Source: Bacteroidota bacterium
Lineage (GTDB): Bacteria; Bacteroidota; Bacteroidia; UBA7662; JAIXUI01
Reading direction: 5' to 3'
NCBI GenBank assembly: GCA_027484125.1
Contig: JAIXUI010000120.1
Location: 15,441-79,440 of the forward strand
Length of the DNA stretch: 64,000 bases
Shown here: one piece after another, positions 1 to 64,000 of the stretch
Position numbering within the stretch: the first letter of the stretch is position 1
How the letters are laid out: each line of letters opens with the position of its first letter
Notes under the pieces: model-generated
Database searches by the model: none
Told to the model about the DNA's origin: nothing
What the model saw: only the letters and a program-made list of their open reading frames with translations
Position numbers and translations under genes: made by a program

Positions 1-113
1 GCAATGACATGGTCGAACGTATTGACATGGTCGTTATAGAGAATGATCTCATACAGTTCCGACTCTTTCTCAAGTATGTCGGTTTCTTCCTTTGGATCAG
101 CTATTGGGCGCAT
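1..113 (-). CDS. clpS: ATP-dependent Clp protease adaptor ClpS (5' part; runs off the left edge)
   Basis: Absent from the ORF track. Manual translation from ATG at 113 gives MRPIADPKEETDILEKESELYEIILYNDHVNTFDHVI, containing the ClpS motif xILxNDxVNTFxxV. Overlaps the plsY 3' end by 17 nt. Confidence 0.85.
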   Translation of the reverse strand, partial: MRPIADPKEETDILEKESELYEIILYNDHVNTFDHVI

Positions 114-768
114 TTTTTTTCTTTTTACGAAGATAAATCTTGTTTTCCTTTCCTTCCTTCAATCGGACGATGTTCTTTCTGTGAGTGAATAAGAGAATCA
201 TCAACTGAAGCAAGCTAAATACCACCATGGCCGTTCTGTCTTCTCTTGCAAGCACAATTACATAAAAAGCAAAAAAGAGAGAAGCGATTATGGCTCCTAA
301 TGAAACGTAATTATAAATACCAAAAACCAGTAAGAAAATGGAGAAACTTAAACCAGCTGCCATGGGATGTAATCCAATGACCATTCCGAATAAAGTAGCA
401 ACTCCTTTTCCACCTCTAAATCCAGCAAACACCGGATAAAGGTGACCAAGTATGGCAAACAAGCCTAAAATCACTTTAACAATTACAAACTCAGATGTAT
501 CATGGTTGAGGTGCGGATAATTGACTGGAAGAAGGCGGTCTAGATAAACCAAATTTACTGCTGCCCAACCCTTGAAAACATCAAAAATCAATACAGGAAT
601 TGCGGCTTTTTTCCCAAGTACTCTAAAAGTATTGGTAGCACCGGCATTTTGACTACCGTAATCTCTTACATCAATGCCATAGAAGAGCTTCCCTATCCAT
701 ACTGACGTAGGAATAGACCCTATTAAATAGGCAATGAGGTAGAACAACAGGTAAGCGGGTGCCAGCAT
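97..768 (-). CDS. plsY: Glycerol-3-phosphate 1-O-acyltransferase PlsY
   Basis: Motifs YLIGSIP, GSQNAGATNTFR, GHLYPVFAGFRGGKGVAT, HRKNIVRL; multi-TM protein. Confidence 0.95.
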   Translation of the reverse strand: MLAPAYLLFYLIAYLIGSIPTSVWIGKLFYGIDVRDYGSQNAGATNTFRVLGKKAAIPVLIFDVFKGWAAVNLVYLDRLLPVNYPHLNHDTSEFVIVKVILGLFAILGHLYPVFAGFRGGKGVATLFGMVIGLHPMAAGLSFSIFLLVFGIYNYVSLGAIIASLFFAFYVIVLAREDRTAMVVFSLLQLMILLFTHRKNIVRLKEGKENKIYLRKKKKNAPNS

Positions 769-770
769 AG

Positions 771-3700
771 TTACCGTGTTCTTTTGAACAACGCGTCCCT
801 TGTTTGAGTAGTGCCCAATTCAATTCGGTTGGTATCACCTTTTTTAGGTTTTTGAACGCGCTTGATAACCGCATCATTGAATTCCATGTTAGAGGAGATA
901 GCAGCAACCGATTCATTCTTGATGGTAAACAAGTAGTAGGCATTCTCTCCAATTTCAAGCATGAGGTTATAATCAACGGTCCCGAGGTTATTCAATTGAA
1001 TATCAAAGATTCCAGGGATTTTTTTACTGATGGGTTCGCCATTAAAATGAGCCAACCCCATCTTATCTACATTCTGCCACGCTTTATATTCCGGGAACCA
1101 CTCCATTTTAATATCGCTGAAGACTATCGCGCTTTTTAGCTCTCCAGAGGTCGGAAACACGGTACTTGAAGCTAAATCATCGACTACTTTACGCGCCTTA
1201 TCGGTTCCAACTAAATTATAAACCGCAGTACTTACCAATTCTCGATCATTCGCATAGTCCTCATAGTTAAATCCAACATCTAAAAGGGCGTTGGTCATTT
1301 TTTTCGAGGCCTCTTCAGGAAGATTAAGGTCCGCAAGAATGACTACATCGAGCACACATTTATTGGTGGCCAATGTGTAATCCATTTGTCCGGATACTTT
1401 AAACTTCTTAAACGCTTTGGGTTGAAGCATATAAAACAAGCCTTCTGCTTTGATGCTCTTGTCTTTGCTGACTATTCTCAGGAAAGAGCCCTCTGGTTCA
1501 TTTTCTAAAACTTTCAAAGAGTCACCGATAATATAGTCACCGCTGGCAGGATCCCACCGTATCACTCCACCTGTTAAAAACAGCATGGTGTCAGTCGGAT
1601 TGGTGAGTCCATTAAATACGAGCGGATACAGATAACCTGACGATTTATTGTAAGCCATGCCAACATAGAGAGGCTTATCATTCTGATCAAGCGGATTGGA
1701 GAATTTAACAAAAGGCTTCTTCGGATCTACGAGCTCGCGTATTTTGAATGGCGTGGGTGATAGCTCGGGAATCATCTTGCTTAAGTGAACCACTCCTGTA
1801 AATTCCAATTCCTGTCTATTTCCCTCTAGTTGAATGTTTCCGGAGAATTTAAATCCAGGATTGATTTCCAATAACGAATCCATGGTCACGATACCGGAAG
1901 CTTTGGTAATGCCTTTATCATCAACCCGGATATTGTTAAAACTTACATTTTGAGTTTTTCCAGTCAGGTTGGTATAATCGTAAACACCTTCAGCTGAATA
2001 CTTTCTTCTACCCTCTACATTGACCGAAGCTTTATAAATCCGGTGGGTTCTGTTGGTGGAATCCACGAAAATCTGAGCATTAAATAGCTTTTTCATTTTC
2101 GCTTCTTTTTCTATTTCAACTTTTCCTGAATCAGGAATTACTACTGCGTCGCCAGTATGGATTTCTTTTACCCCCTCTGCCTTAAGGATGTAATCATTGA
2201 AATCCATTTTGGCATACTCAGCTGTAAACTCAAATCCATCATGAGCAGGATTTTGTGAAACGAATCTGGCGTAGGTAGTTCCCTTAAAGCTAGGATTACC
2301 CAACACTAACTTTCTGTTTTTCATATCCCAATCGAATTCCCGCAAATAGGTAACGTATTGGTTAAAAGGTAAATCAACTTTGCTCTCTTCAATTGCAGAA
2401 GCAAAAATTCCTTTTTTGGCTGTAAAGTCAATTTTCGCTTTCATGTATTCCACTTTAAACGCCAGTAACTTAGGGTCAGAAGAGGCGAGTTTAAGAATTG
2501 CTGAATCTGCTTCCAATGAATTCTCTGCAAAAATGAAATACTTAGAGGTGAGCTCTTCTTTTCCATAAAACATCGAGCCATCACCGGTGATCCCTCTTGG
2601 TGTGTAGATTAAACTTCCGAAATAAGAAGTCTGATCTTCATACATGCGAAGTGGAGCGACCGGGCGGTAAGTGAGGTACAAACTATCCATATAAGGCTTC
2701 CACATGGAGTATCCATCTTTGCCGGTAGCCTGAGGAAAAGCGGGACTTGCCTTCTTTTCCAAGTCAAATTGGGCCAACATCCCCACTGCCGAATCCGGCA
2801 TAAACACATACTCATCGCTACTGTGCTTAGTATTCAGATACCGAACTTGCCCTTTTCCTTGCAAGCCTCCCATGTCAAGGCGAACTGTCTTAAAGAATGT
2901 GGCTTTTCCCTTGTACAAAGGATAACCTGCTGCCGGAGATTGATTTACAAATCCAAGTGAATAATCGGGCATCACTTTAAGAATTTCGGGTAGGTTTGGA
3001 ATGATTCCCCCAGAAAACAAGGTTCCGTTGAATTCCAAACCTTTAGAAACCGAAACATTGTCGAGCGAATCTAGGATGTATGGCTTTACTAAAAAGTAAA
3101 AGCGGTCTCTGGTATATACACCATCACGGATTTCAGGCCCATCGAAGTAAACGTAGCAATCTTTCTTGGAGTCGAAAATGGGGTATTTTTTGAGTGCCTT
3201 TTTTCCTGACTTATTCTTTGGGTCGTCAATAAATAAATCTCCATTGATGTTTGACATCACGGTTCTCAATGGAATCGCCTTTTTCCGCCCAAACTTGTCA
3301 ACTTCATCGGTAAACACCCTGAATCGGAGAGAATCTACGTTGTTAAATCTCATGGTGAAAGCATCATAATTAAAATTGAAGCCGTCGCCATAGAAATCCA
3401 ATGCCCCTGCTCTAACCTGACCTTCCATTTCAATGTCACGGTTTTTCTTTAAGGTGAGCTGATTGCCGCGTGGTACCAAATAAACTTGGTGGCTATCGCT
3501 TAACAACGCTATAGGAACTCCTTTAATCAACAATTTCTTGTCTTCGATATTGAGCTCTGCATTGGGCTCACTATTGGTGCGAGATACAAACCTGATGACA
3601 TCAAAGTCAATTTTCCCACCACTCGCGTCCAAATATTTAAAAGTTTTGTCTTGTACAAGCACCACTTCATTGACTCTGTCATATTGAATAAATCCTTGAC

Positions 3701-5150
3701 TGGCCAATGAGAGCAATAATGACCTAACAGCATCCAAGCTTACCTTCATGTAATTGGCAAAGCCTCCGGTACCAAAGGTTCTATCTTTAACGATGCTGCA
3801 ATACCCTTTCAATCGCGCCAAAGGATGATAAGAGGCGATACTTTGGATTTCTCTGAATTCTTGCATGGAAAAGAAATCCTTTGAAGTAAAAACAGCTTGA
3901 GATTCTCCGGTACCAACGATAGATCTGAAGAGTAATTTGGGTTCGTCAATATTCCAGATAATTGCCTCTGCATTAATATCTAATTGATGATAAGAATTGG
4001 AAAAGGCACTTTTATTCATGTTGCTCTTTTCTATGAATAAACTCAATTGACGCTTCGATGCGTTGAAACGTGTGGTTAATCCGGGATGATAAATGGAGTC
4101 TTTATCTAGATAAATGGTCGTAGCTGCTGCATCAGCAATCAAATCTTCACGTTTTATGGTGAATAGCTTTGATTGAGCGCGGATAGCTATTTGATTGTTC
4201 TTGATAATTTGTATTTCTGCTGTAGCATTTTCCGGAGCAAGACAAATGTACTTGTTACCTTCAATGGCATATCGGCCGAAGTAGTTTACATTAGGGAATA
4301 TTTCTTTGATAAGAATAGCTTGTCCGAATGAAGTAAAACGAGGATAAGTAAATGTTTCTCGTTTATTTCCGGCTTGTACCTGATCAACAAAAGATCCCGT
4401 GAGCGTTTTTCCTCCAAGTTTATCAAGATAAAGCATGGCGGTATCCGCAACCAACTCGGGCTGACGAAGCAATACATTGTAACGTTGAAGTTGACAATAG
4501 AGGGAATCTCCGGAATATCCTAATCGTCTAAAGTCTATTTTTCCGCCGGTCCCGGTTACTTTTTGATCATTGGTTGAAAAAACAAATCGTGTATCAGAGA
4601 GCAAAAGTGAATCCTGACTGTAATTGCAGATTAAATCTGCTTTCTCGTATTTAATCACTGCTTTACCATCTTCGAAGGCAAAATCGAATCGATCTGCTTC
4701 TGCTTTCCATGTTACCGCATTCGTTTGATATAGTATGGATGATTTCAACACCAATTCGGCTGAAGTACAAAAGAGTTCGTATGGTTTAAATCCTTTAGAA
4801 TTTAAACTATCCAACACGCGGTGAAAGGCTAAAAACTGACTCTCTTCTGCCCCTTTCTCACCCAAAGCAACCAAGGCGTTCAGATAAAAACCAAAATAAG
4901 GCGCAACCGTCATTTTGCGCTGCTGCATATTTTGAACCTGTTTGATTGCAACCTGTTGCAAGTCAATGGTAAATCCTTGAAACACCTTGGGAAACTTGTT
5001 GATAAGAGGATTATAATCACTTCTCCCGGTTCCTTTAAGCAGGCTAACCACTTCTGGGATAAATTTTTCTACTTCAGAAGAAACTTTAACCTGCGCATGA
5101 GACAATTGAATATTCCAGAGCAGGAGGATGAGCAGAAGAAGCTTTCTCAT
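771..5150 (-). CDS. Large secreted beta-rich protein of unknown function (about 1459 aa)
   Basis: ORF track gives 771..5183; the likely start is ATG 5150 (MRKLLLLILLLWNIQLSHA/QV signal peptide), 2 nt after the prmA stop. No recognisable catalytic motif. Confidence 0.85.
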   Translation of the reverse strand: MRKLLLLILLLWNIQLSHAQVKVSSEVEKFIPEVVSLLKGTGRSDYNPLINKFPKVFQGFTIDLQQVAIKQVQNMQQRKMTVAPYFGFYLNALVALGEKGAEESQFLAFHRVLDSLNSKGFKPYELFCTSAELVLKSSILYQTNAVTWKAEADRFDFAFEDGKAVIKYEKADLICNYSQDSLLLSDTRFVFSTNDQKVTGTGGKIDFRRLGYSGDSLYCQLQRYNVLLRQPELVADTAMLYLDKLGGKTLTGSFVDQVQAGNKRETFTYPRFTSFGQAILIKEIFPNVNYFGRYAIEGNKYICLAPENATAEIQIIKNNQIAIRAQSKLFTIKREDLIADAAATTIYLDKDSIYHPGLTTRFNASKRQLSLFIEKSNMNKSAFSNSYHQLDINAEAIIWNIDEPKLLFRSIVGTGESQAVFTSKDFFSMQEFREIQSIASYHPLARLKGYCSIVKDRTFGTGGFANYMKVSLDAVRSLLLSLASQGFIQYDRVNEVVLVQDKTFKYLDASGGKIDFDVIRFVSRTNSEPNAELNIEDKKLLIKGVPIALLSDSHQVYLVPRGNQLTLKKNRDIEMEGQVRAGALDFYGDGFNFNYDAFTMRFNNVDSLRFRVFTDEVDKFGRKKAIPLRTVMSNINGDLFIDDPKNKSGKKALKKYPIFDSKKDCYVYFDGPEIRDGVYTRDRFYFLVKPYILDSLDNVSVSKGLEFNGTLFSGGIIPNLPEILKVMPDYSLGFVNQSPAAGYPLYKGKATFFKTVRLDMGGLQGKGQVRYLNTKHSSDEYVFMPDSAVGMLAQFDLEKKASPAFPQATGKDGYSMWKPYMDSLYLTYRPVAPLRMYEDQTSYFGSLIYTPRGITGDGSMFYGKEELTSKYFIFAENSLEADSAILKLASSDPKLLAFKVEYMKAKIDFTAKKGIFASAIEESKVDLPFNQYVTYLREFDWDMKNRKLVLGNPSFKGTTYARFVSQNPAHDGFEFTAEYAKMDFNDYILKAEGVKEIHTGDAVVIPDSGKVEIEKEAKMKKLFNAQIFVDSTNRTHRIYKASVNVEGRRKYSAEGVYDYTNLTGKTQNVSFNNIRVDDKGITKASGIVTMDSLLEINPGFKFSGNIQLEGNRQELEFTGVVHLSKMIPELSPTPFKIRELVDPKKPFVKFSNPLDQNDKPLYVGMAYNKSSGYLYPLVFNGLTNPTDTMLFLTGGVIRWDPASGDYIIGDSLKVLENEPEGSFLRIVSKDKSIKAEGLFYMLQPKAFKKFKVSGQMDYTLATNKCVLDVVILADLNLPEEASKKMTNALLDVGFNYEDYANDRELVSTAVYNLVGTDKARKVVDDLASSTVFPTSGELKSAIVFSDIKMEWFPEYKAWQNVDKMGLAHFNGEPISKKIPGIFDIQLNNLGTVDYNLMLEIGENAYYLFTIKNESVAAISSNMEFNDAVIKRVQKPKKGDTNRIELGTTQTRDALFKRTR

Positions 5151-5152
5151 TA

Positions 5153-5974
5153 TCAATTTTTTAAAAATCTTAAACACGCCCAATTATGGAGCGTAGAGGT
5201 GTGCAAAAGCAAAAATCCATTCTTTTCGGCGATGGATTCCAAATGTGAAATGTCTTCCGTATAAAAACCACTTAAAAGCAATACCCCCCCGGAATTGAGG
5301 TGTTTGGCGTATGCTGGAATATCTTCAGAAAGTATATTTCGGTTGATATTGGCGATAAAAATATCAAAAGTACCAAGCGAATCTAAAGTGCTAGCATCAC
5401 CTAGCATGACCTCTAATTGCGAAAAACCATTTCTATCTCGATTCTCAATAGCATTTTCATAACACCATGGATCGTTATCAATGGCGTATGCTTCATGGGC
5501 TCCCAACTTTAAAGCGTACAAAGCAAGAATTCCGGTACCGGAACCCATATCCATTACACGCTTACCAGCAACCTCGAGTTCTGATATTTGACGAATCATC
5601 AATTCGGTAGTAGCGTGATGCCCCGTACCAAACGACATTTTTGGCTCAATGATTAACTCATGCGCATAACCTTCTTCTTGAGAATGAAATCCGGCACGAA
5701 TAAGGCATAAGGGCCAAATACGAACTGGGTCATAGAATTTCTCCCACTCTGCATTCCAATTGATGTCTGGTAAAGGTTCCCAAGCCTTAATCTGCGCTCC
5801 AAAACGGGTGCAAATTTCTTCTGTAGCGGCCCTATCGAAAGTATCTACTTGCACATAGGCCAGCAATTCACCTTCCTTTTCCTCGAAGGAATCAAATCCT
5901 TCTTCCCCAAATAGTGCAACTAAAATGTCCGGATCTGACTCATTCAGCTGGATACTGACTTGTAAATAACCCAT
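5153..5974 (-). CDS. prmA: 50S ribosomal protein L11 methyltransferase
   Basis: IEPKMSFGTGHHATT, DMGSGTGILA SAM-binding motif, ANINRNIL. Confidence 0.95.
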   Translation of the reverse strand: MGYLQVSIQLNESDPDILVALFGEEGFDSFEEKEGELLAYVQVDTFDRAATEEICTRFGAQIKAWEPLPDINWNAEWEKFYDPVRIWPLCLIRAGFHSQEEGYAHELIIEPKMSFGTGHHATTELMIRQISELEVAGKRVMDMGSGTGILALYALKLGAHEAYAIDNDPWCYENAIENRDRNGFSQLEVMLGDASTLDSLGTFDIFIANINRNILSEDIPAYAKHLNSGGVLLLSGFYTEDISHLESIAEKNGFLLLHTSTLHNWACLRFLKN

Positions 5975-6735
5975 TAAACAAATGATTGGATGATATTGAT
6001 AAAGTCTCTGGACTTGAGAGAAGCGCCACCTACTAATCCACCATCAATATCGCGTTTAGAAAACAACTCTGCGGCGTTAGTTGGATTGACAGAACCGCCA
6101 TACAAGATGGGCACGAGTTGTGAAAATGAGGCTCCAAAACGCTTTTCTAAAAGATTACGAATAAAGGCATGAACTTCCTGAGCTTGTTCCGGAGAAGCAG
6201 TCAAACCCGTTCCGATTGCCCAAACTGGCTCATAAGCGATGACCAGCGTTTTCAATTCTTCAGCACTAAAGACTGAAAGGGCCCCTTCAACCTGACTTTC
6301 AATAACATCGAAATGACGATTATCTTCACGTTCTTCTTTTGTTTCTCCAACGCAATAAATAGGTTTTAAGCCCGCAGCAAGAGCCGTCCGTATTTTCTTT
6401 GCTAAGAGCCCCTCCTCTTCTCCGAAGTATTGCCTTCTTTCACTGTGCCCGAGAATAACATATTGAGCACCGGCAGAAGATAGCATGGCAGCAGAAACTT
6501 CCCCGGTGTAAGCACCGGAAACTTCCTGGTGACAATTCTGTGCCCCAAGCTGAACATGAGGATGATCCAACAAGCGACCTACAGAAACAAGATGAATGAA
6601 TGGAGGGATAAGTACAGCTTCAACATCGCTATGTACTTCGTCTTTGTAAAAGTTTACAATTTCCGATGCTAATGCCAAGCCTTCTTCAAAAGACTTATTC
6701 ATTTTCCAGTTGCCAGCAACAATTTTCTTTCTCAT
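5974..6735 (-). CDS. tpiA: Triose-phosphate isomerase
   Basis: AGNWKMN, GHSERR, AYEPVWAIGTG, LVGGASL. Confidence 0.98.
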   Translation of the reverse strand: MRKKIVAGNWKMNKSFEEGLALASEIVNFYKDEVHSDVEAVLIPPFIHLVSVGRLLDHPHVQLGAQNCHQEVSGAYTGEVSAAMLSSAGAQYVILGHSERRQYFGEEEGLLAKKIRTALAAGLKPIYCVGETKEEREDNRHFDVIESQVEGALSVFSAEELKTLVIAYEPVWAIGTGLTASPEQAQEVHAFIRNLLEKRFGASFSQLVPILYGGSVNPTNAAELFSKRDIDGGLVGGASLKSRDFINIIQSFV

Positions 6736-6738
6736 GAT

Positions 6739-7917
6739 TTAATTTTCCCAAGTTCTTTGGTTAGCGGTTTCATTATACACTGATTCGAGAATAGCAATAT
6801 CAGCTTCAGTAAGTTGCAGTCCTCTACGAGACAACACCCTATTAGCTGTATCTAAAAATTTTGGAAATCTAAAGGTCTCAAACCCTTGTGCTCCTCCCCA
6901 GGCAAAGGAAGGAAGAAAGTTTCGGGGAAATCCTGCTCCAAAAATATTTGCCCCTACTCCTACTACAGTTCCGGTATTAAACATGGTATTGATACCTGCT
7001 TTGGCGTGGTCTGCCATCATCAATCCACAAAACTGCAAACCTGTAGAACGGAATCTTCCTGCGTCATGATCCCAAAGTTTAACGATATCGTAGTTGTTTT
7101 TCAAGTTAGAATTATTAGTGTCTGCACCAAGGTTACACCATTCTCCAATAACTGAATTTCCTAGAAAGCCGTCATGCGCTTTATTGGAATAACCCATCAT
7201 CAGGGAGTTGTTAAGCTCTCCACCGGCTTTACAATGAGGACCTAAAACGGTAGGACCATAAACTTTCGCTCCCATTTTAAGTGCCGAATGCTCTCCAAGA
7301 GCAAATGGTCCTCTGACCATGGAGCCTTCCATGATTTCAGCGCCCTCGGCCAAATAAACAGGTCCGGCCTCAGTGTTGATGATAGAAGCTTTAATGCTGG
7401 CTCCTTGCTCAAGAAATACAGGATGCTTACCAATGATTGTGACGTGTTGGAGCTCACCTTGACTAAGGCGGCCTGCTGTAATTCTAGCAAAATCCTCTTC
7501 AATCGAAACACCTAATTGAAGGAATAAATCCTCCGGCATGGCAAGTAATCTACTGTCGGAAACCGATTGCAATTTCAAATCATGGAATTGAAAATCAGGA
7601 TTCCTAAACGCAAGTAAACGACCTTCTTCATTATGCAATCCACCTCCGGTTGGAAGTTGCCGGATTAGTTGAACCAACTTTTCGTTAGGGAAAAGAGCAC
7701 CATTGATGAATATTGTATCGGTGTTTTCGTCTGGAGATTTCCACTTTTGTTGTAATACAGGCCTGAAAGTGATAAACTTAAAAGCCACACCGGGATAGTA
7801 GAATTCCCACTTCTCTCTCATGGTTGAAATTCCACAACGAAGTTCACAGACCGGACGGGTGTAGGTAAATGGGAGCAGCTTGCTGGCAAGCGAGTCGTCA
7901 AAAAGTACTATTTGCAT
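6739..7917 (-). CDS. GlmU-family putative sugar nucleotidyltransferase with hexapeptide repeats
   Basis: N-terminal LLPFTYTRPVCELRCGI, left-handed beta-helix repeats, NKAHDGFLGNSVIGEWCNLGADTNNSNLKN. Confidence 0.85.
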   Translation of the reverse strand: MQIVLFDDSLASKLLPFTYTRPVCELRCGISTMREKWEFYYPGVAFKFITFRPVLQQKWKSPDENTDTIFINGALFPNEKLVQLIRQLPTGGGLHNEEGRLLAFRNPDFQFHDLKLQSVSDSRLLAMPEDLFLQLGVSIEEDFARITAGRLSQGELQHVTIIGKHPVFLEQGASIKASIINTEAGPVYLAEGAEIMEGSMVRGPFALGEHSALKMGAKVYGPTVLGPHCKAGGELNNSLMMGYSNKAHDGFLGNSVIGEWCNLGADTNNSNLKNNYDIVKLWDHDAGRFRSTGLQFCGLMMADHAKAGINTMFNTGTVVGVGANIFGAGFPRNFLPSFAWGGAQGFETFRFPKFLDTANRVLSRRGLQLTEADIAILESVYNETANQRTWEN

Positions 7918-7922
7918 CTGAA

Positions 7923-7930
7923 CAAAAATA
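7923..7930 (-). promoter_or_regulatory. Bacteroidota sigma70-type -7 element (TATTTTTG) for the GlmU-like gene
   Basis: Matches TAnnTTTG, 5 nt upstream of the ATG; lies in the T-tract of the rpmE2 terminator. Confidence 0.6.
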
Positions 7931-7959
7931 AAAAACCCCGACGAATCGGGGTTTTATTT
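7926..7959 (-). terminator. Intrinsic terminator after rpmE2
   Basis: AAAACCCCGA-CGAA-TCGGGGTTTT hairpin with T-runs on both sides. Confidence 0.85.
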
Positions 7960-7972
7960 AGTGCTTAGTAGC

Positions 7973-8221
7973 TTATTTCTTTTTGTAACGGCTGTAGAAT
8001 TTATCAACACGCCCAGCAGTATCAAGAAGAACTTGCTTACCGGTGTAGAACGGATGGCTCTTGTGCGAGATGTCGAGCTTAATTAATGGATACTCGTTAC
8101 CGTCTTCCCAAACGATGGTGTCTTTGCTTGACGCTGTTGAGCGTGACAAAAAGCTGTAACCGTTTGAAAGGTCTTTGAAAACTACCGGCCTATAGTTGGA
8201 TGGATGGATGTCCTTCTTCAT
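7973..8221 (-). CDS. rpmE2: 50S ribosomal protein L31 type B (no Zn-binding Cys)
   Basis: MKKDIHP...[15 protein letters not shown]...DTAGRVDKF; start reassigned to ATG 8221. Confidence 0.95.
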
Positions 8222-8239
8222 GTCCTTGTTTTGAGCGTG

Positions 8240-8269
8240 CAAAGATAAGAGTCAAATTACTTTTTCAAA
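8240..8269 (-). promoter_or_regulatory. Bacteroidota -33/-7 promoter for rpmE2
   Basis: TATCTTTG at 8240-8247 with TTTG at 8266-8269. Confidence 0.7.
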
Positions 8270-11200
8270 ATGAATTTCTGAACCTGGCTCTGTCCGTTGA
8301 AATTCACTCGAAGGAAATAGATGCCGGAGTTGAAATCTTGGAAGTTTTCGCTGATGGTGTGCTGACCAGCAGCAATCTCACCATAAGCTTTCTCCCAAAC
8401 TACGCGTCCTGAAACATCAGTGAGCGCTAATTGGAAGTCTCCATCAGAGGGAAGTTCAAACTTCAAGGAAACCTCGCCTTGGCTTGGATTAGGGTAGAGT
8501 TCAATGCGATTGAGTTTAGCACCTGGCTCTTGTACTGATACAATTGCACAAGGTGAAGTTACTTGTTCGAAACAGAAGTCATCAATAGCCCAACCTTGCA
8601 ACTGAACAGACCCATCAGAGCCAAATCTAAAACGGAAGATAACGTCAGCATCTGTTTGGTGATTGAAAGGATGCTCTGAAGTAATCCATCCAAGTGAGTT
8701 TCCAGACCATCCACTTGCTACTGACCTTGGCAATAAGTTGACATTCCAAAGCCCGTTAATGAAATAGGTGTTAAACCAATTGGTTCCCATATTTCCATCA
8801 GCGTTACCGAGCTGATCCCAATTTCTTCCGGCATCGGTAGAGTACTCCACTGTACCTCCATCAAATCGTTCTGTAACAATGTAATGTTTGAATGATAGCT
8901 TATAGCAATCACCGGCTCTTACCTTGAATACTGGTGTGTAAAGCGCTGAGGTATCATTTACCGGATAGGTTCCGTTATCTCCAACATACCAAGCTCTAGT
9001 TCCTGAAAAAGCAGATGGAATAAGTGGCTTGTTAGGAGTACCTAGCCTCCAGGCTGATAAGGAATCGCGAACTGTAAATGCATTCTTAGTCTGCCATCTT
9101 GGAGATCCTTGCTCAAACTCATTGCAATAGGGGAAAGATGCAATTTCGTCTAATCCAGGAATAGCTCTACAGAAGGTATCATCCTTAGTGTAAGAATCAG
9201 CAATAAAGTTTGGCAGTAATGAAACTACGCAAATGTCATTTGAACCCGTATCAGGAGTAAAAGGAGTTGAAAGGTTAACCCTTCTAAACTGATTAAACTG
9301 GAGGGGAGGATTGAAAGTAAAGGTGTCACGTGATGCAACAACACCCTGATGCTTAAGCTCTAGTACCACTGAGTTAATGGGCGTAAATCCTGAACTTCGT
9401 ACTAAAGCTCTAACCAAAGTAGGAGTTCCTTTTTTCAACAATCCAGGATTGAACTCCATATCCTGAACAGTAGCAGAAATTGGAATTTTGTTGTAAATCT
9501 GAATGTTGTCGACAAAGTTGGCATTCTTAGCAGCTGAGGCTGCACCACCGGATGGGTTTCGTGCCTTAGACTGAAACTGAATTAGGACTTGATCACCAGC
9601 ATTGTATAAGTTATTAAGCTCATACTCTCTGGTGACAAATGGTGAGTTAGGTGTATTGGTAGTGATAGTGGGACTAACTTGAGTAACTACACCTGTGGTA
9701 TTGTTAACTAAAATCACTCGGAAGAAACATTGCGTATCTCCTGCTGCACCGCTAGTAACTACTTGCTTATGATCAAACTTAACTGTTAGGTTGTTGATGG
9801 CAGCCGTATTGATTGCAATGGAGGTTGCTGCAAAATGCTCCGGATTTACGTTATCATTCCAAACGTTGGTCGCGTTGGTATTTGTCCACCCGGTAGAAGA
9901 GGTTGAGCCTAATTCTAAGCCAGTAGGAGAAGAATTGCCCGCAGAGCTATTGGTGACTACCCACGAACGGGATCTAAGGTCATTACATAACTCACCAATT
10001 CTTCTAACATCTTCGAAATCATTGAAATAGGGCGGTTTAAACCCATCTATCGCATTTAAAGTCGCACGTGTTGAATCATTCCAAAATACATCATCACCAG
10101 TTACAGAGGTAGCCAATCGAATTGGAGCAAATCCTCTTGTTACATTCAATGGTGTGCTGAAGGTAAGAGTGTCAATCTCTTTCGGAAGAACTGAAACATT
10201 ACTAAAGTTTTCATTCACCCAAGCATTATTTCTGTATTGATAAGCCATAGCACCAGCTGTTACCGGTGAATGTCCATTATTTCTTACTAGCATTCTTACC
10301 GAATATGTTCCAACCGCAATACATGAGTTCGGCCTTGGGTTTAATAAACCAATAATCTGCAGTTCATTTGGTAGAATAGCCTTAACAGAAATACATGCAG
10401 AATCTTTGGCCGCATAACTTGTATCACCGGCTAAAAATGGTCTAGCACACATGGTGTAGTTTCCACGAGGCGGAGAAGGAAAAGAATCTACAAAGGCAAC
10501 CACTTCTCCTGCCGGAGGAATCACGCCGTTAAAAATAGTTGGAGTTGCCAAACGATAAACTCCATTCAAAGTGTAATTAATAGGTACGGATGTTAAAGTA
10601 TCACGCCCCCAGTTTTTGATTCTCACTTGAACCTGAACCATAGCATTCAAACTATCAGGAAGTGGATTAGGAGAAACAAAAGCTATAACGCCTGCATCTC
10701 TTGGAGCGGGCTCTACCAATTCGAAATTATCAATCAATACACCAACATCTGCTGTAGCTCCTGCAGTAAATTCAAATCTGAATCTGATTGGTTGACCAAA
10801 ATTGTTGAATTGAGAAAGATCTAGCTCGCAATTTACAAAACCTCCATTAGCTGCATTAGAATCAGAGTTTGTCCTCCATGCTGGACCGTTGGTACCGTTA
10901 ACATTGGCTGTTCCGTTGTACCAGTTTTGAGAGTATAAGGCACCAGTACTTCCAAGTGTAGTGTAGGTGGTACTGTTACCTGACGCCCAGGTAAGTCTAA
11001 GACCTGCGTTAGAAGGCAGAATCCTGCGCATTTTAAACCTGAGTCGATAGTTATACTTCCCATTGAAGTTATAATATGGCGAATAAAGGAATGCAGTGTG
11101 GTTAGGAGAGAAACTGCTTGTAAGATTTGTTACCCAAGCTTGTGGAGCAGAAAATGCTGCATTCATTCGCGGTTTACTTGGAACACCTTGTTGCCAACTA

Positions 11201-13839
11201 TTCACTCCACCAGCAGTTGCCGGAGTAGATATAAAGTTGACTGTACTTCCGTCAAAGTTGTCGTTCGATGGAAGATTCAATACTGGTATACCAAACAAAC
11301 GCAAACAGCCTGTATCATTTGCAGAAACACTGTCGTTTGGAAGGGTTAACCAAACACATAAATCATAATAAGAGTTAGGAACTGTATAACCGGCTAGGAT
11401 AATTGGATTACTAAATGCTCCTGGTTGAATGTTTAATGCTCTGAGCATAGTGTCTCGGATTGTTCCACTATTGACTCGGAAGGATAGCTTAAGCGAGTCG
11501 AGTGCCAGTGGACTGAAATTTCTCAAAACCACTGAGGCTGATGCCGTTGATCCTGAAATGTTTTGACCCGGCACAATTGGACTAGGTACATTCACTGAGA
11601 AAATACCTGCATCAACACTCGTTGCCAAAACAATTGAGAAATCGTCAATAGCAACACCTGTTGACACAGTATTTGATGTTCCATCTGTTCGGAGTACAAA
11701 TCGGAACCGCACATTTGGAACAAGGTTCAAAATGGAAAGGAAGTACGATGATTTTACCCACTGACCTCCTGTAGAACCTCCCCATCCAGGAAGCACTCCA
11801 CCTGGTTGAACCGCTGCGTTGTAACTAACACTTGCATTGTACCAATTCTGTCCATTGGGGTCATTATTGTTGGTACCAAGAGTAGTCCAAGTGGGAGTTG
11901 CAGAGGAAACGTCGGTAGTGTACTGAATTGTTAACACATCACCAGAACCTAGGTTACGTTTTTGCCAGAACGACATTGTCGCATTAACTGCATTATTGAA
12001 ACTAAATACAGGTGACTCTAAGATGTAAGCGGCATTTTCTGTATAGTTGAGGTTAGAGTCGGTGTACCAAACATTTGGTGCAGAATAGACTCCTAAGTTT
12101 TTAGCAGCCGGGGGCGTTCCTCGTTTCCACCTACGTGAGAATGGCAAACTGGACGGATTCGCACGAGTAGTCCAGATGTTATTCCCATCGAAGTTATCGG
12201 TAAACGGAAAAGTAAGTCCAGAAAATGTACGGAAAGTACGGCATGATGGATTTGCACTATTCAGCGGCAAACGCGCATAATGGTTTCTGACAGATGCATC
12301 GGTAGCCTCCACATAAAAACAAATAACATCGCTATCCTGAGTTGTTGGAATGACTCCTTGGAAAGTATTACTTCCTGGATTTAACCTACTCATCAATGCA
12401 CTTTGTTCTGGCAATGGAGTACCGTTACGTGTGATCACATAACGTACCCGCGCTGTATCGATACCTGAGGGGTCATTGATATCAGCTCGAACTACATGTG
12501 GTCCAAGTGAATACTGATCACCTTGGATGGTTATGGGCAGGAAGGTGATAATTGGAGGGCCGGAAATCGTAAAACTCGAAGTTCCTGTTGCTGGAAATCT
12601 TGTAGTGAATTTTCGAAGTGAATTATCAGTTGAAATGAGGTAATATTCTACCGTATCACCATCTACAATTCTTGGAAATTCAAGGGTGTCGGAGAAAATA
12701 TTGTTGCCTCTTGGTTGTAAAAGTATTGAATCGTAGGGCGAACTAGACTGAGTTCTATAATAACACCAAAGCGAAAGGATACCACTCGAGTCCCAAGAAG
12801 TTGCAGAAATAGGGACTCTAATAGATTGTAAAAGACCGGTCACCGGGGTATGAAGTAAACGTGGTGGACCGGATACTATAAACGAGTCAGTAAAGAACTC
12901 TCGATTTAGAGGAAAATGTGCAAAGTTTTGGTTGAAAGCACTGTCCATCGCGGTGAGCCGATATTTGACTGTATCTCCATCGTAAGCATTAGGAATGGCG
13001 AGAATACCTCTAAACTGATTGCCTGTTACACGATTCATATCGATTGAGTCAACAGGACCTCCATTCACACTATAAACTACCCTGGCATGTTTTACACCGG
13101 AAGCGTCTGTGATATTCGCATTGATTGGAACATTAATCGGGATTTGTAATCCTGAAAGTGGCGTGTGAGCAATAACTGGTGGATCAATTTCTGAGTTAGC
13201 TGCTAGTACGAAAATAGAGTCCAGATACCAACCTGAACGGATTGGGCTACCCATACCATTGGCGAACGACTGCTTTACGGTAAAGCGAATTTGTAATTGA
13301 GTGGCATTGTTAGCTAATCCAGAAATGTCAAAACGCTCGTCCTTCCAAAGGTTATTATTGGGCTGAGAAGCGCCACCCGGCACCCAAGGATTTGTCCCTG
13401 TTGGGTAAGAAACTTCAGCAAAGGTGCCTCTGGTAAGGTAGTTGGTTGAAGCTCCGAGATACGTAGAATTAGTTAGCGTTACTTTAGTCCAAGTTGATCC
13501 ATTATCTCTGGAAACCTCTAGGTAAGCAGAGTCGCTTAATTCTATGTAACATATGTGCGAAAAGTAAACCCATACCCTACTAAAATTACTTGTATTGATG
13601 GTATTGGTAGTAAGGTGTATAAAATCCGGAAGAGAGGTAGTAGCCTGATAAGTACCTCTCATAGATTGAGATCCGGCGCGGGCAAGGGTATTATTGACTG
13701 CAAAGCCGGGGGTACCGCTGGAGGTAACTCCAGTGGGTGGATTGCCTTCCATACTCTCTTCGTAAACACGGGTAAGAAACTGAGCATTGGCTAGCCCGGC
13801 CGTGCATACAAGTAACAGAAGCAGTAGCAGTTTTCTCAT
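8257..13839 (-). CDS. 1860 aa T9SS type-A cargo protein (beta-sandwich and CARDB-like modules; probable adhesin or surface protein)
   Basis: Signal peptide; repeated F.D.F(D/E)...W...IDDF jelly-roll modules; three PP.I.HTP Ig-like repeats; C-terminal LYPNPS...TDVSGR...GIYFLRV...KFILKK T9SS CTD. Confidence 0.85.
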   Translation of the reverse strand: MRKLLLLLLLVCTAGLANAQFLTRVYEESMEGNPPTGVTSSGTPGFAVNNTLARAGSQSMRGTYQATTSLPDFIHLTTNTINTSNFSRVWVYFSHICYIELSDSAYLEVSRDNGSTWTKVTLTNSTYLGASTNYLTRGTFAEVSYPTGTNPWVPGGASQPNNNLWKDERFDISGLANNATQLQIRFTVKQSFANGMGSPIRSGWYLDSIFVLAANSEIDPPVIAHTPLSGLQIPINVPINANITDASGVKHARVVYSVNGGPVDSIDMNRVTGNQFRGILAIPNAYDGDTVKYRLTAMDSAFNQNFAHFPLNREFFTDSFIVSGPPRLLHTPVTGLLQSIRVPISATSWDSSGILSLWCYYRTQSSSPYDSILLQPRGNNIFSDTLEFPRIVDGDTVEYYLISTDNSLRKFTTRFPATGTSSFTISGPPIITFLPITIQGDQYSLGPHVVRADINDPSGIDTARVRYVITRNGTPLPEQSALMSRLNPGSNTFQGVIPTTQDSDVICFYVEATDASVRNHYARLPLNSANPSCRTFRTFSGLTFPFTDNFDGNNIWTTRANPSSLPFSRRWKRGTPPAAKNLGVYSAPNVWYTDSNLNYTENAAYILESPVFSFNNAVNATMSFWQKRNLGSGDVLTIQYTTDVSSATPTWTTLGTNNNDPNGQNWYNASVSYNAAVQPGGVLPGWGGSTGGQWVKSSYFLSILNLVPNVRFRFVLRTDGTSNTVSTGVAIDDFSIVLATSVDAGIFSVNVPSPIVPGQNISGSTASASVVLRNFSPLALDSLKLSFRVNSGTIRDTMLRALNIQPGAFSNPIILAGYTVPNSYYDLCVWLTLPNDSVSANDTGCLRLFGIPVLNLPSNDNFDGSTVNFISTPATAGGVNSWQQGVPSKPRMNAAFSAPQAWVTNLTSSFSPNHTAFLYSPYYNFNGKYNYRLRFKMRRILPSNAGLRLTWASGNSTTYTTLGSTGALYSQNWYNGTANVNGTNGPAWRTNSDSNAANGGFVNCELDLSQFNNFGQPIRFRFEFTAGATADVGVLIDNFELVEPAPRDAGVIAFVSPNPLPDSLNAMVQVQVRIKNWGRDTLTSVPINYTLNGVYRLATPTIFNGVIPPAGEVVAFVDSFPSPPRGNYTMCARPFLAGDTSYAAKDSACISVKAILPNELQIIGLLNPRPNSCIAVGTYSVRMLVRNNGHSPVTAGAMAYQYRNNAWVNENFSNVSVLPKEIDTLTFSTPLNVTRGFAPIRLATSVTGDDVFWNDSTRATLNAIDGFKPPYFNDFEDVRRIGELCNDLRSRSWVVTNSSAGNSSPTGLELGSTSSTGWTNTNATNVWNDNVNPEHFAATSIAINTAAINNLTVKFDHKQVVTSGAAGDTQCFFRVILVNNTTGVVTQVSPTITTNTPNSPFVTREYELNNLYNAGDQVLIQFQSKARNPSGGAASAAKNANFVDNIQIYNKIPISATVQDMEFNPGLLKKGTPTLVRALVRSSGFTPINSVVLELKHQGVVASRDTFTFNPPLQFNQFRRVNLSTPFTPDTGSNDICVVSLLPNFIADSYTKDDTFCRAIPGLDEIASFPYCNEFEQGSPRWQTKNAFTVRDSLSAWRLGTPNKPLIPSAFSGTRAWYVGDNGTYPVNDTSALYTPVFKVRAGDCYKLSFKHYIVTERFDGGTVEYSTDAGRNWDQLGNADGNMGTNWFNTYFINGLWNVNLLPRSVASGWSGNSLGWITSEHPFNHQTDADVIFRFRFGSDGSVQLQGWAIDDFCFEQVTSPCAIVSVQEPGAKLNRIELYPNPSQGEVSLKFELPSDGDFQLALTDVSGRVVWEKAYGEIAAGQHTISENFQDFNSGIYFLRVNFNGQSQVQKFILKK

Positions 13840-13884
13840 GGTTCAGTATTGGTATCCGATAAAATTAGTTTTTCCCTACCAGTT

Positions 13885-15861
13885 TTAATACGCTAGCAGG
13901 TCTTTTAACTTTCTTTTGAAGCGATTTTTTCCTAAAAACTTGTTTTCTAAAGCTGGACTAAAAGGAACAGGGGTATCAAGTGAACCATGTCTTGAGACTG
14001 GAGCATCCAAAAATTGGAAACATTCTTCAGCGATGGTTGCAGCAATTTCGCCACCAATACCACCTGTCTGACAGTCCTCGTGCATAACCATAACTCGTCC
14101 TGTTTTCTTTACACTTTCAAAAACAGTTTCTTTATCCCAAGGTAAAAGCGTTCTTAAATCTATGACTTCAATTTCGCCTTCACCATGCTCTTGGGCTGCT
14201 TCTAATGCCCAGTGAACACCCAGGCCGTAAGTAACAACCGTTACATCGTTGCCTTTTTGAGCAACAACAGCTTTTCCGATTGGAAGGGTGTAGTACCCAT
14301 CCGGAACGGCCGCCGATAAACTCCTGTAGAGTGCCTTATGCTCGAAGAACAGATACGGATTGGGGTCTTCAAATGCAGCCAATAGCAAGCCCTTCGCATC
14401 AACTGGGTTTGAGGGATAAACCACTTTTAATCCAGGAGTATGCACGAACCAAGCCTCATTAGACTGACTGTGGAAAGGCCCTGCTCCTACTCCGGCACCT
14501 GTTGGCATTCGCACCACTACATCGGCATGTTGCCCCCAACGGTAGTGCATCTTCGCTAAATTATTGACAATCTGATTGAAGCCAGAGGTCACAAAGTCAG
14601 CGAACTGCATTTCTACCATCGCTTTCTTTCCTGAAATAGAAAGACCAAGTCCACAACCTAATATTGCAGATTCACATAGTGGGGTATTGCGAACACGACC
14701 TTTACCGAACTGCTCAACAAACCCTTCCGTGATTTTGAAAACTCCTCCATATTCTGCAATATCCTGGCCCATCAGGACCAAGTCATGATGCTTCTCCATG
14801 GCAAGTTTCAAACCATCAGAGATGGCATCGCAAAGGCGTTTATCAGAGGTAGAAGACGAAGGAGCAGTCAGTGTTTGTTGCCAAGGCGCGTAAACATCGC
14901 CCAATTCTTCTTCTACACTATTATCAGGCTCAGGAAGGGCAAAAGCGAAGTTCAAACCTTCGTCGATTTCCGATTTTACCTGACTTCTGATTAGCTCGAT
15001 AAGGCTTTGATCCAGAATTTTCTCTTCCAGCAAATACTGCTCGAAATTGACCACCGGATCTTTCTTCGACCAAATATCGAATAGCTCTTGAGGAACATAT
15101 TTCGTACCTGAAGCTTCTTCGTGGCCACGCATCCTGAAAGTCATGCACTCAAGAAGTATAGGGCGTGGGTTAACTCGCATATCATCAGCAAGTTTCTTCA
15201 CCGTTTGATAAACTTCTAAAATGTTATTCCCATCAATTTGGATGGCTTCCATTCCATAACCTACTCCTTTATCGATAAAGCTATTACAGCGATACTGCTC
15301 AGAAGTTGGAGTGGATAATCCGTAACCATTGTTTTCAATTACGAAAATCACAGGCAACTGCCATACAGCCGCTACATTGAGTGCTTCATGAAAATCGCCC
15401 TCTGAAGTGCCACCATCGCCGGTGAATGCTGCTGCAACTTGAGGCTGTCCTTCCAACAAAGACGCAAGTGCAGCACCATTCGCTAAAGTGAGTTGTGGCC
15501 CAAGGTGCGAAATCATTCCTACGATATGATGTTCTTTAGCACCAAAGTGAAAAGAACGTTCTCTTCCTTTACTGTAACCCTCATATTTACCTTGCAACTG
15601 GGCAAATAGCCGCCCAAGCGGCATTTTCCTGGTAGTAAACACACCAAGGTTTCTATGTAGAGGAAAAATATATTCCCTTTCGGCAAGCGCAGAGGTTAAA
15701 CCAACAGCAATGGCTTCTTGGCCAATCCCGGAAAACCATTTCGAAACTTTCCCTTGGCGCAATAGCACCAACATTTTTTCCTCTATCATTCTTGGCTTGA
15801 CAAGTGATTTGTACAAGCTCAATAGTACTTCAGGACTTTCCTGGTATTGTTTAAAGTTCAT
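13885..15861 (-). CDS. 2-oxoacid (branched-chain type) dehydrogenase E1, fused alpha/beta subunits
   Basis: TPP-binding GDGGTSEGDFHEALN, RMRGHEE, beta-part RNTPLCE and GPFHSQS. Confidence 0.9.
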   Translation of the reverse strand: MNFKQYQESPEVLLSLYKSLVKPRMIEEKMLVLLRQGKVSKWFSGIGQEAIAVGLTSALAEREYIFPLHRNLGVFTTRKMPLGRLFAQLQGKYEGYSKGRERSFHFGAKEHHIVGMISHLGPQLTLANGAALASLLEGQPQVAAAFTGDGGTSEGDFHEALNVAAVWQLPVIFVIENNGYGLSTPTSEQYRCNSFIDKGVGYGMEAIQIDGNNILEVYQTVKKLADDMRVNPRPILLECMTFRMRGHEEASGTKYVPQELFDIWSKKDPVVNFEQYLLEEKILDQSLIELIRSQVKSEIDEGLNFAFALPEPDNSVEEELGDVYAPWQQTLTAPSSSTSDKRLCDAISDGLKLAMEKHHDLVLMGQDIAEYGGVFKITEGFVEQFGKGRVRNTPLCESAILGCGLGLSISGKKAMVEMQFADFVTSGFNQIVNNLAKMHYRWGQHADVVVRMPTGAGVGAGPFHSQSNEAWFVHTPGLKVVYPSNPVDAKGLLLAAFEDPNPYLFFEHKALYRSLSAAVPDGYYTLPIGKAVVAQKGNDVTVVTYGLGVHWALEAAQEHGEGEIEVIDLRTLLPWDKETVFESVKKTGRVMVMHEDCQTGGIGGEIAATIAEECFQFLDAPVSRHGSLDTPVPFSPALENKFLGKNRFKRKLKDLLAY

Positions 15862-15865
15862 GCGT

Positions 15866-17251
15866 TCAGGCTATTCCTTGGTTTTTATCTCTCCACAATT
15901 GATTAAAGCTCTTTTCAGGCAATTCAGGCATCGTTCTTCTGGCTCCCCATGACTCAGTAAATCCATATCGAACTACTATTTTTTTCATTTTTAGTCCCGG
16001 CATATTAAACCATTTGCGTTTCATCATGGCCTGTCTCCAAAAAAACCATCCGTAACCTTCCACTTTTGAACTTAAATTTTGCTGTACCGCATCACGGCGG
16101 TTGTACAGCAGTAATTTGTGCAAATCAATTCTTACCGGACAAACTTCGGTGCAGTTTCCACATAAAGAGGAGGCGTAACTCAGATGTCGAAACTCCTCCA
16201 TACCCTTCATATTTGGCGTAATCACTGACCCTATAGGCCCTGAATAGGTTGTACCATATGAATGTCCTCCAACATTTTTATAAACAGGGCAAGCATTCAG
16301 ACATGCACCACAACGAATACAATACAATGACTGACGCTGATCAACATTGGCGAGGATGTTAGTTCTTCCATTATCAAGTAATATCACATACATCTCTTCC
16401 GGCCCATCTAGTTCTCCCTCCTGACGCGGCCCTGATAGGATGGTATTATAAACCGTAACCAGCTGTCCTGTTCCATGAGTACCAAGCAGTGGGAAGAAAA
16501 GATCAAGATCTAACATAGACGGAATGATTTTCTCAATCCCGACAATGGCAATATGAACCTTAGGGAAAGTTGTACTCATTCTGGCATTGCCTTCATTTTC
16601 TGTTATGGCAATTGAACCAGTATCTGCTACAATGAAGTTAGCACCGCTTATTCCAACTTCAGCGTTTAAGTACTCTTTTCTTAATAACTCTCTTGCATGA
16701 AGCGTTAATGCTTCTGGGCTTAGTCCAGGCTCCGTATTGAGTTTTTTATGAAAAATATCTGCAATGTCCTCCTTGGAGAGATGCATGGCTGGAGTTACAA
16801 TGTGATAGGGAGGCTCATCATTGAGCTGTACAATGAACTCTCCTAAATCAGTTTCATACACTTTAATGGCGTTCTTTTCCAGGACGTCATTCAGGTGTAT
16901 TTCTTCTGTGACCATAGATTTAGACTTTACCACTGAACGAGCCTCAACCTTTCTGCAGATTTTAAGCACCTCTTTCATAGCCTCTTCTGCATCATTGGCC
17001 CAAAGTACTTTTCCGCCTCGTTTGGTGAAGTTGGCTTCAAATTGAACCAACATCGACTCAAGATTCTCTATAGCCTTCCATTTCAGAAAGTTTGCCCTTG
17101 TTCTGGCGGTTTCTAAGTCAGCAAAATGCGACTTCCCAACAGCTACACTGTGGTTATACTTACTGATATTAAAATTGATGATGCGTCGGTGTTTATCATC
17201 AAATGCCTTTTTATTAGAATCGGTGAGAAACTTTTCTGAAGTACTAATCAT
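15866..17251 (-). CDS. lutB: LutB/LldF-family lactate utilisation iron-sulfur protein
   Basis: VKSKSMVTEEI, ETDLGEFI, PYHIVTPAMH, CIRCGACLNACP, CGNCTEVCP; start reassigned to ATG 17251. Confidence 0.9.
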   Translation of the reverse strand: MISTSEKFLTDSNKKAFDDKHRRIINFNISKYNHSVAVGKSHFADLETARTRANFLKWKAIENLESMLVQFEANFTKRGGKVLWANDAEEAMKEVLKICRKVEARSVVKSKSMVTEEIHLNDVLEKNAIKVYETDLGEFIVQLNDEPPYHIVTPAMHLSKEDIADIFHKKLNTEPGLSPEALTLHARELLRKEYLNAEVGISGANFIVADTGSIAITENEGNARMSTTFPKVHIAIVGIEKIIPSMLDLDLFFPLLGTHGTGQLVTVYNTILSGPRQEGELDGPEEMYVILLDNGRTNILANVDQRQSLYCIRCGACLNACPVYKNVGGHSYGTTYSGPIGSVITPNMKGMEEFRHLSYASSLCGNCTEVCPVRIDLHKLLLYNRRDAVQQNLSSKVEGYGWFFWRQAMMKRKWFNMPGLKMKKIVVRYGFTESWGARRTMPELPEKSFNQLWRDKNQGIA

Positions 17252-17261
17252 ACCCCGTACA

Positions 17262-17681
17262 TTAAATTTTTTCAACACGTTTTTGATGCCTTCCACCTTC
17301 AAATGCAGTAGCCAGAAACTCCTCTACCATGGCAGAAGCAATTTCAAACGACACAAAACGAGCAGGAATACAAAGCACATTAGCATCGTTATGAGAACGA
17401 GCCAAATGTGCAAGTTCTGCCGTCCAGCATAAGGCGGCTCTAATTCCCTGGTGTTTGTTGGCAGTAATACAAACGCCATTTCCGCTGCCACAAAGCAAGA
17501 TACCACGGTTCTCGGGCTCTACTAGTACTGATTCTGCCAACTTATGTGCAAAATCAGGATAATCTACCGAATCACCGGTGTATGGACCTAAGTCCGTAAA
17601 GGGGATTTGAGCTTCGGTAAGCTTCAGCAGCAACTGCTGTTTCATTTCAAATCCGGCATGATCTGAGGCGAGGTATAACAT
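17262..17681 (-). CDS. rpiB: Ribose-5-phosphate isomerase B
   Basis: ASDHAG, DYPDFA, CGSGNG, ARSHNDANVLC, FEGGRH. Confidence 0.95.
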   Translation of the reverse strand: MLYLASDHAGFEMKQQLLLKLTEAQIPFTDLGPYTGDSVDYPDFAHKLAESVLVEPENRGILLCGSGNGVCITANKHQGIRAALCWTAELAHLARSHNDANVLCIPARFVSFEIASAMVEEFLATAFEGGRHQKRVEKI

Positions 17682-17682
17682 G

Positions 17683-18513
17683 TTAATCAACTTGGGTTCG
17701 GTTTTCGTAGCGTCTGATGATGATGATGCTTATTTCATACAACAAGAGCAAAGGAATGCTCATCATCAACATGGAAGCAACATCATTAGGGGTTAAAATA
17801 GCAGCGATGAACAAGTTTACTACAACAGCATGACGACGATATTTCGCCATAAAATCTGCGGTTAATAAACCTATACGCGCTAACAAGTATGCAATCACAG
17901 GAAGCTCAAAGATGAGTCCTGTAGAAAGCGTTATCATCGTTAAGGTAGAAAGATACGAATCTAAAGTGATGGTATTGGTAACCTCAGCACTGACCGTATA
18001 ACTTCCTAAAAACATAAGAGAAATTGGCGCTATCAGGTAATATCCAAAAGCTATTCCGGTAAAAAACAATAAGCTTAAATAGAAGGTGAACCCTCTTATG
18101 GTAGAACGTTCTTTGTATTTCAGCGCAGGTTTCACAAAACGCCAAAACTCCCAAGCGATATACGGAAACCCGACGATAATGCCTGCGATGAAACTCACGG
18201 TAAAATGTTGGAAAAACTGCCCTGACATCTCAATATTGGTAAGAGAAAAACTCACCTTATCGAAGCAAATACCTTTCATCGAAGGATACTTCGCCGCTAA
18301 GTCACAGAAAAAGCGGTATGTAATAAAATCAAGATTCTTGGGTGCAAGTAAAATCCCATCGAAAATCAATTCCTTTTGAAAGAATGCTACTACAGCAAGC
18401 AGGGTAATAACTACAGCACTTCTGAAAAGATGAGACCTGAGTTCATCCAAATGTTGGAGAAAACTCATCTTTTTTTCTTCACCTTCTTCTTTAAACTGAT
18501 CGATATAAGCCAT
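17683..18513 (-). CDS. tatC: Twin-arginine translocase subunit TatC
   Basis: MSFLQHLDELR, WEFWRFVKPAL, FELPV, AAILTP, LLYEISI. Confidence 0.95.
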   Translation of the reverse strand: MAYIDQFKEEGEEKKMSFLQHLDELRSHLFRSAVVITLLAVVAFFQKELIFDGILLAPKNLDFITYRFFCDLAAKYPSMKGICFDKVSFSLTNIEMSGQFFQHFTVSFIAGIIVGFPYIAWEFWRFVKPALKYKERSTIRGFTFYLSLLFFTGIAFGYYLIAPISLMFLGSYTVSAEVTNTITLDSYLSTLTMITLSTGLIFELPVIAYLLARIGLLTADFMAKYRRHAVVVNLFIAAILTPNDVASMLMMSIPLLLLYEISIIIIRRYENRTQVD

Positions 18514-18896
18514 TAGTTAAACCCAGACAAATAGTTCAACAGTTTTTGAAAATGGCCCTCGTCAATTAAGTACGCCAAATGACCAGGATAAAATGCTTCA
18601 TTTTTATAATGAATACACATAACCTTTCTGAGATTGTCAAGGCCTAAAGCATCTATTTCTTCAGGATGCTGAATGAGCCTGTCTGCCAGCACTGTTTCCG
18701 CAAGCCAATCAAAATCAGGATAAAAATCCAGCTCTCGGCATAAAGCATTAAACTGTTGGATCGTTTCATGGTATTGATAAACTATCAGTCCATCCCCATA
18801 ATCCGAGGCCTCATAGAGGTGTTCTTGCTGAAGAATTTCAGCGGCAGCATGCTTTAAATCCGTTAGATGCTCCCGGTTAAAAGTTGGCGGTATCAA
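18513..18896 (-). CDS. Hypothetical protein resembling DUF6508
   Basis: FDWL...IDALGLDNLRKVMCIHYKNEAFYPGHLAYLIDEGHF resembles the recalled DUF6508 pattern (FDW...L..L.KL.T.H.R.ERF..GHL....ESG). TTG start overlaps the DUF3467 stop; the stop overlaps the tatC ATG. Confidence 0.55.
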   Translation of the reverse strand: MIPPTFNREHLTDLKHAAAEILQQEHLYEASDYGDGLIVYQYHETIQQFNALCRELDFYPDFDWLAETVLADRLIQHPEEIDALGLDNLRKVMCIHYKNEAFYPGHLAYLIDEGHFQKLLNYLSGFN

Positions 18897-19195
18897 GCTT
18901 GAGCAGTTGGTCCACCAAAGTTAAACGGCATCATAGGTCCAGAATCATCGCTAATAACACCAAATCCAGCTTCATACTTGGCAATGTTTTCTTGTAAAGC
19001 AAACATCAAACGCTTGGCATGTTGTGGTGTTAACACAATGCGGCTTTTTACCCGGGCTTTAGGCATGTTGGGCAGTATTCTGACAAAGTCAACCACAAAT
19101 TCAGAGTTTGAATGGGCTATGATGGCAAGGTTAGAGTAAACACCTTCTGCTACTTCCTCAGAAATTTCTACGCTCAATTGATTTTGATCTTCCAT
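18893..19195 (-). CDS. DUF3467 domain protein
   Basis: VAEGVYSNLAIIAHSNSEFVVDF...ARVKSRIVLTPQHAKRL; this family usually follows rpoC in Bacteroidota. Confidence 0.9.
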   Translation of the reverse strand: MEDQNQLSVEISEEVAEGVYSNLAIIAHSNSEFVVDFVRILPNMPKARVKSRIVLTPQHAKRLMFALQENIAKYEAGFGVISDDSGPMMPFNFGGPTAQA

Positions 19196-19199
19196 AGGG

Positions 19200-19207
19200 C
19201 AAAAATA
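19200..19207 (-). promoter_or_regulatory. -7 element (TATTTTTG) for the DUF3467-tatC unit
   Basis: TAnnTTTG 4 nt upstream of the ATG, adjoining the rpoC terminator T-tract. Confidence 0.6.
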
Positions 19208-19208
19208 G

Positions 19209-19240
19209 AAAAGAGCCGGTCTTTTGAACCGGCTCTTTTT
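19209..19240 (-). terminator. Intrinsic terminator after rpoC
   Basis: AAAAGAGCCGG...CCGGCTCTTTT inverted repeat with T-runs on both strands. Confidence 0.85.
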
Positions 19241-19258
19241 GTTTCTGTTAAACTTAGC

Positions 19259-22200
19259 TTAAGCTTCGGACTCCATTTTCGATTCCATCAGCTTGCTATA
19301 TTCTTCCATTGAACCGACAATAATCTTATCGTGGATGCGAGCTCCTGTACCTGCTGGTATCAAGTGACCCACAATTACGTTTTCCTTAAGACCGTTCAAT
19401 TCATCTACTTTACCCGCTACAGCTGCTTCATTCAACACTTTTGTTGTCTCTTGGAAAGAAGCTGCCGAGATGAAACTTCTCGTACCAAGTGAGGCACGCG
19501 TAATTCCTTGAAGGATTGGGCTAGACGTTGCTGGGACTGCCTTTCTATACTGAACTAACTGCAAGTCTTTACGCTTAAGCATCGAATTTTCATCCCGAAC
19601 TTTACGCATACTCGCAATCTGACCAACACGGAAAGCACCTGAAGCCCCTGAATCGGTGATAATGAGCTTGTCATAAATCCAATCATTCATTTCTTGGAAT
19701 TCAAGCTTATCAATAACCTCCTGCTCAAGGAATGTTGTATCTCCCGGATCTTCAACTACAACTTTTTGAAGCATTTGACGAACAATTACTTCAAAGTGTT
19801 TGTCGTTGATTTTTACACCTTGTAAGCGGTAAACTTCCTGAATACCATTTACAAGGTAGGATTGTACTTCTTTAGGTCCTTTGATGTCAAGAATACTAGT
19901 TGGAGTTACTGCACCATCAGAGAGTGCATCACCTGCTTTTACGAAGTCACCATCCTGAACAAGAATGTGCTTGCTCAACGGAACCAAGTATTTCTTAATT
20001 TCTTCCTTATCGCGTGATTCAATAGTAATCTCGCGGTTACCTCGCTTGATGTTACCAAATTGAACTACACCATCAATTTCAGAAACAACTGCAGGATTCG
20101 ATGGATTACGTGCTTCGAAAAGTTCCGTTACCCTTGGAAGACCTCCGGTGATGTCTCGTGTTTTAGATAGTGCTCGTGGAATTTTACAAAGAATTTGACC
20201 TGGGAGGATGGTCTCAGCATCATCAACTGCCAAGTGGGAGCCCACTGGGATGTTGTAGGAGCGAATCTGATTACCATTTCCATCCAAAATCCGGATAGCT
20301 GGGTTCTTCGTTTTATCCTTAGTTTCAATAATCACTTTCTCACGGTGACCAGTCTGCTCATCAGACTCTTCCCGGAACGTGATATTCTCGATAATGGCAT
20401 CAAACGCAGCAATTCCTGGAAACTCAGAGACAATCACACTGTTGTAGGGATCCCAACTGCACAATTGATCTCCTTTTTTCACTTGCTGTCCTGAAGTCAC
20501 TAGCAATTTAGAGCCGTAGGGCAAGTTATTTGACATCACGACCTGACGAGTCTCGCTATGCAACAGTCGGAGTTCGCCGGAACGTGTTACTACAATTTCT
20601 GCAGGCTCATCGTCGCCGGTATAGGTTACTGAACGCACTTCATCAAGTTCAATGATTCCATCAAACTTTGCAATAATCTGAGATTCAGTCGCAATGTTGG
20701 AGGCAGTACCACCCACGTGGAACGTACGAAGTGTCAACTGAGTACCTGGTTCACCGATAGATTGTGCAGCAATTACACCCACCGCTTCTCCAAGCTGAAC
20801 CATGCGATTGCTTGCAAGGCTTCGACCATAACATTTCGCACAAACACCTGTTTTCGCTTCGCAAGTAAGCACTGAGCGAATCTCAACAGAGTCGATAGCG
20901 GTTGCTTCGATCTCTTTTGCGATTTCTTCGGTAATCTCTTCTCCGGAGCGAACAATTAGTTTGTTGGTAATTGGATCAAAAACATCGTGAACTGATACGC
21001 GGCCAACAATACGCTCCCCAAGTCCTTCTACGATATCCTCATTGTCCTTAAGTGCAAAGGTTTCGATTCCACGTAGTGTTCCGCAATCCTCACTATTAAC
21101 AACTACATCCTGTGCTACGTCATGTAAACGACGTGTAAGGTAACCAGCATCAGCCGTCTTAAGAGCGGTATCCGCAAGACCTTTACGAGCACCGTGCGTT
21201 GAAATGAAGTACTCAAGTACGTTCAATCCTTCTTTAAAGTTGGATAGAATTGGGTTCTCGATGATTTCTCCGGCACCACCTGATTTCTGTGGTTTTGCCA
21301 TAAGACCACGCATTCCTCCCAGCTGACGAATCTGCTCTTTAGAACCACGCGCTCCAGAATCAAGCATCATGTACACAGAATTGAAACCCTGGTTGTCAGC
21401 GGAAATTTCTTTCATCAACTGATCCGTAATACGGGAGTTGATACGGGTCCAGATGTCAATTACCTGATTATAACGCTCATTGTTAGTGATGAATCCCATG
21501 GAGTAGTTATTGGTAACTTCTCCTACTTCTTCAATAGCTTGAGCGATTAGCGTTGCTTTGATATCCGGAATTTTAATATCATTCAGGTTGAACGAAAGTC
21601 CACCTTGGAAAGCCATGTTAAATCCGGTTTGCTTGATATCATCGAGGAATTTCGCAGTAGTTGGATAATCCGTTCTACGGAAGATTTCGCCGATGAAATC
21701 ACGAAGGTTTTTCTTCGTAAGCAGCTCGTTAATGAAGCCAATTTCCTTCGGAACTAATAGGTTGAATAAAATTCTACCTACCGTAGTTTCGATGGTTTTG
21801 AATTCCAACTCCGTGGTTTCTTTATTACGAACATGGGTACGAACGTGAACCCAAGCGTGTAAATCAACCTTTTGCTCGTTGTATGCAATAATTGCCTCTT
21901 CTGGCGAGTAGAACTTAAGTCCTTCACCTTTTACTTTAACGGCGTCGGTAGAACGGCGACCTTTGGTCATGTAATAAAGACCAAGAACCATGTCCTGAGA
22001 CGGTACTGTAATTGGAGAACCGTTAGCTGGGTTAAGGATGTTGTGAGAAGCCAGCATCAGAATCTGAGCTTCCAACACAGCAGCATTACCTAGTGGTACG
22101 TGAACCGCCATCTGGTCACCGTCAAAGTCGGCGTTGAATGCAGTACAAACTAACGGGTGAAGTTGAATCGCTTTTCCTTCAATCAGCTTAGGCTGGAATG

Positions 22201-23551
22201 CCTGAATACCTAAACGGTGAAGGGTTGGAGCTCGGTTGAGAAGAACAGGATGCCCTTTCAATACATTCTCAAGAATATCCCATACTACCGGATCCTTGCG
22301 ATCAACAATTTTCTTAGCTGATTTTACGGTCTTTACAATTCCGCGCTCAATCATTTTACGAATGATGAACGGCTTGTAAAGCTCGGCAGCCATGTCTTTA
22401 GGGAGTCCGCATTCGTGAAGCTTCATGGTTGGACCAACCACAATTACTGAACGACCGGAATAGTCAACACGCTTACCTAAAAGGTTCTGACGGAAGCGAC
22501 CTTGCTTTCCTTTGAGCATATCACTCAAAGATTTCAGCGCTCGGTTACCTTCAGCTTTAACAGCGTTAACCTTACGAGAGTTATCGAAAAGTGAGTCAAC
22601 GGCTTCTTGCAACATCCGTTTCTCATTTCGCAAAATCACATCTGGAGCTTTGATTTCCATCAAACGCTTCAAACGATTATTACGAATAATTACACGGCGA
22701 TAAAGATCGTTTAAGTCGGAAGTCGCGAAACGACCACCTTCCAAAGGCACAAGCGGACGCAGTTCTGGTGGAATAACAGGAACCATCTTTACAATCATCC
22801 ATTCAGGACGATTGACGCGATTGTTCTCATTTGCAGAACGGAAGGCTTCCACAATCTTAAGACGCTTTAGCGCTTCAGATTTTCTCTGCTGAGAAGTTTC
22901 AGTAGCCGCTTGATTCCTAAGTTGAGCACTAAGTTCATCCAGATCAATACGCTCTAGCAAATCATGAAGTGCTTCAGCACCCATTTTCGCTATAAACTTA
23001 TTAGGATCTGCATCATCTAAAAGTTGGTTTTCTCGTGGAAGTGTATCCAGAATATCGAGATAATCCTCTTCTGTGAGGAAGTCCAATCTTCTGATTCCAT
23101 CATTCTCTTTAATACCAGGTTGAATAACCACATAGCGCTCATAATAAATGATGGTATCTAGCTTCTTGGATGGAAGCCCGAGAAGGTAACCAATTTTATT
23201 AGGAAGAGAGCGGAAGTACCAAATGTGCGCTACAGGAACCACCAATTTGATGTGTCCCATGCGCTCTCGGCGAACTTTCTTCTCGGTTACCTCAACACCA
23301 CATCGATCACAAACAATCCCCTTGTAACGAATACGCTTGTATTTTCCGCAATGGCATTCATAATCCTTTACCGGACCGAAAATTCGCTCGCAGAACAAAC
23401 CTCCCATTTCTGGTTTGTACGTTCTGTAATTGATGGTTTCCGGTTTGGTTACCTCTCCATGAGAACCTTTAAGAATGGTTTCAGGAGACGAAAGACCAAT
23501 CCTGATTCTGGTGAAGTTGGGCTTTATTTTAAGTTCTTTCTTGGTTGTCAT
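19259..23551 (-). CDS. rpoC: RNA polymerase beta' subunit
   Basis: NADFDGD catalytic motif, N-terminal Zn-finger cysteines, GEPGTQLT. Confidence 0.99.
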
Positions 23552-23560
23552 CGGAGGGGA

Positions 23561-26500
23561 TTATTCGAGGGTAATATCGAGACACAAACCACGGAGTTCG
23601 TGGATTAATACATTGAATGATTCAGGAATTCCGGCTGTTGGCAGGTTATCACCTTTCACAATAGCCTCATAGGTTTTAGCGCGTCCAACAATATCATCGG
23701 ATTTAACGGTAAGAATTTCTTGAAGGATATTGGCAGCACCAAATGCTTCAAGGGCCCAAACCTCCATCTCACCGAAACGCTGACCACCGAATTGAGCTTT
23801 ACCGCCCAATGGCTGTTGGGTAATAAGCGAATAAGGTCCAATAGAACGTGCATGCATCTTATCGTCAACCATATGACCAAGTTTCAACATATAGATTACT
23901 CCTACAGTTGTTTTTTGGTCAAATCTGCGACCTGTTAGACCATCATGAAGATAAGTTGCACCAAGCGCTGGAATTCCAGCTTTGTTGGTGTATTCTTCAA
24001 CCTCATCTAATGATGCACCGTCGAAAATTGGTGTGGCAAACTTGACGCCAAGTTGCTTACCTGCCCAACCGAGTACAGATTCATAAATCTGTCCCAAGTT
24101 CATACGGGAAGGTACACCAAGTGGGTTAAGTACGATGTCAACTGGGGTACCATCCTCAAGGAATGGCATGTCTTCGTCACGTACAATTTTGGCAACTATA
24201 CCTTTGTTTCCGTGACGACCTGCCATCTTATCCCCTACTTTAAGTTTACGCTTTGTAGCAACATAAACTTTAGCTAGCTGGAGAATTCCTGAAGGAAGCT
24301 CATCACCTACGCTAACTGCAAACTTCCTTCGCTTAGAAAGACCAAGCTCTTCATTCAACTTAACGTGATAATTCTTAATGGTTTCACGAACTACTTCGCT
24401 CAGGCGGGTATCTTCAAACCATCCTTCAGTTGTTAATAAAGAGAAGTCTAGATTTTCGAGAACTTTTCTCGTAATCTTAGAACCCTTGGCAACTTTTTCT
24501 TCTTTGTATACATCAATAATTCCCTGTACCGCTTTACCTTCAGCTAGCGCTAAAAGCTTGTTAATCAAGGTTTCATGAAGATACTTGGCAACATTCTTGA
24601 ACTCATTCTCGATTTTATCGAGTTGGATTTTCTCCTCGTTGCGGGTATTCTTATCCTTACGTGCTCTACTAAAAAGCCGTTTGTCAATTACTACACCATG
24701 TAAAGATGGGGGTACACGAAGCGAAGCATCTTTTACATCTCCGGCTTTATCACCAAAGATTGCACGAAGAAGTTTTTCTTCCGGTGAAGGATCTGACTCT
24801 CCTTTTGGAGTAATCTTTCCGATGAGGATATCACCTTCGCGAACATTCGCTCCAACACGAATCAAACCATGCTCATCTAGGTCCTTGGTCGCCTCTTCCG
24901 ATACATTAGGAATATCATTGGTCAATTCTTCTTCCCCACGCTTGGTATCACGAACTTGAAGTTCGAATTCCTCGATATGGATAGAAGTAAACCAGTCTTC
25001 ACGAACTACTCTTTCTGAGATTACGATTGCATCCTCGAAGTTGTAACCTTGCCAAGGCATGAATGCCACTTTAAGGTTGCGTCCAAGGGCAAGTTCACCT
25101 TGATCTGTTGCATAACCATCACACAGAATATCTCCTTCAACAACGCGCTGGCCTTTTACAACCAATGGCTTCAGATTGATAGAAGTGTATTGGTTGGTCT
25201 TTCTAAATTTAGTAAGACGATATGACTTAACGTCATCCCCAAAACTTACGAGTCGCTGCTCTTCAGTTCGGTCATAACGAATTCTGATTTCGGTAGAATC
25301 TACAAATTCTACGACTCCGTTAGCTTCAGCAACAATAAGTGCACGGGAGTCTCTGGCAATTCTGCCTTCTAAACCTGTACCAACAATAGGAGCTTCAGGT
25401 CGAAGCAAAGGAACTGCCTGACGTTGCATGTTTGAACCCATTAAGGCACGGTTTGCATCGTCATGCTCAAGGAATGGAATCAACGAAGCTGCAATTCCTA
25501 CAATTTGGTTAGGAGCAACATCCAGATAATCAATTTCTTTAGGATCTACTACCGGGAAGTCACCCATGTGGCGACACTTAACCTTATCGGTTTCAAAGTT
25601 GCCATCATGTAATACTTGTACGTTTGCCTGAGCGATGGTTTTATTATCCTCATCTTCAGCACTTAAATAAATAGGTGCTTCTTGAATATTTACTTTGCCT
25701 TCATTAACCTTATGATAAGGCGTTTCGATGAAGCCCATGCTATTAATCTTAGCATGTACACAAAGTGAGGAAATCAAACCAATGTTGGGACCCTCAGGAG
25801 TTTCAATGGTGCAAAGTCGGCCAAAGTGCGTGTAGTGAACGTCACGAACCTCAAAGCCGGCGCGCTCACGAGATAAACCTCCCGGACCGAGAGCAGATAA
25901 CCTGCGTTTGTGAGTAATCTCAGCCAAAGGGTTAGTTTGGTCCATGAACTGAGAAAGCTGATTCGTTCCAAAGAAGCTATTGATTACTGAGGAAAGTGTA
26001 CGCGCGTTGATCAAATCTGCGGGAGTAAATACCTCGTTATCGCGAATGTTCATACGCTCTCGAATGGTACGAGCCATACGGGCCAGACCAACACCAAATT
26101 GAGCATACAGCTGCTCGCCAACTGTACGAACACGACGATTACTCAAGTGATCGATATCATCGACATCAGCCTTGGAATTGGACAACTGAATCAGATACTT
26201 AACAATCGCGATGATATCCTCTTTAGTAAGAACCCTTGTTTCAAAAGGAATATTAAGATCAAGCTTTCTGTTGATACGATATCGCCCAACCTCGCCTAAA
26301 TCATATCGCTTATCAGAAAAGAACAACTTCTCGATAATCTGCCTAGCAGACTCTTCATCTGGGGGCTCCGCATTTCTTAACTGGCGATAAATATGCTCAA
26401 GAGCTTCCTTCTCTGAATTAGAAGTATCTTTTTGAAGCGTATTGTAGATGATGGAGAAGTCTGCTTGAAGGCTTTCCTCTTTATGAAGGATGATTGTTTT

Positions 26501-27361
26501 TACACCAGATTCAATAATCGGATCGATAATATCTTCCGTTACAACGGTATCACGCTCAATCACAATTTCATTACGATTGATAGTAACAACCTCACCGGTA
26601 TCTTCATCTACGAAATCTTCTACCCATGTTTTCAAAACACGAGCAGCAAGCTTCCGACCTACTGAACGATTAAGTGCAGCTTTGCTCACTTTAATCTCAT
26701 CTGCTAGATCGAAAATGTTTAAGATTTCCTTATCGGAATCATAACCAATTGCACGGAGCAGCGTGGTTACAGGGAATTTCTTTTTGCGATCAATGTACGC
26801 ATACATGACATTATTGACGTCAGTAGCGAATTCAATCCAAGAACCTTTAAAAGGAATAATCCTGGCTGAATAAAGTTTGCTTCCGTTGGTATGAACGGTT
26901 TGTCCGAAGAATACACCAGGAGAGCGATGTAATTGAGAAACGATCACACGCTCTGCACCATTAACAATAAAAGTGCCTTTAGGAGTCATGTATGGAATCG
27001 TACCTAAATAAACATCCTGTACGATAGTTTCGAAGTCCTCATGCTCTTCGTCGTTACAGGACAATCGGAGTTTTGCCTTTAGTGGAACACTGTAAGTTAG
27101 TCCACGTTCGATACACTCATCAATGGTGTAACGAGGAGGATCTACGAAGTAATCTAGGAATTCCAGGACAAAGTTGTTTCGGGCATCAGTGATGGGGAAA
27201 TTCTCGGAAAATACCTTGAATAGCCCTTCCTGAACCCGATTTTCAGTGGTAGTTTCCAACTGAAAAAAATCGCGAAACGATTTAATCTGGACTTCAAGAA
27301 AATCCGGGTAATCTACACCGCGATTGACTGATGCAAAGCTAATTCTTTGCGTATTGTTCAT
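23561..27361 (-). CDS. rpoB: RNA polymerase beta subunit
   Basis: [31 protein letters not shown]. Confidence 0.99.
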
Positions 27362-27395
27362 GGGGATGGGATAAAAGTGAAAGAAAGTGGCTTGC

Positions 27396-27455
27396 CGCGT
27401 TAAAACGCGAATAGCTGTAGACTCGGACTCCTTGAAAAGAGTCCGAATCTACAGC
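27396..27455 (-). other. Tandem hairpins in the rplL-rpoB intergenic region
   Basis: Stem 27414-27430/27439-27455 (17 bp with one G.U on the transcribed strand) followed by a CGCGT/ACGCG hairpin at 27396-27409. Confidence 0.55.
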
Positions 27456-27477
27456 GGTAAGAGTATTGTGGAGGAAA

Positions 27478-27858
27478 TTACTTAACCTCAACAACGGCCC
27501 CAGCTTCTTCAAGTTTCGACTTAAGCATATCTGCTTCTTCTTTCGAAACTTTTTCTTTAAGGGCTTTAGGAGCACCATCAACCAAGTCTTTCGCTTCTTT
27601 CAAGCCAAGACCGGTGAGTTCTTTCACAAGTTTAACAACATTCAATTTCGCGCTACCTGCATCTTTCAGGATAACGTCGAATTCAGTTTGTACGGCAGCA
27701 GCAGGCGCAGCGTCGCCACCAGCAGCAGGAGCGGCAACTGCAACAGCAGCAGCAGCAGGCTCAATGCCATATTCGTCTTTGAGGATTTGAGCAAGTTCGT
27801 TAACTTCTTTAACAGTGAGGTTAACAAGTTGTTCTGCAAAAGCTTTCAGATCAGCCAT
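27478..27858 (-). CDS. rplL: 50S ribosomal protein L7/L12
   Basis: [27 protein letters not shown]. Confidence 0.98.
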
Positions 27859-27889
27859 TGTAGTAAGGTTGGGATTGATTTAGTTAAAA

Positions 27890-28405
27890 TTAGCGTGATT
27901 CAAGGGTTTTGACGATGCCTGCAAGTGTATTGCCTCCAGACTGGAGTGCAGAAATAACATTGCGGGCAGGAGACTGGAGTGTAAAGATGATATCTCCAAT
28001 AAGCTCAGCTTTAGACTTGAGTTTAACGAGTGTATCAACTTGATCATCTCCTACGTAGATGGCGCTATCAATGAAAGCACCTTTCAGGATAGGCTTTGGA
28101 TTTTCTTTACGAAACTCTTTAATCAATTTTGCAGGCACATTGCCAACCTCGTGAATCATCACTGCAGTTGGACCATGCAATTGGTCATAGAGTCCGTCAA
28201 ATCCTTTCTCTGTGCGCTCCATTGCTTTACGCAACAAGGTGTTCTTTACTACTGTAAACTCTACACCACGTTGGAAGCAAAGGCGGCGAAGCTTGTTTAC
28301 AGTGTCTACAGATAACCCTGATGAGTCTGCAAGGTATACGTACTGAGCTGAAGCCAGTTTTTCGGTTAGGCCGTCAATGACTGCCGCTTTTTCCTCTCTG
28401 GTCAT
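27890..28405 (-). CDS. rplJ: 50S ribosomal protein L10
   Basis: VVKNTLLRKA, GPTA; located between rplA and rplL. Confidence 0.97.
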   Translation of the reverse strand: MTREEKAAVIDGLTEKLASAQYVYLADSSGLSVDTVNKLRRLCFQRGVEFTVVKNTLLRKAMERTEKGFDGLYDQLHGPTAVMIHEVGNVPAKLIKEFRKENPKPILKGAFIDSAIYVGDDQVDTLVKLKSKAELIGDIIFTLQSPARNVISALQSGGNTLAGIVKTLESR

Positions 28406-28407
28406 AA

Positions 28408-29106
28408 TCAGATACCCGGGATTGATTTAATGTCCACATTGATGCCAGGGCTCATGGTACTAGACATATTGACTGTCCTGATATACGTACCTTTTGCCGC
28501 TGAAGGCTTCAATTTAACAAGCGTTGAAATCAATTCAGCAGCATTTTCTTCCAATTGCTTTGGAGTAAAAGATACTTTACCAATGGTAGAGTGAATAATT
28601 CCGGTCTTGTCAACTTTGAAGTCGATCTTACCACCTTTGACTTCGGTAACAGCTTTACCGATTTCATCAGTTACAGTACCCGTTTTTGGGTTAGGCATCA
28701 GACCACGCGGACCGAGGACACGGCCGAGACGACCAACTTTGGCCATCACGCTTGGCTGAGTAATAATAACATCGACATCTGTCCATCCGCCCTCTATTTT
28801 TTGGATGAATTCGTCGAGACCGACAAAGTCAGCACCAGCTAATTTAGCTTCTGCTTCTTTGTCCGGGGTGCATAACACGAGCACTCGTGCTACTTTTCCG
28901 GTTCCATGAGGGAGCGTCACCGTACCCCGCACCATCTGGTTGGCTTTACGTGGATCTACTCCAAGACGTACATCCAAATCGACAGAGGCGTCGAACTTAG
29001 TGAAGGTTATTTCCTTCACAAGTGCAGTTGCCTCAGCCAGTTTGTATGACTTTGTCTTGTCATATTTCCCGCTTACCAACTTCTGATTCTTGGTTAACTT
29101 GGCCAC
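28408..29106 (-). CDS. rplA: 50S ribosomal protein L1
   Basis: [31 protein letters not shown]. Confidence 0.98.
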
Positions 29107-29131
29107 TTGTATTGTGTTGAGTTTTTAAATT

Positions 29132-29575
29132 TTAGTTCGCCCAAGGAGCAGTACCTGAAATGGTGATTCCCATGCTTCGGGCTGTACCTGCTACCATTTT
29201 CATGGCAGACTCTACAGTAAAGCAATTCAGGTCAGGCATTTTGTCCTCTGCGATTGTTTTAACCTGTTCCCAAGTAACGTTGGCTACTTTGTTACGGTTA
29301 GGTTGAGCCGACCCCTTCTGAATTTTTGCTGCTTCCATTAATTGGATAGCTACAGGTGGGGTTTTGATGATAAAATCAAAAGATTTATCAGTGTAAACAG
29401 TGATTACTACTGGAAGGATTTTCCCAGCTTTCTCTTGAGTTCTAGCATTGAACTGTTTACAGAAGTCCATGATATTCACACCTTTGGCACCGAGAGCGGG
29501 ACCAATTGGTGGTGAAGGGTTAGCAGCGCCACCCTTTACCTGGAGCTTGATAAAGGTGAAGATTTCTTTAGCCAT
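29132..29575 (-). CDS. rplK: 50S ribosomal protein L11
   Basis: [31 protein letters not shown]. Confidence 0.98.
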
Positions 29576-29580
29576 TATGC

Positions 29581-30126
29581 TTACAATTTGTCTACTTGTG
29601 GATATCCAAGCTCAAGAGGTGTTTTTCTACCGAAGATTTTTACCATAACCTTCAGCTTCTTTTTATCTTCCTGAACTTCTTCTATGATACCTGTGAATCC
29701 ATTGAATGGTCCATCGGTAACTTTTACTGTCTCTCCTACTGTAAATGGTACTAAGAGTGTCTCAGTCATTCCAGCTACATCTTTAAATCGCTGAAGCATT
29801 TTATCTACTTCATCCTGACGCATTGGGATGGGTCGATCGGTTACACGATCACTAAGAAACCCTACAACATTAGGGAGATTTTTGATTGCCTGAATTAAAT
29901 CTCCATTAAGGGCTGCCTTAATAAGAATATAACCAGGATAGGAGCTGCGCTCCATTAACTTTTTCTTACCGTCTTTAAGTTGAAGATACTTTTCTGTTGG
30001 AATTAGAATTTCCTGGATAAGCTCTTCCGCTTTTAAAAAGGTAATTTCATGTTCAATGGCTTCTTTGGCTTTCTTTTCCTTGCCACTGATTGCACGAACT
30101 ACATACCATTTGAGGTCTGCGGACAT
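29581..30126 (-). CDS. nusG: Transcription termination/antitermination factor NusG
   Basis: [21 protein letters not shown] motif [24 protein letters not shown]. Confidence 0.97.
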
Positions 30127-30129
30127 CTC

Positions 30130-30321
30130 TCAGAATAACTTGTAGAGTGTGGAAAGAGAAAGGGAGAATACCAAATCCATCAGGTAGATGACCAATGCGA
30201 AAATAAATGACGCAACTAGCACTACTACCAGATTTCCCTGAAGTTCTTCCCAGGTAGGCCAGGAGACCTTAGTCAGGAGCTCATGGGTAGCCTCTTTAAA
30301 GTATAATTTCACTTTTTCCAT
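30130..30321 (-). CDS. secE: Preprotein translocase SecE
   Basis: ELLTKVSWPTWEEL followed by one TM helix. Confidence 0.95.
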   Translation of the reverse strand: MEKVKLYFKEATHELLTKVSWPTWEELQGNLVVVLVASFIFALVIYLMDLVFSLSLSTLYKLF

Positions 30322-30340
30322 GGAGAGATTTCTTTTTTAG

Positions 30341-30413
30341 CACGGGTGGAGAGACTCGAACTCCCAGCCAACGGTTTTGGAGACCGCTACTCTACCAATT
30401 GAGCTACACCCGT
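30341..30413 (-). tRNA. tRNA-Trp (CCA)
   Basis: Cloverleaf with anticodon arm GCGGT-CTCCAAA-ACCGT and T-loop GTTCGAG. Confidence 0.97.
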
Positions 30414-30421
30414 TAATGTGC

Positions 30422-30455
30422 AAGAAGGAACCTCCTTGTAGGTAGGTTCCTTCTT
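30422..30455 (-). terminator. Hairpin between tuf and tRNA-Trp (terminator or processing site)
   Basis: 12-bp inverted repeat AAGAAGGAACCT/AGGTTCCTTCTT; the U-tract is short. Confidence 0.5.
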
Positions 30456-30471
30456 TACACTTGATTGATTC

Positions 30472-31656
30472 TTAGAGGATTTCTGTTACCTGACCAGCAC
30501 CTACGGTACGTCCACCTTCACGGATTGCAAAGCGAAGACCTTTTTCCATAGCGATAGGGTTAATCAAGTTAACAGTAATGGTGATGTTATCACCAGGCAT
30601 TACCATTTCAACTCCATCTGGAAGAGTAATTTCTCCGGTTACGTCAGTAGTTCTGAAGTAGAACTGAGGACGATATTTATTGAAGAATGGCGTGTGACGT
30701 CCACCTTCTTCTTTCGACAGAACGTAAACTTCTGCTTTGAAGGAAGCGTGTGGAGTTACTGAACCTGGCTTACAGATAACCATACCACGACGGATATCAG
30801 TTTTCTCAATACCACGGAGGAGGAGACCGGTGTTGTCACCAGCTTCACCACGGTCGAGAATTTTGCGGAACATCTCAACACCTGTTACAGTTGACTTGAG
30901 GTTTTCAGCACCCATACCAATGATTTCTACTGGATCACCAGAGTTGATTACACCACGCTCGATACGGCCAGTAGCAACAGTACCACGACCAGTGATTGAG
31001 AATACATCCTCGATTGGCATAAGGAATGGAAGATCAACCATACGTGGAGGAAGTGGAATGTAACTATCTACTTGATCCATCAACTGAACGATAGTTTCAA
31101 CCCACTTTGGATCGTTGTTTAGTCCACCAAGAGCAGAACCACGAATTACTGGGATATCATCACCTGGGAATTCGTAGAAAGAAAGAAGCTCGCGGATTTC
31201 CATTTCAACGAGGTCAAGAAGTTCTGGATCGTCTACCATGTCCACTTTGTTCATGAAAACAACGAGAGCAGGAACACCTACCTGACGAGCAAGAAGGATG
31301 TGCTCACGAGTTTGTGGCATTGGTCCGTCTGTTGAAGCTACTACTAAGATAGCACCGTCCATTTGAGCTGCACCGGTAACCATGTTCTTCACATAGTCAG
31401 CGTGACCTGGACAGTCAACGTGAGCATAGTGACGGTTAGCGGTTTGATACTCTACGTGAGCAGTATTGATAGTAATACCACGCTCTTTTTCCTCTGGAGC
31501 AGAGTCAATAGAGTCGAAAGAACGGGCTTCTGACAGACCTCTGTCTGCTAGAACCTTAGTGATAGCCGCGGTCAAGGTAGTCTTGCCGTGGTCTACGTGA
31601 CCAATCGTACCGATGTTGACGTGCGGTTTGGAACGGTCAAATTTTTCCTTAGCCAT
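30472..31656 (-). CDS. tuf: Elongation factor Tu
   Basis: [23 protein letters not shown]; start reassigned to 31656 because the track ORF runs into tRNA-Thr. Confidence 0.99.
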
Positions 31657-31686
31657 GTTGCGTTTGTTGAAAAGGTTTGTTTTATC

Positions 31687-31762
<76 letters not shown>

Positions 31763-31786
31763 ATGAAAGTGCGAACACTTTCTTTG

Positions 31787-31859
31787 AGCGGGAGACGAGA
31801 TTCGAACTCGCGACTTATAGCTTGGAAGGCTATCGCTCTACCAACTGAGCTACTCCCGC
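31787..31859 (-). tRNA. tRNA-Gly (TCC)
   Basis: Anticodon arm ATAGC-CTTCCAA-GCTAT. Confidence 0.97.
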
Positions 31860-31866
31860 TTGGGTG

Positions 31867-31949
31867 TGGGGGAAGAAGGATTCGAACCTCCGAAGGCGTA
31901 AGCCAGCAGATTTACAGTCTGCCCCATTTGGCCACTCTGGTATTCCCCC
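31867..31949 (-). tRNA. tRNA-Tyr (GTA)
   Basis: Anticodon arm GCAGA-CTGTAAA-TCTGC with a long variable arm. Confidence 0.97.
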
Positions 31950-31969
31950 AACAGGGTTTGCACCCTTTG

Positions 31970-32042
<73 letters not shown>

Positions 32043-32115
32043 GAAGTGCTAAAAAAACACGAAGTGAAGGAACGCTCCCAGTCAGTTTTCCCGTTGATGG
32101 GGCTGAAAGGGAGCG

Positions 32116-32146
32116 CAAATCTACAATCAGGATTTACAAATTCAAA
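32116..32146 (-). promoter_or_regulatory. -33/-7 promoter of the tRNA-tuf operon
   Basis: TAGATTTG at 32116-32123 with TTTG at 32143-32146 (19 nt spacer). Confidence 0.7.
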
Positions 32147-32163
32147 TACCCTTTGAAAAAAAA

Positions 32164-32463
32164 TTAGCTCGCACGCATTTTTTCTAATGTGCGGCGTAAT
32201 TGCTGACGCAAAGAATCTACCGCAGCATCAGTTGCTTCCTCAAATGTGGAACTTTGCTCTTTGGAAAAAAGGGTGTGCCCCGGTATCTGTATTTTGATCT
32301 CTGTGATTTTGTTATGGTGGGTTGCCGGCTTATCTACCCTTAAATAGACTTCTGCCGATACAATCTTGTTGGTATGGCTTTCGAGTTTGTCTAGCTTCTT
32401 TGTGACAAAATCTGTAAGCTTCTGATCCGCATCAAAGTGGATGGATTGGATGGTAATGTTCAT
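32164..32463 (-). CDS. hpf: Ribosome hibernation promoting factor (HPF/RaiA)
   Basis: MNITIQSIHFDADQKL...FEEATDAAVDSLRQQL; start reassigned to 32463. Confidence 0.93.
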   Translation of the reverse strand: MNITIQSIHFDADQKLTDFVTKKLDKLESHTNKIVSAEVYLRVDKPATHHNKITEIKIQIPGHTLFSKEQSSTFEEATDAAVDSLRQQLRRTLEKMRAS

Positions 32464-32473
32464 GTTTAAACAA

Positions 32474-33367
32474 TTAAGACCTTGGATGAAAATGATGATA
32501 AACCTCCAACAGCCTCTCAACACTCAGGTTCGTGTAAACTTGGGTCGCTGCTAGCGAACTGTGTCCTAATAATTCTTTTACAGCGTTCAAATCAGCGCCT
32601 TGGTTGAGTAAGTGAGTTGCAAAGGAATGACGGAAGGCATGTGGGCTTTTACTCTCTGCCTCCTGTACCAAAGTTAAAAAATCATGAACAACACGGTGCA
32701 CCAACATGGGGTAAATTTTTGCTCCTTTTTGTGTCACTATCAATGGCGACTCTTGGCTTGTTGGCGACAATGTTTCCAACCATTCTTCAATCAGTGCCAC
32801 AACTTTCTCAGGTACAGGGACTAAACGTTCTTTTTTCCTTTTTCCGAAGACTTTAATGACACCCTTAGCCGAATCAAAATCTTTCACTTTTAGATTAACA
32901 AGCTCCTCCCTTCGTATCCCAGCACCATATAAAAGCATAATGATTAACTGATTTCTCTTCCCCTCAAACGTCTGAGTACACTCAGGCCTTTCTGCTTCAA
33001 AACGTGCTTCTAGTGCACTCTCTAGCGGTTTTTGTGGTATGGAGCGAGGAAGCAACACCGGTGTTTGTGCAAGTTTTAACCTCGATACCGGATTACTGAT
33101 GATGAATCCTTCTTTTTGCAAATAGCGATAGTACGCTCGAAGGGATGATTTTTTTCTATTTACAGTCTTTGGCGATAGTCCTGAACGTAAAACAGCCACC
33201 AACCAAGATTTAACTTGGGAATTGGTGGCTGTATCGGGACTATCAGAGCCGAATTGGTTCAGAAGATAGTCGGAAAATTGCTGTAAATCGGTAGCGTAAG
33301 CAGTTACTGTCTTCTCAGAATATCGCTTTATTAAAGACAGATGCCTGAGAAACGCCTCAGCATGCAT
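32474..33367 (-). CDS. xerC: Housekeeping tyrosine recombinase (XerC-like)
   Basis: LLYGAGIRREEL (R), GKRKKER (K), SPHAFRHSFATHLL (HxxR), GHSSLAATQVY (H, Y). Confidence 0.85.
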   Translation of the reverse strand: MHAEAFLRHLSLIKRYSEKTVTAYATDLQQFSDYLLNQFGSDSPDTATNSQVKSWLVAVLRSGLSPKTVNRKKSSLRAYYRYLQKEGFIISNPVSRLKLAQTPVLLPRSIPQKPLESALEARFEAERPECTQTFEGKRNQLIIMLLYGAGIRREELVNLKVKDFDSAKGVIKVFGKRKKERLVPVPEKVVALIEEWLETLSPTSQESPLIVTQKGAKIYPMLVHRVVHDFLTLVQEAESKSPHAFRHSFATHLLNQGADLNAVKELLGHSSLAATQVYTNLSVERLLEVYHHFHPRS

Positions 33368-33387
33368 GTGCCTGTACGAGATTCTGG

Positions 33388-33585
33388 TTAGAGCCCCTGC
33401 TCCATGCGCTGCATCTGCTGGCGATATGCGGCACGGATGAGCACCTGACGACGCTTCACAGAAGGCTTTTCAAAAGCTTGGCGTACGCGGAGCTCTTTGA
33501 GAACTCCTGTTTTCTCGAACTTCTTCTTGAAGCGCTTAAGCGCTTTGTCAACGGTTTCGTTGTCTTTTACCTCAATGATAATCAT
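33388..33585 (-). CDS. rpsU: 30S ribosomal protein S21
   Basis: DKALKRFKKKFEKTGVLKELR, FEKPSVKRR. Confidence 0.97.
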   Translation of the reverse strand: MIIIEVKDNETVDKALKRFKKKFEKTGVLKELRVRQAFEKPSVKRRQVLIRAAYRQQMQRMEQGL

Positions 33586-33605
33586 GCTTGCTGTTGTAAG
33601 GAGCG

Positions 33606-33613
33606 CAAAGATA
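33606..33613 (-). promoter_or_regulatory. -7 element (TATCTTTG) of the rpsU-xerC-hpf unit
   Basis: Exact TAnnTTTG match followed by C, 20 nt upstream of the ATG. Confidence 0.7.
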
Positions 33614-33644
33614 GAAAGGGGAATTAAATTGACAAACCCTCTTT

Positions 33645-34784
33645 TTATTTCAAGATTTGTCTGGAAATGACCAGCTTCTGAATTTCTGAGGTTCCTTCAC
33701 CTATGGTGCACAATTTAGAATCGCGGTAGAACTTTTCAACTGGAAAATCTTTGGTATATCCATATCCTCCGAAGATTTGAACACTCTCAACAGAGGCTTT
33801 CACACATACTTCAGAAGCGAAATATTTGGCCATAGCAGACTCTTTGTTAATGTCCTGACCTTCATTCTTTAGAGCTGCTGCGCGGAAAGTAAGCAATTCT
33901 GCTGCTTCAATTTCTGTGGCCATGTCGGCCAATTTGAAGCTGATTCCTTGAAATTCAGCAATAGGCTTTCCGAATTGTTGGCGCTCTTTTGCATACTTGA
34001 GCGAAGCTTCTAAAGCTCCTTTTGCAATTCCTAATGACAGAGCGGCGATAGAAATTCTCCCACCGTCTAAGACCTTCATCGCTTGAATGAATCCATCTCC
34101 AACTTGACCGAGAACATTTTCTTCAGGAATTCTGCAATTCTCAAAAATCATCTCGGTAGTTTCAGATGCACGCATTCCAAGCTTATTCTCTTTGCGGCCA
34201 GCGCTGAATCCCGGAGTTCCACGTTCTACGATGAATGCAGTCATTCCTCTTGAGTCAAGAAGCTCGCCTGTACGTGCTATAACGACAGCCACATTTCCTG
34301 ATTTTCCGTGTGTAATCCAACATTTTGCTCCGTTAAGGACCCATTCGTTGCCATCTTTTACTGCGGTAGTCATCATTCGCATGGCATCTGAACCAGTATT
34401 TGGCTCGGTTAGTCCCCATGCTCCAATCCATTGTCCAGAAGCCAATTTGGGCAGATACTTCTGCTTTTGAGCCTCATTTGCAAAAGACAAAATATGACCG
34501 GTACACAATGAGTTATGAGCGGCCATTGATAATCCGATTGATGGATCAACTTTAGAGAGCTCAACAATTGCGGTTACATATTCCAGGTATCCAAAACCCG
34601 ATCCGCCGTATTGTTCGGGTACCAAGACCCCCATTAATCCTAGCTCACCTAATTGATGAAAAACCTCTACAGGGAAGTGCTGGGATTCATCCCACTCCAT
34701 CATTTGAGGACGGATGTGTTTGTCGGCAAATTGGCGGATAGTTTCAGCGATCATACGCTGATTTTCGGTCTGACTAAAAAACAT
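33645..34784 (-). CDS. Acyl-CoA dehydrogenase
   Basis: [57 protein letters not shown]. Confidence 0.95.
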
Positions 34785-34817
34785 AGGATTTGATTGCTAG
34801 GGCGAAATTAGGATTTA

Positions 34818-35732
34818 TCACGGCTTACTCAAGTAAGGTTTAAGTTTTTCGAGCTTTAGGCTATCTAAAAACAACCATTTTTCTGGAGACATGCGCTCCG
34901 GGACGTGTTTGTTTTGTTCTCGGTACCTAATAATTTTTGAAGCGATGTATCTGCCTATGTATGGGTGTTTCCCAAGCGTTTCTCTATCAGCATTGATCCA
35001 GTCTAAAAGCTGATTGGGAGATGAAGACACTTCTAATTGGGGAGCAATTTTCATATAAACTGCTGTGTCTAATCCAAAAACTTCCAGCAGTTGCTCTCTT
35101 CTTACAAAACCGCCAAGTTTGTTCCGATACTTAACAATTCGGGAAGCTAAAACAGGTCCAATATCTGGTAGTCTTTCCCATGCAGCCGAATCTGCATGAT
35201 TAAGCGACAAAATTCTAACGTTTTTGGATGCCACAGGCATTCTTCGTGCTGTTTCATCCGGTAGGTTAGAACGGTTAAATTCAAGTGCTGGAATAGAACG
35301 AGAAAATCGAGCATTATGCTGAAGTAGTTCTTTATCAGCTTCTCTAAGACCATAAATTCGATCAAAGTCTTCTTTCCGACGGAATTGCCCTCCGCTATTC
35401 CTGTATTTAATAATACGAGTTGCAATCCAAGGTTTTACACCAAGTAAAACTAGACTATCCGCAGTAACGGTCATTGGATCAAAAGGAAAACCTTGAGCAT
35501 TAGATTTAGGCTTAGAGTAGTTTGGCTTGTACCGATAATTGGGTTGAACATTACGCTTCAACTTCAAACTATCTGCCCAAGGCTTCCAAACTTCAGAGGG
35601 AATTTCATCATTGCTTGGCCAGTTTAGGACAATGAGGTCAGTAGCAGCTAGAATGCTCAGCCATGCAAGTGCTCCTTTTAGCTCATGTGCACTAACCTGA
35701 AGTTCATTGAAAAGTTCCTTCAGTGATTTCAT
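34818..35732 (-). CDS. ComEA-like helix-hairpin-helix DNA-binding protein
   Basis: Three HhH units (LGVKPWIATRIIKYR, LPDIGPVLASRIVKYR, HPYIGRYIASKII) after an N-terminal TM segment. Confidence 0.85.
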   Translation of the reverse strand: MKSLKELFNELQVSAHELKGALAWLSILAATDLIVLNWPSNDEIPSEVWKPWADSLKLKRNVQPNYRYKPNYSKPKSNAQGFPFDPMTVTADSLVLLGVKPWIATRIIKYRNSGGQFRRKEDFDRIYGLREADKELLQHNARFSRSIPALEFNRSNLPDETARRMPVASKNVRILSLNHADSAAWERLPDIGPVLASRIVKYRNKLGGFVRREQLLEVFGLDTAVYMKIAPQLEVSSSPNQLLDWINADRETLGKHPYIGRYIASKIIRYREQNKHVPERMSPEKWLFLDSLKLEKLKPYLSKP

Positions 35733-35739
35733 GCATAAG

Positions 35740-36639
35740 CTATTTTCTAAACTGGCTCATCACCAGAGCGATGCCTTCCTCAAAAGAATGAGGCTCAAAA
35801 CCAAGCTCTCTTCTGGCTTTGTCTAAAATAAAACCTGTTCTGGGAGGACGTTTGGCTTTTTGATTTAGTGTTGAAGATGAAACTGTTTGTACTAAAGAAT
35901 CATCCAATTTGAAGTAACGGGCTACCCGGGCTACCAATTCACGAATCGACATAAAGTCTTTTCCGGAAATGTTGTAAACCCCATTCGCTTTTTGAACCGC
36001 TGCCAAATAGCAACCCATTGCTAAATCTTCCGCAAGAGTTGGAGTTCGGAATTGATCATCTACAACTTTAATGGGCTGCTGTTTTTCAAGAGCTCCCTTA
36101 GCCCATAATACAATATTGGAACGGCTCATGTCTTCTGCGATTCCATAAACCAATACTGTTCTTATAATTGAAGCTGAAATTCCGCTATCAAGCACTAGTT
36201 TTTCAGCTTCTAACTTTGATTCTCCATAGTAACTCAAAGGGGCAGCAACAGCCTCTTCGGTATATGGCCCATGCAAGCCATCAAAGATGAAGTCAGTAGA
36301 AACATGTACTAAATGCGCATTTACAGATTTGCATGCTTCAATCCAATTTGCAACTGCATCAACATTGAGATTCCAGCACAATTCTCTTTGATCTTCACAA
36401 TCATCCACTTGGGTCATGGCCGCAGTATGAATAACCGCATCAGGACGGTAAGATTCTGCTATTTTCATCACCTCATCCCTGTTGGTGATATCTACGGATT
36501 GATATTGAAATGAGCCCGCTTGGGTAACGCGATTAACACCTCTTGCGGTAGCAAGAAATTGGTGCTCCGGATATTTCTGCAGCAGATAAACAAGCTTTTG
36601 GCCCAAAAGTCCGTTGCTACCAGTTATTAATATTTTCAT
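35740..36639 (-). CDS. RmlD/RfbD-like NAD(P)-dependent oxidoreductase (extended SDR)
   Basis: ITGSNGLLG, HTAAMTQVDDCE, HVSTDFIFDG, YGESK, DQFRTPT. Confidence 0.9.
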   Translation of the reverse strand: MKILITGSNGLLGQKLVYLLQKYPEHQFLATARGVNRVTQAGSFQYQSVDITNRDEVMKIAESYRPDAVIHTAAMTQVDDCEDQRELCWNLNVDAVANWIEACKSVNAHLVHVSTDFIFDGLHGPYTEEAVAAPLSYYGESKLEAEKLVLDSGISASIIRTVLVYGIAEDMSRSNIVLWAKGALEKQQPIKVVDDQFRTPTLAEDLAMGCYLAAVQKANGVYNISGKDFMSIRELVARVARYFKLDDSLVQTVSSSTLNQKAKRPPRTGFILDKARRELGFEPHSFEEGIALVMSQFRK

Positions 36640-36650
36640 AGAAGGTTCGT

Positions 36651-36869
36651 TTATAGGTCCCAAATGGAAGGACGACGATTAAAATGTTGCCGAATTTGCA
36701 TCCAAAAAGCCAAAGTAAAGTAAAGCACAAGGGGAGAGCCCAGTGTGAGAAAAGAGGCATATATGAACACTTTTCTAAGTGAAGTAGAAGAAATCCCTAC
36801 CCTATCCGCAACTTCGGTGCAAACTCCGAAGGAGTACTTTTCCAATCGAGTGATGAGCGTGGTTTTCAT
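36651..36869 (-). CDS. PspC domain-containing small membrane protein
   Basis: FGVCTEVADRVGI...LRKVFIYASFLTLGSPLVLY is the Bacteroidota PspC pattern. Confidence 0.8.
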   Translation of the reverse strand: MKTTLITRLEKYSFGVCTEVADRVGISSTSLRKVFIYASFLTLGSPLVLYFTLAFWMQIRQHFNRRPSIWDL

Positions 36870-36923
36870 GGTTTCGAAAATGATGAATTTATCGCGTTAG
36901 TTCAACATCTACTTAAGAATTAG

Positions 36924-36982
36924 TGTACCAAATTCTGGAAAAGTCCCATAATCAGGACAAGCACTGTCCGAAAATTGGTACA
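36924..36982. promoter_or_regulatory. Three tandem 18-bp palindromic sites (TGTCC-N8-GGACA-like), putative enhancer-binding-protein UAS
   Basis: TGTAC-CAAATTCT-GGAAA (36924-41), AGTCC-CATAATCA-GGACA (36942-59), TGTCC-GAAAATTG-GTACA (36965-82). Confidence 0.6.
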
Positions 36983-37085
36983 CTTTTACATTCAAGCTAA
37001 GTTACTCAACTGAAATTCTCGGACTTCAATGTTAGGTTAGGATTGAATAAAGGGCTATCGAAACAAAATTTCCACACAACAAAAA

Positions 37086-37103
37086 TTTGGCACACTAATT
37101 GAA
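37086..37103 (+). promoter_or_regulatory. Putative sigma54 (-24/-12) promoter
   Basis: TTTGGCACACTAATTGAA: GG at 37089-90, exactly 10 nt, then GA at 37101-02 (consensus TGGCAC-N5-TTGC with the C replaced by A). Confidence 0.7.
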
Positions 37104-37113
37104 GCAAGGCAGA

Positions 37114-37171
37114 CATCTTTAATGGGGTTAATGAAGCGGGCTGGTCGAAATGATCGGCCCGCTTCTTTTTT
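37114..37171 (+). ncRNA. Putative sigma54-dependent small RNA (about 58 nt)
   Basis: The promoter predicts +1 near 37114. A 19-nt single-stranded CATCTTTAATGGGGTTAAT segment is followed by a + strand terminator; no credible ORF. Confidence 0.6.
37133..37171 (+). terminator. Intrinsic terminator, + strand polarity
   Basis: GAAGCGGGCTGGTC-GAAAT-GATCGGCCCGCTTC followed by TTTTTT; the - strand has no U-run. Confidence 0.8.
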
Positions 37172-37174
37172 GCG

Positions 37175-38287
37175 TTATTCTGTTGGCCCTACCCATTTAA
37201 TCCGGGCGCCTGGCAAACTCTTTATTAATCCTTCCAACTCAAGTTGTAGTAAAGTTGCTGCAAGTGTTGAGTTGTTTAGTTCTAAAGCACCAGCAAGGCT
37301 ATCAATAAAGTTACTCCCAGAATTGACGAGCAGTTTAATCTTGGCTTCAACCTCGTTGAGTGGCCTTGAAAATGTTATCGTCAACTGTTGATGCGAATTG
37401 CTATCCTGATCCCAATTCATGGCTTGAATCAAGTCGGTTGACTTGGTTACTAAGGCTGCTTTATTTTGCCGAATAAGCTCTAAGCATCCTTCAGAAAACG
37501 CATCGTTTATTCTTCCAGGTACAGCATAAACATCTCTGTTATATCCTAAAGCAAGTTCTGCTGTAATTAATGCACCCCCCGATTTTGAGGCCTCTACCAC
37601 TAATACTGCATCAGCCAATCCTGCGATAATCCTATTTCTTCTAGGGAAATTTTCCTTAACCAGCTTGGTAAATGGAGGAAATTCCGAGACAAGTCCGCCA
37701 TTTTCAATCATTCTCATCGCCAGTCTATGATGATCAGATGGATAAATTTTATCAAGGCCATGCGCTAAAATTCCAACGGTTGGCAACCCAACCTTTACGG
37801 CTTGGCGATGAGCAGCACTATCTATCCCATAAGCCAAACCGGAGACTATCAATACTTGCATTTTTTCCGCCAATTGCGCAATGAACTGCTCTGTGGTTCT
37901 TTGGCCATGAGCGGTGGCAGATCTTGTTCCGACAACCGCTAAAGCCCTTGGAGAATTTAAAGAACATGGACCTTTTTTAAACAATACCAAAGGCGAGTCC
38001 TCGCACTCTCGAAGTCTATTTGGGTATTCTTGAAGACTTATGCCGATGATCTGAACATCTTCCTTTTTACAAGTTTTTACAACCATTTCGGCTGCTCTTA
38101 AAGTATCAGCATGTAGCAGTTTGTTTACTTTAGAAGGGCCTAATCCGGGAATTCGAAGAAGGTTTTTAGATCCTGACTGAAAAATGGACTCGGCATCCAC
38201 AAAAGTTCTGAGTAAACCACGAGCTTGGCGTGGTCCTAACCCAGAGGTGACAGCCAAAGCAACTTCGAATATATTTTCTAAGGACAC
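37175..38287 (-). CDS. dprA: DNA-processing protein DprA
   Basis: LAVVGTR, IVSGLAYGID, NFPRRNRIIAGL, VVEASKSGGALITA, AVPGRI; GTG start. Confidence 0.95.
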   Translation of the reverse strand: MSLENIFEVALAVTSGLGPRQARGLLRTFVDAESIFQSGSKNLLRIPGLGPSKVNKLLHADTLRAAEMVVKTCKKEDVQIIGISLQEYPNRLRECEDSPLVLFKKGPCSLNSPRALAVVGTRSATAHGQRTTEQFIAQLAEKMQVLIVSGLAYGIDSAAHRQAVKVGLPTVGILAHGLDKIYPSDHHRLAMRMIENGGLVSEFPPFTKLVKENFPRRNRIIAGLADAVLVVEASKSGGALITAELALGYNRDVYAVPGRINDAFSEGCLELIRQNKAALVTKSTDLIQAMNWDQDSNSHQQLTITFSRPLNEVEAKIKLLVNSGSNFIDSLAGALELNNSTLAATLLQLELEGLIKSLPGARIKWVGPTE

Positions 38288-38323
38288 AAATAGTGGTTAT
38301 TTTCACGAAACAAGATAACGCAG

Positions 38324-40636
38324 ATGAAGCCAACCTTACAAAAACTTTCTTTAGCTATAATATTGATTTTCAACTCAATAGGGGTTTTTTCTCAGAGCAT
38401 TTCGGGTTTTATATTTAACGAAAAAACTCAGGAACCACTAGAAGGCGTGACGGTTGCAACAGGACCAGGAAAAGGAGTGACTAGTAGTGAGGGAGGAAAA
38501 TTCACCATTAAATTGAATGAAGAAGACAAGAAACTCATATTTTCTTACGTGGGCTTTGAGAAGCGAACGCTATTAATTAGCTCACTTCCTGAAAAGGAAA
38601 TTAAAATTGGTCTGAAACCTCTTCCTACCGGATTGAATCAGGTCGTTGTCTCGTCCGGAAAGTTTCAACAATCTCGCTCCGAAGTGCCCGTTTCAATGGA
38701 GGTCTTCAACGAGCAGTTTGTCCTCAATAACAACTCTCTTACTATGGATGACGCTTTAAACCGAGTATCCGGGGTGAACGTTTTAAGGGGTCAGGTGAAT
38801 ATCCGAGGTTCAAGCGGCTTTAGCTATGGAGTTGGAAGCCGAGTAATGATGCTTTACGACGATATGCCTTTCCTTACTGCTGATGCTGGAGAAATCAGGT
38901 GGGTGATGGTTCCATTAGAGAACATTGAACAGGTTGAGGTAATTAAAGGTGCCTCTTCGGCGCTGTATGGTTCCAATGCTTTAGCCGGGTTGGTACATTT
39001 TAGAACTGCGAGTCCAGGTTTAAAGCCTCGTACCACCATTACCACATTCAATACACTCTACGACAACCCTCCTTTCCCCCATAAGAGGCCTTGGGGCGAC
39101 AACTCCAACCCCATTGCACAAGGACTATCGGTAAGTCATAGCCAGCGAATTGGACGGCTTTCTTTGGTTACCTCTATGAGTTTAATCAATGACCAAGGTT
39201 ACAGAATAGGAGAAAAAAGCACCAGAGGTCGTTTTAATGCCAATTTAAAGTATCAAACCGGTATTAAAGGATTGACTTTAGGCCTCAATATGTCTGGTAT
39301 GGTGGACTCTTTACGACTCTACACATTCTGGCAGAACGACACCATGGCATGGGCTCCAGCTCCGCTTTCCGTTAATAATCAGCTACAATACCGAATCATG
39401 ATTGACCCCACTGTGACTTGGGTCCCTAACGATCATGAAAAGCACACATTTAGAAACCGATTCTTCCGCAACTACCTCAGCTTCGATGAAGATTTTGAAA
39501 TCGCCTGGGGCAATATGTACTACTCCGAGTATCAATACCAACATCGTTTTAGTTGGAAATGGGCTGAGAAAACCGTGGTAACGGCAGGGATGATCAATCA
39601 GTATAATCAAATTGGAAGTGATAAACTTTATGGTGAACGCCATGGAACTAACCAAGCTGCTTATGTTCAAGTAGATCAAACAATTGGCAGATTAAACTGG
39701 AACCTAGGAGGCAGGTATGAATGGCACAACATTGAGCAAGGCACCCGAAAATTTGATTATCCTGTATTTCGTTCGGGTATCAACTACAGAATTCTAAGAA
39801 AAACATGGCTTAGAGCCACTTATGGAGAAGGCGTACGCGTTCCTTCCATTGCAGAATTGTATGCAAAATCTATGATTGGCACCAATGCCATCCTGCCCAA
39901 TGTTGACCTTATAGCAGAACGAAGTTGGAGTTACGAAGCGGGAATACGACAAGAGTTTGCAAAAGGCAAATTCAGTGGAAACATTGAAGCCAGCTATTTT
40001 CATACAGACTACATTAATATGATTGAATACCGCCTAGGGGTGCGACTCAGCGGCCCACAAACACCTACTGAGATATCCTTCAAGCCCAACAACATTGTTA
40101 ATGCAAGAATTTACGGCGCTGAAATCACTACACAAATGGGGTATGTATTCCGGGATGGCGCTATTAACATTTCTACCGGATACACCTGGCTTATGCCTTA
40201 TGATTTAAGCCCAGACTTTAATTTTTATGCTGGCCTACCTGATACTATGAAAAATTTAGCGCAAGGACTAGTTCCGGAAGATTTGCAGCGCATTTTACCC
40301 TACCGATACAACCATTTGGTGCGGGCAGACTTTGAAATAAAGTATAAGAAAATCACTGTAGGCAGCAACATGCGTTACAACAGCTTTATGGTAAACATCG
40401 AGAATGTCTATTACCCCATTAGCGCGTCAGGATTAATCGGAAGAGGTTTACTTGACCAGCGATTAAGAGGTCTATCAGGCGACCTTGTTTGGGACTTCCG
40501 CTTTTATTTTGAGCCCAACGAGCACTGGAAAATTGGTGTAATCGCTAGAAATGCCTTTAACCGTGCTGTTATGAGCATTCCATTCAATATGGCAGAGCAG
40601 CGAAGCGTGACGGTTCAATTACAATGTCGAATTTAG
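38324..40636 (+). CDS. TonB-dependent outer-membrane receptor
   Basis: Signal peptide, N-terminal carboxypeptidase-regulatory-like domain, plug (IEQVEVIKGASSALYGSNALAG) and beta-barrel. Substrate unknown. Confidence 0.92.
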   Translation: MKPTLQKLSLAIILIFNSIGVFSQSISGFIFNEKTQEPLEGVTVATGPGKGVTSSEGGKFTIKLNEEDKKLIFSYVGFEKRTLLISSLPEKEIKIGLKPLPTGLNQVVVSSGKFQQSRSEVPVSMEVFNEQFVLNNNSLTMDDALNRVSGVNVLRGQVNIRGSSGFSYGVGSRVMMLYDDMPFLTADAGEIRWVMVPLENIEQVEVIKGASSALYGSNALAGLVHFRTASPGLKPRTTITTFNTLYDNPPFPHKRPWGDNSNPIAQGLSVSHSQRIGRLSLVTSMSLINDQGYRIGEKSTRGRFNANLKYQTGIKGLTLGLNMSGMVDSLRLYTFWQNDTMAWAPAPLSVNNQLQYRIMIDPTVTWVPNDHEKHTFRNRFFRNYLSFDEDFEIAWGNMYYSEYQYQHRFSWKWAEKTVVTAGMINQYNQIGSDKLYGERHGTNQAAYVQVDQTIGRLNWNLGGRYEWHNIEQGTRKFDYPVFRSGINYRILRKTWLRATYGEGVRVPSIAELYAKSMIGTNAILPNVDLIAERSWSYEAGIRQEFAKGKFSGNIEASYFHTDYINMIEYRLGVRLSGPQTPTEISFKPNNIVNARIYGAEITTQMGYVFRDGAINISTGYTWLMPYDLSPDFNFYAGLPDTMKNLAQGLVPEDLQRILPYRYNHLVRADFEIKYKKITVGSNMRYNSFMVNIENVYYPISASGLIGRGLLDQRLRGLSGDLVWDFRFYFEPNEHWKIGVIARNAFNRAVMSIPFNMAEQRSVTVQLQCRI

Positions 40637-40640
40637 CCTC

Positions 40641-41348
40641 ATGAAACGTCGTCAATTTCTTAAGCTCACTGCATTTGCAGGCACAGGGCTCTGGCTTGGT
40701 GCTCCTCATGCATGGGGTGCAGCTTCTGCATCTGCAGATTTTAGCTTACCTCCCCTACCCTATCCTTATCCTGCTTTAACACCTGTTATTGATGCACTTA
40801 CCATGGAAATTCATCATAGTAAACATCACCAAGCCTATGTTGACAATCTTAACAAAGCGCTAAAAACAGCCGATCCTAAGTTTCTCAATGTTAAACTTGA
40901 AACTTTGATGTCATTGATTGATAGCCAAGCGCCAGTAGCAATCCGAAATAATGGCGGTGGCCATTACAACCACAGCATGTTTTGGAAGTTGCTTCAACCA
41001 GCGAAAGCAGATAATCAGCCCAAAGGCGAGTTAAAAAAGTCCATTGAAGCACAGTTTGGGAGTTTTGATCAGTTTAAGAGCCAATTTCAGGATGCTGCAT
41101 TAAAAGTTTTTGGCTCCGGGTGGGTTTGGCTTTTTAAAACTCAAGAGGGCCAATTGAAGGTTGGCACTACTGCCAACCAAGACAATCCTTTAATGCCAGT
41201 CTCCGCCATTCAAGGCCAACCAGTTCTCGCCCTTGATGTTTGGGAACATGCTTATTACCTTCAATATCAAAACAAGCGTAAGGACTACATCCAAAATTTT
41301 TGGCAAATTGTAAACTGGAGCCAAGCCGAATCCAATTTCAAACTGTAA
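40641..41348 (+). CDS. sodA: Fe/Mn superoxide dismutase (Mn-type signatures) with Tat signal
   Basis: MKRRQFLK twin-arginine motif; metal ligands in IHHSKHH, NNGGGHYNH, DVWEHAYY. Confidence 0.9.
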   Translation: MKRRQFLKLTAFAGTGLWLGAPHAWGAASASADFSLPPLPYPYPALTPVIDALTMEIHHSKHHQAYVDNLNKALKTADPKFLNVKLETLMSLIDSQAPVAIRNNGGGHYNHSMFWKLLQPAKADNQPKGELKKSIEAQFGSFDQFKSQFQDAALKVFGSGWVWLFKTQEGQLKVGTTANQDNPLMPVSAIQGQPVLALDVWEHAYYLQYQNKRKDYIQNFWQIVNWSQAESNFKL

Positions 41349-41362
41349 GTCAGTTTATCAAT

Positions 41363-41410
41363 AAAAAAAGGGGAAGAAGCCATGCGCTTTCGCATCGTTT
41401 CTTCCCCTTT
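41363..41410. terminator. Terminator between convergent sodA and pyk
   Basis: AAAGGGGAAGAA...TTCTTCCCCTTT stem with an inner ATGCG/CGCAT stem; the longer T-run is on the - strand. Confidence 0.75.
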
Positions 41411-41431
41411 AGGTGGTGAAGGTTTTAGTAT

Positions 41432-42856
41432 TTAGTCAACAATAGAGATTTTCATCATGTTGGCGCGGAGTTTCTGCTGAATAGGCATTGACCCAGTATT
41501 GATCACAATGTCACCAAAGTTTAACTTCCCTTGTTTAAGGAGTAACTTTAAAACATCCTGAATCGTTTCGTCTGTTGAGGTGAGTTTATTATAAAAAAAC
41601 GTTTCTACTCCCCATACCAGTGCAAGACGGGCCATTAACTGACGATCAGGAGTAAAAATAAACACCTTAGCACTTGGACGGAAGCTGCAAACCTTGTAAG
41701 CAGTGTATCCAGACTTGGTCATTCCGACAATGGCTTTAGCCCCAATGTGCTTCGCTGTTTTCACAGCGGTATAGCAAAGTGAATCGGAAAGGTAGGAAGG
41801 AGAGTTTTTGTCGAGGACTGCGTTTCTATAATAGATATCAGCTCCTTCTTCCACGTTGACAATAATTTTAGTCATGTATTCAACAACCTGAACCGGATGT
41901 TGGCCTACAGAAGTTTCTCCGGAGAGCATCAAGGCATCAGCACCATCGAGCACGGCATTGGCTACGTCGTTGGCCTCTGCGCGGGTGGGCATGAAACTAG
42001 TAATCATTGATTCCATCATTTGAGTGGCAATGATTACCGGCTTCGACAATTCGAGAGAAGCCTTCACGATGGCTTTTTGAATGAGAGGCAACTTCTCGAT
42101 TGGATACTCTACACCCAAATCTCCACGTGCAACCATAATTCCATCAGCAGCAGCTACAATACCTTGAATATTGGCTACAGCTTGCGGCTTTTCAATTTTG
42201 GCCACTACAAGGATGTTTTTGCGTTTCGCAGCTATTCTCGATTTTAACTCATAGATATCGTTGGCTTGCCTTACAAAAGACAAAGCAACCCAATCAAGCT
42301 GTTGTTCAAGAATAAAGTCGAGGTCTCTGATATCCTTTTCTGTTAGAGAAGGCAAAGAGACATTGGAATTAGGAAGATTGACTCCTTTTTTAGAAGAAAG
42401 CACCCCACCATGAATGACGAGCACCCGAACAGCATCGAGCGAGTTGGTTTCGAGTACCTCCATTTTGATTTTGCCATCATCGAGCAAAATCATGTCACCT
42501 TTCTTAACATCACGTGGGAATGCCTCATAGTTGATAAAAAGGCGTTCAGCATTTCCGATACAAGGATGGGTGGTCATAATGAGCTGGTCGCCCACTTTGA
42601 GCATTACCCCATTATTTTCCATTTCTCCAATCCTGATTTTTGGACCCTGTAAATCGCCAAGAATGGCTGTAGAAGTACCGAGTTCTTTATCTAGGCTTCG
42701 GATATGGGCTATCACTTGAGCCAGCTCATCGTACTTAGCATGTGAAAAGTTGAGGCGAAATACATTGACGCCGGCGAGCATCATTCCGTGAATGGTTTCT
42801 CGTGCACTGCAAGCCGGACCGATGGTAGCGACAATTTTAGTTCGCTTTTCTGGCAT
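41432..42856 (-). CDS. pyk: Pyruvate kinase
   Basis: RTKIVATIGP, RLNFSH, DLQGPKIR, MVARGDLGVE, ATQMMESM, MLSGET. Confidence 0.98.
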   Translation of the reverse strand: MPEKRTKIVATIGPACSARETIHGMMLAGVNVFRLNFSHAKYDELAQVIAHIRSLDKELGTSTAILGDLQGPKIRIGEMENNGVMLKVGDQLIMTTHPCIGNAERLFINYEAFPRDVKKGDMILLDDGKIKMEVLETNSLDAVRVLVIHGGVLSSKKGVNLPNSNVSLPSLTEKDIRDLDFILEQQLDWVALSFVRQANDIYELKSRIAAKRKNILVVAKIEKPQAVANIQGIVAAADGIMVARGDLGVEYPIEKLPLIQKAIVKASLELSKPVIIATQMMESMITSFMPTRAEANDVANAVLDGADALMLSGETSVGQHPVQVVEYMTKIIVNVEEGADIYYRNAVLDKNSPSYLSDSLCYTAVKTAKHIGAKAIVGMTKSGYTAYKVCSFRPSAKVFIFTPDRQLMARLALVWGVETFFYNKLTSTDETIQDVLKLLLKQGKLNFGDIVINTGSMPIQQKLRANMMKISIVD

Positions 42857-42866
42857 CTGCTGAGGT

Positions 42867-43325
42867 TTATTGGTTCTGTTCAAAATATCCTAAATTATTG
42901 ATTTCTGTGGAGCTTATGGGAACTGCATAACAATCAACAGGGCTTATTTGATTGATGATGCTGACAATCTTGTACATCATGGGGTCTGCATCGTCTTGCT
43001 CCTGGCAGTTAACAACCAACCAGTAGTTAATCTTTTTGTGAGCATAGCTGAAATAAGCATCATCCTGACGGTTGGCAATTAACCCCAACGTAAAACGATG
43101 TAAGTGCGATTTAAATTCGTAACGAACAAACGACTTTTTTGGCGATTTTCCAATTTTATCGATACATAAATCCGAAGATCGCTCAAATTCAACCGATAAA
43201 TGGCGGTTAAGCCAAAATGCAAGAAGGTAAGGAGACAAAGGAGATATTAAACCAACCACCATGAAAGGGTCTTCGGATATTTCCTCCAGTTCAAGGTAAA
43301 CTTTGTGACTCTTTTTTGAGCTCAT
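42867..43325 (-). CDS. IPExxxVDY-family-like conserved Bacteroidota protein
   Basis: YLLAFWLNRHLSVEFERS and LIANR segments, upstream of pyk; the eponymous motif is degenerate here. Confidence 0.6.
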   Translation of the reverse strand: MSSKKSHKVYLELEEISEDPFMVVGLISPLSPYLLAFWLNRHLSVEFERSSDLCIDKIGKSPKKSFVRYEFKSHLHRFTLGLIANRQDDAYFSYAHKKINYWLVVNCQEQDDADPMMYKIVSIINQISPVDCYAVPISSTEINNLGYFEQNQ

Positions 43326-43332
43326 GAGGAAT

Positions 43333-43340
43333 CAAAGATA
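43333..43340 (-). promoter_or_regulatory. -7 element (TATCTTTG) for the IPExxxVDY-pyk unit
   Basis: TAnnTTTG 7 nt upstream of the ATG. Confidence 0.6.
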
Positions 43341-43411
43341 AAAGTTGAGTGATGGTTTTTAACCAAAGATGTTGAGGCGAAGCATAAGAAGAAAAAGATA
43401 TATAAGACATA

Positions 43412-43447
43412 TAAAACACTGTTTATCAGCACATAAACAGTGTTTTA
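43412..43447. repeat. Perfect 15-bp inverted repeat in the divergent promoter region
   Basis: TAAAACACTGTTTAT-cagcac-ATAAACAGTGTTTTA. Confidence 0.85.
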
Positions 43448-43517
43448 CCAAATTTACCACTATTGGAAAAGCGAGAAGGCAGGAGAATAAACTTGATTAA
43501 ATAGAACACCGAAAATT

Positions 43518-43550
43518 TTTGGATATTCAGTTTCAAATGCAGTATGTTTG
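43518..43550 (+). promoter_or_regulatory. -33/-7 promoter for acpP-fabF-rnc
   Basis: TTTG (43518-21), 21 nt spacer, TATGTTTG (43543-50). Confidence 0.7.
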
Positions 43551-43571
43551 CAAGCCAAAATATTGATTGAA

Positions 43572-43808
43572 ATGTCAGACAAAGCCGCTCGCGTTAAAGC
43601 GATCATCGTTGAGAAGCTTGGAGTAGACGAAAGTGAAGTTACTCCTGAAGCAAGCTTCACTGCAGACCTCGGAGCAGATTCTCTGGATACTGTAGAGCTC
43701 ATTATGGAATTCGAAAAGGAATTCAATGTTTCTATTCCTGATGATCAGGCAGAGAACATCCAGACTGTTGGACAAGCGATTGCCTACCTAGAGGCCCACG
43801 CGAAGTAA
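43572..43808 (+). CDS. acpP: Acyl carrier protein
   Basis: [20 protein letters not shown]; start reassigned to 43572. Confidence 0.98.
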
Positions 43809-43832
43809 TATAACCTCAAAACTATAAGGTCT

Positions 43833-45086
43833 ATGCAGTTGAAACGCGTTGTTGTTACCGGATTAGGTGCCCTAACCCCTATCGGGAATGATGTTGATTC
43901 TTACTGGAAAGGCCTTACTGAAGGCGTAAGTGGCGCCGATTTTATCAAGTCTTTCGATGCGTCGAAGTTCAAAACCCGCTTTGCTTGTGAGGTTAAGAAC
44001 TTCGACGTTCATCAATACCTAGAGAAGAAAGAAGCTAGAAAACTAGACCCCTTTGTTCACTACGCATTGGTGACGGTGCAAGAAGCTATAGAACGTAGCG
44101 GATTGCCATTGGATACTGTAGATAAAGACCGAGTAGGTGTGATTTGGGGTTCTGGAATTGGTGGCCTTCTCACCTTCCTTGAAGAATGTTCAGGGTTCGC
44201 CAAAGGAGACGGCACCCCAAGATTCAATCCTTTCTTCATTCCTAAAATGATTGCAGATATTGCCGCTGGCCATATCTCCATCAAATATGGATTCAGAGGT
44301 CCCAATTTCACCACTGTTTCAGCCTGTGCCTCTTCTACCAATGCGCTCATCGATGCATTTACTTACATCCGATTAGGCAAAGTAGATGTAATGGTAGCCG
44401 GTGGTTCTGAAGCTGCTGTCAATGAAGCAGGTATCGGAGGTTTTAATGCAATGAAGGCCTTATCTGAAAGAAACGATTCACCATCAACCGCATCAAGACC
44501 ATTTGATGCAGATCGTGATGGCTTCGTTTTGGGAGAAGGTGCCGGTGCACTTATTTTAGAAGAGTTAGACCATGCCATTGCAAGAGGTGCTACTATTTAC
44601 GCCGAACTTGTTGGTGGTGGAATGAGTGCAGATGCTCATCACATCACAGCGCCTCATCCTGAAGGTCTTGGCGCTAGTAATGTAATGAAATATGCTTTGG
44701 CCGATGCAAACTTAAAGCCTGAGGATATTGATTACATTAACGTACATGGAACTTCAACTCCTCTTGGAGATATTAGTGAAATAAAGGCTATACAACGAGT
44801 GTTTGGCGATCATGCCCTAAACCTCAACATTAGCTCAACAAAAAGCATGACAGGCCATTTACTTGGCGCTGCTGGAGCTATTGAGGCGATTGCTTCTGTT
44901 TTAGCTGTGAAACATGACCTTGTACCTCCTACCATCAATCATTTCACAGACGATCCGCAATTTGATGCTGCCTTGAATCTCACTTTCAACCAAGCTCAAA
45001 AGCGAGTCGTAAGAGCCGCACTCAGTAACACTTTCGGCTTTGGAGGTCATAACACCTCCGTTATATTCAAGAAATACGAATCCTGA
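43833..45086 (+). CDS. fabF: Beta-ketoacyl-ACP synthase II
   Basis: SACAS (Cys), HGTST, KSMTGHLLGAAG, SNTFGFGGHN. Confidence 0.97.
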   Translation: MQLKRVVVTGLGALTPIGNDVDSYWKGLTEGVSGADFIKSFDASKFKTRFACEVKNFDVHQYLEKKEARKLDPFVHYALVTVQEAIERSGLPLDTVDKDRVGVIWGSGIGGLLTFLEECSGFAKGDGTPRFNPFFIPKMIADIAAGHISIKYGFRGPNFTTVSACASSTNALIDAFTYIRLGKVDVMVAGGSEAAVNEAGIGGFNAMKALSERNDSPSTASRPFDADRDGFVLGEGAGALILEELDHAIARGATIYAELVGGGMSADAHHITAPHPEGLGASNVMKYALADANLKPEDIDYINVHGTSTPLGDISEIKAIQRVFGDHALNLNISSTKSMTGHLLGAAGAIEAIASVLAVKHDLVPPTINHFTDDPQFDAALNLTFNQAQKRVVRAALSNTFGFGGHNTSVIFKKYES

Positions 45087-45088
45087 TT

Positions 45089-45826
45089 TTGGAAGATTTG
45101 CTTCGGCTAATCAAATCCAGAATAAAGCGGCAGAATCCGGATTTACATGCCGCCATTAAGCGATTGACAGGCATAAGCCCTATCAACATCGCTCTATACG
45201 AACAAGCACTTACGCACAGTTCTGCCAATATACAGAGCACCCAAGGTTCAAGAATTGATAACGAAAGATTGGAGTACTTGGGAGATGCTGTACTTGACCT
45301 TATCGTTGCTGACATTTTATTCAAGAAATATCCTCTAAAAGATGAGGGTTTTCTAACCGAATTAAGAGCCCGGGTTGTAAATACCCAATTCTTAGATTCG
45401 ATAACTAGAAAAATCGGGCTAAACAATTTTCTCATCGCCGACGAAAAAAGTCGGCACATGATTATCCAAAACAGAAACGCTAACGCTGATTTATTAGAAG
45501 CGTTGATTGGCGCTATCTATTTAGATCACGGATTCAATGGCGCAAACAAGTTTATACAAAGCCTTGTAAAAGAGCACGTTGACTTTGATCATTTATTGGT
45601 AACCGAAAGTAATTTTAAGAGCAGGCTTTTGGAATGGTCACAACGAGAAGGGGCCAAAATTCAATTTGAACCAGTCACTGATGCAGATTTGACGCGTAAA
45701 CGAAGAATAGCCATTCAGTTGTTGGTCAATGGAAAAACAGTAGCAGTAGGCATAGATTCCACACGAAAAGAGGCTGAACAAAGAGCAGCTCAAAAATTTC
45801 TGGAGTCTTTGAAGCCAACAAACTGA
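45089..45826 (+). CDS. rnc: Ribonuclease III
   Basis: NERLEYLGDAVL signature, ADLLEALIGAIYLD and a C-terminal dsRBD; TTG start. Confidence 0.95.
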   Translation: MEDLLRLIKSRIKRQNPDLHAAIKRLTGISPINIALYEQALTHSSANIQSTQGSRIDNERLEYLGDAVLDLIVADILFKKYPLKDEGFLTELRARVVNTQFLDSITRKIGLNNFLIADEKSRHMIIQNRNANADLLEALIGAIYLDHGFNGANKFIQSLVKEHVDFDHLLVTESNFKSRLLEWSQREGAKIQFEPVTDADLTRKRRIAIQLLVNGKTVAVGIDSTRKEAEQRAAQKFLESLKPTN

Positions 45827-45839
45827 TGTACTTTTGGGC

Positions 45840-46283
45840 ATGCCCCAAAAGCCTGACTTTTCACTAGAGCTATTTCGCTTTCGATCAGCAGTAGAAATAC
45901 GCTGGAGCGACCTAGACGCCTTCCAACATGTTAATAATGCGGTTTATCTAACCTATTTTGAACAAGGAAGAATTAAGTACTTCCGAGAAATGGCTATACC
46001 GTGGAATTGGAGAGAAACCGGTGCTATTCTAGCTCATGCAGAAGTTAATTACTGGGCACCCTTGCATTTTAATGATAATGCTTGGATTTATGTAAGATGT
46101 TGCAGATTAGGCCAAAAAAGTATGGATTTCGAATACCTAATTGCAGTAGAAAAAACTAATGGAGCGCTTGAAATTGCCACTACCGGTAAAACTTCACTGG
46201 TAGCATACAGTTATGAAAAAAGCCTATCTGTTAAAATCCCACCAGAAGCTCGAAAAGAGATTGAATTGGCAGAGGGCCTGTAA
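45840..46283 (+). CDS. Acyl-CoA thioesterase (4HBT/YbgC hot-dog fold)
   Basis: IRWSDLDAFQHVNNAVYLTYFEQGR; TACTTTTG -7 motif at 45829-36 directly upstream. Confidence 0.9.
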   Translation: MPQKPDFSLELFRFRSAVEIRWSDLDAFQHVNNAVYLTYFEQGRIKYFREMAIPWNWRETGAILAHAEVNYWAPLHFNDNAWIYVRCCRLGQKSMDFEYLIAVEKTNGALEIATTGKTSLVAYSYEKSLSVKIPPEARKEIELAEGL

Positions 46284-46335
46284 AAATTTAACCATCACCC
46301 TATTATCTTTAGAGAATCAAAATTAATTGCCCTCA

Positions 46336-48690
46336 ATGAAGCGAATTTCTCTGTTCATTATTCTATTCCTCGGGATATTAGGCGGGACACAAGCGCAAAA
46401 CAGCCCAAACAGGCAAGTAGTTTTACAAGGCTTTTGGTGGGACTATTGGAACGCCAATTATCCGAACGGATGGTCCAATTATCTTGCTGAACTTGCTCCA
46501 AGACTAAGAGCTCTTGGCATTGATGCAGTTTGGATACCCCCTACTGTAAAAAATCCGGGTACCAATAGTGTAGGCTATGTACCGTTTGACCATTATGACC
46601 TTGGAGATAAATATCAAAAGAACAACGTAAAAACCCGAATGGGCGATAAAGATGAACTTCTGAGAATGATGGCCATCATGAAAGCCAACGGACTTGATGT
46701 AATCCAGGATATCGTATTGAATCATATGAATGGGGCAGGTGCAGCGATTGGTGGTGCAGGTGGCGCAGATCCCGCAGCCATGGACGACGGGCAAACCAGC
46801 AGGTTTAAAAATTTCCGATATTCTTGTTATAGGAGACCAGTCATTAATGAGAATAATGTGGATTATTTAGCCAGAAGTGGCAGATTTCCTAAAAATTGGC
46901 AAAACTTTTACCCCAATCCCGGAAATCCCTGTTGTACCAACGACATCAATTCTCCATGGTGGGGACCTGATATCAGCTTCGAAGCTAACGCATTTGGCCA
47001 AAGCTCTAATGCCACCTACAATCCAGTGCAGGATAGTGATTATATGCGCAAAGGCATGCGTGATTGGATTATCTGGTATAAAAAGCAGCAAGGCTGGGAT
47101 GGCGTAAGGTTAGACGCCATTAAACACTTTCCTTCTTATATCGCGGAAGATTACTTATGGAATCTTCAATTCAACGCTGGATTTGCAAGTGGTGGTAATG
47201 ATTTGTTTGCCGTGGGTGAATGGGTTGGCGGAAAAGCTGAACTTGATAATTGGGCAAATAGTGTTCAGAATCGATCCGGAACTTTCGACTTCGCCTTAAG
47301 AAACGCCCTAGTGGGAATAATTAACGGAATTGGCAACTTCGATATGGGCTCTGTACCCAGTTATCAACAAGACAACCGCCAACGAACAGTTCCCTTTGTC
47401 AACAATCACGATACCTTCCGGCCACAATTAAGTACAAATGGAAACTATACAGGTTGGAACCTTGGCCAACAATTAGGTTTACACATTGAGCCCAATAATC
47501 CAAGGCTATCTGTGGTGTATGGCATTATACTCGCAGTAGATGGAGCGCCTCAAATTTTCTTTGAAGACTTGTTTGATATTGGTTACACCGGTAAACGTTA
47601 CAGCCATCAACCAAGATCAGAAACCGACCTCCCCGTTCGCTCAGACATCGCCAACTTAATCTGGTGTCATCAAAATTTAAGGTTCAAGCAAGGCCCATAC
47701 TTAGTTAGGTGGCAAGCACAAGACGCATTAGTGATTGAAAGAGGTGGACGAGCACTCATTGCGCTAAACGACAATTGGAATACCTGGCAAAATTTAAACG
47801 GCGTTCAAACCAATTTTCCTGATGGCACTCAACTGAGAGATTACTCAGGTGCCAATGGAACTGCTGTTAGGACAGTATATGGTGGTGGAAAAGTTGACAT
47901 TTCAATTCCTCCATGCGATGGCTCTGCTTTACAAGGAAGAAGAGGCTACGCGGTTTGGGCTCCGGTTGGCATAACTACTAATTACATAAGAACCAGAAAA
48001 ACCATCACTCAGGAATGGGAAATGAATGACGACCTTGGCGACAGCCATGCCTTATCATTAAGACAAGGAGGAAGACTTCCTGACAGTTCAACAGTATGTA
48101 GAACGGTAGGTAAACTCTTTGTAGCTGGCGGGCAACCCATTAGACTTGAAGTATTTACTGCTGATAGCATTAGAAAAGTAAACATAAGCCTTCTCGACGC
48201 ACAATGTGGATTTTTAGATAGCACTGAAGGAGCGGGAACCATCAACTACACCTATACTCCAGTGTTAAGTGGTTGGGTAACGGTAACAGTGAGAAATGCG
48301 GATAGCTTAACAGCAGGTCAAAGACTATTTGTAAAAGCTACATACCGTGCACCAGATAGTGCTTCAACCAATATTCCAAAACCTATTTGTAATTGTGTGC
48401 AAGGATTTATCACCAGCTCCCAAGATTTACAACAAGATGAAGTCATAAAAATTTGGCCCAATCCCGTTAAGGATCAACTCTTTATGGAGTTTGGAAAAAT
48501 AGCCCATCAAGGACTTTTACAAGTTAAAATATTAGACCTTGGTGGAAGAGTAATTAGATCAGAAAACATTGCCTATTACGGCCAGCAATCCACAAGTGTA
48601 CAGATAAGCGATCTTGCTCCAGGATTATACATTACTGAAATTTGGAATAATCAAGAAAGATTGATTACTCAAAAAATTGTGAAACAGTAA
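46336..48690 (+). CDS. GH13 alpha-amylase-family glycoside hydrolase with T9SS C-terminal domain
   Basis: Signal peptide; conserved regions DIVLNH, GVRLDAIKH, GEWV, FVNNHD; CTD IWPNPVKD...DLGGR...GLYITEI...KIVKQ. Confidence 0.9.
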   Translation: MKRISLFIILFLGILGGTQAQNSPNRQVVLQGFWWDYWNANYPNGWSNYLAELAPRLRALGIDAVWIPPTVKNPGTNSVGYVPFDHYDLGDKYQKNNVKTRMGDKDELLRMMAIMKANGLDVIQDIVLNHMNGAGAAIGGAGGADPAAMDDGQTSRFKNFRYSCYRRPVINENNVDYLARSGRFPKNWQNFYPNPGNPCCTNDINSPWWGPDISFEANAFGQSSNATYNPVQDSDYMRKGMRDWIIWYKKQQGWDGVRLDAIKHFPSYIAEDYLWNLQFNAGFASGGNDLFAVGEWVGGKAELDNWANSVQNRSGTFDFALRNALVGIINGIGNFDMGSVPSYQQDNRQRTVPFVNNHDTFRPQLSTNGNYTGWNLGQQLGLHIEPNNPRLSVVYGIILAVDGAPQIFFEDLFDIGYTGKRYSHQPRSETDLPVRSDIANLIWCHQNLRFKQGPYLVRWQAQDALVIERGGRALIALNDNWNTWQNLNGVQTNFPDGTQLRDYSGANGTAVRTVYGGGKVDISIPPCDGSALQGRRGYAVWAPVGITTNYIRTRKTITQEWEMNDDLGDSHALSLRQGGRLPDSSTVCRTVGKLFVAGGQPIRLEVFTADSIRKVNISLLDAQCGFLDSTEGAGTINYTYTPVLSGWVTVTVRNADSLTAGQRLFVKATYRAPDSASTNIPKPICNCVQGFITSSQDLQQDEVIKIWPNPVKDQLFMEFGKIAHQGLLQVKILDLGGRVIRSENIAYYGQQSTSVQISDLAPGLYITEIWNNQERLITQKIVKQ

Positions 48691-48695
48691 CGCTA

Positions 48696-50501
48696 CTAGC
48701 TTTTGAACCAACCATTAAGCGCCTTCAACCAAAAATGAAGGCGCTTTTGTGTTTCTGGCAATGCATCAGAATTCCAATTATTAGCTAAATAATTCTGAAG
48801 CTGGTTGCCCAATTCTATTGCATGATGTTTAGTCTGATTCCGTTCGTGTTCGTAATCATCCCGAATACTTGACAATTGAAAACGTTCATTTTCTAACTCT
48901 TCGTTATTAGACTTGATTAATTGACGAGTTTCATACCATTTATTATAAACCCATAATAGAATGATAGTTAATACAAAAAGTATCAACAAAATAATGTAGC
49001 GATTCAACCTTTTGTAAGTCAAAGTTTCATCATGAATATTTGAAAGTTGATTAGACAACTTAAACAATTGTGTTTCATATTGTCGAATCTGGGAAAACTT
49101 AAATCCTTCCTTAACAATCAATTGGCCTTCATTTCTCCAATGAGAATACTTCTTTCGAAACTTATACGCTAATTCGAAGTTTCCAAGACTAGACTCCAAA
49201 TCTACCCTTTGTTTGTAAACATTTGACAAATAAGGACGTTCTTCAGGAAACTCCTCTAATCTCAATAGAGCGGAATCATTATAAAAGACGGCTTGTTGAA
49301 TATCCCTTTTCTTAAAATAGTAATCTGAAATACGTACATAGGCTTTTATCTCTTCATGTAAATGATTCTGCATTTTTCGAAGATGCAAATTATCGATAGC
49401 ATGCGCAATTGCTTTATCATAATTACCAAAGAGTGCTTCAGCAGTAGATAAATCTACACTAGCGTTAGCCATAAAATTTTTATCCTGCAAATCAGTAGCA
49501 TACCGGTAAGTTAAATTGGCATAATGGATGACGGAATCTCTATTTGGGTGATTACGATTTTCCATGTGCCAACTTGCCAATCTTGTGACCGCTTCAGTAG
49601 CCCAAAAGATTAAGTTCTTTTTCAGGGCATAATCATATAATTGAAATAATCTTCTTTGCTCTTCATCACGATTAAGTGAATTAAAAGCTAATTCAGAATA
49701 AAAGAGCAGTTTTCTACAATGAATCTCAGCCCATTTTCTACTAACATCAGGAATTTGACCAAGTACTTTAAGTGATTCTGCTTGTTTGCCCTCATAAAGT
49801 AATTCATCAGCATACCTAATTTGACAGAGATAACGACGCTTGGTCCAGCCTAGGGCTTGATACGCCAAAATGGCTTTCTCATAATACAGAAAAGCTACAT
49901 CAGCTTTTCGGAAATTACACTCATAATGCCCCAATTGTTCATAAGTAATAGCATTTTCAATCAAGCGCATTGGATTATCCTTTACTAATTGCAGCAGTAT
50001 AGTCTTTTGTTTTTGATATTCAGGAACATTCCAGGATCGAGCATGAATCCGCATCCACATATAAGATTGCTGCCATTGCCAAGTAGCACCGGCATTAGAA
50101 GAATCACCTAAACTTTGAACTAAACGATAACACTCTTTCAAAGAATCAACTTCATTGGCAATAAGAAACTGATGAAACAACACCTGAAAATAAGCTGAAT
50201 CCCGTCTCGAAATACTTTTAAGCAATGAAGAATTGGTAGAATATGCCGAAAACAACCACCCACTATTCATATTTATAACAGATTCTCCTGTTATTCGTAA
50301 AATTTCCGATTCACTAAATGTATGATCTTTGAACCCAGGAATGTTTGCTTTTTGAAAGTTTAAAGTATCATAAGAAAGTAACAACATTGACTTCCTACTT
50401 AAGGAAGCAGAATTAGATTGCTGACCTTGGTTTGAGCAAGAAAGTACACTTACATACACTAAAGCAACCCAACTAATCCAATAGCATTTATTAATAGTCA
50501 T
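48696..50501 (-). CDS. TPR-repeat membrane protein (sensor-like ectodomain, one TM, short cytoplasmic coiled coil)
   Basis: Lipobox-like VLS/C22, helical TPR-like repeats, TM YIILLILFVLTIILLWVY, about 80 aa tail without kinase motifs; AT-rich. Confidence 0.65.
   Translation of the reverse strand: MTINKCYWISWVALVYVSVLSCSNQGQQSNSASLSRKSMLLLSYDTLNFQKANIPGFKDHTFSESEILRITGESVINMNSGWLFSAYSTNSSLLKSISRRDSAYFQVLFHQFLIANEVDSLKECYRLVQSLGDSSNAGATWQWQQSYMWMRIHARSWNVPEYQKQKTILLQLVKDNPMRLIENAITYEQLGHYECNFRKADVAFLYYEKAILAYQALGWTKRRYLCQIRYADELLYEGKQAESLKVLGQIPDVSRKWAEIHCRKLLFYSELAFNSLNRDEEQRRLFQLYDYALKKNLIFWATEAVTRLASWHMENRNHPNRDSVIHYANLTYRYATDLQDKNFMANASVDLSTAEALFGNYDKAIAHAIDNLHLRKMQNHLHEEIKAYVRISDYYFKKRDIQQAVFYNDSALLRLEEFPEERPYLSNVYKQRVDLESSLGNFELAYKFRKKYSHWRNEGQLIVKEGFKFSQIRQYETQLFKLSNQLSNIHDETLTYKRLNRYIILLILFVLTIILLWVYNKWYETRQLIKSNNEELENERFQLSSIRDDYEHERNQTKHHAIELGNQLQNYLANNWNSDALPETQKRLHFWLKALNGWFKS
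48717..48754 (+). terminator. Terminator of the GH13 gene, lying inside the 3' end of the opposite-strand TPR ORF
   Basis: Perfect 11-bp stem AAGCGCCTTCA/TGAAGGCGCTT followed by TTGTGTTT. Confidence 0.7.
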
Positions 50502-52777
50502 CTAAATTCAAATTTAATTCTTGCTAGATCCAAATCTTTTTCAAAATGAGTTTTAATATTCAACTCATTTATTAACTCAGCAATAACTATTTTACTCGTT
50601 CTATTCTGCAATTCAGCAGATGTTTTACTAAAAATCGATTCACTTATATCTTCATAAACAAGCAATTCTATTAAATCATGCTCATACAACAAAGACGATT
50701 CCATTGAAAACCCTTTTTCGAATAACCTGATAATTAGCTCTTTTCTATCATGACTTTTTGCCATAAATCGTCTAACTAAAATATCAATTAGAATTTTCAA
50801 TTTATGAACATCTTCATTCCAAATTAATGACTCAGGAACAAAAATATCAACCGTACAAGGATGAAATATTTTTAAAGTTTTCCAAGATGCCTCCCAATCT
50901 GACTTGAAGGAAATAGGAGCAACAGATTCTTTACTTGAATTTAAACCTTTATCGGTTGTTTTTATGTTTAAAGCTTTTTTAAGATAGTTAAGCGAATTTC
51001 TAAGATGGTAATACAAGATAACATTAAATCTTAGAACCGCTATTCCTTTTCTGTCTGAAAGCGATGACCAGCTTTCGAATAACTCGAATTCTAGTTTTTT
51101 ATATTTCAAATATTGATCTGTCATCTTTTTTAATTGTATGTAATCAGCTTCGAGTTTTATTTTCTGATTTTCAACTTCTAATAAATCGTTTTTAATCTTC
51201 TCAATTTTAGCAATATCACTTCGAATTCTTAAATAGAATATAATTATTAAAAATACTAGAATCAGAAATGCTGTACCAACAAGAAATAAAAGCTTAATTT
51301 TCGCTTCAGAAAGTTTATCCTTAGATGTCTGTAATTCAGCTTCTCTGCTTATAACATTCCTTTGGAGCTCATTAATTTTTTTTATTTTTGAATCATCAAC
51401 TAAGTTTATGCTATTTTGCAGCTCATCATATCGGTTTGCCATTATGTTTGCGCCTTTAAAATCACCGATACTGGCTAACCAGTCTGATTTTAGTTGATAC
51501 AGCGATAGCTTAGCTTGTTTATTTGGATATGCTTCAATTAGCTTTTCCTGTTCCTCAAACAACTCCTCTAGCAACTTTACACTACCTACATTCAATAGCA
51601 AACGAATTTTTTCATCGATAGTAACTATAAGCTCCGTTGTATCATTACTACCTCTTTCAAGCTTTTCTGTAATTTCTAAATAATTTAATGCCTCATTCAC
51701 TAACCCAAGAGCCGAAGACGCTTTTGAAGCCATGAAATACGCTTGATGGGTTAGCACATCATCATTAGCAGCATTCACAAGACTTATGGCATTGTGAACC
51801 AATGAATCAGCGAGCTTCCATTCTTTTGATAGCAATGCAGCTTCAGACAGACCTAAAAATGCTTTGAGTTTGTTTTTTGGGCTGTTGATTTCTGTTGCTA
51901 TTTTCAATAAAGTTTGGAAGTTTTCCTTGGCTAATGTCGTTTCACCTAATCTAAGCTGAGCCCTGGCGGCTAGTGTGTAACCATTGCATGCTGTGAGAGG
52001 ACCTGGAATCTTTAACAAGATGTCATTCGCTTTTTCAACGAAATAGCGTACGGAATCTAGTTGGTCATTGATAAGACAAACATCTGCCAATTCAACTAGT
52101 AATTTTGCTTGAAAGCCACCCCATCCAATTCTCTCAGCTATTTTCAACGCCTCTCTGTAGTAAAAGGAAGACCATTCAAAATGTCCCTGGTTGTAGGCGA
52201 TATCACCGGATTTAGTTAAGAATTTCAACAATAAATCCTGGCTTAAACCAGTATTTTTTAAACTATCGATGACCTTATTAAGGGATTGAGGGGCATGATG
52301 AATAGCATCAGTTCTAAACCTCAGATAAGCGCGTTCTATTTCCAGATTTGTAGGTAGTGAGTGGTCAGCCCTGTCTATCAAGCGTTTAGCCGAATCAAAT
52401 TGGTCAAGGCTAATTAGAAAGTCAGCTTTCCTGAGTTGTATAGCAGCAACTAACGAATCATCCGTGGCTTTCGAAAAGGCAAGAGCCAATAAACTGTCTA
52501 TATCTTGTTGTGATTCCTTCCAATAGATTAATTTTTCTGAGGCTTGTAGTAACAACATGGTAGCTTCCGCTTCCATTTCTTTGTTTACCAGTGCGCGATT
52601 TTCAATTTTATGGTACCAGAATTTGAAATCTTGGTATTGCAGCGCATTTAATCCCACCATGGCATTGAGCGCTTCTTCTTTCAAGGTCAATTTGGATTGG
52701 CCAAACCGGCAACTTACCACTACTGTAAGTGCTACTGACAGTAGTAAAAATTGAACTAAAAACCACACCCGCCTCAT
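50498..52777 (-). CDS. TPR-repeat membrane protein with degenerate histidine-kinase-like C-terminus
   Basis: Lipobox-like VVS/C23, TPR-like repeats, TM LLFLVGTAFLILVFLIIIFY, coiled coil and YHLRNSL (H-box-like); no intact N or G boxes. Confidence 0.65.
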   Translation of the reverse strand: MRRVWFLVQFLLLSVALTVVVSCRFGQSKLTLKEEALNAMVGLNALQYQDFKFWYHKIENRALVNKEMEAEATMLLLQASEKLIYWKESQQDIDSLLALAFSKATDDSLVAAIQLRKADFLISLDQFDSAKRLIDRADHSLPTNLEIERAYLRFRTDAIHHAPQSLNKVIDSLKNTGLSQDLLLKFLTKSGDIAYNQGHFEWSSFYYREALKIAERIGWGGFQAKLLVELADVCLINDQLDSVRYFVEKANDILLKIPGPLTACNGYTLAARAQLRLGETTLAKENFQTLLKIATEINSPKNKLKAFLGLSEAALLSKEWKLADSLVHNAISLVNAANDDVLTHQAYFMASKASSALGLVNEALNYLEITEKLERGSNDTTELIVTIDEKIRLLLNVGSVKLLEELFEEQEKLIEAYPNKQAKLSLYQLKSDWLASIGDFKGANIMANRYDELQNSINLVDDSKIKKINELQRNVISREAELQTSKDKLSEAKIKLLFLVGTAFLILVFLIIIFYLRIRSDIAKIEKIKNDLLEVENQKIKLEADYIQLKKMTDQYLKYKKLEFELFESWSSLSDRKGIAVLRFNVILYYHLRNSLNYLKKALNIKTTDKGLNSSKESVAPISFKSDWEASWKTLKIFHPCTVDIFVPESLIWNEDVHKLKILIDILVRRFMAKSHDRKELIIRLFEKGFSMESSLLYEHDLIELLVYEDISESIFSKTSAELQNRTSKIVIAELINELNIKTHFEKDLDLARIKFEFR

Positions 52778-52963
52778 TGAAGTGTAAAATAAAACAATCC
52801 ATTGAATGGCACTTGTAATTATTGATTTTATAGCATGTAAAAATTATAGATCCGATACAAATGACTAATAATATTGATAATTACATTAAAATATCGCAAA
52901 TTCTGCTTAACCCAAATAACCAGGATAAATACTTACAACTCAAAATTTTCGATTTTTTTGAGT

Positions 52964-53650
52964 TCAGAACAATACTGAACCCAAATCTAACACCCTCCCT
53001 GCCTCAATTTTCAGGAGACGTTCAGGATTTTTTTCTATCAGTAGAAAGTCATGCGTTGCCATTAAAACAGCCGTTCCTTGTTTACTAATGTCTTTTAACA
53101 ACAGAACAATCTCTTGTGAGCTTTCCGGGTCTAAGTTTCCGGTAGGTTCATCAGCGATGATGCATTCCGGATTATTGAGAAGTGCTCTTGCTATACCTAA
53201 TCGCTGTTGCTCACCCCCTGAAAGCTCATAAGGCTTCCTAAAATCTTTCGTTTCAAGGCCCACCTTTTTTAGGGTTTCATGAATTCGTTCATCGATGAGA
53301 TGCTTTTCTTTCCATCCGGTAGCTTTTAAAACAAACTCTAAATTTTGAGCAGCAGTTCGATCGGTAAGTAACTGAAAATCTTGAAAAATGACCCCTAACT
53401 TGCGTCTCAACATCGGCACCTCTGCTTGTTTGATGGAAGCCAAGTTGTAACCAGCCACCACAACTTCACCAGAACCAGGCGGAATATCGGCATAGAGCGT
53501 ACGCAGCAAAGACGATTTTCCCATTCCGGTTCTACCAATTAGATAAACAAACTCTGAGGATTCTACCTCAAAGGTGACTTGAGTTAAAATCGGAATCTGA
53601 CCCTGTCGGATTTCCGCATCCTTGAGACTAATGACCACAGTTGGTTCCAT
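52964..53650 (-). CDS. ftsE: FtsE-like cell-division ABC ATPase
   Basis: GRTGMGKS, MLRRKLGVIFQDFQLL, LSGGEQQR, IADEPTGNLDP, ATHD. Confidence 0.85.
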   Translation of the reverse strand: MEPTVVISLKDAEIRQGQIPILTQVTFEVESSEFVYLIGRTGMGKSSLLRTLYADIPPGSGEVVVAGYNLASIKQAEVPMLRRKLGVIFQDFQLLTDRTAAQNLEFVLKATGWKEKHLIDERIHETLKKVGLETKDFRKPYELSGGEQQRLGIARALLNNPECIIADEPTGNLDPESSQEIVLLLKDISKQGTAVLMATHDFLLIEKNPERLLKIEAGRVLDLGSVLF

Positions 53651-53853
53651 CAGAGCACGAATTCAGTAACCTTGCTATACGGAAGTTGATCGATGAAAGC
53701 TTTGGCAGCCTCCACCCTGTCGCCAAATCCACATTCCTGCAGCCCTTTTTCAGGACGATCGGCACGAAAGTAGGCGACTAATGTAAAATTACTGTCACGA
53801 ACTTGGACGTAATCGGGGATTTTAGCCTTCCCTTTGATTTTGAGGATATACAA
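53650..53853 (-). CDS. Small conserved Bacteroidota protein (67 aa)
   Basis: YILKIKGKAKIPDYVQVRD..FTLVAYFRADRP, a recalled conserved family; TTG start; the stop overlaps the ftsE ATG. Confidence 0.7.
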   Translation of the reverse strand: MYILKIKGKAKIPDYVQVRDSNFTLVAYFRADRPEKGLQECGFGDRVEAAKAFIDQLPYSKVTEFVL

Positions 53854-53895
53854 GTTGATATGTCGTTTAACTTAGCGCCAAATTACAAACCCTCC

Positions 53896-55593
53896 ATGAC
53901 ATCAAAAGCACTTTATCTTCCAATTCTCAGCATTGCTTTTACTGCATGTGGATCATCAGCACTTTTAAAGAACCCTGATGCGTTTGCCGTAAAGTGTGAG
54001 CCTAAGATTTTAGAAAGAAAAGGCGACAGTGTTTCTTTTGAATTAAGCGCCACCATTCCCCCTAAAATTTTCGACAAAAAAGCTCAAGTGGTGGTGAAGC
54101 CCTATTTGGCAGTAGGTCAAAAACAGATTGCTTTGCCAGAGTTACTTCTTAAAGGCGAAAAAGTTGAAGGTGAAGTACAAACGGTCAATTTTGAAAAGGG
54201 CGGAAAGGTAAAGTATAACGGCACTTTCGCCTATCAAGATGGCATGGAACAGTCTGAATTGATGGCTGAACCAACACTTGTATGGAAAAAGAAAAAACAT
54301 TCCTTGAAAGCCAGAAAGTTAGCTCCAGGGGTAATTGTAAGCAGCGATTTAGCTGAAAACATGCGCCCATGGAAAGCGCTACCTATTGTACCAATTGATT
54401 CTCTCACAGAACATAAAGCCACCATCTTCTTCCTTAAAGACCAAGCGGAGTTTAGAAGTACAGAGAAAAAGCGCAAAGAAGTTGATGCGTTGGTAAAGAT
54501 GCTGAAAGGCCAAGTGGACATCAGAGATGTGCAACTTCGTGCTTTTGCATCACCTGATGGAGAGCTAGATCGCAACAGTAACCTCGCCGATGAGCGCGCT
54601 GAAAATGTGAATCAGTTTGTTTATGAAATCCTCAAAAAGAAAAAAGTAAACAAGGTTGACGAAGATGGCTTCATCAAAGATGTGAAAACCGCTGAAGACT
54701 GGGTTGGATTTTCCCAATTGGTGTCCCAAAACAATTGGAAAGGGAAGTCCATGACCGAAGCTATTTTAGCGACCACAGTTGATGAAAACGAAAAAGAGAA
54801 ATTGCTTAGGGAGAATAAAGAGAATTTCCAATTTCTGGCAGATCAAATTTTACCAAAATTACGACGCACAGAAGTGGTAATCCGAACTTCTCCACTTGAG
54901 AAAAGTTTGGGAGAACTAGTAGAGCAAGCAGTGAAAGACCCTTCAAAAATGACGGAGTCGGAATTGATAAAGGCTTATAACTTCACACAAAACGCCCCTT
55001 TAAAATCAGGCATTGCTGCCTATTTGGGTATGCGCTACCCGAATAACGCTCCATATTTGCACAACTCCGGAGTTGCGTTTATGCAGCTTAGTCCACCTAA
55101 TACCAACATGGCGATAAATGCTTTTTCAAGAGCGGCAGCAATGGAAGGCTCTGACCCACTTTCATTAGAACATTGGGGGATGGCCTTGCTGGAATCCGGA
55201 AAAACAGAAGAAGGATTAAAGAAACTGATTGCTGCTAACCAGAAAAACGGAACACTCGGAGCCGCAGCCATTGCGCCACTGTTACAGCTTGGCAGGTATG
55301 AAGAAGCACTTACGATTGCAAGCGCTACTAAGTGCACCTTTAACAAAGCTTTGGCAGAAATTTTAAATATGAAGCTGAATGATGCGGCTGAAACCATCCA
55401 GTGTGGCGAAAAAACGGCGCCTTTCTTCTACCTCCGTGCTATCATGGCAGCGAGAAAAGGCGATACAGAATTGTTAGGAACCAGCTTGGTACGTGCTATT
55501 AGCCAAGATAGCCGCTGGAGAGAAAAAGCTCGTTCTGATGCTGAATTCAGCCTTTACCGCGATCAAGAGTTTTTCAAGGTAGCCACCCGATGA
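53896..55593 (+). CDS. Lipoprotein with OmpA-like peptidoglycan-binding domain and C-terminal TPRs
   Basis: Start reassigned to 53896 (MTSKALYLPILSIAFTA/C). FASPDG...N..LADERA OmpA_C-like motif; TPR tail ending FYLRAIMAARKG...KARSDAEF. Confidence 0.75.
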   Translation: MTSKALYLPILSIAFTACGSSALLKNPDAFAVKCEPKILERKGDSVSFELSATIPPKIFDKKAQVVVKPYLAVGQKQIALPELLLKGEKVEGEVQTVNFEKGGKVKYNGTFAYQDGMEQSELMAEPTLVWKKKKHSLKARKLAPGVIVSSDLAENMRPWKALPIVPIDSLTEHKATIFFLKDQAEFRSTEKKRKEVDALVKMLKGQVDIRDVQLRAFASPDGELDRNSNLADERAENVNQFVYEILKKKKVNKVDEDGFIKDVKTAEDWVGFSQLVSQNNWKGKSMTEAILATTVDENEKEKLLRENKENFQFLADQILPKLRRTEVVIRTSPLEKSLGELVEQAVKDPSKMTESELIKAYNFTQNAPLKSGIAAYLGMRYPNNAPYLHNSGVAFMQLSPPNTNMAINAFSRAAAMEGSDPLSLEHWGMALLESGKTEEGLKKLIAANQKNGTLGAAAIAPLLQLGRYEEALTIASATKCTFNKALAEILNMKLNDAAETIQCGEKTAPFFYLRAIMAARKGDTELLGTSLVRAISQDSRWREKARSDAEFSLYRDQEFFKVATR

Positions 55594-56282
55594 TGGTAAA
55601 AGCTTCAGCAGCCATTGTACCCATTCGCTCCGAAGCACGCCATGCTTCGGAGCAAGTGAGTCAGTTGCTGAAGGGCGAATATGCAGAAGTATTGGAAACC
55701 CATGGCGATTGGCTGTTGGTTTCCTGTCTTCATGATCAATATCAAGGTTACGTGATAGGGAGACAAATGGAAGAAGTCTCTGAGGTTCTTCAACCTAGCC
55801 GTTACCAAACTGCTTTAATCGAACAAAGCACATCCGGGCTTACCTATTTTGGAACGCCCATCTATTCGGTTTCAAATACTCACTCTAACCTTCTACTCAG
55901 CTGTGAGGAGATGATTGCTTGTTCAGCTTTACTAGAAGGAGTTCCTTATCAATGGGGCGGTAGAACGAGTGCCGGGATTGACTGTTCGGGCCTGGTTCAA
56001 GTGCTATTTCGCATGGCTGGAATTTCACTTCCGCGAGATGCCAAGGACCAAGCGGTTTTAGGAGAGACCCTTTCTTTGATTCAAGAAGCCAAGCCGGGAG
56101 ACTTAGCTTTCTTCGACAATGAGCACGGAAAGATTACCCATGTGGGGTTGATTGTGGGCGAAGGCCTGATTCGACATGCGAGTCATTGGGTTAGAACAGA
56201 CCGAATAGATAGTTATGGAATCTTCACCGACCGTTGGGGCTACACCCACTCCCTTCGAATTTTGAAGCGATTTTTCAAGTAA
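55590..56282 (+). CDS. SH3 + NlpC/P60 peptidase (YkfC/dipeptidyl-peptidase VI-like)
   Basis: SEQVSQLLKGE SH3b; PYQWGGRTSAGIDCSG (Cys), PRDA, THVG (His), IRHAS. Confidence 0.9.
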   Translation: MMVKASAAIVPIRSEARHASEQVSQLLKGEYAEVLETHGDWLLVSCLHDQYQGYVIGRQMEEVSEVLQPSRYQTALIEQSTSGLTYFGTPIYSVSNTHSNLLLSCEEMIACSALLEGVPYQWGGRTSAGIDCSGLVQVLFRMAGISLPRDAKDQAVLGETLSLIQEAKPGDLAFFDNEHGKITHVGLIVGEGLIRHASHWVRTDRIDSYGIFTDRWGYTHSLRILKRFFK

Positions 56283-56295
56283 AGTAAACGCACCT

Positions 56296-56329
56296 AAAAA
56301 AAGGGCAACCCGTGGGTTGCCCTTTTTTT
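56296..56329. terminator. Bidirectional intrinsic terminator
   Basis: A7-GGGCAACC-CGTG-GGTTGCCC-T7 between convergent genes. Confidence 0.9.
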
Positions 56330-56332
56330 CTT

Positions 56333-57769
56333 TTATGCCTCAGCCATATGATCAGGAAAGATTTTTCCAGGATTGAGGATGCATTGGGGGTCGAAAACAG
56401 TTTTAATTTGCTTCATCAACATGAGTTCAACGGAAGAAAACACGATAGGCAAGTAGTTTTTCTGCACCCAACCAATTCCGTGTTCGCCTGAAATAGTCCC
56501 TTTAAGTGTTTTTACCAGTTGGAAGATTTCTTCAATCCCCTTGGTTACCTCTTCGTTCCAAGCCTTCTCACTTAACTCACCACGGATGATATTGACGTGT
56601 AAATTGCCATCGCCGGCGTGTCCATAACAAACTGATTCGAAACCATAACGAGCGCCAACAGCTTTCACGCCTTCTAAAAGTTGAGGGAGGCTAGCACGCG
56701 GAACAACCGTATCCTCTTCCTTATAAACAGAGTTAGACTTTACTGCATGGCCTACAGATCGGCGCATTTTCCATAATTGTTCTTTCTGCTCATGAGAATC
56801 GGCAAAAAGCACCTCTCCTACCTCAAATTGTTCGAGTACTTCGGTAATGATTTCGCATTCTTTGAAGAGCGCATCCTCGTGCTGCCCATCCACTTCGATT
56901 AACAGATGAGCCTGAACCTCATCGGCAAGTTGTAAGTTTTGCCCAGTATAACGAGCCGCCCAAACCAGGGCATTTCGTTCCATAAATTCCAAAGCCGAGG
57001 GAGTAACCCCTGCTCTTAATATGGCACTTACTGCTTCGCAAGCTTTAAACGGAGATTTAAAAGGCGCCAGCATCAGCAAAGTATATTTGGGGAGAGGAAT
57101 TAACCTTAGAACTGCTTTAGTGATGATACCAAGAGTTCCTTCACTTCCAACCAATAGCTGGGTGAGGTTGTAACCGGTTGCATTCTTCAAGGTATTAGCA
57201 CCCGTCCAGATGATGCTGCCATCGGCTAGGACCACTTCCAGGTTGAGGACATAATCCTTGGTGGTTCCATATTTTACTGCCTTAGGGCCACCTGCACTTT
57301 CAGCGAGGTTTCCTCCAATCACGCTGGAACCTCTGCTGGAGGGGTCAGGAGGGTAGAATAAGCCGAGAGGTTCTACAGCATCGCGGAGGGCTTGATTTAC
57401 AACGCCAGGCTCCACAGTAACCTGAAGGTTTTGCTCGTCTATTTCGAGGATGCGGTTAAGTTTTTCAGTGCTGAGCACTACGCCACCATGAACAGGCAGG
57501 GCGCCGCCACTCAGTCCGGTACCTGCTCCACGACAGGTAAGAGGGATACGATTCTTATTGCAGAATGCCGCAATTGCAGACACTTCTTCCACCGATTCGG
57601 GCTTAGCCACTATTTCGGGGAGGTAGCAGAAATCTTCCGTTTCGTCCTGTCCATACCATTTAAACTGGTCAGAATCAGGCAAAACCAAACGATCTGCAGG
57701 AACTAACCCTTTGAATTGCTCCAGCAATTCAGGGCTAAAGGAATGATAGCTCTGGGGATTCTTTGTCAT
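56333..57769 (-). CDS. FAD-binding oxidoreductase (GlcD/D-lactate dehydrogenase family)
   Basis: RGAGTGLSGG, YPPDPSS, IGGNLAESAGG, GHAGDGNLH, ISGEHGIG, ILNPGK. Confidence 0.92.
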   Translation of the reverse strand: MTKNPQSYHSFSPELLEQFKGLVPADRLVLPDSDQFKWYGQDETEDFCYLPEIVAKPESVEEVSAIAAFCNKNRIPLTCRGAGTGLSGGALPVHGGVVLSTEKLNRILEIDEQNLQVTVEPGVVNQALRDAVEPLGLFYPPDPSSRGSSVIGGNLAESAGGPKAVKYGTTKDYVLNLEVVLADGSIIWTGANTLKNATGYNLTQLLVGSEGTLGIITKAVLRLIPLPKYTLLMLAPFKSPFKACEAVSAILRAGVTPSALEFMERNALVWAARYTGQNLQLADEVQAHLLIEVDGQHEDALFKECEIITEVLEQFEVGEVLFADSHEQKEQLWKMRRSVGHAVKSNSVYKEEDTVVPRASLPQLLEGVKAVGARYGFESVCYGHAGDGNLHVNIIRGELSEKAWNEEVTKGIEEIFQLVKTLKGTISGEHGIGWVQKNYLPIVFSSVELMLMKQIKTVFDPQCILNPGKIFPDHMAEA

Positions 57770-57774
57770 GGTTT

Positions 57775-60489
57775 TTAGCGTGGCCAAAGGCCTTTCAACC
57801 GTTTTTTTGCTTCTTCTTTGGCTTTCTCTTCAGCCTCTCTTTTCAAACGCTCAGCTTCTTCTTTTGCTTTTTGCTCTGCTTCCGCTTTTTTGCGTTCAGC
57901 TTCTCGCCTCACTCTATCCGTTTCTTGTTGGGCTTTTTGCTCCATTTCACGGCGTTTGTTCTCAAGATCTTGTTTGACCTTTTCAGCCTCCATTCTGGCT
58001 TTTTCTTCAAGCTCTTTCTTCTTTCTGTCGAGCTCTTCTTTTGCCTGATTTTTCAACTGGTCTGTCATGGAGCCAGCGGCTTGCTTCAGGTCTGTTTTAA
58101 TCTTTGGATCATCCACTGTTCCGGTGATAGACACTCTTACCGGAATCACATCGTTGAGGGTGATTTTCACGCCTAAAGCGTTGGCTTGATTCAAGAGTTG
58201 GTTCACAGACTCATTGGCTTGGCCGAGGCGGCTTCTTGGCACCGACATATCGGCTATATAGTCAATAGATTTATCGAAGCCATTAGAACCGGAGACTCTG
58301 GTACTGATTCCAGCCAATTTCATGTCGAAGGGAGAAACGAAAACACGACCGTTTTCAAACTCAAAGCTGAGGCTAACATCCTTCAACTGTAGCTCTTTCA
58401 ACTCCTTGATTCCCAACACATCGGATATTTTATTGGTAGGAGGATAACCACTTACGCCAGCCGTCTTCATTTTAAGCAAACCACCACCGGTTAACGTCAT
58501 CAAATCCGGGGTCATGTCTTCTTTAAGAAAACCGTCTAAATGAAACGCTGTTGTGAAGTTTCCGGTAACGTATGGAGCAACGGGTGCAATTTTCTCCAAT
58601 GAAACAAAGGTTTTGACGCATTGCTGCATGTCAAAATTCTGCATACTCAGGTCGAACTTGATTTCCGGTTTATTCTTGATTCTGGTGCTGTAAGTTCCTG
58701 TAGTTTGGATGCTTCCACCCAATAGGCCAAAGCTGAGGTCGTGGAATCCAAGTTGGCGCTCTTTGATTTTAAGATTACCTGTCAATTGGGAGAGCGTCAG
58801 GTTATCGTAAATCACCTTTCCAAGCGCTGCATTTAGGGTAAAGTCAATATTATCAGGCACTTCAATGATTTTGAGTGCCGTAGTTTCTGTAGCCTCAGGA
58901 GTTTCCTCGCTTGAATCTGCCTTGCTCATGAAAGCATTCAAATTCATCTCTTTGGATCTGAGGTTGAAAGTGCCTTTGAGTGGTTCGTTTTTCAGAAAGT
59001 AAAAGAGCAAATTGTCGATTGTACCATCAGCCTGCAAATCGCTGCCTGCAAGGGTACCGTTAAATTGTTCCAGTTTCACATGGGCAGGATTGAAAAGGAG
59101 CTTCATCCGATCGATTTGCATGCCTTGTGGGAAGGAGGCATTCTTAAAGTAGAAGTCGGCCATTTCGAGCATTCCTTTAAAGGTGAATGATTTGAAATCC
59201 TTCTTCTTAAGCGCGTTTACTTTTCCCTCCGCTTCTAAATCTGAACGAAACAATCCTTTCAAATCTTGGCCCTCAGGCATCGGATAAAAAGTTTTGACTT
59301 TGGAAAGGTCAAGTGAACAAATTAACCTAGCTACTAATGAAGGGTCGCTTACGGGCTTTGTCAAATCGAGAGAAAAATCGAGTGGGTTTCCTCCTAAATC
59401 TGCATGAAAACGTTTGAGATTAACTACGGTATTGTCAACGACTCCGTTCGGGTTGTTGACTAGCAAGTTGAAATAAACGTCTTTCACGGCAGCGGGAAGT
59501 GAAGGATATTGGAAAAATCCATTATCCACCGTCAGCCCTAACTGGAAGGCCGGAATCGACTTCTTCTCCGCATAGGTACCTTTAATACTGGTGCTGAACT
59601 TAAACGATCCACTGGTTTTTAAATCGCTGAATTTGTTGGAGTAAAGTGCCGGTATCAAAGAAAGCAAGTAACGAAACTCGGTTTGAGGGGTAGTAAAGTT
59701 CAAGTCCATGGCCATATCCTCGGGGTTCATTTGCAACCATCCGTTGAATAGCACCTTGAAATCGTTCAAACTAAACTCGTTCTTAGTGAAGGTAAACTTG
59801 GAGATTTTCCTGTCGATGCTTATAGGCACTTCCGCTTTTGCATGCAGGTTGTTGAGGTATTTGATTCCTTTGTAGGTAAGGGAGAAATCCTTGATTTCAG
59901 TTTTGGTGTTGAGAATAAATTGCTCCAGGTTGAAATCGCCAGAACCTTCGTGGCTTAGCCCTTGCAAATCGGCTTTCATTCCAGAAAGTTCACTAGAGTA
60001 CAGCAAATTGAGGTTTTCGATTTGGTACGATTCAATCTTGAAGCTGAAGGCTGAAGGAGCAGTGTCAACAGGTGCTACTGCCGCTGTATCTGGATAAGTG
60101 ATACGCCAGTTGGCGGTTGAATCCCGCAATTCCAATAGGTTGATGTTTCCTCCGCTTAGGCTGAACTTTCTGATGTTCAAATCTTCTCCTTTAATCACTT
60201 CCATCAGATTCATGGCGAGGCTCATGGAATTGAGCGAAAGAAGTGTATCAGACTTAAATTGCTCTTTACCCCAGAGTTTTACGTCTTCGACTTCCAGAGT
60301 CAACATGGGGAAGTTGGAAAAGAGGGACGCAGAAACATCCCCAATTTGAAGTTGGGCATTGATTTTTTTATTGACTTCTTCCAACAACCTGGCTTTAATC
60401 TGATCCTTGTAAAGGATAGGTACCACCAACGCCAACACAAGCAGGAGCAGAATAAAAGCTGACACCCCGAAGGCAATTTTCTTCAACAT
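57775..60489 (-). CDS. AsmA-like protein with charged helical C-terminal tail
   Basis: N-terminal TM anchor, AsmA-type beta-rich body and an E/K/A-rich repeat tail. Confidence 0.85.
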   Translation of the reverse strand: MLKKIAFGVSAFILLLLVLALVVPILYKDQIKARLLEEVNKKINAQLQIGDVSASLFSNFPMLTLEVEDVKLWGKEQFKSDTLLSLNSMSLAMNLMEVIKGEDLNIRKFSLSGGNINLLELRDSTANWRITYPDTAAVAPVDTAPSAFSFKIESYQIENLNLLYSSELSGMKADLQGLSHEGSGDFNLEQFILNTKTEIKDFSLTYKGIKYLNNLHAKAEVPISIDRKISKFTFTKNEFSLNDFKVLFNGWLQMNPEDMAMDLNFTTPQTEFRYLLSLIPALYSNKFSDLKTSGSFKFSTSIKGTYAEKKSIPAFQLGLTVDNGFFQYPSLPAAVKDVYFNLLVNNPNGVVDNTVVNLKRFHADLGGNPLDFSLDLTKPVSDPSLVARLICSLDLSKVKTFYPMPEGQDLKGLFRSDLEAEGKVNALKKKDFKSFTFKGMLEMADFYFKNASFPQGMQIDRMKLLFNPAHVKLEQFNGTLAGSDLQADGTIDNLLFYFLKNEPLKGTFNLRSKEMNLNAFMSKADSSEETPEATETTALKIIEVPDNIDFTLNAALGKVIYDNLTLSQLTGNLKIKERQLGFHDLSFGLLGGSIQTTGTYSTRIKNKPEIKFDLSMQNFDMQQCVKTFVSLEKIAPVAPYVTGNFTTAFHLDGFLKEDMTPDLMTLTGGGLLKMKTAGVSGYPPTNKISDVLGIKELKELQLKDVSLSFEFENGRVFVSPFDMKLAGISTRVSGSNGFDKSIDYIADMSVPRSRLGQANESVNQLLNQANALGVKITLNDVIPVRVSITGTVDDPKIKTDLKQAAGSMTDQLKNQAKEELDRKKKELEEKARMEAEKVKQDLENKRREMEQKAQQETDRVRREAERKKAEAEQKAKEEAERLKREAEEKAKEEAKKRLKGLWPR

Positions 60490-60562
60490 AACTTCAAAAG
60501 TTGTGTCAAATATCGCCGATAATCCGGCAGCATGTACGTAATAAGGAAGGATGTTGCTCGGA

Positions 60563-61117
60563 TTATATCCCGAAGTTGCCGTTTAAGCTGGTATCAACCA
60601 CCGATTTCATTTGGGGTAAAAGGCGAATAAACAACTCAGCAGCAGCTTTTACTTCGCCTTGAATGGTGCCTCCCTGCTGTTCTCCGCACCGAAAAGCATC
60701 GCCTTGAAGGCTTTTTCCACCTTGAAAAAATGATAGTTGATAGCTGCTATGTCCGACACAAGGGGCCTTGGGTTCTACCGTCTTCTGTTGTAATTGACAA
60801 TTGGAAAGCTTGAGCAAGAAAGCTTTCATGCTATCTCGATTAACTGAAGCGGTTGATTGCCAAAGTACTTGGTCAATTCTGAGGATTCTTCCGGTTGCAC
60901 TGTCACCTTTCACCACCACTTCCCACTTCCTCTGGAATTCCGGTGAAACGGGGCCGTTGCTGAAGCTAAAGTAAAGGGAATCGGGGTCACGACGTGAAAG
61001 GGAATCGATACTAGCCTGGCTTTCAGCTTCCTGGGCTGTTTCTTGGCCGCAACCAGCCATCAACATTAAGATAAATAGGCTAAGCGTGAGCTTCCAGCCA
61101 GTCAATTTCAAATACAT
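60563..61117 (-). CDS. Hypothetical lipoprotein
   Basis: Lipobox LMAG/C; overlaps the lipB 3' end by 38 nt. Confidence 0.65.
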   Translation of the reverse strand: MYLKLTGWKLTLSLFILMLMAGCGQETAQEAESQASIDSLSRRDPDSLYFSFSNGPVSPEFQRKWEVVVKGDSATGRILRIDQVLWQSTASVNRDSMKAFLLKLSNCQLQQKTVEPKAPCVGHSSYQLSFFQGGKSLQGDAFRCGEQQGGTIQGEVKAAAELFIRLLPQMKSVVDTSLNGNFGI

Positions 61118-61796
61118 CGGCGAAGTTTTGTTTAAATATCGATTTCAAGGTGGTCATATCCGGCGCTTCACCTAACTCTTTTTGCAAAGAAGTCACTTGT
61201 TTGTCTTTAATTCCGCAAGGTATCATTCGATCAAAAAAGGTTAAATCGGTGGTATTGTTTAAAGCCAGACCGTGCATGGTCACCCATCGGCTGGTTCTAA
61301 CGCCCATGGCGCAGATTTTTCTTGCTTGAGCTGAAATTTCGGGGGCTAACCATACGCCGGTAAAGCCTGGATAACGGTCGCCTTTAACGCCAAAATGTCC
61401 AATGGTTCTGATAACTGCCTCCTCCAACTGGCGCATATACCAATGAATGTCGGTTTTCATTTGCTCCAGGTCAAGAATGGGGTAAACCACCAGTTGTCCT
61501 GGTCCGTGAAAGGTGATGTCGCCACCACGGTTGATGTGAAAAAAGGAAACGCCGAGGCGTTTTTGCTCTTCTTCATCTATCAATAAATGACTGGCATCAC
61601 CACTTTTTCCCAAGGTATAAACAGGAGGATGCTCTACAAAAAGTACGTGATGACCAATCGATTGGGTTTGATCAGGGTTGAGCTTATTCCAACTTTTGAT
61701 TTCCAACTTCTCGCGAAAAAGCTGCTCCTGGTAATCCCAGCAAGCCGCATAATCCATCATGCCCAAATCGAGGAGCTTGACTGCCGGTTTACTCAC
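61080..61796 (-). CDS. lipB: Lipoyl(octanoyl) transferase
   Basis: EHPPVYTLG, RGGDITFHGPGQLVVYP, RKICAMGV, HGLALN, PCGI. Confidence 0.97.
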   Translation of the reverse strand: MSKPAVKLLDLGMMDYAACWDYQEQLFREKLEIKSWNKLNPDQTQSIGHHVLFVEHPPVYTLGKSGDASHLLIDEEEQKRLGVSFFHINRGGDITFHGPGQLVVYPILDLEQMKTDIHWYMRQLEEAVIRTIGHFGVKGDRYPGFTGVWLAPEISAQARKICAMGVRTSRWVTMHGLALNNTTDLTFFDRMIPCGIKDKQVTSLQKELGEAPDMTTLKSIFKQNFADVFEIDWLEAHA

Positions 61797-62775
61797 TGCA
61801 ATAAGCTTCCAGAATGGTTACCGACGGAGTAAGAGGTACCAGGGTATAATCTGCTTCGCTGGCAGGAATCAGGGCTGTTTCCCCTTTTTGCAGCCTGAGT
61901 GGTTCTGCATGATGGGCAATTTCGACGCTGCCTTCTACCACCACCAGCATCACAAAGGTGTCTTTAGATGCTAAATTACGCGAGGTAGCCTGGTCAATCT
62001 TAAGCCAGTTGGTGGTGAAATAGGGACCTTTGGCTAACTCAACCGGTTGATTAAGCGCTTGTTGATAGGCCTGTCGGTAGGTTGGGTAATGGTGGTAATC
62101 CAACGCAGCCAATGCTTGTTCGGTGTGAAGTTCACGTTTGTTGCCTTGGTCATCTACCCGATCGAAATCGTAAATCCGGTAGGTTACGTCTGAAGATTGC
62201 TGTATCTCAGCAAGCATCAATCCTTTCCCGATGGTATGCACCCTGCCTGCCGGAAGATAAAAACAGTCGCCGGCAGCGACTTCTTCTACGTTGAGGATGT
62301 CGTAAAGTTTCCCGCTTTCCAGCTTTTGCAGGTATAATTGCTCATTCACTTCCTGATTGAAGCCGGAGATAAGGGTAGCACCCGGATCTGCATCGAGGAT
62401 GTACCACATTTCTGTTTTCCCTAAAGAATTATGACGGGTTCTTGCAAGGGTATCATCCGGATGAACTTGGATGGAAAGGTCTTCGGCGGCGTCCAAAATT
62501 TTCAACAAGAGGGGGAACTCCATCCCATATTGGTTGAGGATTCGTCGGCCAAGTAATTCAGGGCCGAAAAGCACCATTAACTCGGTAAGCTTTCGCCCTT
62601 GAAAAGGACCATTGGCCACCACAGAAACTTTACCCGGAACGCCGGATATTTCCCAGCTTTCGCCACAGTTTGGCAACGGACTAAAATCCTTACCTAATAC
62701 CGTCTGAATTTTCTCCCCTCCCCAGATTTTCTCCAAGAAAATGGGGTGAAATCGCAGTGGATATAGTGCCTCCAT
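61789..62775 (-). CDS. manA: Type I mannose-6-phosphate isomerase
   Basis: EKIWGG, FPLLLKILDA, LSIQVHPDD, KTEMWY, PAGRVH, EIQQSSDVTYR. Confidence 0.93.
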   Translation of the reverse strand: MEALYPLRFHPIFLEKIWGGEKIQTVLGKDFSPLPNCGESWEISGVPGKVSVVANGPFQGRKLTELMVLFGPELLGRRILNQYGMEFPLLLKILDAAEDLSIQVHPDDTLARTRHNSLGKTEMWYILDADPGATLISGFNQEVNEQLYLQKLESGKLYDILNVEEVAAGDCFYLPAGRVHTIGKGLMLAEIQQSSDVTYRIYDFDRVDDQGNKRELHTEQALAALDYHHYPTYRQAYQQALNQPVELAKGPYFTTNWLKIDQATSRNLASKDTFVMLVVVEGSVEIAHHAEPLRLQKGETALIPASEADYTLVPLTPSVTILEAYCSE

Positions 62776-62776
62776 G

Positions 62777-64000
<1,224 letters not shown>

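Follow-up and report, generated by a model that had tools for sequence, protein, structure and literature searches.

We analysed a 64-kb stretch of DNA from a Bacteroidota bacterium (the whole of which is called the window below) around the interval that separates a gene for a small PspC-domain protein from dprA. A sequence-only reading of this DNA had described, between these two genes, a promoter, an unpaired stretch, a 14-bp hairpin and a T6 tail on the + strand, with both flanking genes on the - strand. Each of these features was recovered where that reading had placed it, including the promoter motif TTGGCAC-N5-TTGA and the orientation of the PspC-domain ORF and of dprA (Table 1). The RpoB protein of the host is at most 79% identical to those of Sphingobacteriaceae and 76-77% identical to those of freshwater Bacteroidia MAGs. 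Elsewhere in the window, a Pfam search with an E-value threshold of 1e-5 yielded no match for the large ORFs at 771-5183, 48696-50501, 50498-52777 and 53803-55593 (1470, 601, 759 and 596 aa, respectively), and the large proteins encoded at 8257-13839 and 46327-48690 bear type IX secretion C-terminal sorting domains.

Table 1. Features of the interval between the pspC-like gene and dprA, with positions in the window and the number of alignment columns that are invariant in the five lineages compared.
Feature	Position	Strand	Sequence	Invariant columns	Remarks
PspC-domain ORF	36651-36869	-			72 aa; PF04024, 25.7 bits (Pfam cutoff 25)
Second, weaker dyad	36924-36941		TGTACCAAATTCTGGAAA		41 bp upstream of the first dyad; 3' half degenerate in the window
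Inner palindrome	36955-36969		GGACA-N5-TGTCC		right half shared with the first dyad
First dyad, TGT-N12-ACA	36965-36982		TGTCCGAAAATTGGTACA		at the aligned position in 5/5 lineages
Spacer	36985-37065			6/84 (7%)
Block just upstream (~10 bp) of the -24 element	37069-37076	+	TTTCCACA		in 4/5 lineages
Surrounding promoter sequence	37086-37103	+	TTTGGCACACTAATTGAA		GG 37089-90, ten bases, GA 37101-02
-24/-12 block	37086-37101			9/16	invariant columns are exactly TTGGCA and TTG
Sigma-54-type promoter	37087-37102	+	TTGGCAC-ACTAA-TTGA		conserved in five lineages; matches mapped Flavobacterium sites
-24 element	37089-90	+	GG
-12 element	37099-37102	+	TTGA
Stretch of 11 nt between TTG and the conserved RNA block	37102-37112	+		0/11	unconserved, indel-free
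RNA 5' part	37113-37132	+	ACAUCUUUAAUGGGGUUAAU (= ACATCTTTAATGGGGTTAAT)		~20 nt, mostly single-stranded; proposed seed
RNA 5' part, as scored for conservation	37113-37141			28/29
Terminator hairpin	37133-37165	+	GAAGCGGGCTGGTC-GAAAT-GATCGGCCCGCTTC		14 bp, 5-nt loop
3' arm and T-run	37157-37171			14/15
U-run of the intrinsic terminator	37166-37171	+	T6		T5 to T7 across all lineages
dprA	37175-38287	-			PF02481 and PF17782

The predicted RNA and its conservation

Taken as 59 nt, the predicted RNA has a folding energy of -27.9 kcal/mol (z = -6.0 relative to shuffles), compared with only -19.4 kcal/mol for its reverse complement. We scanned positions 35500-38800 for terminators and found this hairpin to be by far the strongest, with 15 pairs counted by the scan, 9 of them G-C; as an intrinsic terminator it consists of 14 bp with 9 G-C pairs followed by the T6 run, an arrangement that is conserved in all lineages. 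The same hairpin-plus-T design is found at the rpoC terminator in the window (AAAAAGAGCCGGTTCAAAAGACCGGCTCTTTTCTATTTTT, 19202-19257 on the - strand), which shows that classical hairpin-plus-U terminators are in use in this organism. For the 5' part of the RNA (37113-37132), the sole predicted structure is a marginal 5-bp helix containing three G.U pairs, and the word UUAAUG is present twice in this part.

To define a comparison set, we retained five syntenic lineages, namely the window, L001, L002, L004 and L097. Four relatives were identified by their DprA proteins (68-78% identity, the next drop being to 47%), and the relatives' contigs are arranged alike, with a TonB-dependent receptor gene followed by dprA, the intergenic region, the pspC-like gene and an RmlD-like gene. 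The fifth lineage was found via the RmlD-like protein and consists of two contigs (L097 and L003) from one sample (SRR23086376). The end of L003 and the start of L097, which belong to one genome, both break inside the terminator hairpin; the inverted repeat broke this assembly, and short-read assemblies may systematically lose this RNA.

Conservation in the five lineages is strongly partitioned (Table 1). All five bases that separate TTGGCA(Y) from TTG are variable and free of indels, and the distances GG-N10-G and TTG-N11-conserved RNA are identical in the five lineages despite the differing letters. Within the RNA 5' block, position 37114 is the sole variable one. Judged from the alignment, this is the pattern of a two-block promoter footprint held at a fixed distance from a sequence-constrained transcribed RNA. 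Upstream of the promoter, L004 has TTTCATCA where the other four lineages carry TTTCCACA.

In the stem of the hairpin, 11 pairs are unvarying and the remaining three vary without loss of pairing (UG/UA; GC/AU/GU; GC/GU), with 100% of the hairpin pairs retained in the four full-length lineages. With these four full-length sequences, covariation is statistically weak (one double change, with shuffles equalling the observed value in 265/500 cases). The G.U pairs of the stem are possible on the + strand only, where the - strand would have A.C mismatches, and together with the conserved T-run they fix the strand of the gene as +. The layout of promoter, seed and hairpin proposed by the sequence-only reading is thus conserved in relatives whose DprA proteins have diverged, and its claim of a self-contained + strand small RNA (sRNA) gene overlooked by ORF-based annotation is borne out by the five-lineage comparison, in which the promoter, the single-stranded 5' part and the terminator are all seen. 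We infer that this gene is transcribed, and we regard a real, conserved + strand sRNA gene with a predicted product of 57-59 nt (from ~37113/37115 to 37171) as very probable.

We then searched for known families and further copies. At the gathering threshold, Rfam detected only five tRNAs in the whole window, and relaxing the search of positions 36600-37400 to E-values of up to 10 yielded only chance matches (E >= 0.09, far below cutoffs). A covariance-model scan, which had been proposed alongside the sequence-only reading together with the Rfam comparison, did recover the syntenic copies, but its other matches were generic terminators (e.g., the rpoC terminator at 19202-19257) and no Rfam family emerged; applied to the distant relatives L011, L012, L099 and L100, the same model (R1) did not find the RNA. 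A scan of GTDB representatives with the 20-mer seed returned one MAG of the clade and four other matches that were coding or unrelated and had no hairpin, an initial search of GTDB representatives for the DprA locus returned no relatives, and two exact-word seed scans of JGI metagenomes gave zero matches and one chance coding match, respectively. The RNA family is therefore known so far from one narrow uncultured clade of five lineages.

Distant relatives carry DUF2851, pspC-like and RmlD-like genes without the RNA. In these genomes, a small PspC-domain gene and an RmlD-like gene are adjacent behind the DUF2851 gene (L099, 4766-5909; L100, Owenweeksia hongkongensis, 3547-5897), which suggests that PspC-domain and RmlD-like proteins form a functional pair older than the sRNA. 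Two PspC-domain ORFs flank a TrkA-type channel gene in Owenweeksia. The annotation of the pspC-like gene is uneven: it was left uncalled by the gene caller in L002 and L013, and a 69-aa ORF antisense to it was called in place of the conserved 72-aa gene in L004 (6310-6519) and L005 (3884-4093). A search with the PspC-like protein gave one match and added nothing.

Two other readings of the RNA block were discarded. A small protein gene was rejected since the sole open frame (ATG at 37122) crosses the hairpin, is frame-shifted in L002 by a 2-nt insertion in the loop, and ends differently in each lineage with no conserved stop. A repeat or uptake sequence, an idea raised by the neighbouring dprA and HHH_3 genes, was rejected since the seed and stem words are single-copy in the window.

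Promoter type and upstream dyads

Sigma-54 has been reported in Bacteroidota, for instance in F. psychrophilum and Dokdonia, and its regulons there mainly concern chaperones and envelope functions. The spacing of the conserved bases at the present locus is that of a sigma-54 promoter, with GG, ten bases and a G at 37101 in the window and the same arrangement in all five lineages. The base following TTG is A, A, T, T and T in the five lineages and never the C of the canonical -12 element (TTGC). The sequence-only reading had noted GG-N10-GA spacing here and GC as the established -12 element; we do not regard the GA as a defect because mapped Bacteroidota sigma-54 promoters read TTGA and the pspA promoter TTGT. 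As a reference set, we used ten TSS-mapped sigma-54 (SM4) promoters of Flavobacterium psychrophilum (PMC9723704), which generally read TTGGCAY-N5-TTGN and belong to skp (TTGGCACGATAGTTGA), clpB (TTGGAATAACAATTGA), lon (ATGGCACAATCCTTGA), groES (TTGGCATAATTTCTGA), a muramidase gene (TTGGCATAGCTTTTGT), Rfp36 (TTGGCATTACTTTTGC, also given as TTGGCATTACTTTTGCA), an AsmA-family gene (TAGGCAAGATATTTGC), remF (TTGGCACGATTTTAGT), THC0290_0297 (TTGGTATAATTTTAGC) and TSS 710561 (listed gene THC0290_0582; TTGGTACGAAATTTGG). TTGA is the commonest -12 form among these ten (4 promoters), followed by TTGC (2, plus one TAGC) and TTGT (1), and E. coli pspA, whose sigma-54 promoter has been validated (TTGGCACGCAAATTGT), likewise has TTGT. 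By its sequence, TTGGCACACTAATTGA of the window reads as a typical member of the mapped F. psychrophilum set, resembling for example the skp promoter. Scans based on the canonical TTGC miss promoters with the Bacteroidota -12 forms TTGA and TTGT.

We assessed how often such a site would be expected by chance. The pattern TGGCAY-N5-TTG occurs once in the window against 1.48 expected occurrences. Using a PWM built from the mapped F. psychrophilum sigma-54 promoters, the site scored 14.5 bits and ranked second in the window, with 0.7 equal or better sites expected in shuffles; using a canonical sigma-54 PWM, it ranked seventh, below matches in coding regions, and this ranking is uninformative. 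By itself, the promoter motif does not rise above chance in the window; it does so only via its conservation in relatives. Direct support exists for the features of the sequence, for the selective way in which they are conserved, for their strand and for their agreement with mapped Bacteroidota sigma-54 promoters, and we consider it probable that the promoter is indeed of the sigma-54 type. To place the transcription start, we used the mapped set, in which TTGGCA begins at -28 +/-1 in 9/10 promoters (the motif of Rfp36 being 7 nt further upstream). Applied to the window, this spacing predicts a start at 37115 +/-1, and invariance begins at 37113-37115. In the six frames of the 64-kb window, we found none of the RpoN box, GAFTGA, ESELFGH or Walker A motifs, so that neither rpoN nor an activator gene was detected within these 64 kb.

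Other sigma-54-like sites were also noted. The top match of the Flavobacterium PWM in the window is TTGACACAACTTTTGA (60494-60509 on the - strand, 16.2 bits), where the AsmA-family gene at 57775-60489 has its called start; an AsmA-family gene is sigma-54-dependent in F. psychrophilum, and the -24 element of TTGACACAACTTTTGA is GA, not GG, with a predicted start inside the called ORF. In L002, an extra lineage-specific TTGGCACGCAGTTAGCC lies ~100 bp upstream of the sRNA promoter (position 128 of the intergenic region), within the unconserved spacer, and could be a chance match or an additional sigma-54-like site. A - strand sigma-54 promoter for the pspC-like gene (TTTGGTACACTAATTCT in the window) was rejected, the GG being missing in L004 and L097.

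A second conserved block is located at 36921-36984 (26/64 columns invariant) and is separated from the promoter by an unconserved spacer of nearly constant length. It contains the first TGT-N12-ACA dyad, which starts 122-123 bp upstream of TTGGCA (131 bp in L002); none of 2000 shuffle sets (0/2000) had this pattern in all five intergenic regions. At the second dyad, the exact TGT-N12-ACA pattern is present in L001, L004 and L097 and degenerate in the window and L002, and the offset from dyad to dyad corresponds to about four helical turns; taken together, the dyads start 122-164 bp upstream of TTGGCA. The inner palindrome is kept as rGACA-N5-TGTCy in 5/5 lineages with varying spacer letters. 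We also considered the long inverted repeat of the window (18 nt, 36922-36939 with 36967-36984) as an RNA hairpin spanning 36922-36984, which is lost in the other lineages, and preferred the short dyads.

Relative to the predicted start, the dyads lie ~150 and ~190 bp upstream. GlrR sites precede the sigma-54 sRNA genes glmY and glmZ and have the consensus TGTCN10GACA (PMC3045617). By analogy, the position and form of the dyads would be those of activator sites at sigma-54 promoters, and we tentatively propose that an enhancer-binding activator binds them, a possibility that we rate at somewhat less than even. Relative to the start codon of the pspC-like gene, the dyad block is 55-115 bp upstream, with -7-box-like words there on the - strand, and the second dyad overlaps the probable sigma-A promoter region of that gene (- strand), such that the block may serve the pspC-like gene instead, or both genes. 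Closer to the pspC-like gene, TAAAATGATGAATTT (36880-36895, 10-25 nt upstream of its start) is well conserved (+ strand); it reads AAATTCATCATTTTA on the mRNA strand and may be a translation-initiation or promoter element of this gene.

Alternative explanations of the locus

The same sRNA could be produced from an ordinary Bacteroidota sigma-A promoter, with a start near 37096 and an RNA of ~76 nt, or from overlapping sigma-A and sigma-54 promoters as at E. coli glmY, where overlapping sigma-70/sigma-54 promoters have been documented (PMC3045617). Sigma-A promoters represent about 90% of mapped starts in flavobacteria, and a sigma-A -7 box (nAnnTTTG, AAAATTTG at 37082-37089) overlaps the -24 element, with counterparts in L002 (a perfect TAAGTTTG) and L004. 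Across the five lineages, however, the position of this box (TAnnTTTG) reads AAAATTTG, AATAATTG, TAAGTTTG, CAACTTTG and AAAAATTG, with the TTTG core in 3/5 (ATTG in the other 2/5) and TA in 1/5. A -33 TTTG is missing at the appropriate distance, 17 unconserved bases would stand at the start of the RNA, and neither the invariant GGCA nor the TTG with its fixed spacing would be explained, so that we consider a contribution of sigma-A at this site unlikely. A different explanation would make the conserved block no gene of its own but the 3' end signal of dprA joined to the control DNA or 5' leader of the - strand pspC-like gene. The hairpin does begin 9 nt past the dprA stop codon, dprA has no other terminator, and the pspC-like gene lies downstream of dprA on the same strand and is >90% conserved. 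As the sequence-only reading had observed, however, the hairpin has no U-run in that direction: on the - strand it is followed by CAUUAACCCC, and the T-run that all lineages conserve belongs to the + strand. With A.C mismatches in place of the G.U pairs, the - strand fold is 8.5 kcal/mol weaker, and we accordingly rejected a - strand terminator. Moreover, ~80 unconserved bases part the RNA block from the conserved block next to pspC, and a dprA end or pspC leader offers no reason for the TTGGCA-N6-TTG-N11 spacing. We hold this explanation to be highly improbable.

It is also conceivable that a real RNA is made here and works in cis or on a protein, either as an antisense RNA to read-through from dprA into pspC or as a decoy for a UUAAUG-binding protein. 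Any - strand read-through transcript would be perfectly complementary to the RNA, RNase III is encoded in the window (45089-45826), and the two copies of UUAAUG in the 5' part would suit a protein decoy. Target prediction within the 64-kb window gave no trans target above background: the best duplex reached -15.6 kcal/mol and 72% of shuffled seeds did at least as well, and no complementarity to the seed was found close to a start codon. This negative result is weak, however, given that the search covered only 64 kb of the genome. A purely cis-antisense role is disfavoured because it needs no strict conservation of sequence, yet 28/29 positions are invariant against a background of 7%. Overall, an RNA confined to a cis-acting or protein-acting role appears improbable to us, and pairing of the 5' part with mRNAs in trans is as plausible as not.

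Proposed role and relation to known small RNAs

We infer the following course of events for an sRNA driven by sigma-54. An NtrC-type enhancer-binding activator, encoded elsewhere in the genome, would bind the TGT-N12-ACA dyads, and sigma-54 RNA polymerase would bind TTGGCAC-N5-TTGA (37087-37102) and be switched on by this activator. The resulting RNA of 57-59 nt would start at ~37115 and stop at the 14-bp hairpin and U6. Its invariant and largely unpaired first 20 nt would most likely serve as a 5' seed that pairs with mRNAs encoded elsewhere, and the RNA would probably constitute a non-coding arm of a chaperone/envelope-stress response. We propose a stress-response role because the mapped flavobacterial sigma-54 regulon is dominated by chaperone and envelope-stress genes; in F. 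psychrophilum it comprises GroES/EL, DnaK, ClpB, Lon, Skp and AsmA. By analogy with this regulon, and considering the neighbouring PspC-domain gene, our best guess is a role in envelope or proteotoxic stress. Taken as a whole, the model of a sigma-54 promoter, an activator at the dyads and a trans-acting stress sRNA seems moderately likely to us.

The closest parallels to this arrangement are GlmY and GlmZ of Enterobacteriaceae, with which the present locus shares a stand-alone sRNA gene, a sigma-54 -24/-12 promoter, TGT(C)-N10/12-(G)ACA dyads 100-200 bp upstream and a possible overlap with a promoter for the housekeeping sigma factor. The present RNA has no similarity to them in sequence or structure, however, and is much shorter (58 nt versus about 150-200 nt). 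GlmY is a protein decoy and GlmZ pairs with the glmS mRNA, whereas nothing ties the present RNA to glmS. GlmY and GlmZ, with their GlrR sites and IHF, also belong to another phylum, and the GlrK/GlrR pair is not nearby here. Within Bacteroidota, Rfp1, Rfp36 and Rfp45 of F. psychrophilum are putative sigma-54-driven non-coding transcripts, alike in phylum, promoter type and lack of coding capacity. Rfp36 is 202 nt long, Rfp1 and Rfp45 are antisense to coding genes, and none is similar in sequence to the present RNA; their 5' ends have been mapped experimentally, whereas the start of the present RNA is a predicted one.

Other sRNAs are comparable in design or in regulation. RybB and MicA are short, Hfq-dependent sRNAs of the sigma-E envelope-stress response with a conserved 5'-terminal seed and a terminator hairpin. 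They resemble the present RNA in its proposed 5' seed, its terminator hairpin and its predicted dependence on an alternative stress sigma factor, and provide a functional analogy for a repressing arm, but differ from it in the sigma factor itself, in their dependence on Hfq and in the absence of homology. To our knowledge, Bacteroidota have no classical Hfq. Qrr1-5 of Vibrio and CrcZ/NrsZ of Pseudomonas are sRNAs that need sigma-54 and an activator of the response-regulator type. They are thus sigma-54-dependent like the present RNA is predicted to be, but are unrelated in sequence, of other sizes and multi-hairpin, and their targets and partners have no counterpart here. The sequence-only reading had named the locus the best candidate in the window for an undescribed regulatory system. 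This holds for the RNA itself, which has no Rfam match, shares no sequence or structure with the sigma-54-dependent sRNAs above and represents an undescribed sRNA family, but not for the kind of regulation, since sigma-54-dependent sRNAs are already known and putative ones have been listed in a flavobacterium.

A more specific version of the model, which we regard as somewhat unlikely, would make this RNA the repressing non-coding arm of the Bacteroidota sigma-54 chaperone/envelope-stress regulon, with a response-regulator-type activator acting at TGT-N12-ACA and the 5' end of the RNA silencing mRNAs of envelope or secreted proteins. If true, a phylum that lacks Hfq would have in this RNA its own functional equivalent of RybB and MicA, the sigma-E sRNAs, located beside a PspC-domain gene for membrane stress and possibly sharing control DNA with it. 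Little is known about regulatory RNAs in Bacteroidota, and hardly any has been assigned to a particular sigma factor or activator. In the present case, the promoter, likely activator sites, start, seed and terminator can all be read from the sequence of a gene whose RNA is only ~58 nt long, which makes it a compact way into the study of RNA regulation that depends on sigma-54 and enhancers in Bacteroidota.

Follow-up and report, generated by a model that had tools for sequence, protein, structure and literature searches.

A conserved candidate small RNA gene of about 58 nucleotides next to dprA in a freshwater Bacteroidota lineage

We describe a candidate non-coding RNA gene on the + strand of a stretch of Bacteroidota DNA of 64,000 nucleotides, the whole of which we call the window. 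The candidate is about 58 nt long (37113/4-37171) and lies inside a 305-bp spacer. Comparative evidence makes it very probable that this + strand segment is a functional non-coding RNA element. We also consider it reasonably likely, with less assurance, that the element is an independent sRNA gene whose product acts in trans through a seed at its 5' end. Such an RNA would consist of an invariant, unstructured 5' segment of 19-20 nt and a GC-rich Rho-independent terminator, and of nothing else. It would be transcribed from 37113-37114 by a conserved promoter of the -24/-12 type, which is possibly sigma-54 dependent, with the palindromes found upstream as a possible activator site for this promoter. 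Through its 5' segment it would then pair in trans with at least one mRNA encoded outside the window. Its architecture is that of 5'-seed sRNAs such as RybB, OmrA, and GibS. The features discussed below are collected in Table 1.

Table 1. Features of the candidate RNA gene and its surroundings, with the sequences that join the promoter-like motif to the conserved block in five lineages
Feature	Position	Strand	Evidence or sequence
Palindromic half-site cluster, GTGTAC ... GTCC-N8-GGACA-N5-TGTCC ... GTACAC	36922-36984		inverted repeat search
Promoter-like TTGGCAC-N5-TTG (GG-N10-G, -24/-12 spacing)	37087-37101	+	conservation, fixed spacing
Putative seed, weakly structured 5' segment, (A)CAUCUUUAAUGGGGUUAAU	37113-37132	+	conservation across lineages
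Terminator hairpin, 14-15 bp, 9 G-C pairs	37133-37165	+	terminator scan
T6 tract, putative U-tail of intrinsic terminator	37166-37171	+	run of T after stem
pspC-like gene	36651-36869	-	72 aa, PspC domain
dprA	37175-38287	-	Pfam DNA_processg_A, E = 2e-74; convergent neighbor
-24 motif to block, window			TTGGCACACTAATTGAAGCAAGGCAGAC, then ATC
-24 motif to block, L002			TTGGCACGCTTATTGAAAATAAGAAAAC, then ATC
-24 motif to block, L003			TTGGCATAGGCTTTGTAGTAGGTTTAAC, then ATC
-24 motif to block, L005			TTGGCATGGTGATTGTTTTATAAATAAT, then ATC
-24 motif to block, X17 contig			TTGGCACGCATATTGTAAAAAGTTGAAC, then ATC

Results

The locus and its relatives

The stop codon of the convergent gene dprA is found 3 nt past the T-tract and 9 nt from the hairpin stem, and because this last distance is so short the 3' end of dprA shares the hairpin. 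To the left of the element are the pspC-like gene and an rmlD-like gene, both of which diverge from it. The rest of the window carries rpoB/rpoC, ribosomal protein genes, tuf, a tRNA cluster, a SusC-like TonB-dependent receptor, and a gene for RNase III, together with proteins that have the T9SS C-terminal sorting domains typical of Bacteroidota. The closest named DprA proteins are those of Pedobacter and Arcticibacter, with 45-47% identity. The sequence of the locus was found again in freshwater and lake metagenomes, and the DNA run X14 contains the organism at about 190x.

Relatives of the locus were recovered through DprA homologues of 68-78% identity, which gave the lineages L002, L003, L004, and L005 (the last being GCA_943373175.1). 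The order TonB-dependent receptor, dprA, element, pspC-like gene, rmlD-like gene is common to L002, L003, and L005. The contig of L004 stops just past dprA, before the pspC-like gene, and is without RNA positions 2-29. A loose contig end in the DNA run X17 provides a fifth lineage for the promoter motif. The four-fold degenerate sites of dprA are 22-41% identical between lineages, which indicates that neutral sites are saturated, and the remaining intergenic region has diverged to the point of being largely unalignable. A search of GTDB genomes for related loci with a single DprA protein gave no match, and a separate search with the PspC-like protein gave one relative only. The more distant DprA neighborhoods (47% identity) have a different context, in which the element is absent.

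The neighboring genes have some traits of their own. Between the window and L002, the orthologues of the 72-aa PspC-domain protein share 93% identity, versus 76% for the adjacent DprA. The PspC-like gene, which is uncalled on several public contigs, also has a start region that is conserved as DNA (AAAATGATGAA on the + strand). Competence-associated domains are encoded on both sides of the candidate, in a ComEA-like gene with the triple helix-hairpin-helix domain HHH_3 (34818-35732, - strand) and in dprA (37175-38287, - strand), so that the candidate sits between the two in one short row of - strand genes. These two genes could suggest a DNA uptake sequence, a reading that is out because the motif is present once in 64 kb. 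The only ORF at the element (37122-37391, 89 aa), which runs antisense into dprA, was rejected as a small gene, since conservation there is independent of codon position.

An invariant 5' segment and an orphan terminator

The + strand reads CATCTTTAATGGGGTTAAT at 37114-37132, with the reverse complement ATTAACCCCATTAAAGATG, exactly as the initial annotation had given both, and this 19-mer has a single occurrence in the window. The 18 nt at 37115-37132 are identical in four lineages (window, L002, L003, and L005), and in the same four the identity extends over 28 consecutive positions of the RNA (2-29). The block (C/T)ATCTTTAATGGGGTTAATGAAGCGGGCT is the same in every lineage that reaches it, with the exception of its first base. 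This base, 37114, is C in four of the five lineages and T in L005, and it is the sole base of the block that varies between lineages; the A at 37113 is present in all five. The segment has just one predicted local hairpin, of -0.9 kcal/mol. The proposal that the 5' arm is a seed thus holds in so far as the arm is constrained and nearly unstructured, which suggests an accessible conserved seed; for its more specific form, an anti-start-codon seed, we found no support (see below). A single base change was seen in the dominant strain of the lake metagenome run X17, namely, A to T at 37131 (RNA or seed position 18). It is the only difference that this strain has of its own over about 700 bp, and its two other differences from the window are common to all four runs.

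Some properties of this segment that might seem telling are readily produced by chance. A CAT that reads ATG on the opposite strand is expected at about 1 in 64 positions, such that the CAU/AUG relation carries no statistical weight alone, and arithmetic from base composition gives a G-poor complement to about 12% of random 16-mers of this genome. What exceeds chance is the conservation, not the relation to AUG or the G-poor composition.

Immediately 3' of CATCTTTAATGGGGTTAAT is the hairpin GAAGCGGGCTGGTC-GAAAT-GATCGGCCCGCTTC, followed by TTTTTT. Its 15 counted pairs include 9 G-C pairs, and no other terminator-like site in the 60 kb scanned is as strong. The whole RNA of about 58-59 nt folds at -27.9 kcal/mol (z = -5.7 versus shuffles). 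On the + strand the stem is complete in all four lineages, at -25.8 to -28.4 kcal/mol, with compensatory or wobble changes in its upper part (G-C to A-U in L003, U·G to U-A, and G·U to G-C). The T run is conserved too, each of the five sequences, even the short L004, having five to seven T there. On the - strand the stem is 4-8 kcal/mol weaker in three of the four lineages, because G·U becomes A·C there, and what comes after the hairpin is ATTAACCCC, with no U-tract. All the other strong terminators of the hairpin-plus-T-run type in the 60 kb scanned are downstream of a gene on the same strand (rpoC, a gene of 1860 aa, an amylase-like gene, and an NlpC/P60 gene). The hairpin at 37133-37165 is the only strong one without a coding gene upstream on its own strand. 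Two genuine bidirectional terminators of the window (19208-19240 and 56296-56329) are each flanked by a run at either end. Together, the invariant block, the covarying stem, the stability confined to the + strand, and the orphan terminator imply that a + strand RNA with its 3' end at 37166-37171 is very probably under selection.

Could the same observations arise without an sRNA? The gene dprA needs a terminator, and its stop codon is close to the stem. The hairpin might therefore be the terminator of dprA, maybe a bidirectional one, and the 19-mer a DNA element or protein site, such as the promoter or operator of a - strand operon of the pspC-like and rmlD-like genes starting near 37110. The - strand sequence TAAAGATG (37121 to 37114) indeed fits TAnnTTTG at 4/6 bases, in the register that a start at 37110 calls for, and an RNA contig from run X3 ends at this very position. 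However, a 4/6 match has a chance of about 4% in one register, or about 15-20% with shifts, and drops to 3/6 in L005. There is no conserved -33 element either, the bases in question being those of the variable hairpin loop. A promoter need not have 28 invariant bases and a covarying stem, and both the conserved T-tract and the -24/-12 motif described below would be left unexplained. As for the hairpin, the - strand tail (AUUAACCCC, without a U-tract) and the weaker - strand stem do not fit a plain or bidirectional dprA terminator. We therefore regard this explanation as very unlikely.

A promoter-like motif and upstream palindromes

In each of the five lineages (window, L002, L003, L005, and X17), the motif TTGGCA(C/T)-N5-TTG precedes ATCTTT by exactly 13 nt, a spacer whose sequence is unrelated from one lineage to another. 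The bare pattern is expected by chance about 1.5 times per window, and the evidence is therefore in its conservation and fixed spacing. It resembles the sigma-54 consensus TGGCAC-N5-TTGC (PMC12316311). Promoters of this -24/-12 class are active in Bacteroidota at chaperone and envelope-stress genes (PMC9723704, PMC12316311). The GG of the -24 element, within TTGGCA(C/T), is present in all five lineages. The -12 base is A in the window and L002 and T in L003, L005, and the X17 lineage, and it is never C. At this position C is nearly universal in sigma-54 promoters. The window encodes no rpoN and no enhancer-binding protein gene. Given these data, we treat a sigma-54-type promoter for the RNA as a tentative assignment, whose chances are somewhat short of even. 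From the promoter geometry, the start site would be at 37113-37114 or several bases upstream.

Other promoter classes match the region poorly. In the sigma-A layout of Bacteroidota, TTTG is at -33 and TAnnTTTG at -7 (PMC7366714). Such a promoter for a +1 at 37113-37114 was rejected, since the sequence at -7, AAGCAAGG, has no relation to the box and is not kept between lineages. Just 9 nt separate the conserved TTTG from the TTG, a misfit with the sigma-A spacing of about 20 nt. A scan for sigma-70-type promoters, a model inapplicable to this phylum, gave nothing relevant.

A cluster of palindromic half-sites lies upstream of both divergent units, at 130-190 bp from the putative +1 and at 55-115 bp from the start of the pspC-like gene. 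In four lineages the half-sites are conserved and their spacers are free, and no RNA fold is consistent across lineages on either strand. We take the cluster for a candidate operator or enhancer with several protein sites, set between the divergent units. The palindromes are where an enhancer-binding protein would sit; they may equally serve the promoter of the pspC-like gene.

RNA contigs over the locus

The expression data are unstranded Logan contigs, which show presence only. In the RNA-seq runs X1 to X4 no contig covers 37114-37171; since such libraries would lose an RNA of 58 nt, this absence weighs little against the candidate. Two contigs from polyA libraries are found next to the element, at 36817-37110 (X3, depth 8) and at 36784-36958 (X5, depth 58), and the flanking genes are nearly silent in both runs. 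The RNA at 36784-37110, which comes from freshwater libraries, spans the start codon of the pspC-like gene and about 240 nt upstream of it. It may be a long 5' leader of the pspC-like gene; otherwise it would be an antisense RNA or a precursor. In X3 the contig breaks off at 37110, 3-4 nt short of the conserved block. This end is unlikely to be an accident. It could reflect processing of a + strand RNA or a - strand start rather than a + strand start at 37114, and it is the main support both for a processed RNA and for the - strand start considered above.

A processed RNA would be the 3' end of a longer + strand transcript, starting at or before 36784, within the pspC-like gene or beyond it, and cleaved near 37110-37113. 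The precursor would be antisense to the start of pspC, and the sRNA would have no promoter of its own. The polyA contigs over nearly silent flanking genes are compatible with such a transcript, as is the halt of the X3 contig just before the block, if a short 3' fragment was lost in library preparation. But the contigs, being unstranded, could equally be the leader of the pspC-like mRNA, and inspection by eye found no box of the TAnnTTTG type on the + strand upstream of 36784. Furthermore, an exact 13-nt spacing with a free spacer in five lineages resembles promoter geometry rather than an RNA feature. Hence, we consider a processed RNA unlikely and continue to favor an sRNA with its own promoter.

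Searches for homologues

The candidate has no counterpart among the families searched. With Rfam 15, only tRNAs reached the gathering score in the window, and nothing overlapped 37114-37171 at E <= 10. The exact 19-mer has 8 matches in GTDB representatives, versus about 4 from chance alone (2 x 596e9 / 4^19). Seven of them, in unrelated bacteria, lack a hairpin and are due to chance or to coding sequence, and the contig of L005 is the sole true homologue. A 21-mer gave 0 matches in JGI metagenomes, which we take to mean that the clade is absent there. A covariance model of the RNA (R1) revealed no paralogue in the window and the related loci; its match at 19199-19256 is the rpoC terminator. 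The putative sRNA would thus be a new family of a kind of RNA that is already known.

Pairing at start codons

The initial annotation had proposed that the RNA covers the start codon and A-rich leader of mRNAs lacking a Shine-Dalgarno (SD) motif. Its premise is sound: GGAG, GAGG, or AGGA occurs in 1 of the 29 ATG leaders of the window, versus 11% in the background, and these leaders are G-poor and enriched in A at -11 to -14. The pairing itself is another matter. The C of the CAU that would face the AUG is the one varying base of the block, although its replacement in L005, a U, could still form a G·U wobble. We ran the suggested comparison with shuffled seeds over 46 start regions of the window (-25 to +13, alternative starts allowed), a sample that is probably less than 2% of the genes of the genome and gives low power, and it showed no enrichment. 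The mean best energy was -9.57 kcal/mol, versus -8.99 +/- 0.70 for 100 shuffled seeds, 21% of which did as well, and the best pairing was -15.2 kcal/mol, versus -15.0 +/- 1.8 for shuffled seeds.

Individual matches point the same way. The strongest non-self match on both strands of the window, at -18.8 kcal/mol, falls inside a coding sequence and not at a start codon. The top match among start regions, at a DUF3467 gene after rpoC, spans the AUG through seed positions 2-15 and is at chance level; in searches this family is about 70% identical across the phylum, and members from the clade are not separable. A pairing at the start region of a superoxide dismutase (SOD) gene (-12.2 kcal/mol) was discarded, as it is lost in the relatives. 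Pairing is weak at the start regions of dprA, the pspC-like, rmlD-like, and ComEA-like genes, and the TonB-dependent receptor gene. No conserved complementary target site was found in the window and in about 7 kb per relative. Of the original proposal, then, the + strand small RNA very probably stands, and the covering of start codons found no support in these 46 regions, where pairing is at the level of chance. The site paired by the seed may include a start codon; the data do not require it.

The RNA could also be real and act otherwise than by pairing with mRNAs at their initiation regions. To our knowledge, Bacteroidota are without Hfq and CsrA and use RRM proteins such as RbpB. The RNA might titrate or guide an RNA-binding protein of this sort, or it might target in cis the mRNA of the convergent gene dprA, to whose 3' end it is complementary. 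Most seeds can do with less than absolute invariance over about 18 nt, which would suit a site recognized by a protein. At the least, the hairpin is common to the sRNA and the 3' end of dprA, and the window encodes RNase III. In Bacteroides, RbpB is described as a global sRNA-binding protein (PMC11697453). Yet cis-antisense pairing is automatic and would not constrain a single-stranded arm, and we see no repeated motif for protein binding in an RNA this short. Long seeds are, moreover, in use in the phylum, as GibS shows (PMC7366714). We find an action of this kind quite improbable, and trans-acting base-pairing through the 5' segment is still the reading that we prefer.

Other observations in the window

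Elsewhere in the window, a 65-aa gene at 33388-33585 (- strand) stands out in X1 by a very high metatranscriptome depth (300-560x) and by SNPs that fall on every third base. By eye its translation reads as ribosomal protein S21 (rpsU), and a hibernation factor and a XerC-like integrase are encoded next to it. A contig of X1 skips 152 nt, from 33231 to 33384. Four large ORFs, at 771-5183, 48696-50501, 50498-52777, and 53803-55593 (1470, 601, 759, and 596 aa, respectively), have no Pfam match at E <= 1e-5. Finally, an AT-rich, near-perfect hairpin of 16 bp, GTAAAACACTGTTTAT...ATAAACAGTGTTTTAT, occupies 43411-43448 (- strand), in the spacer that precedes a beta-ketoacyl synthase gene (Pfam ketoacyl-synt).

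Discussion

We know of few Bacteroidota sRNAs characterized beyond gut Bacteroides, and of none in the abundant uncultured freshwater lineages. The candidate described here has unusually clean comparative support and, in its minimal form of a seed followed by a terminator, lends itself readily to testing. A -24/-12 promoter, if real, would tie sigma-54 signaling to post-transcriptional control in this phylum.

Sigma-54-dependent sRNAs are known in Proteobacteria, e.g., Qrr1-5, GlmY, and CrcZ. We found none reported for Bacteroidota in the literature searched, and possible sigma-54 control is the only feature of the candidate that could be new for the phylum. The likeness to sigma-54 promoters lies in the GG-N10-G pattern, with TGGCAC at -24, TTG at -14 to -12, and a fixed distance to the +1, and in the conserved palindromes 130-190 bp upstream, the usual position of an enhancer-binding protein. 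The difference is that the canonical C at -12 is replaced by A or T in all five lineages. In Flavobacterium psychrophilum, the motif SM4 corresponds to sigma-54 promoters (PMC9723704). One may go further and imagine a sigma-54-dependent stress sRNA, activated by an enhancer-binding protein at the palindromes, that silences SD-less mRNAs at their initiation regions. As a whole this scheme is on the unlikely side. Were it true, Bacteroidota would have their first regulatory sRNA under sigma-54. The RNA would belong to the sigma-54 regulon of chaperone and envelope-stress genes and would be analogous in function to RybB and MicA, which depend on sigma-E.

The Enterobacterial sRNAs RybB, MicA, and OmrA/B are short, with an invariant seed at the 5' end and then a Rho-independent terminator. 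They are transcribed under alternative sigma factors or stress regulators and depend on Hfq and on sigma-E or OmpR. The candidate resembles them in the layout of a 5' seed followed by a terminator. It differs in that their targets have SD sequences, and it has no sequence relation to them.

The closest precedent in mechanism is GibS of Bacteroides thetaiotaomicron, whose single-stranded 5' seed pairs across the start codons of SD-less mRNAs, its targets being BT_0771 and BT_3893 (PMC7366714). Its authors presented it as the first case in Bacteroidetes of sRNA repression at an SD-less translation initiation region (PMC7366714). The idea of start-codon pairing is thus a repeat of this precedent and not new. 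Both would be intergenic Bacteroidota sRNAs with their own start site, an intrinsic terminator, and a conserved single-stranded 5' seed. We liken the two by description and claim no homology. GibS, at about 145 nt, contains internal hairpins and has a seed of 30-50 nt, whereas the present RNA would be a seed plus terminator of about 58 nt. GibS is transcribed from a promoter with the PM2 motif and is restricted to Bacteroides, whereas the candidate has a -24/-12-like promoter and belongs to a freshwater clade.
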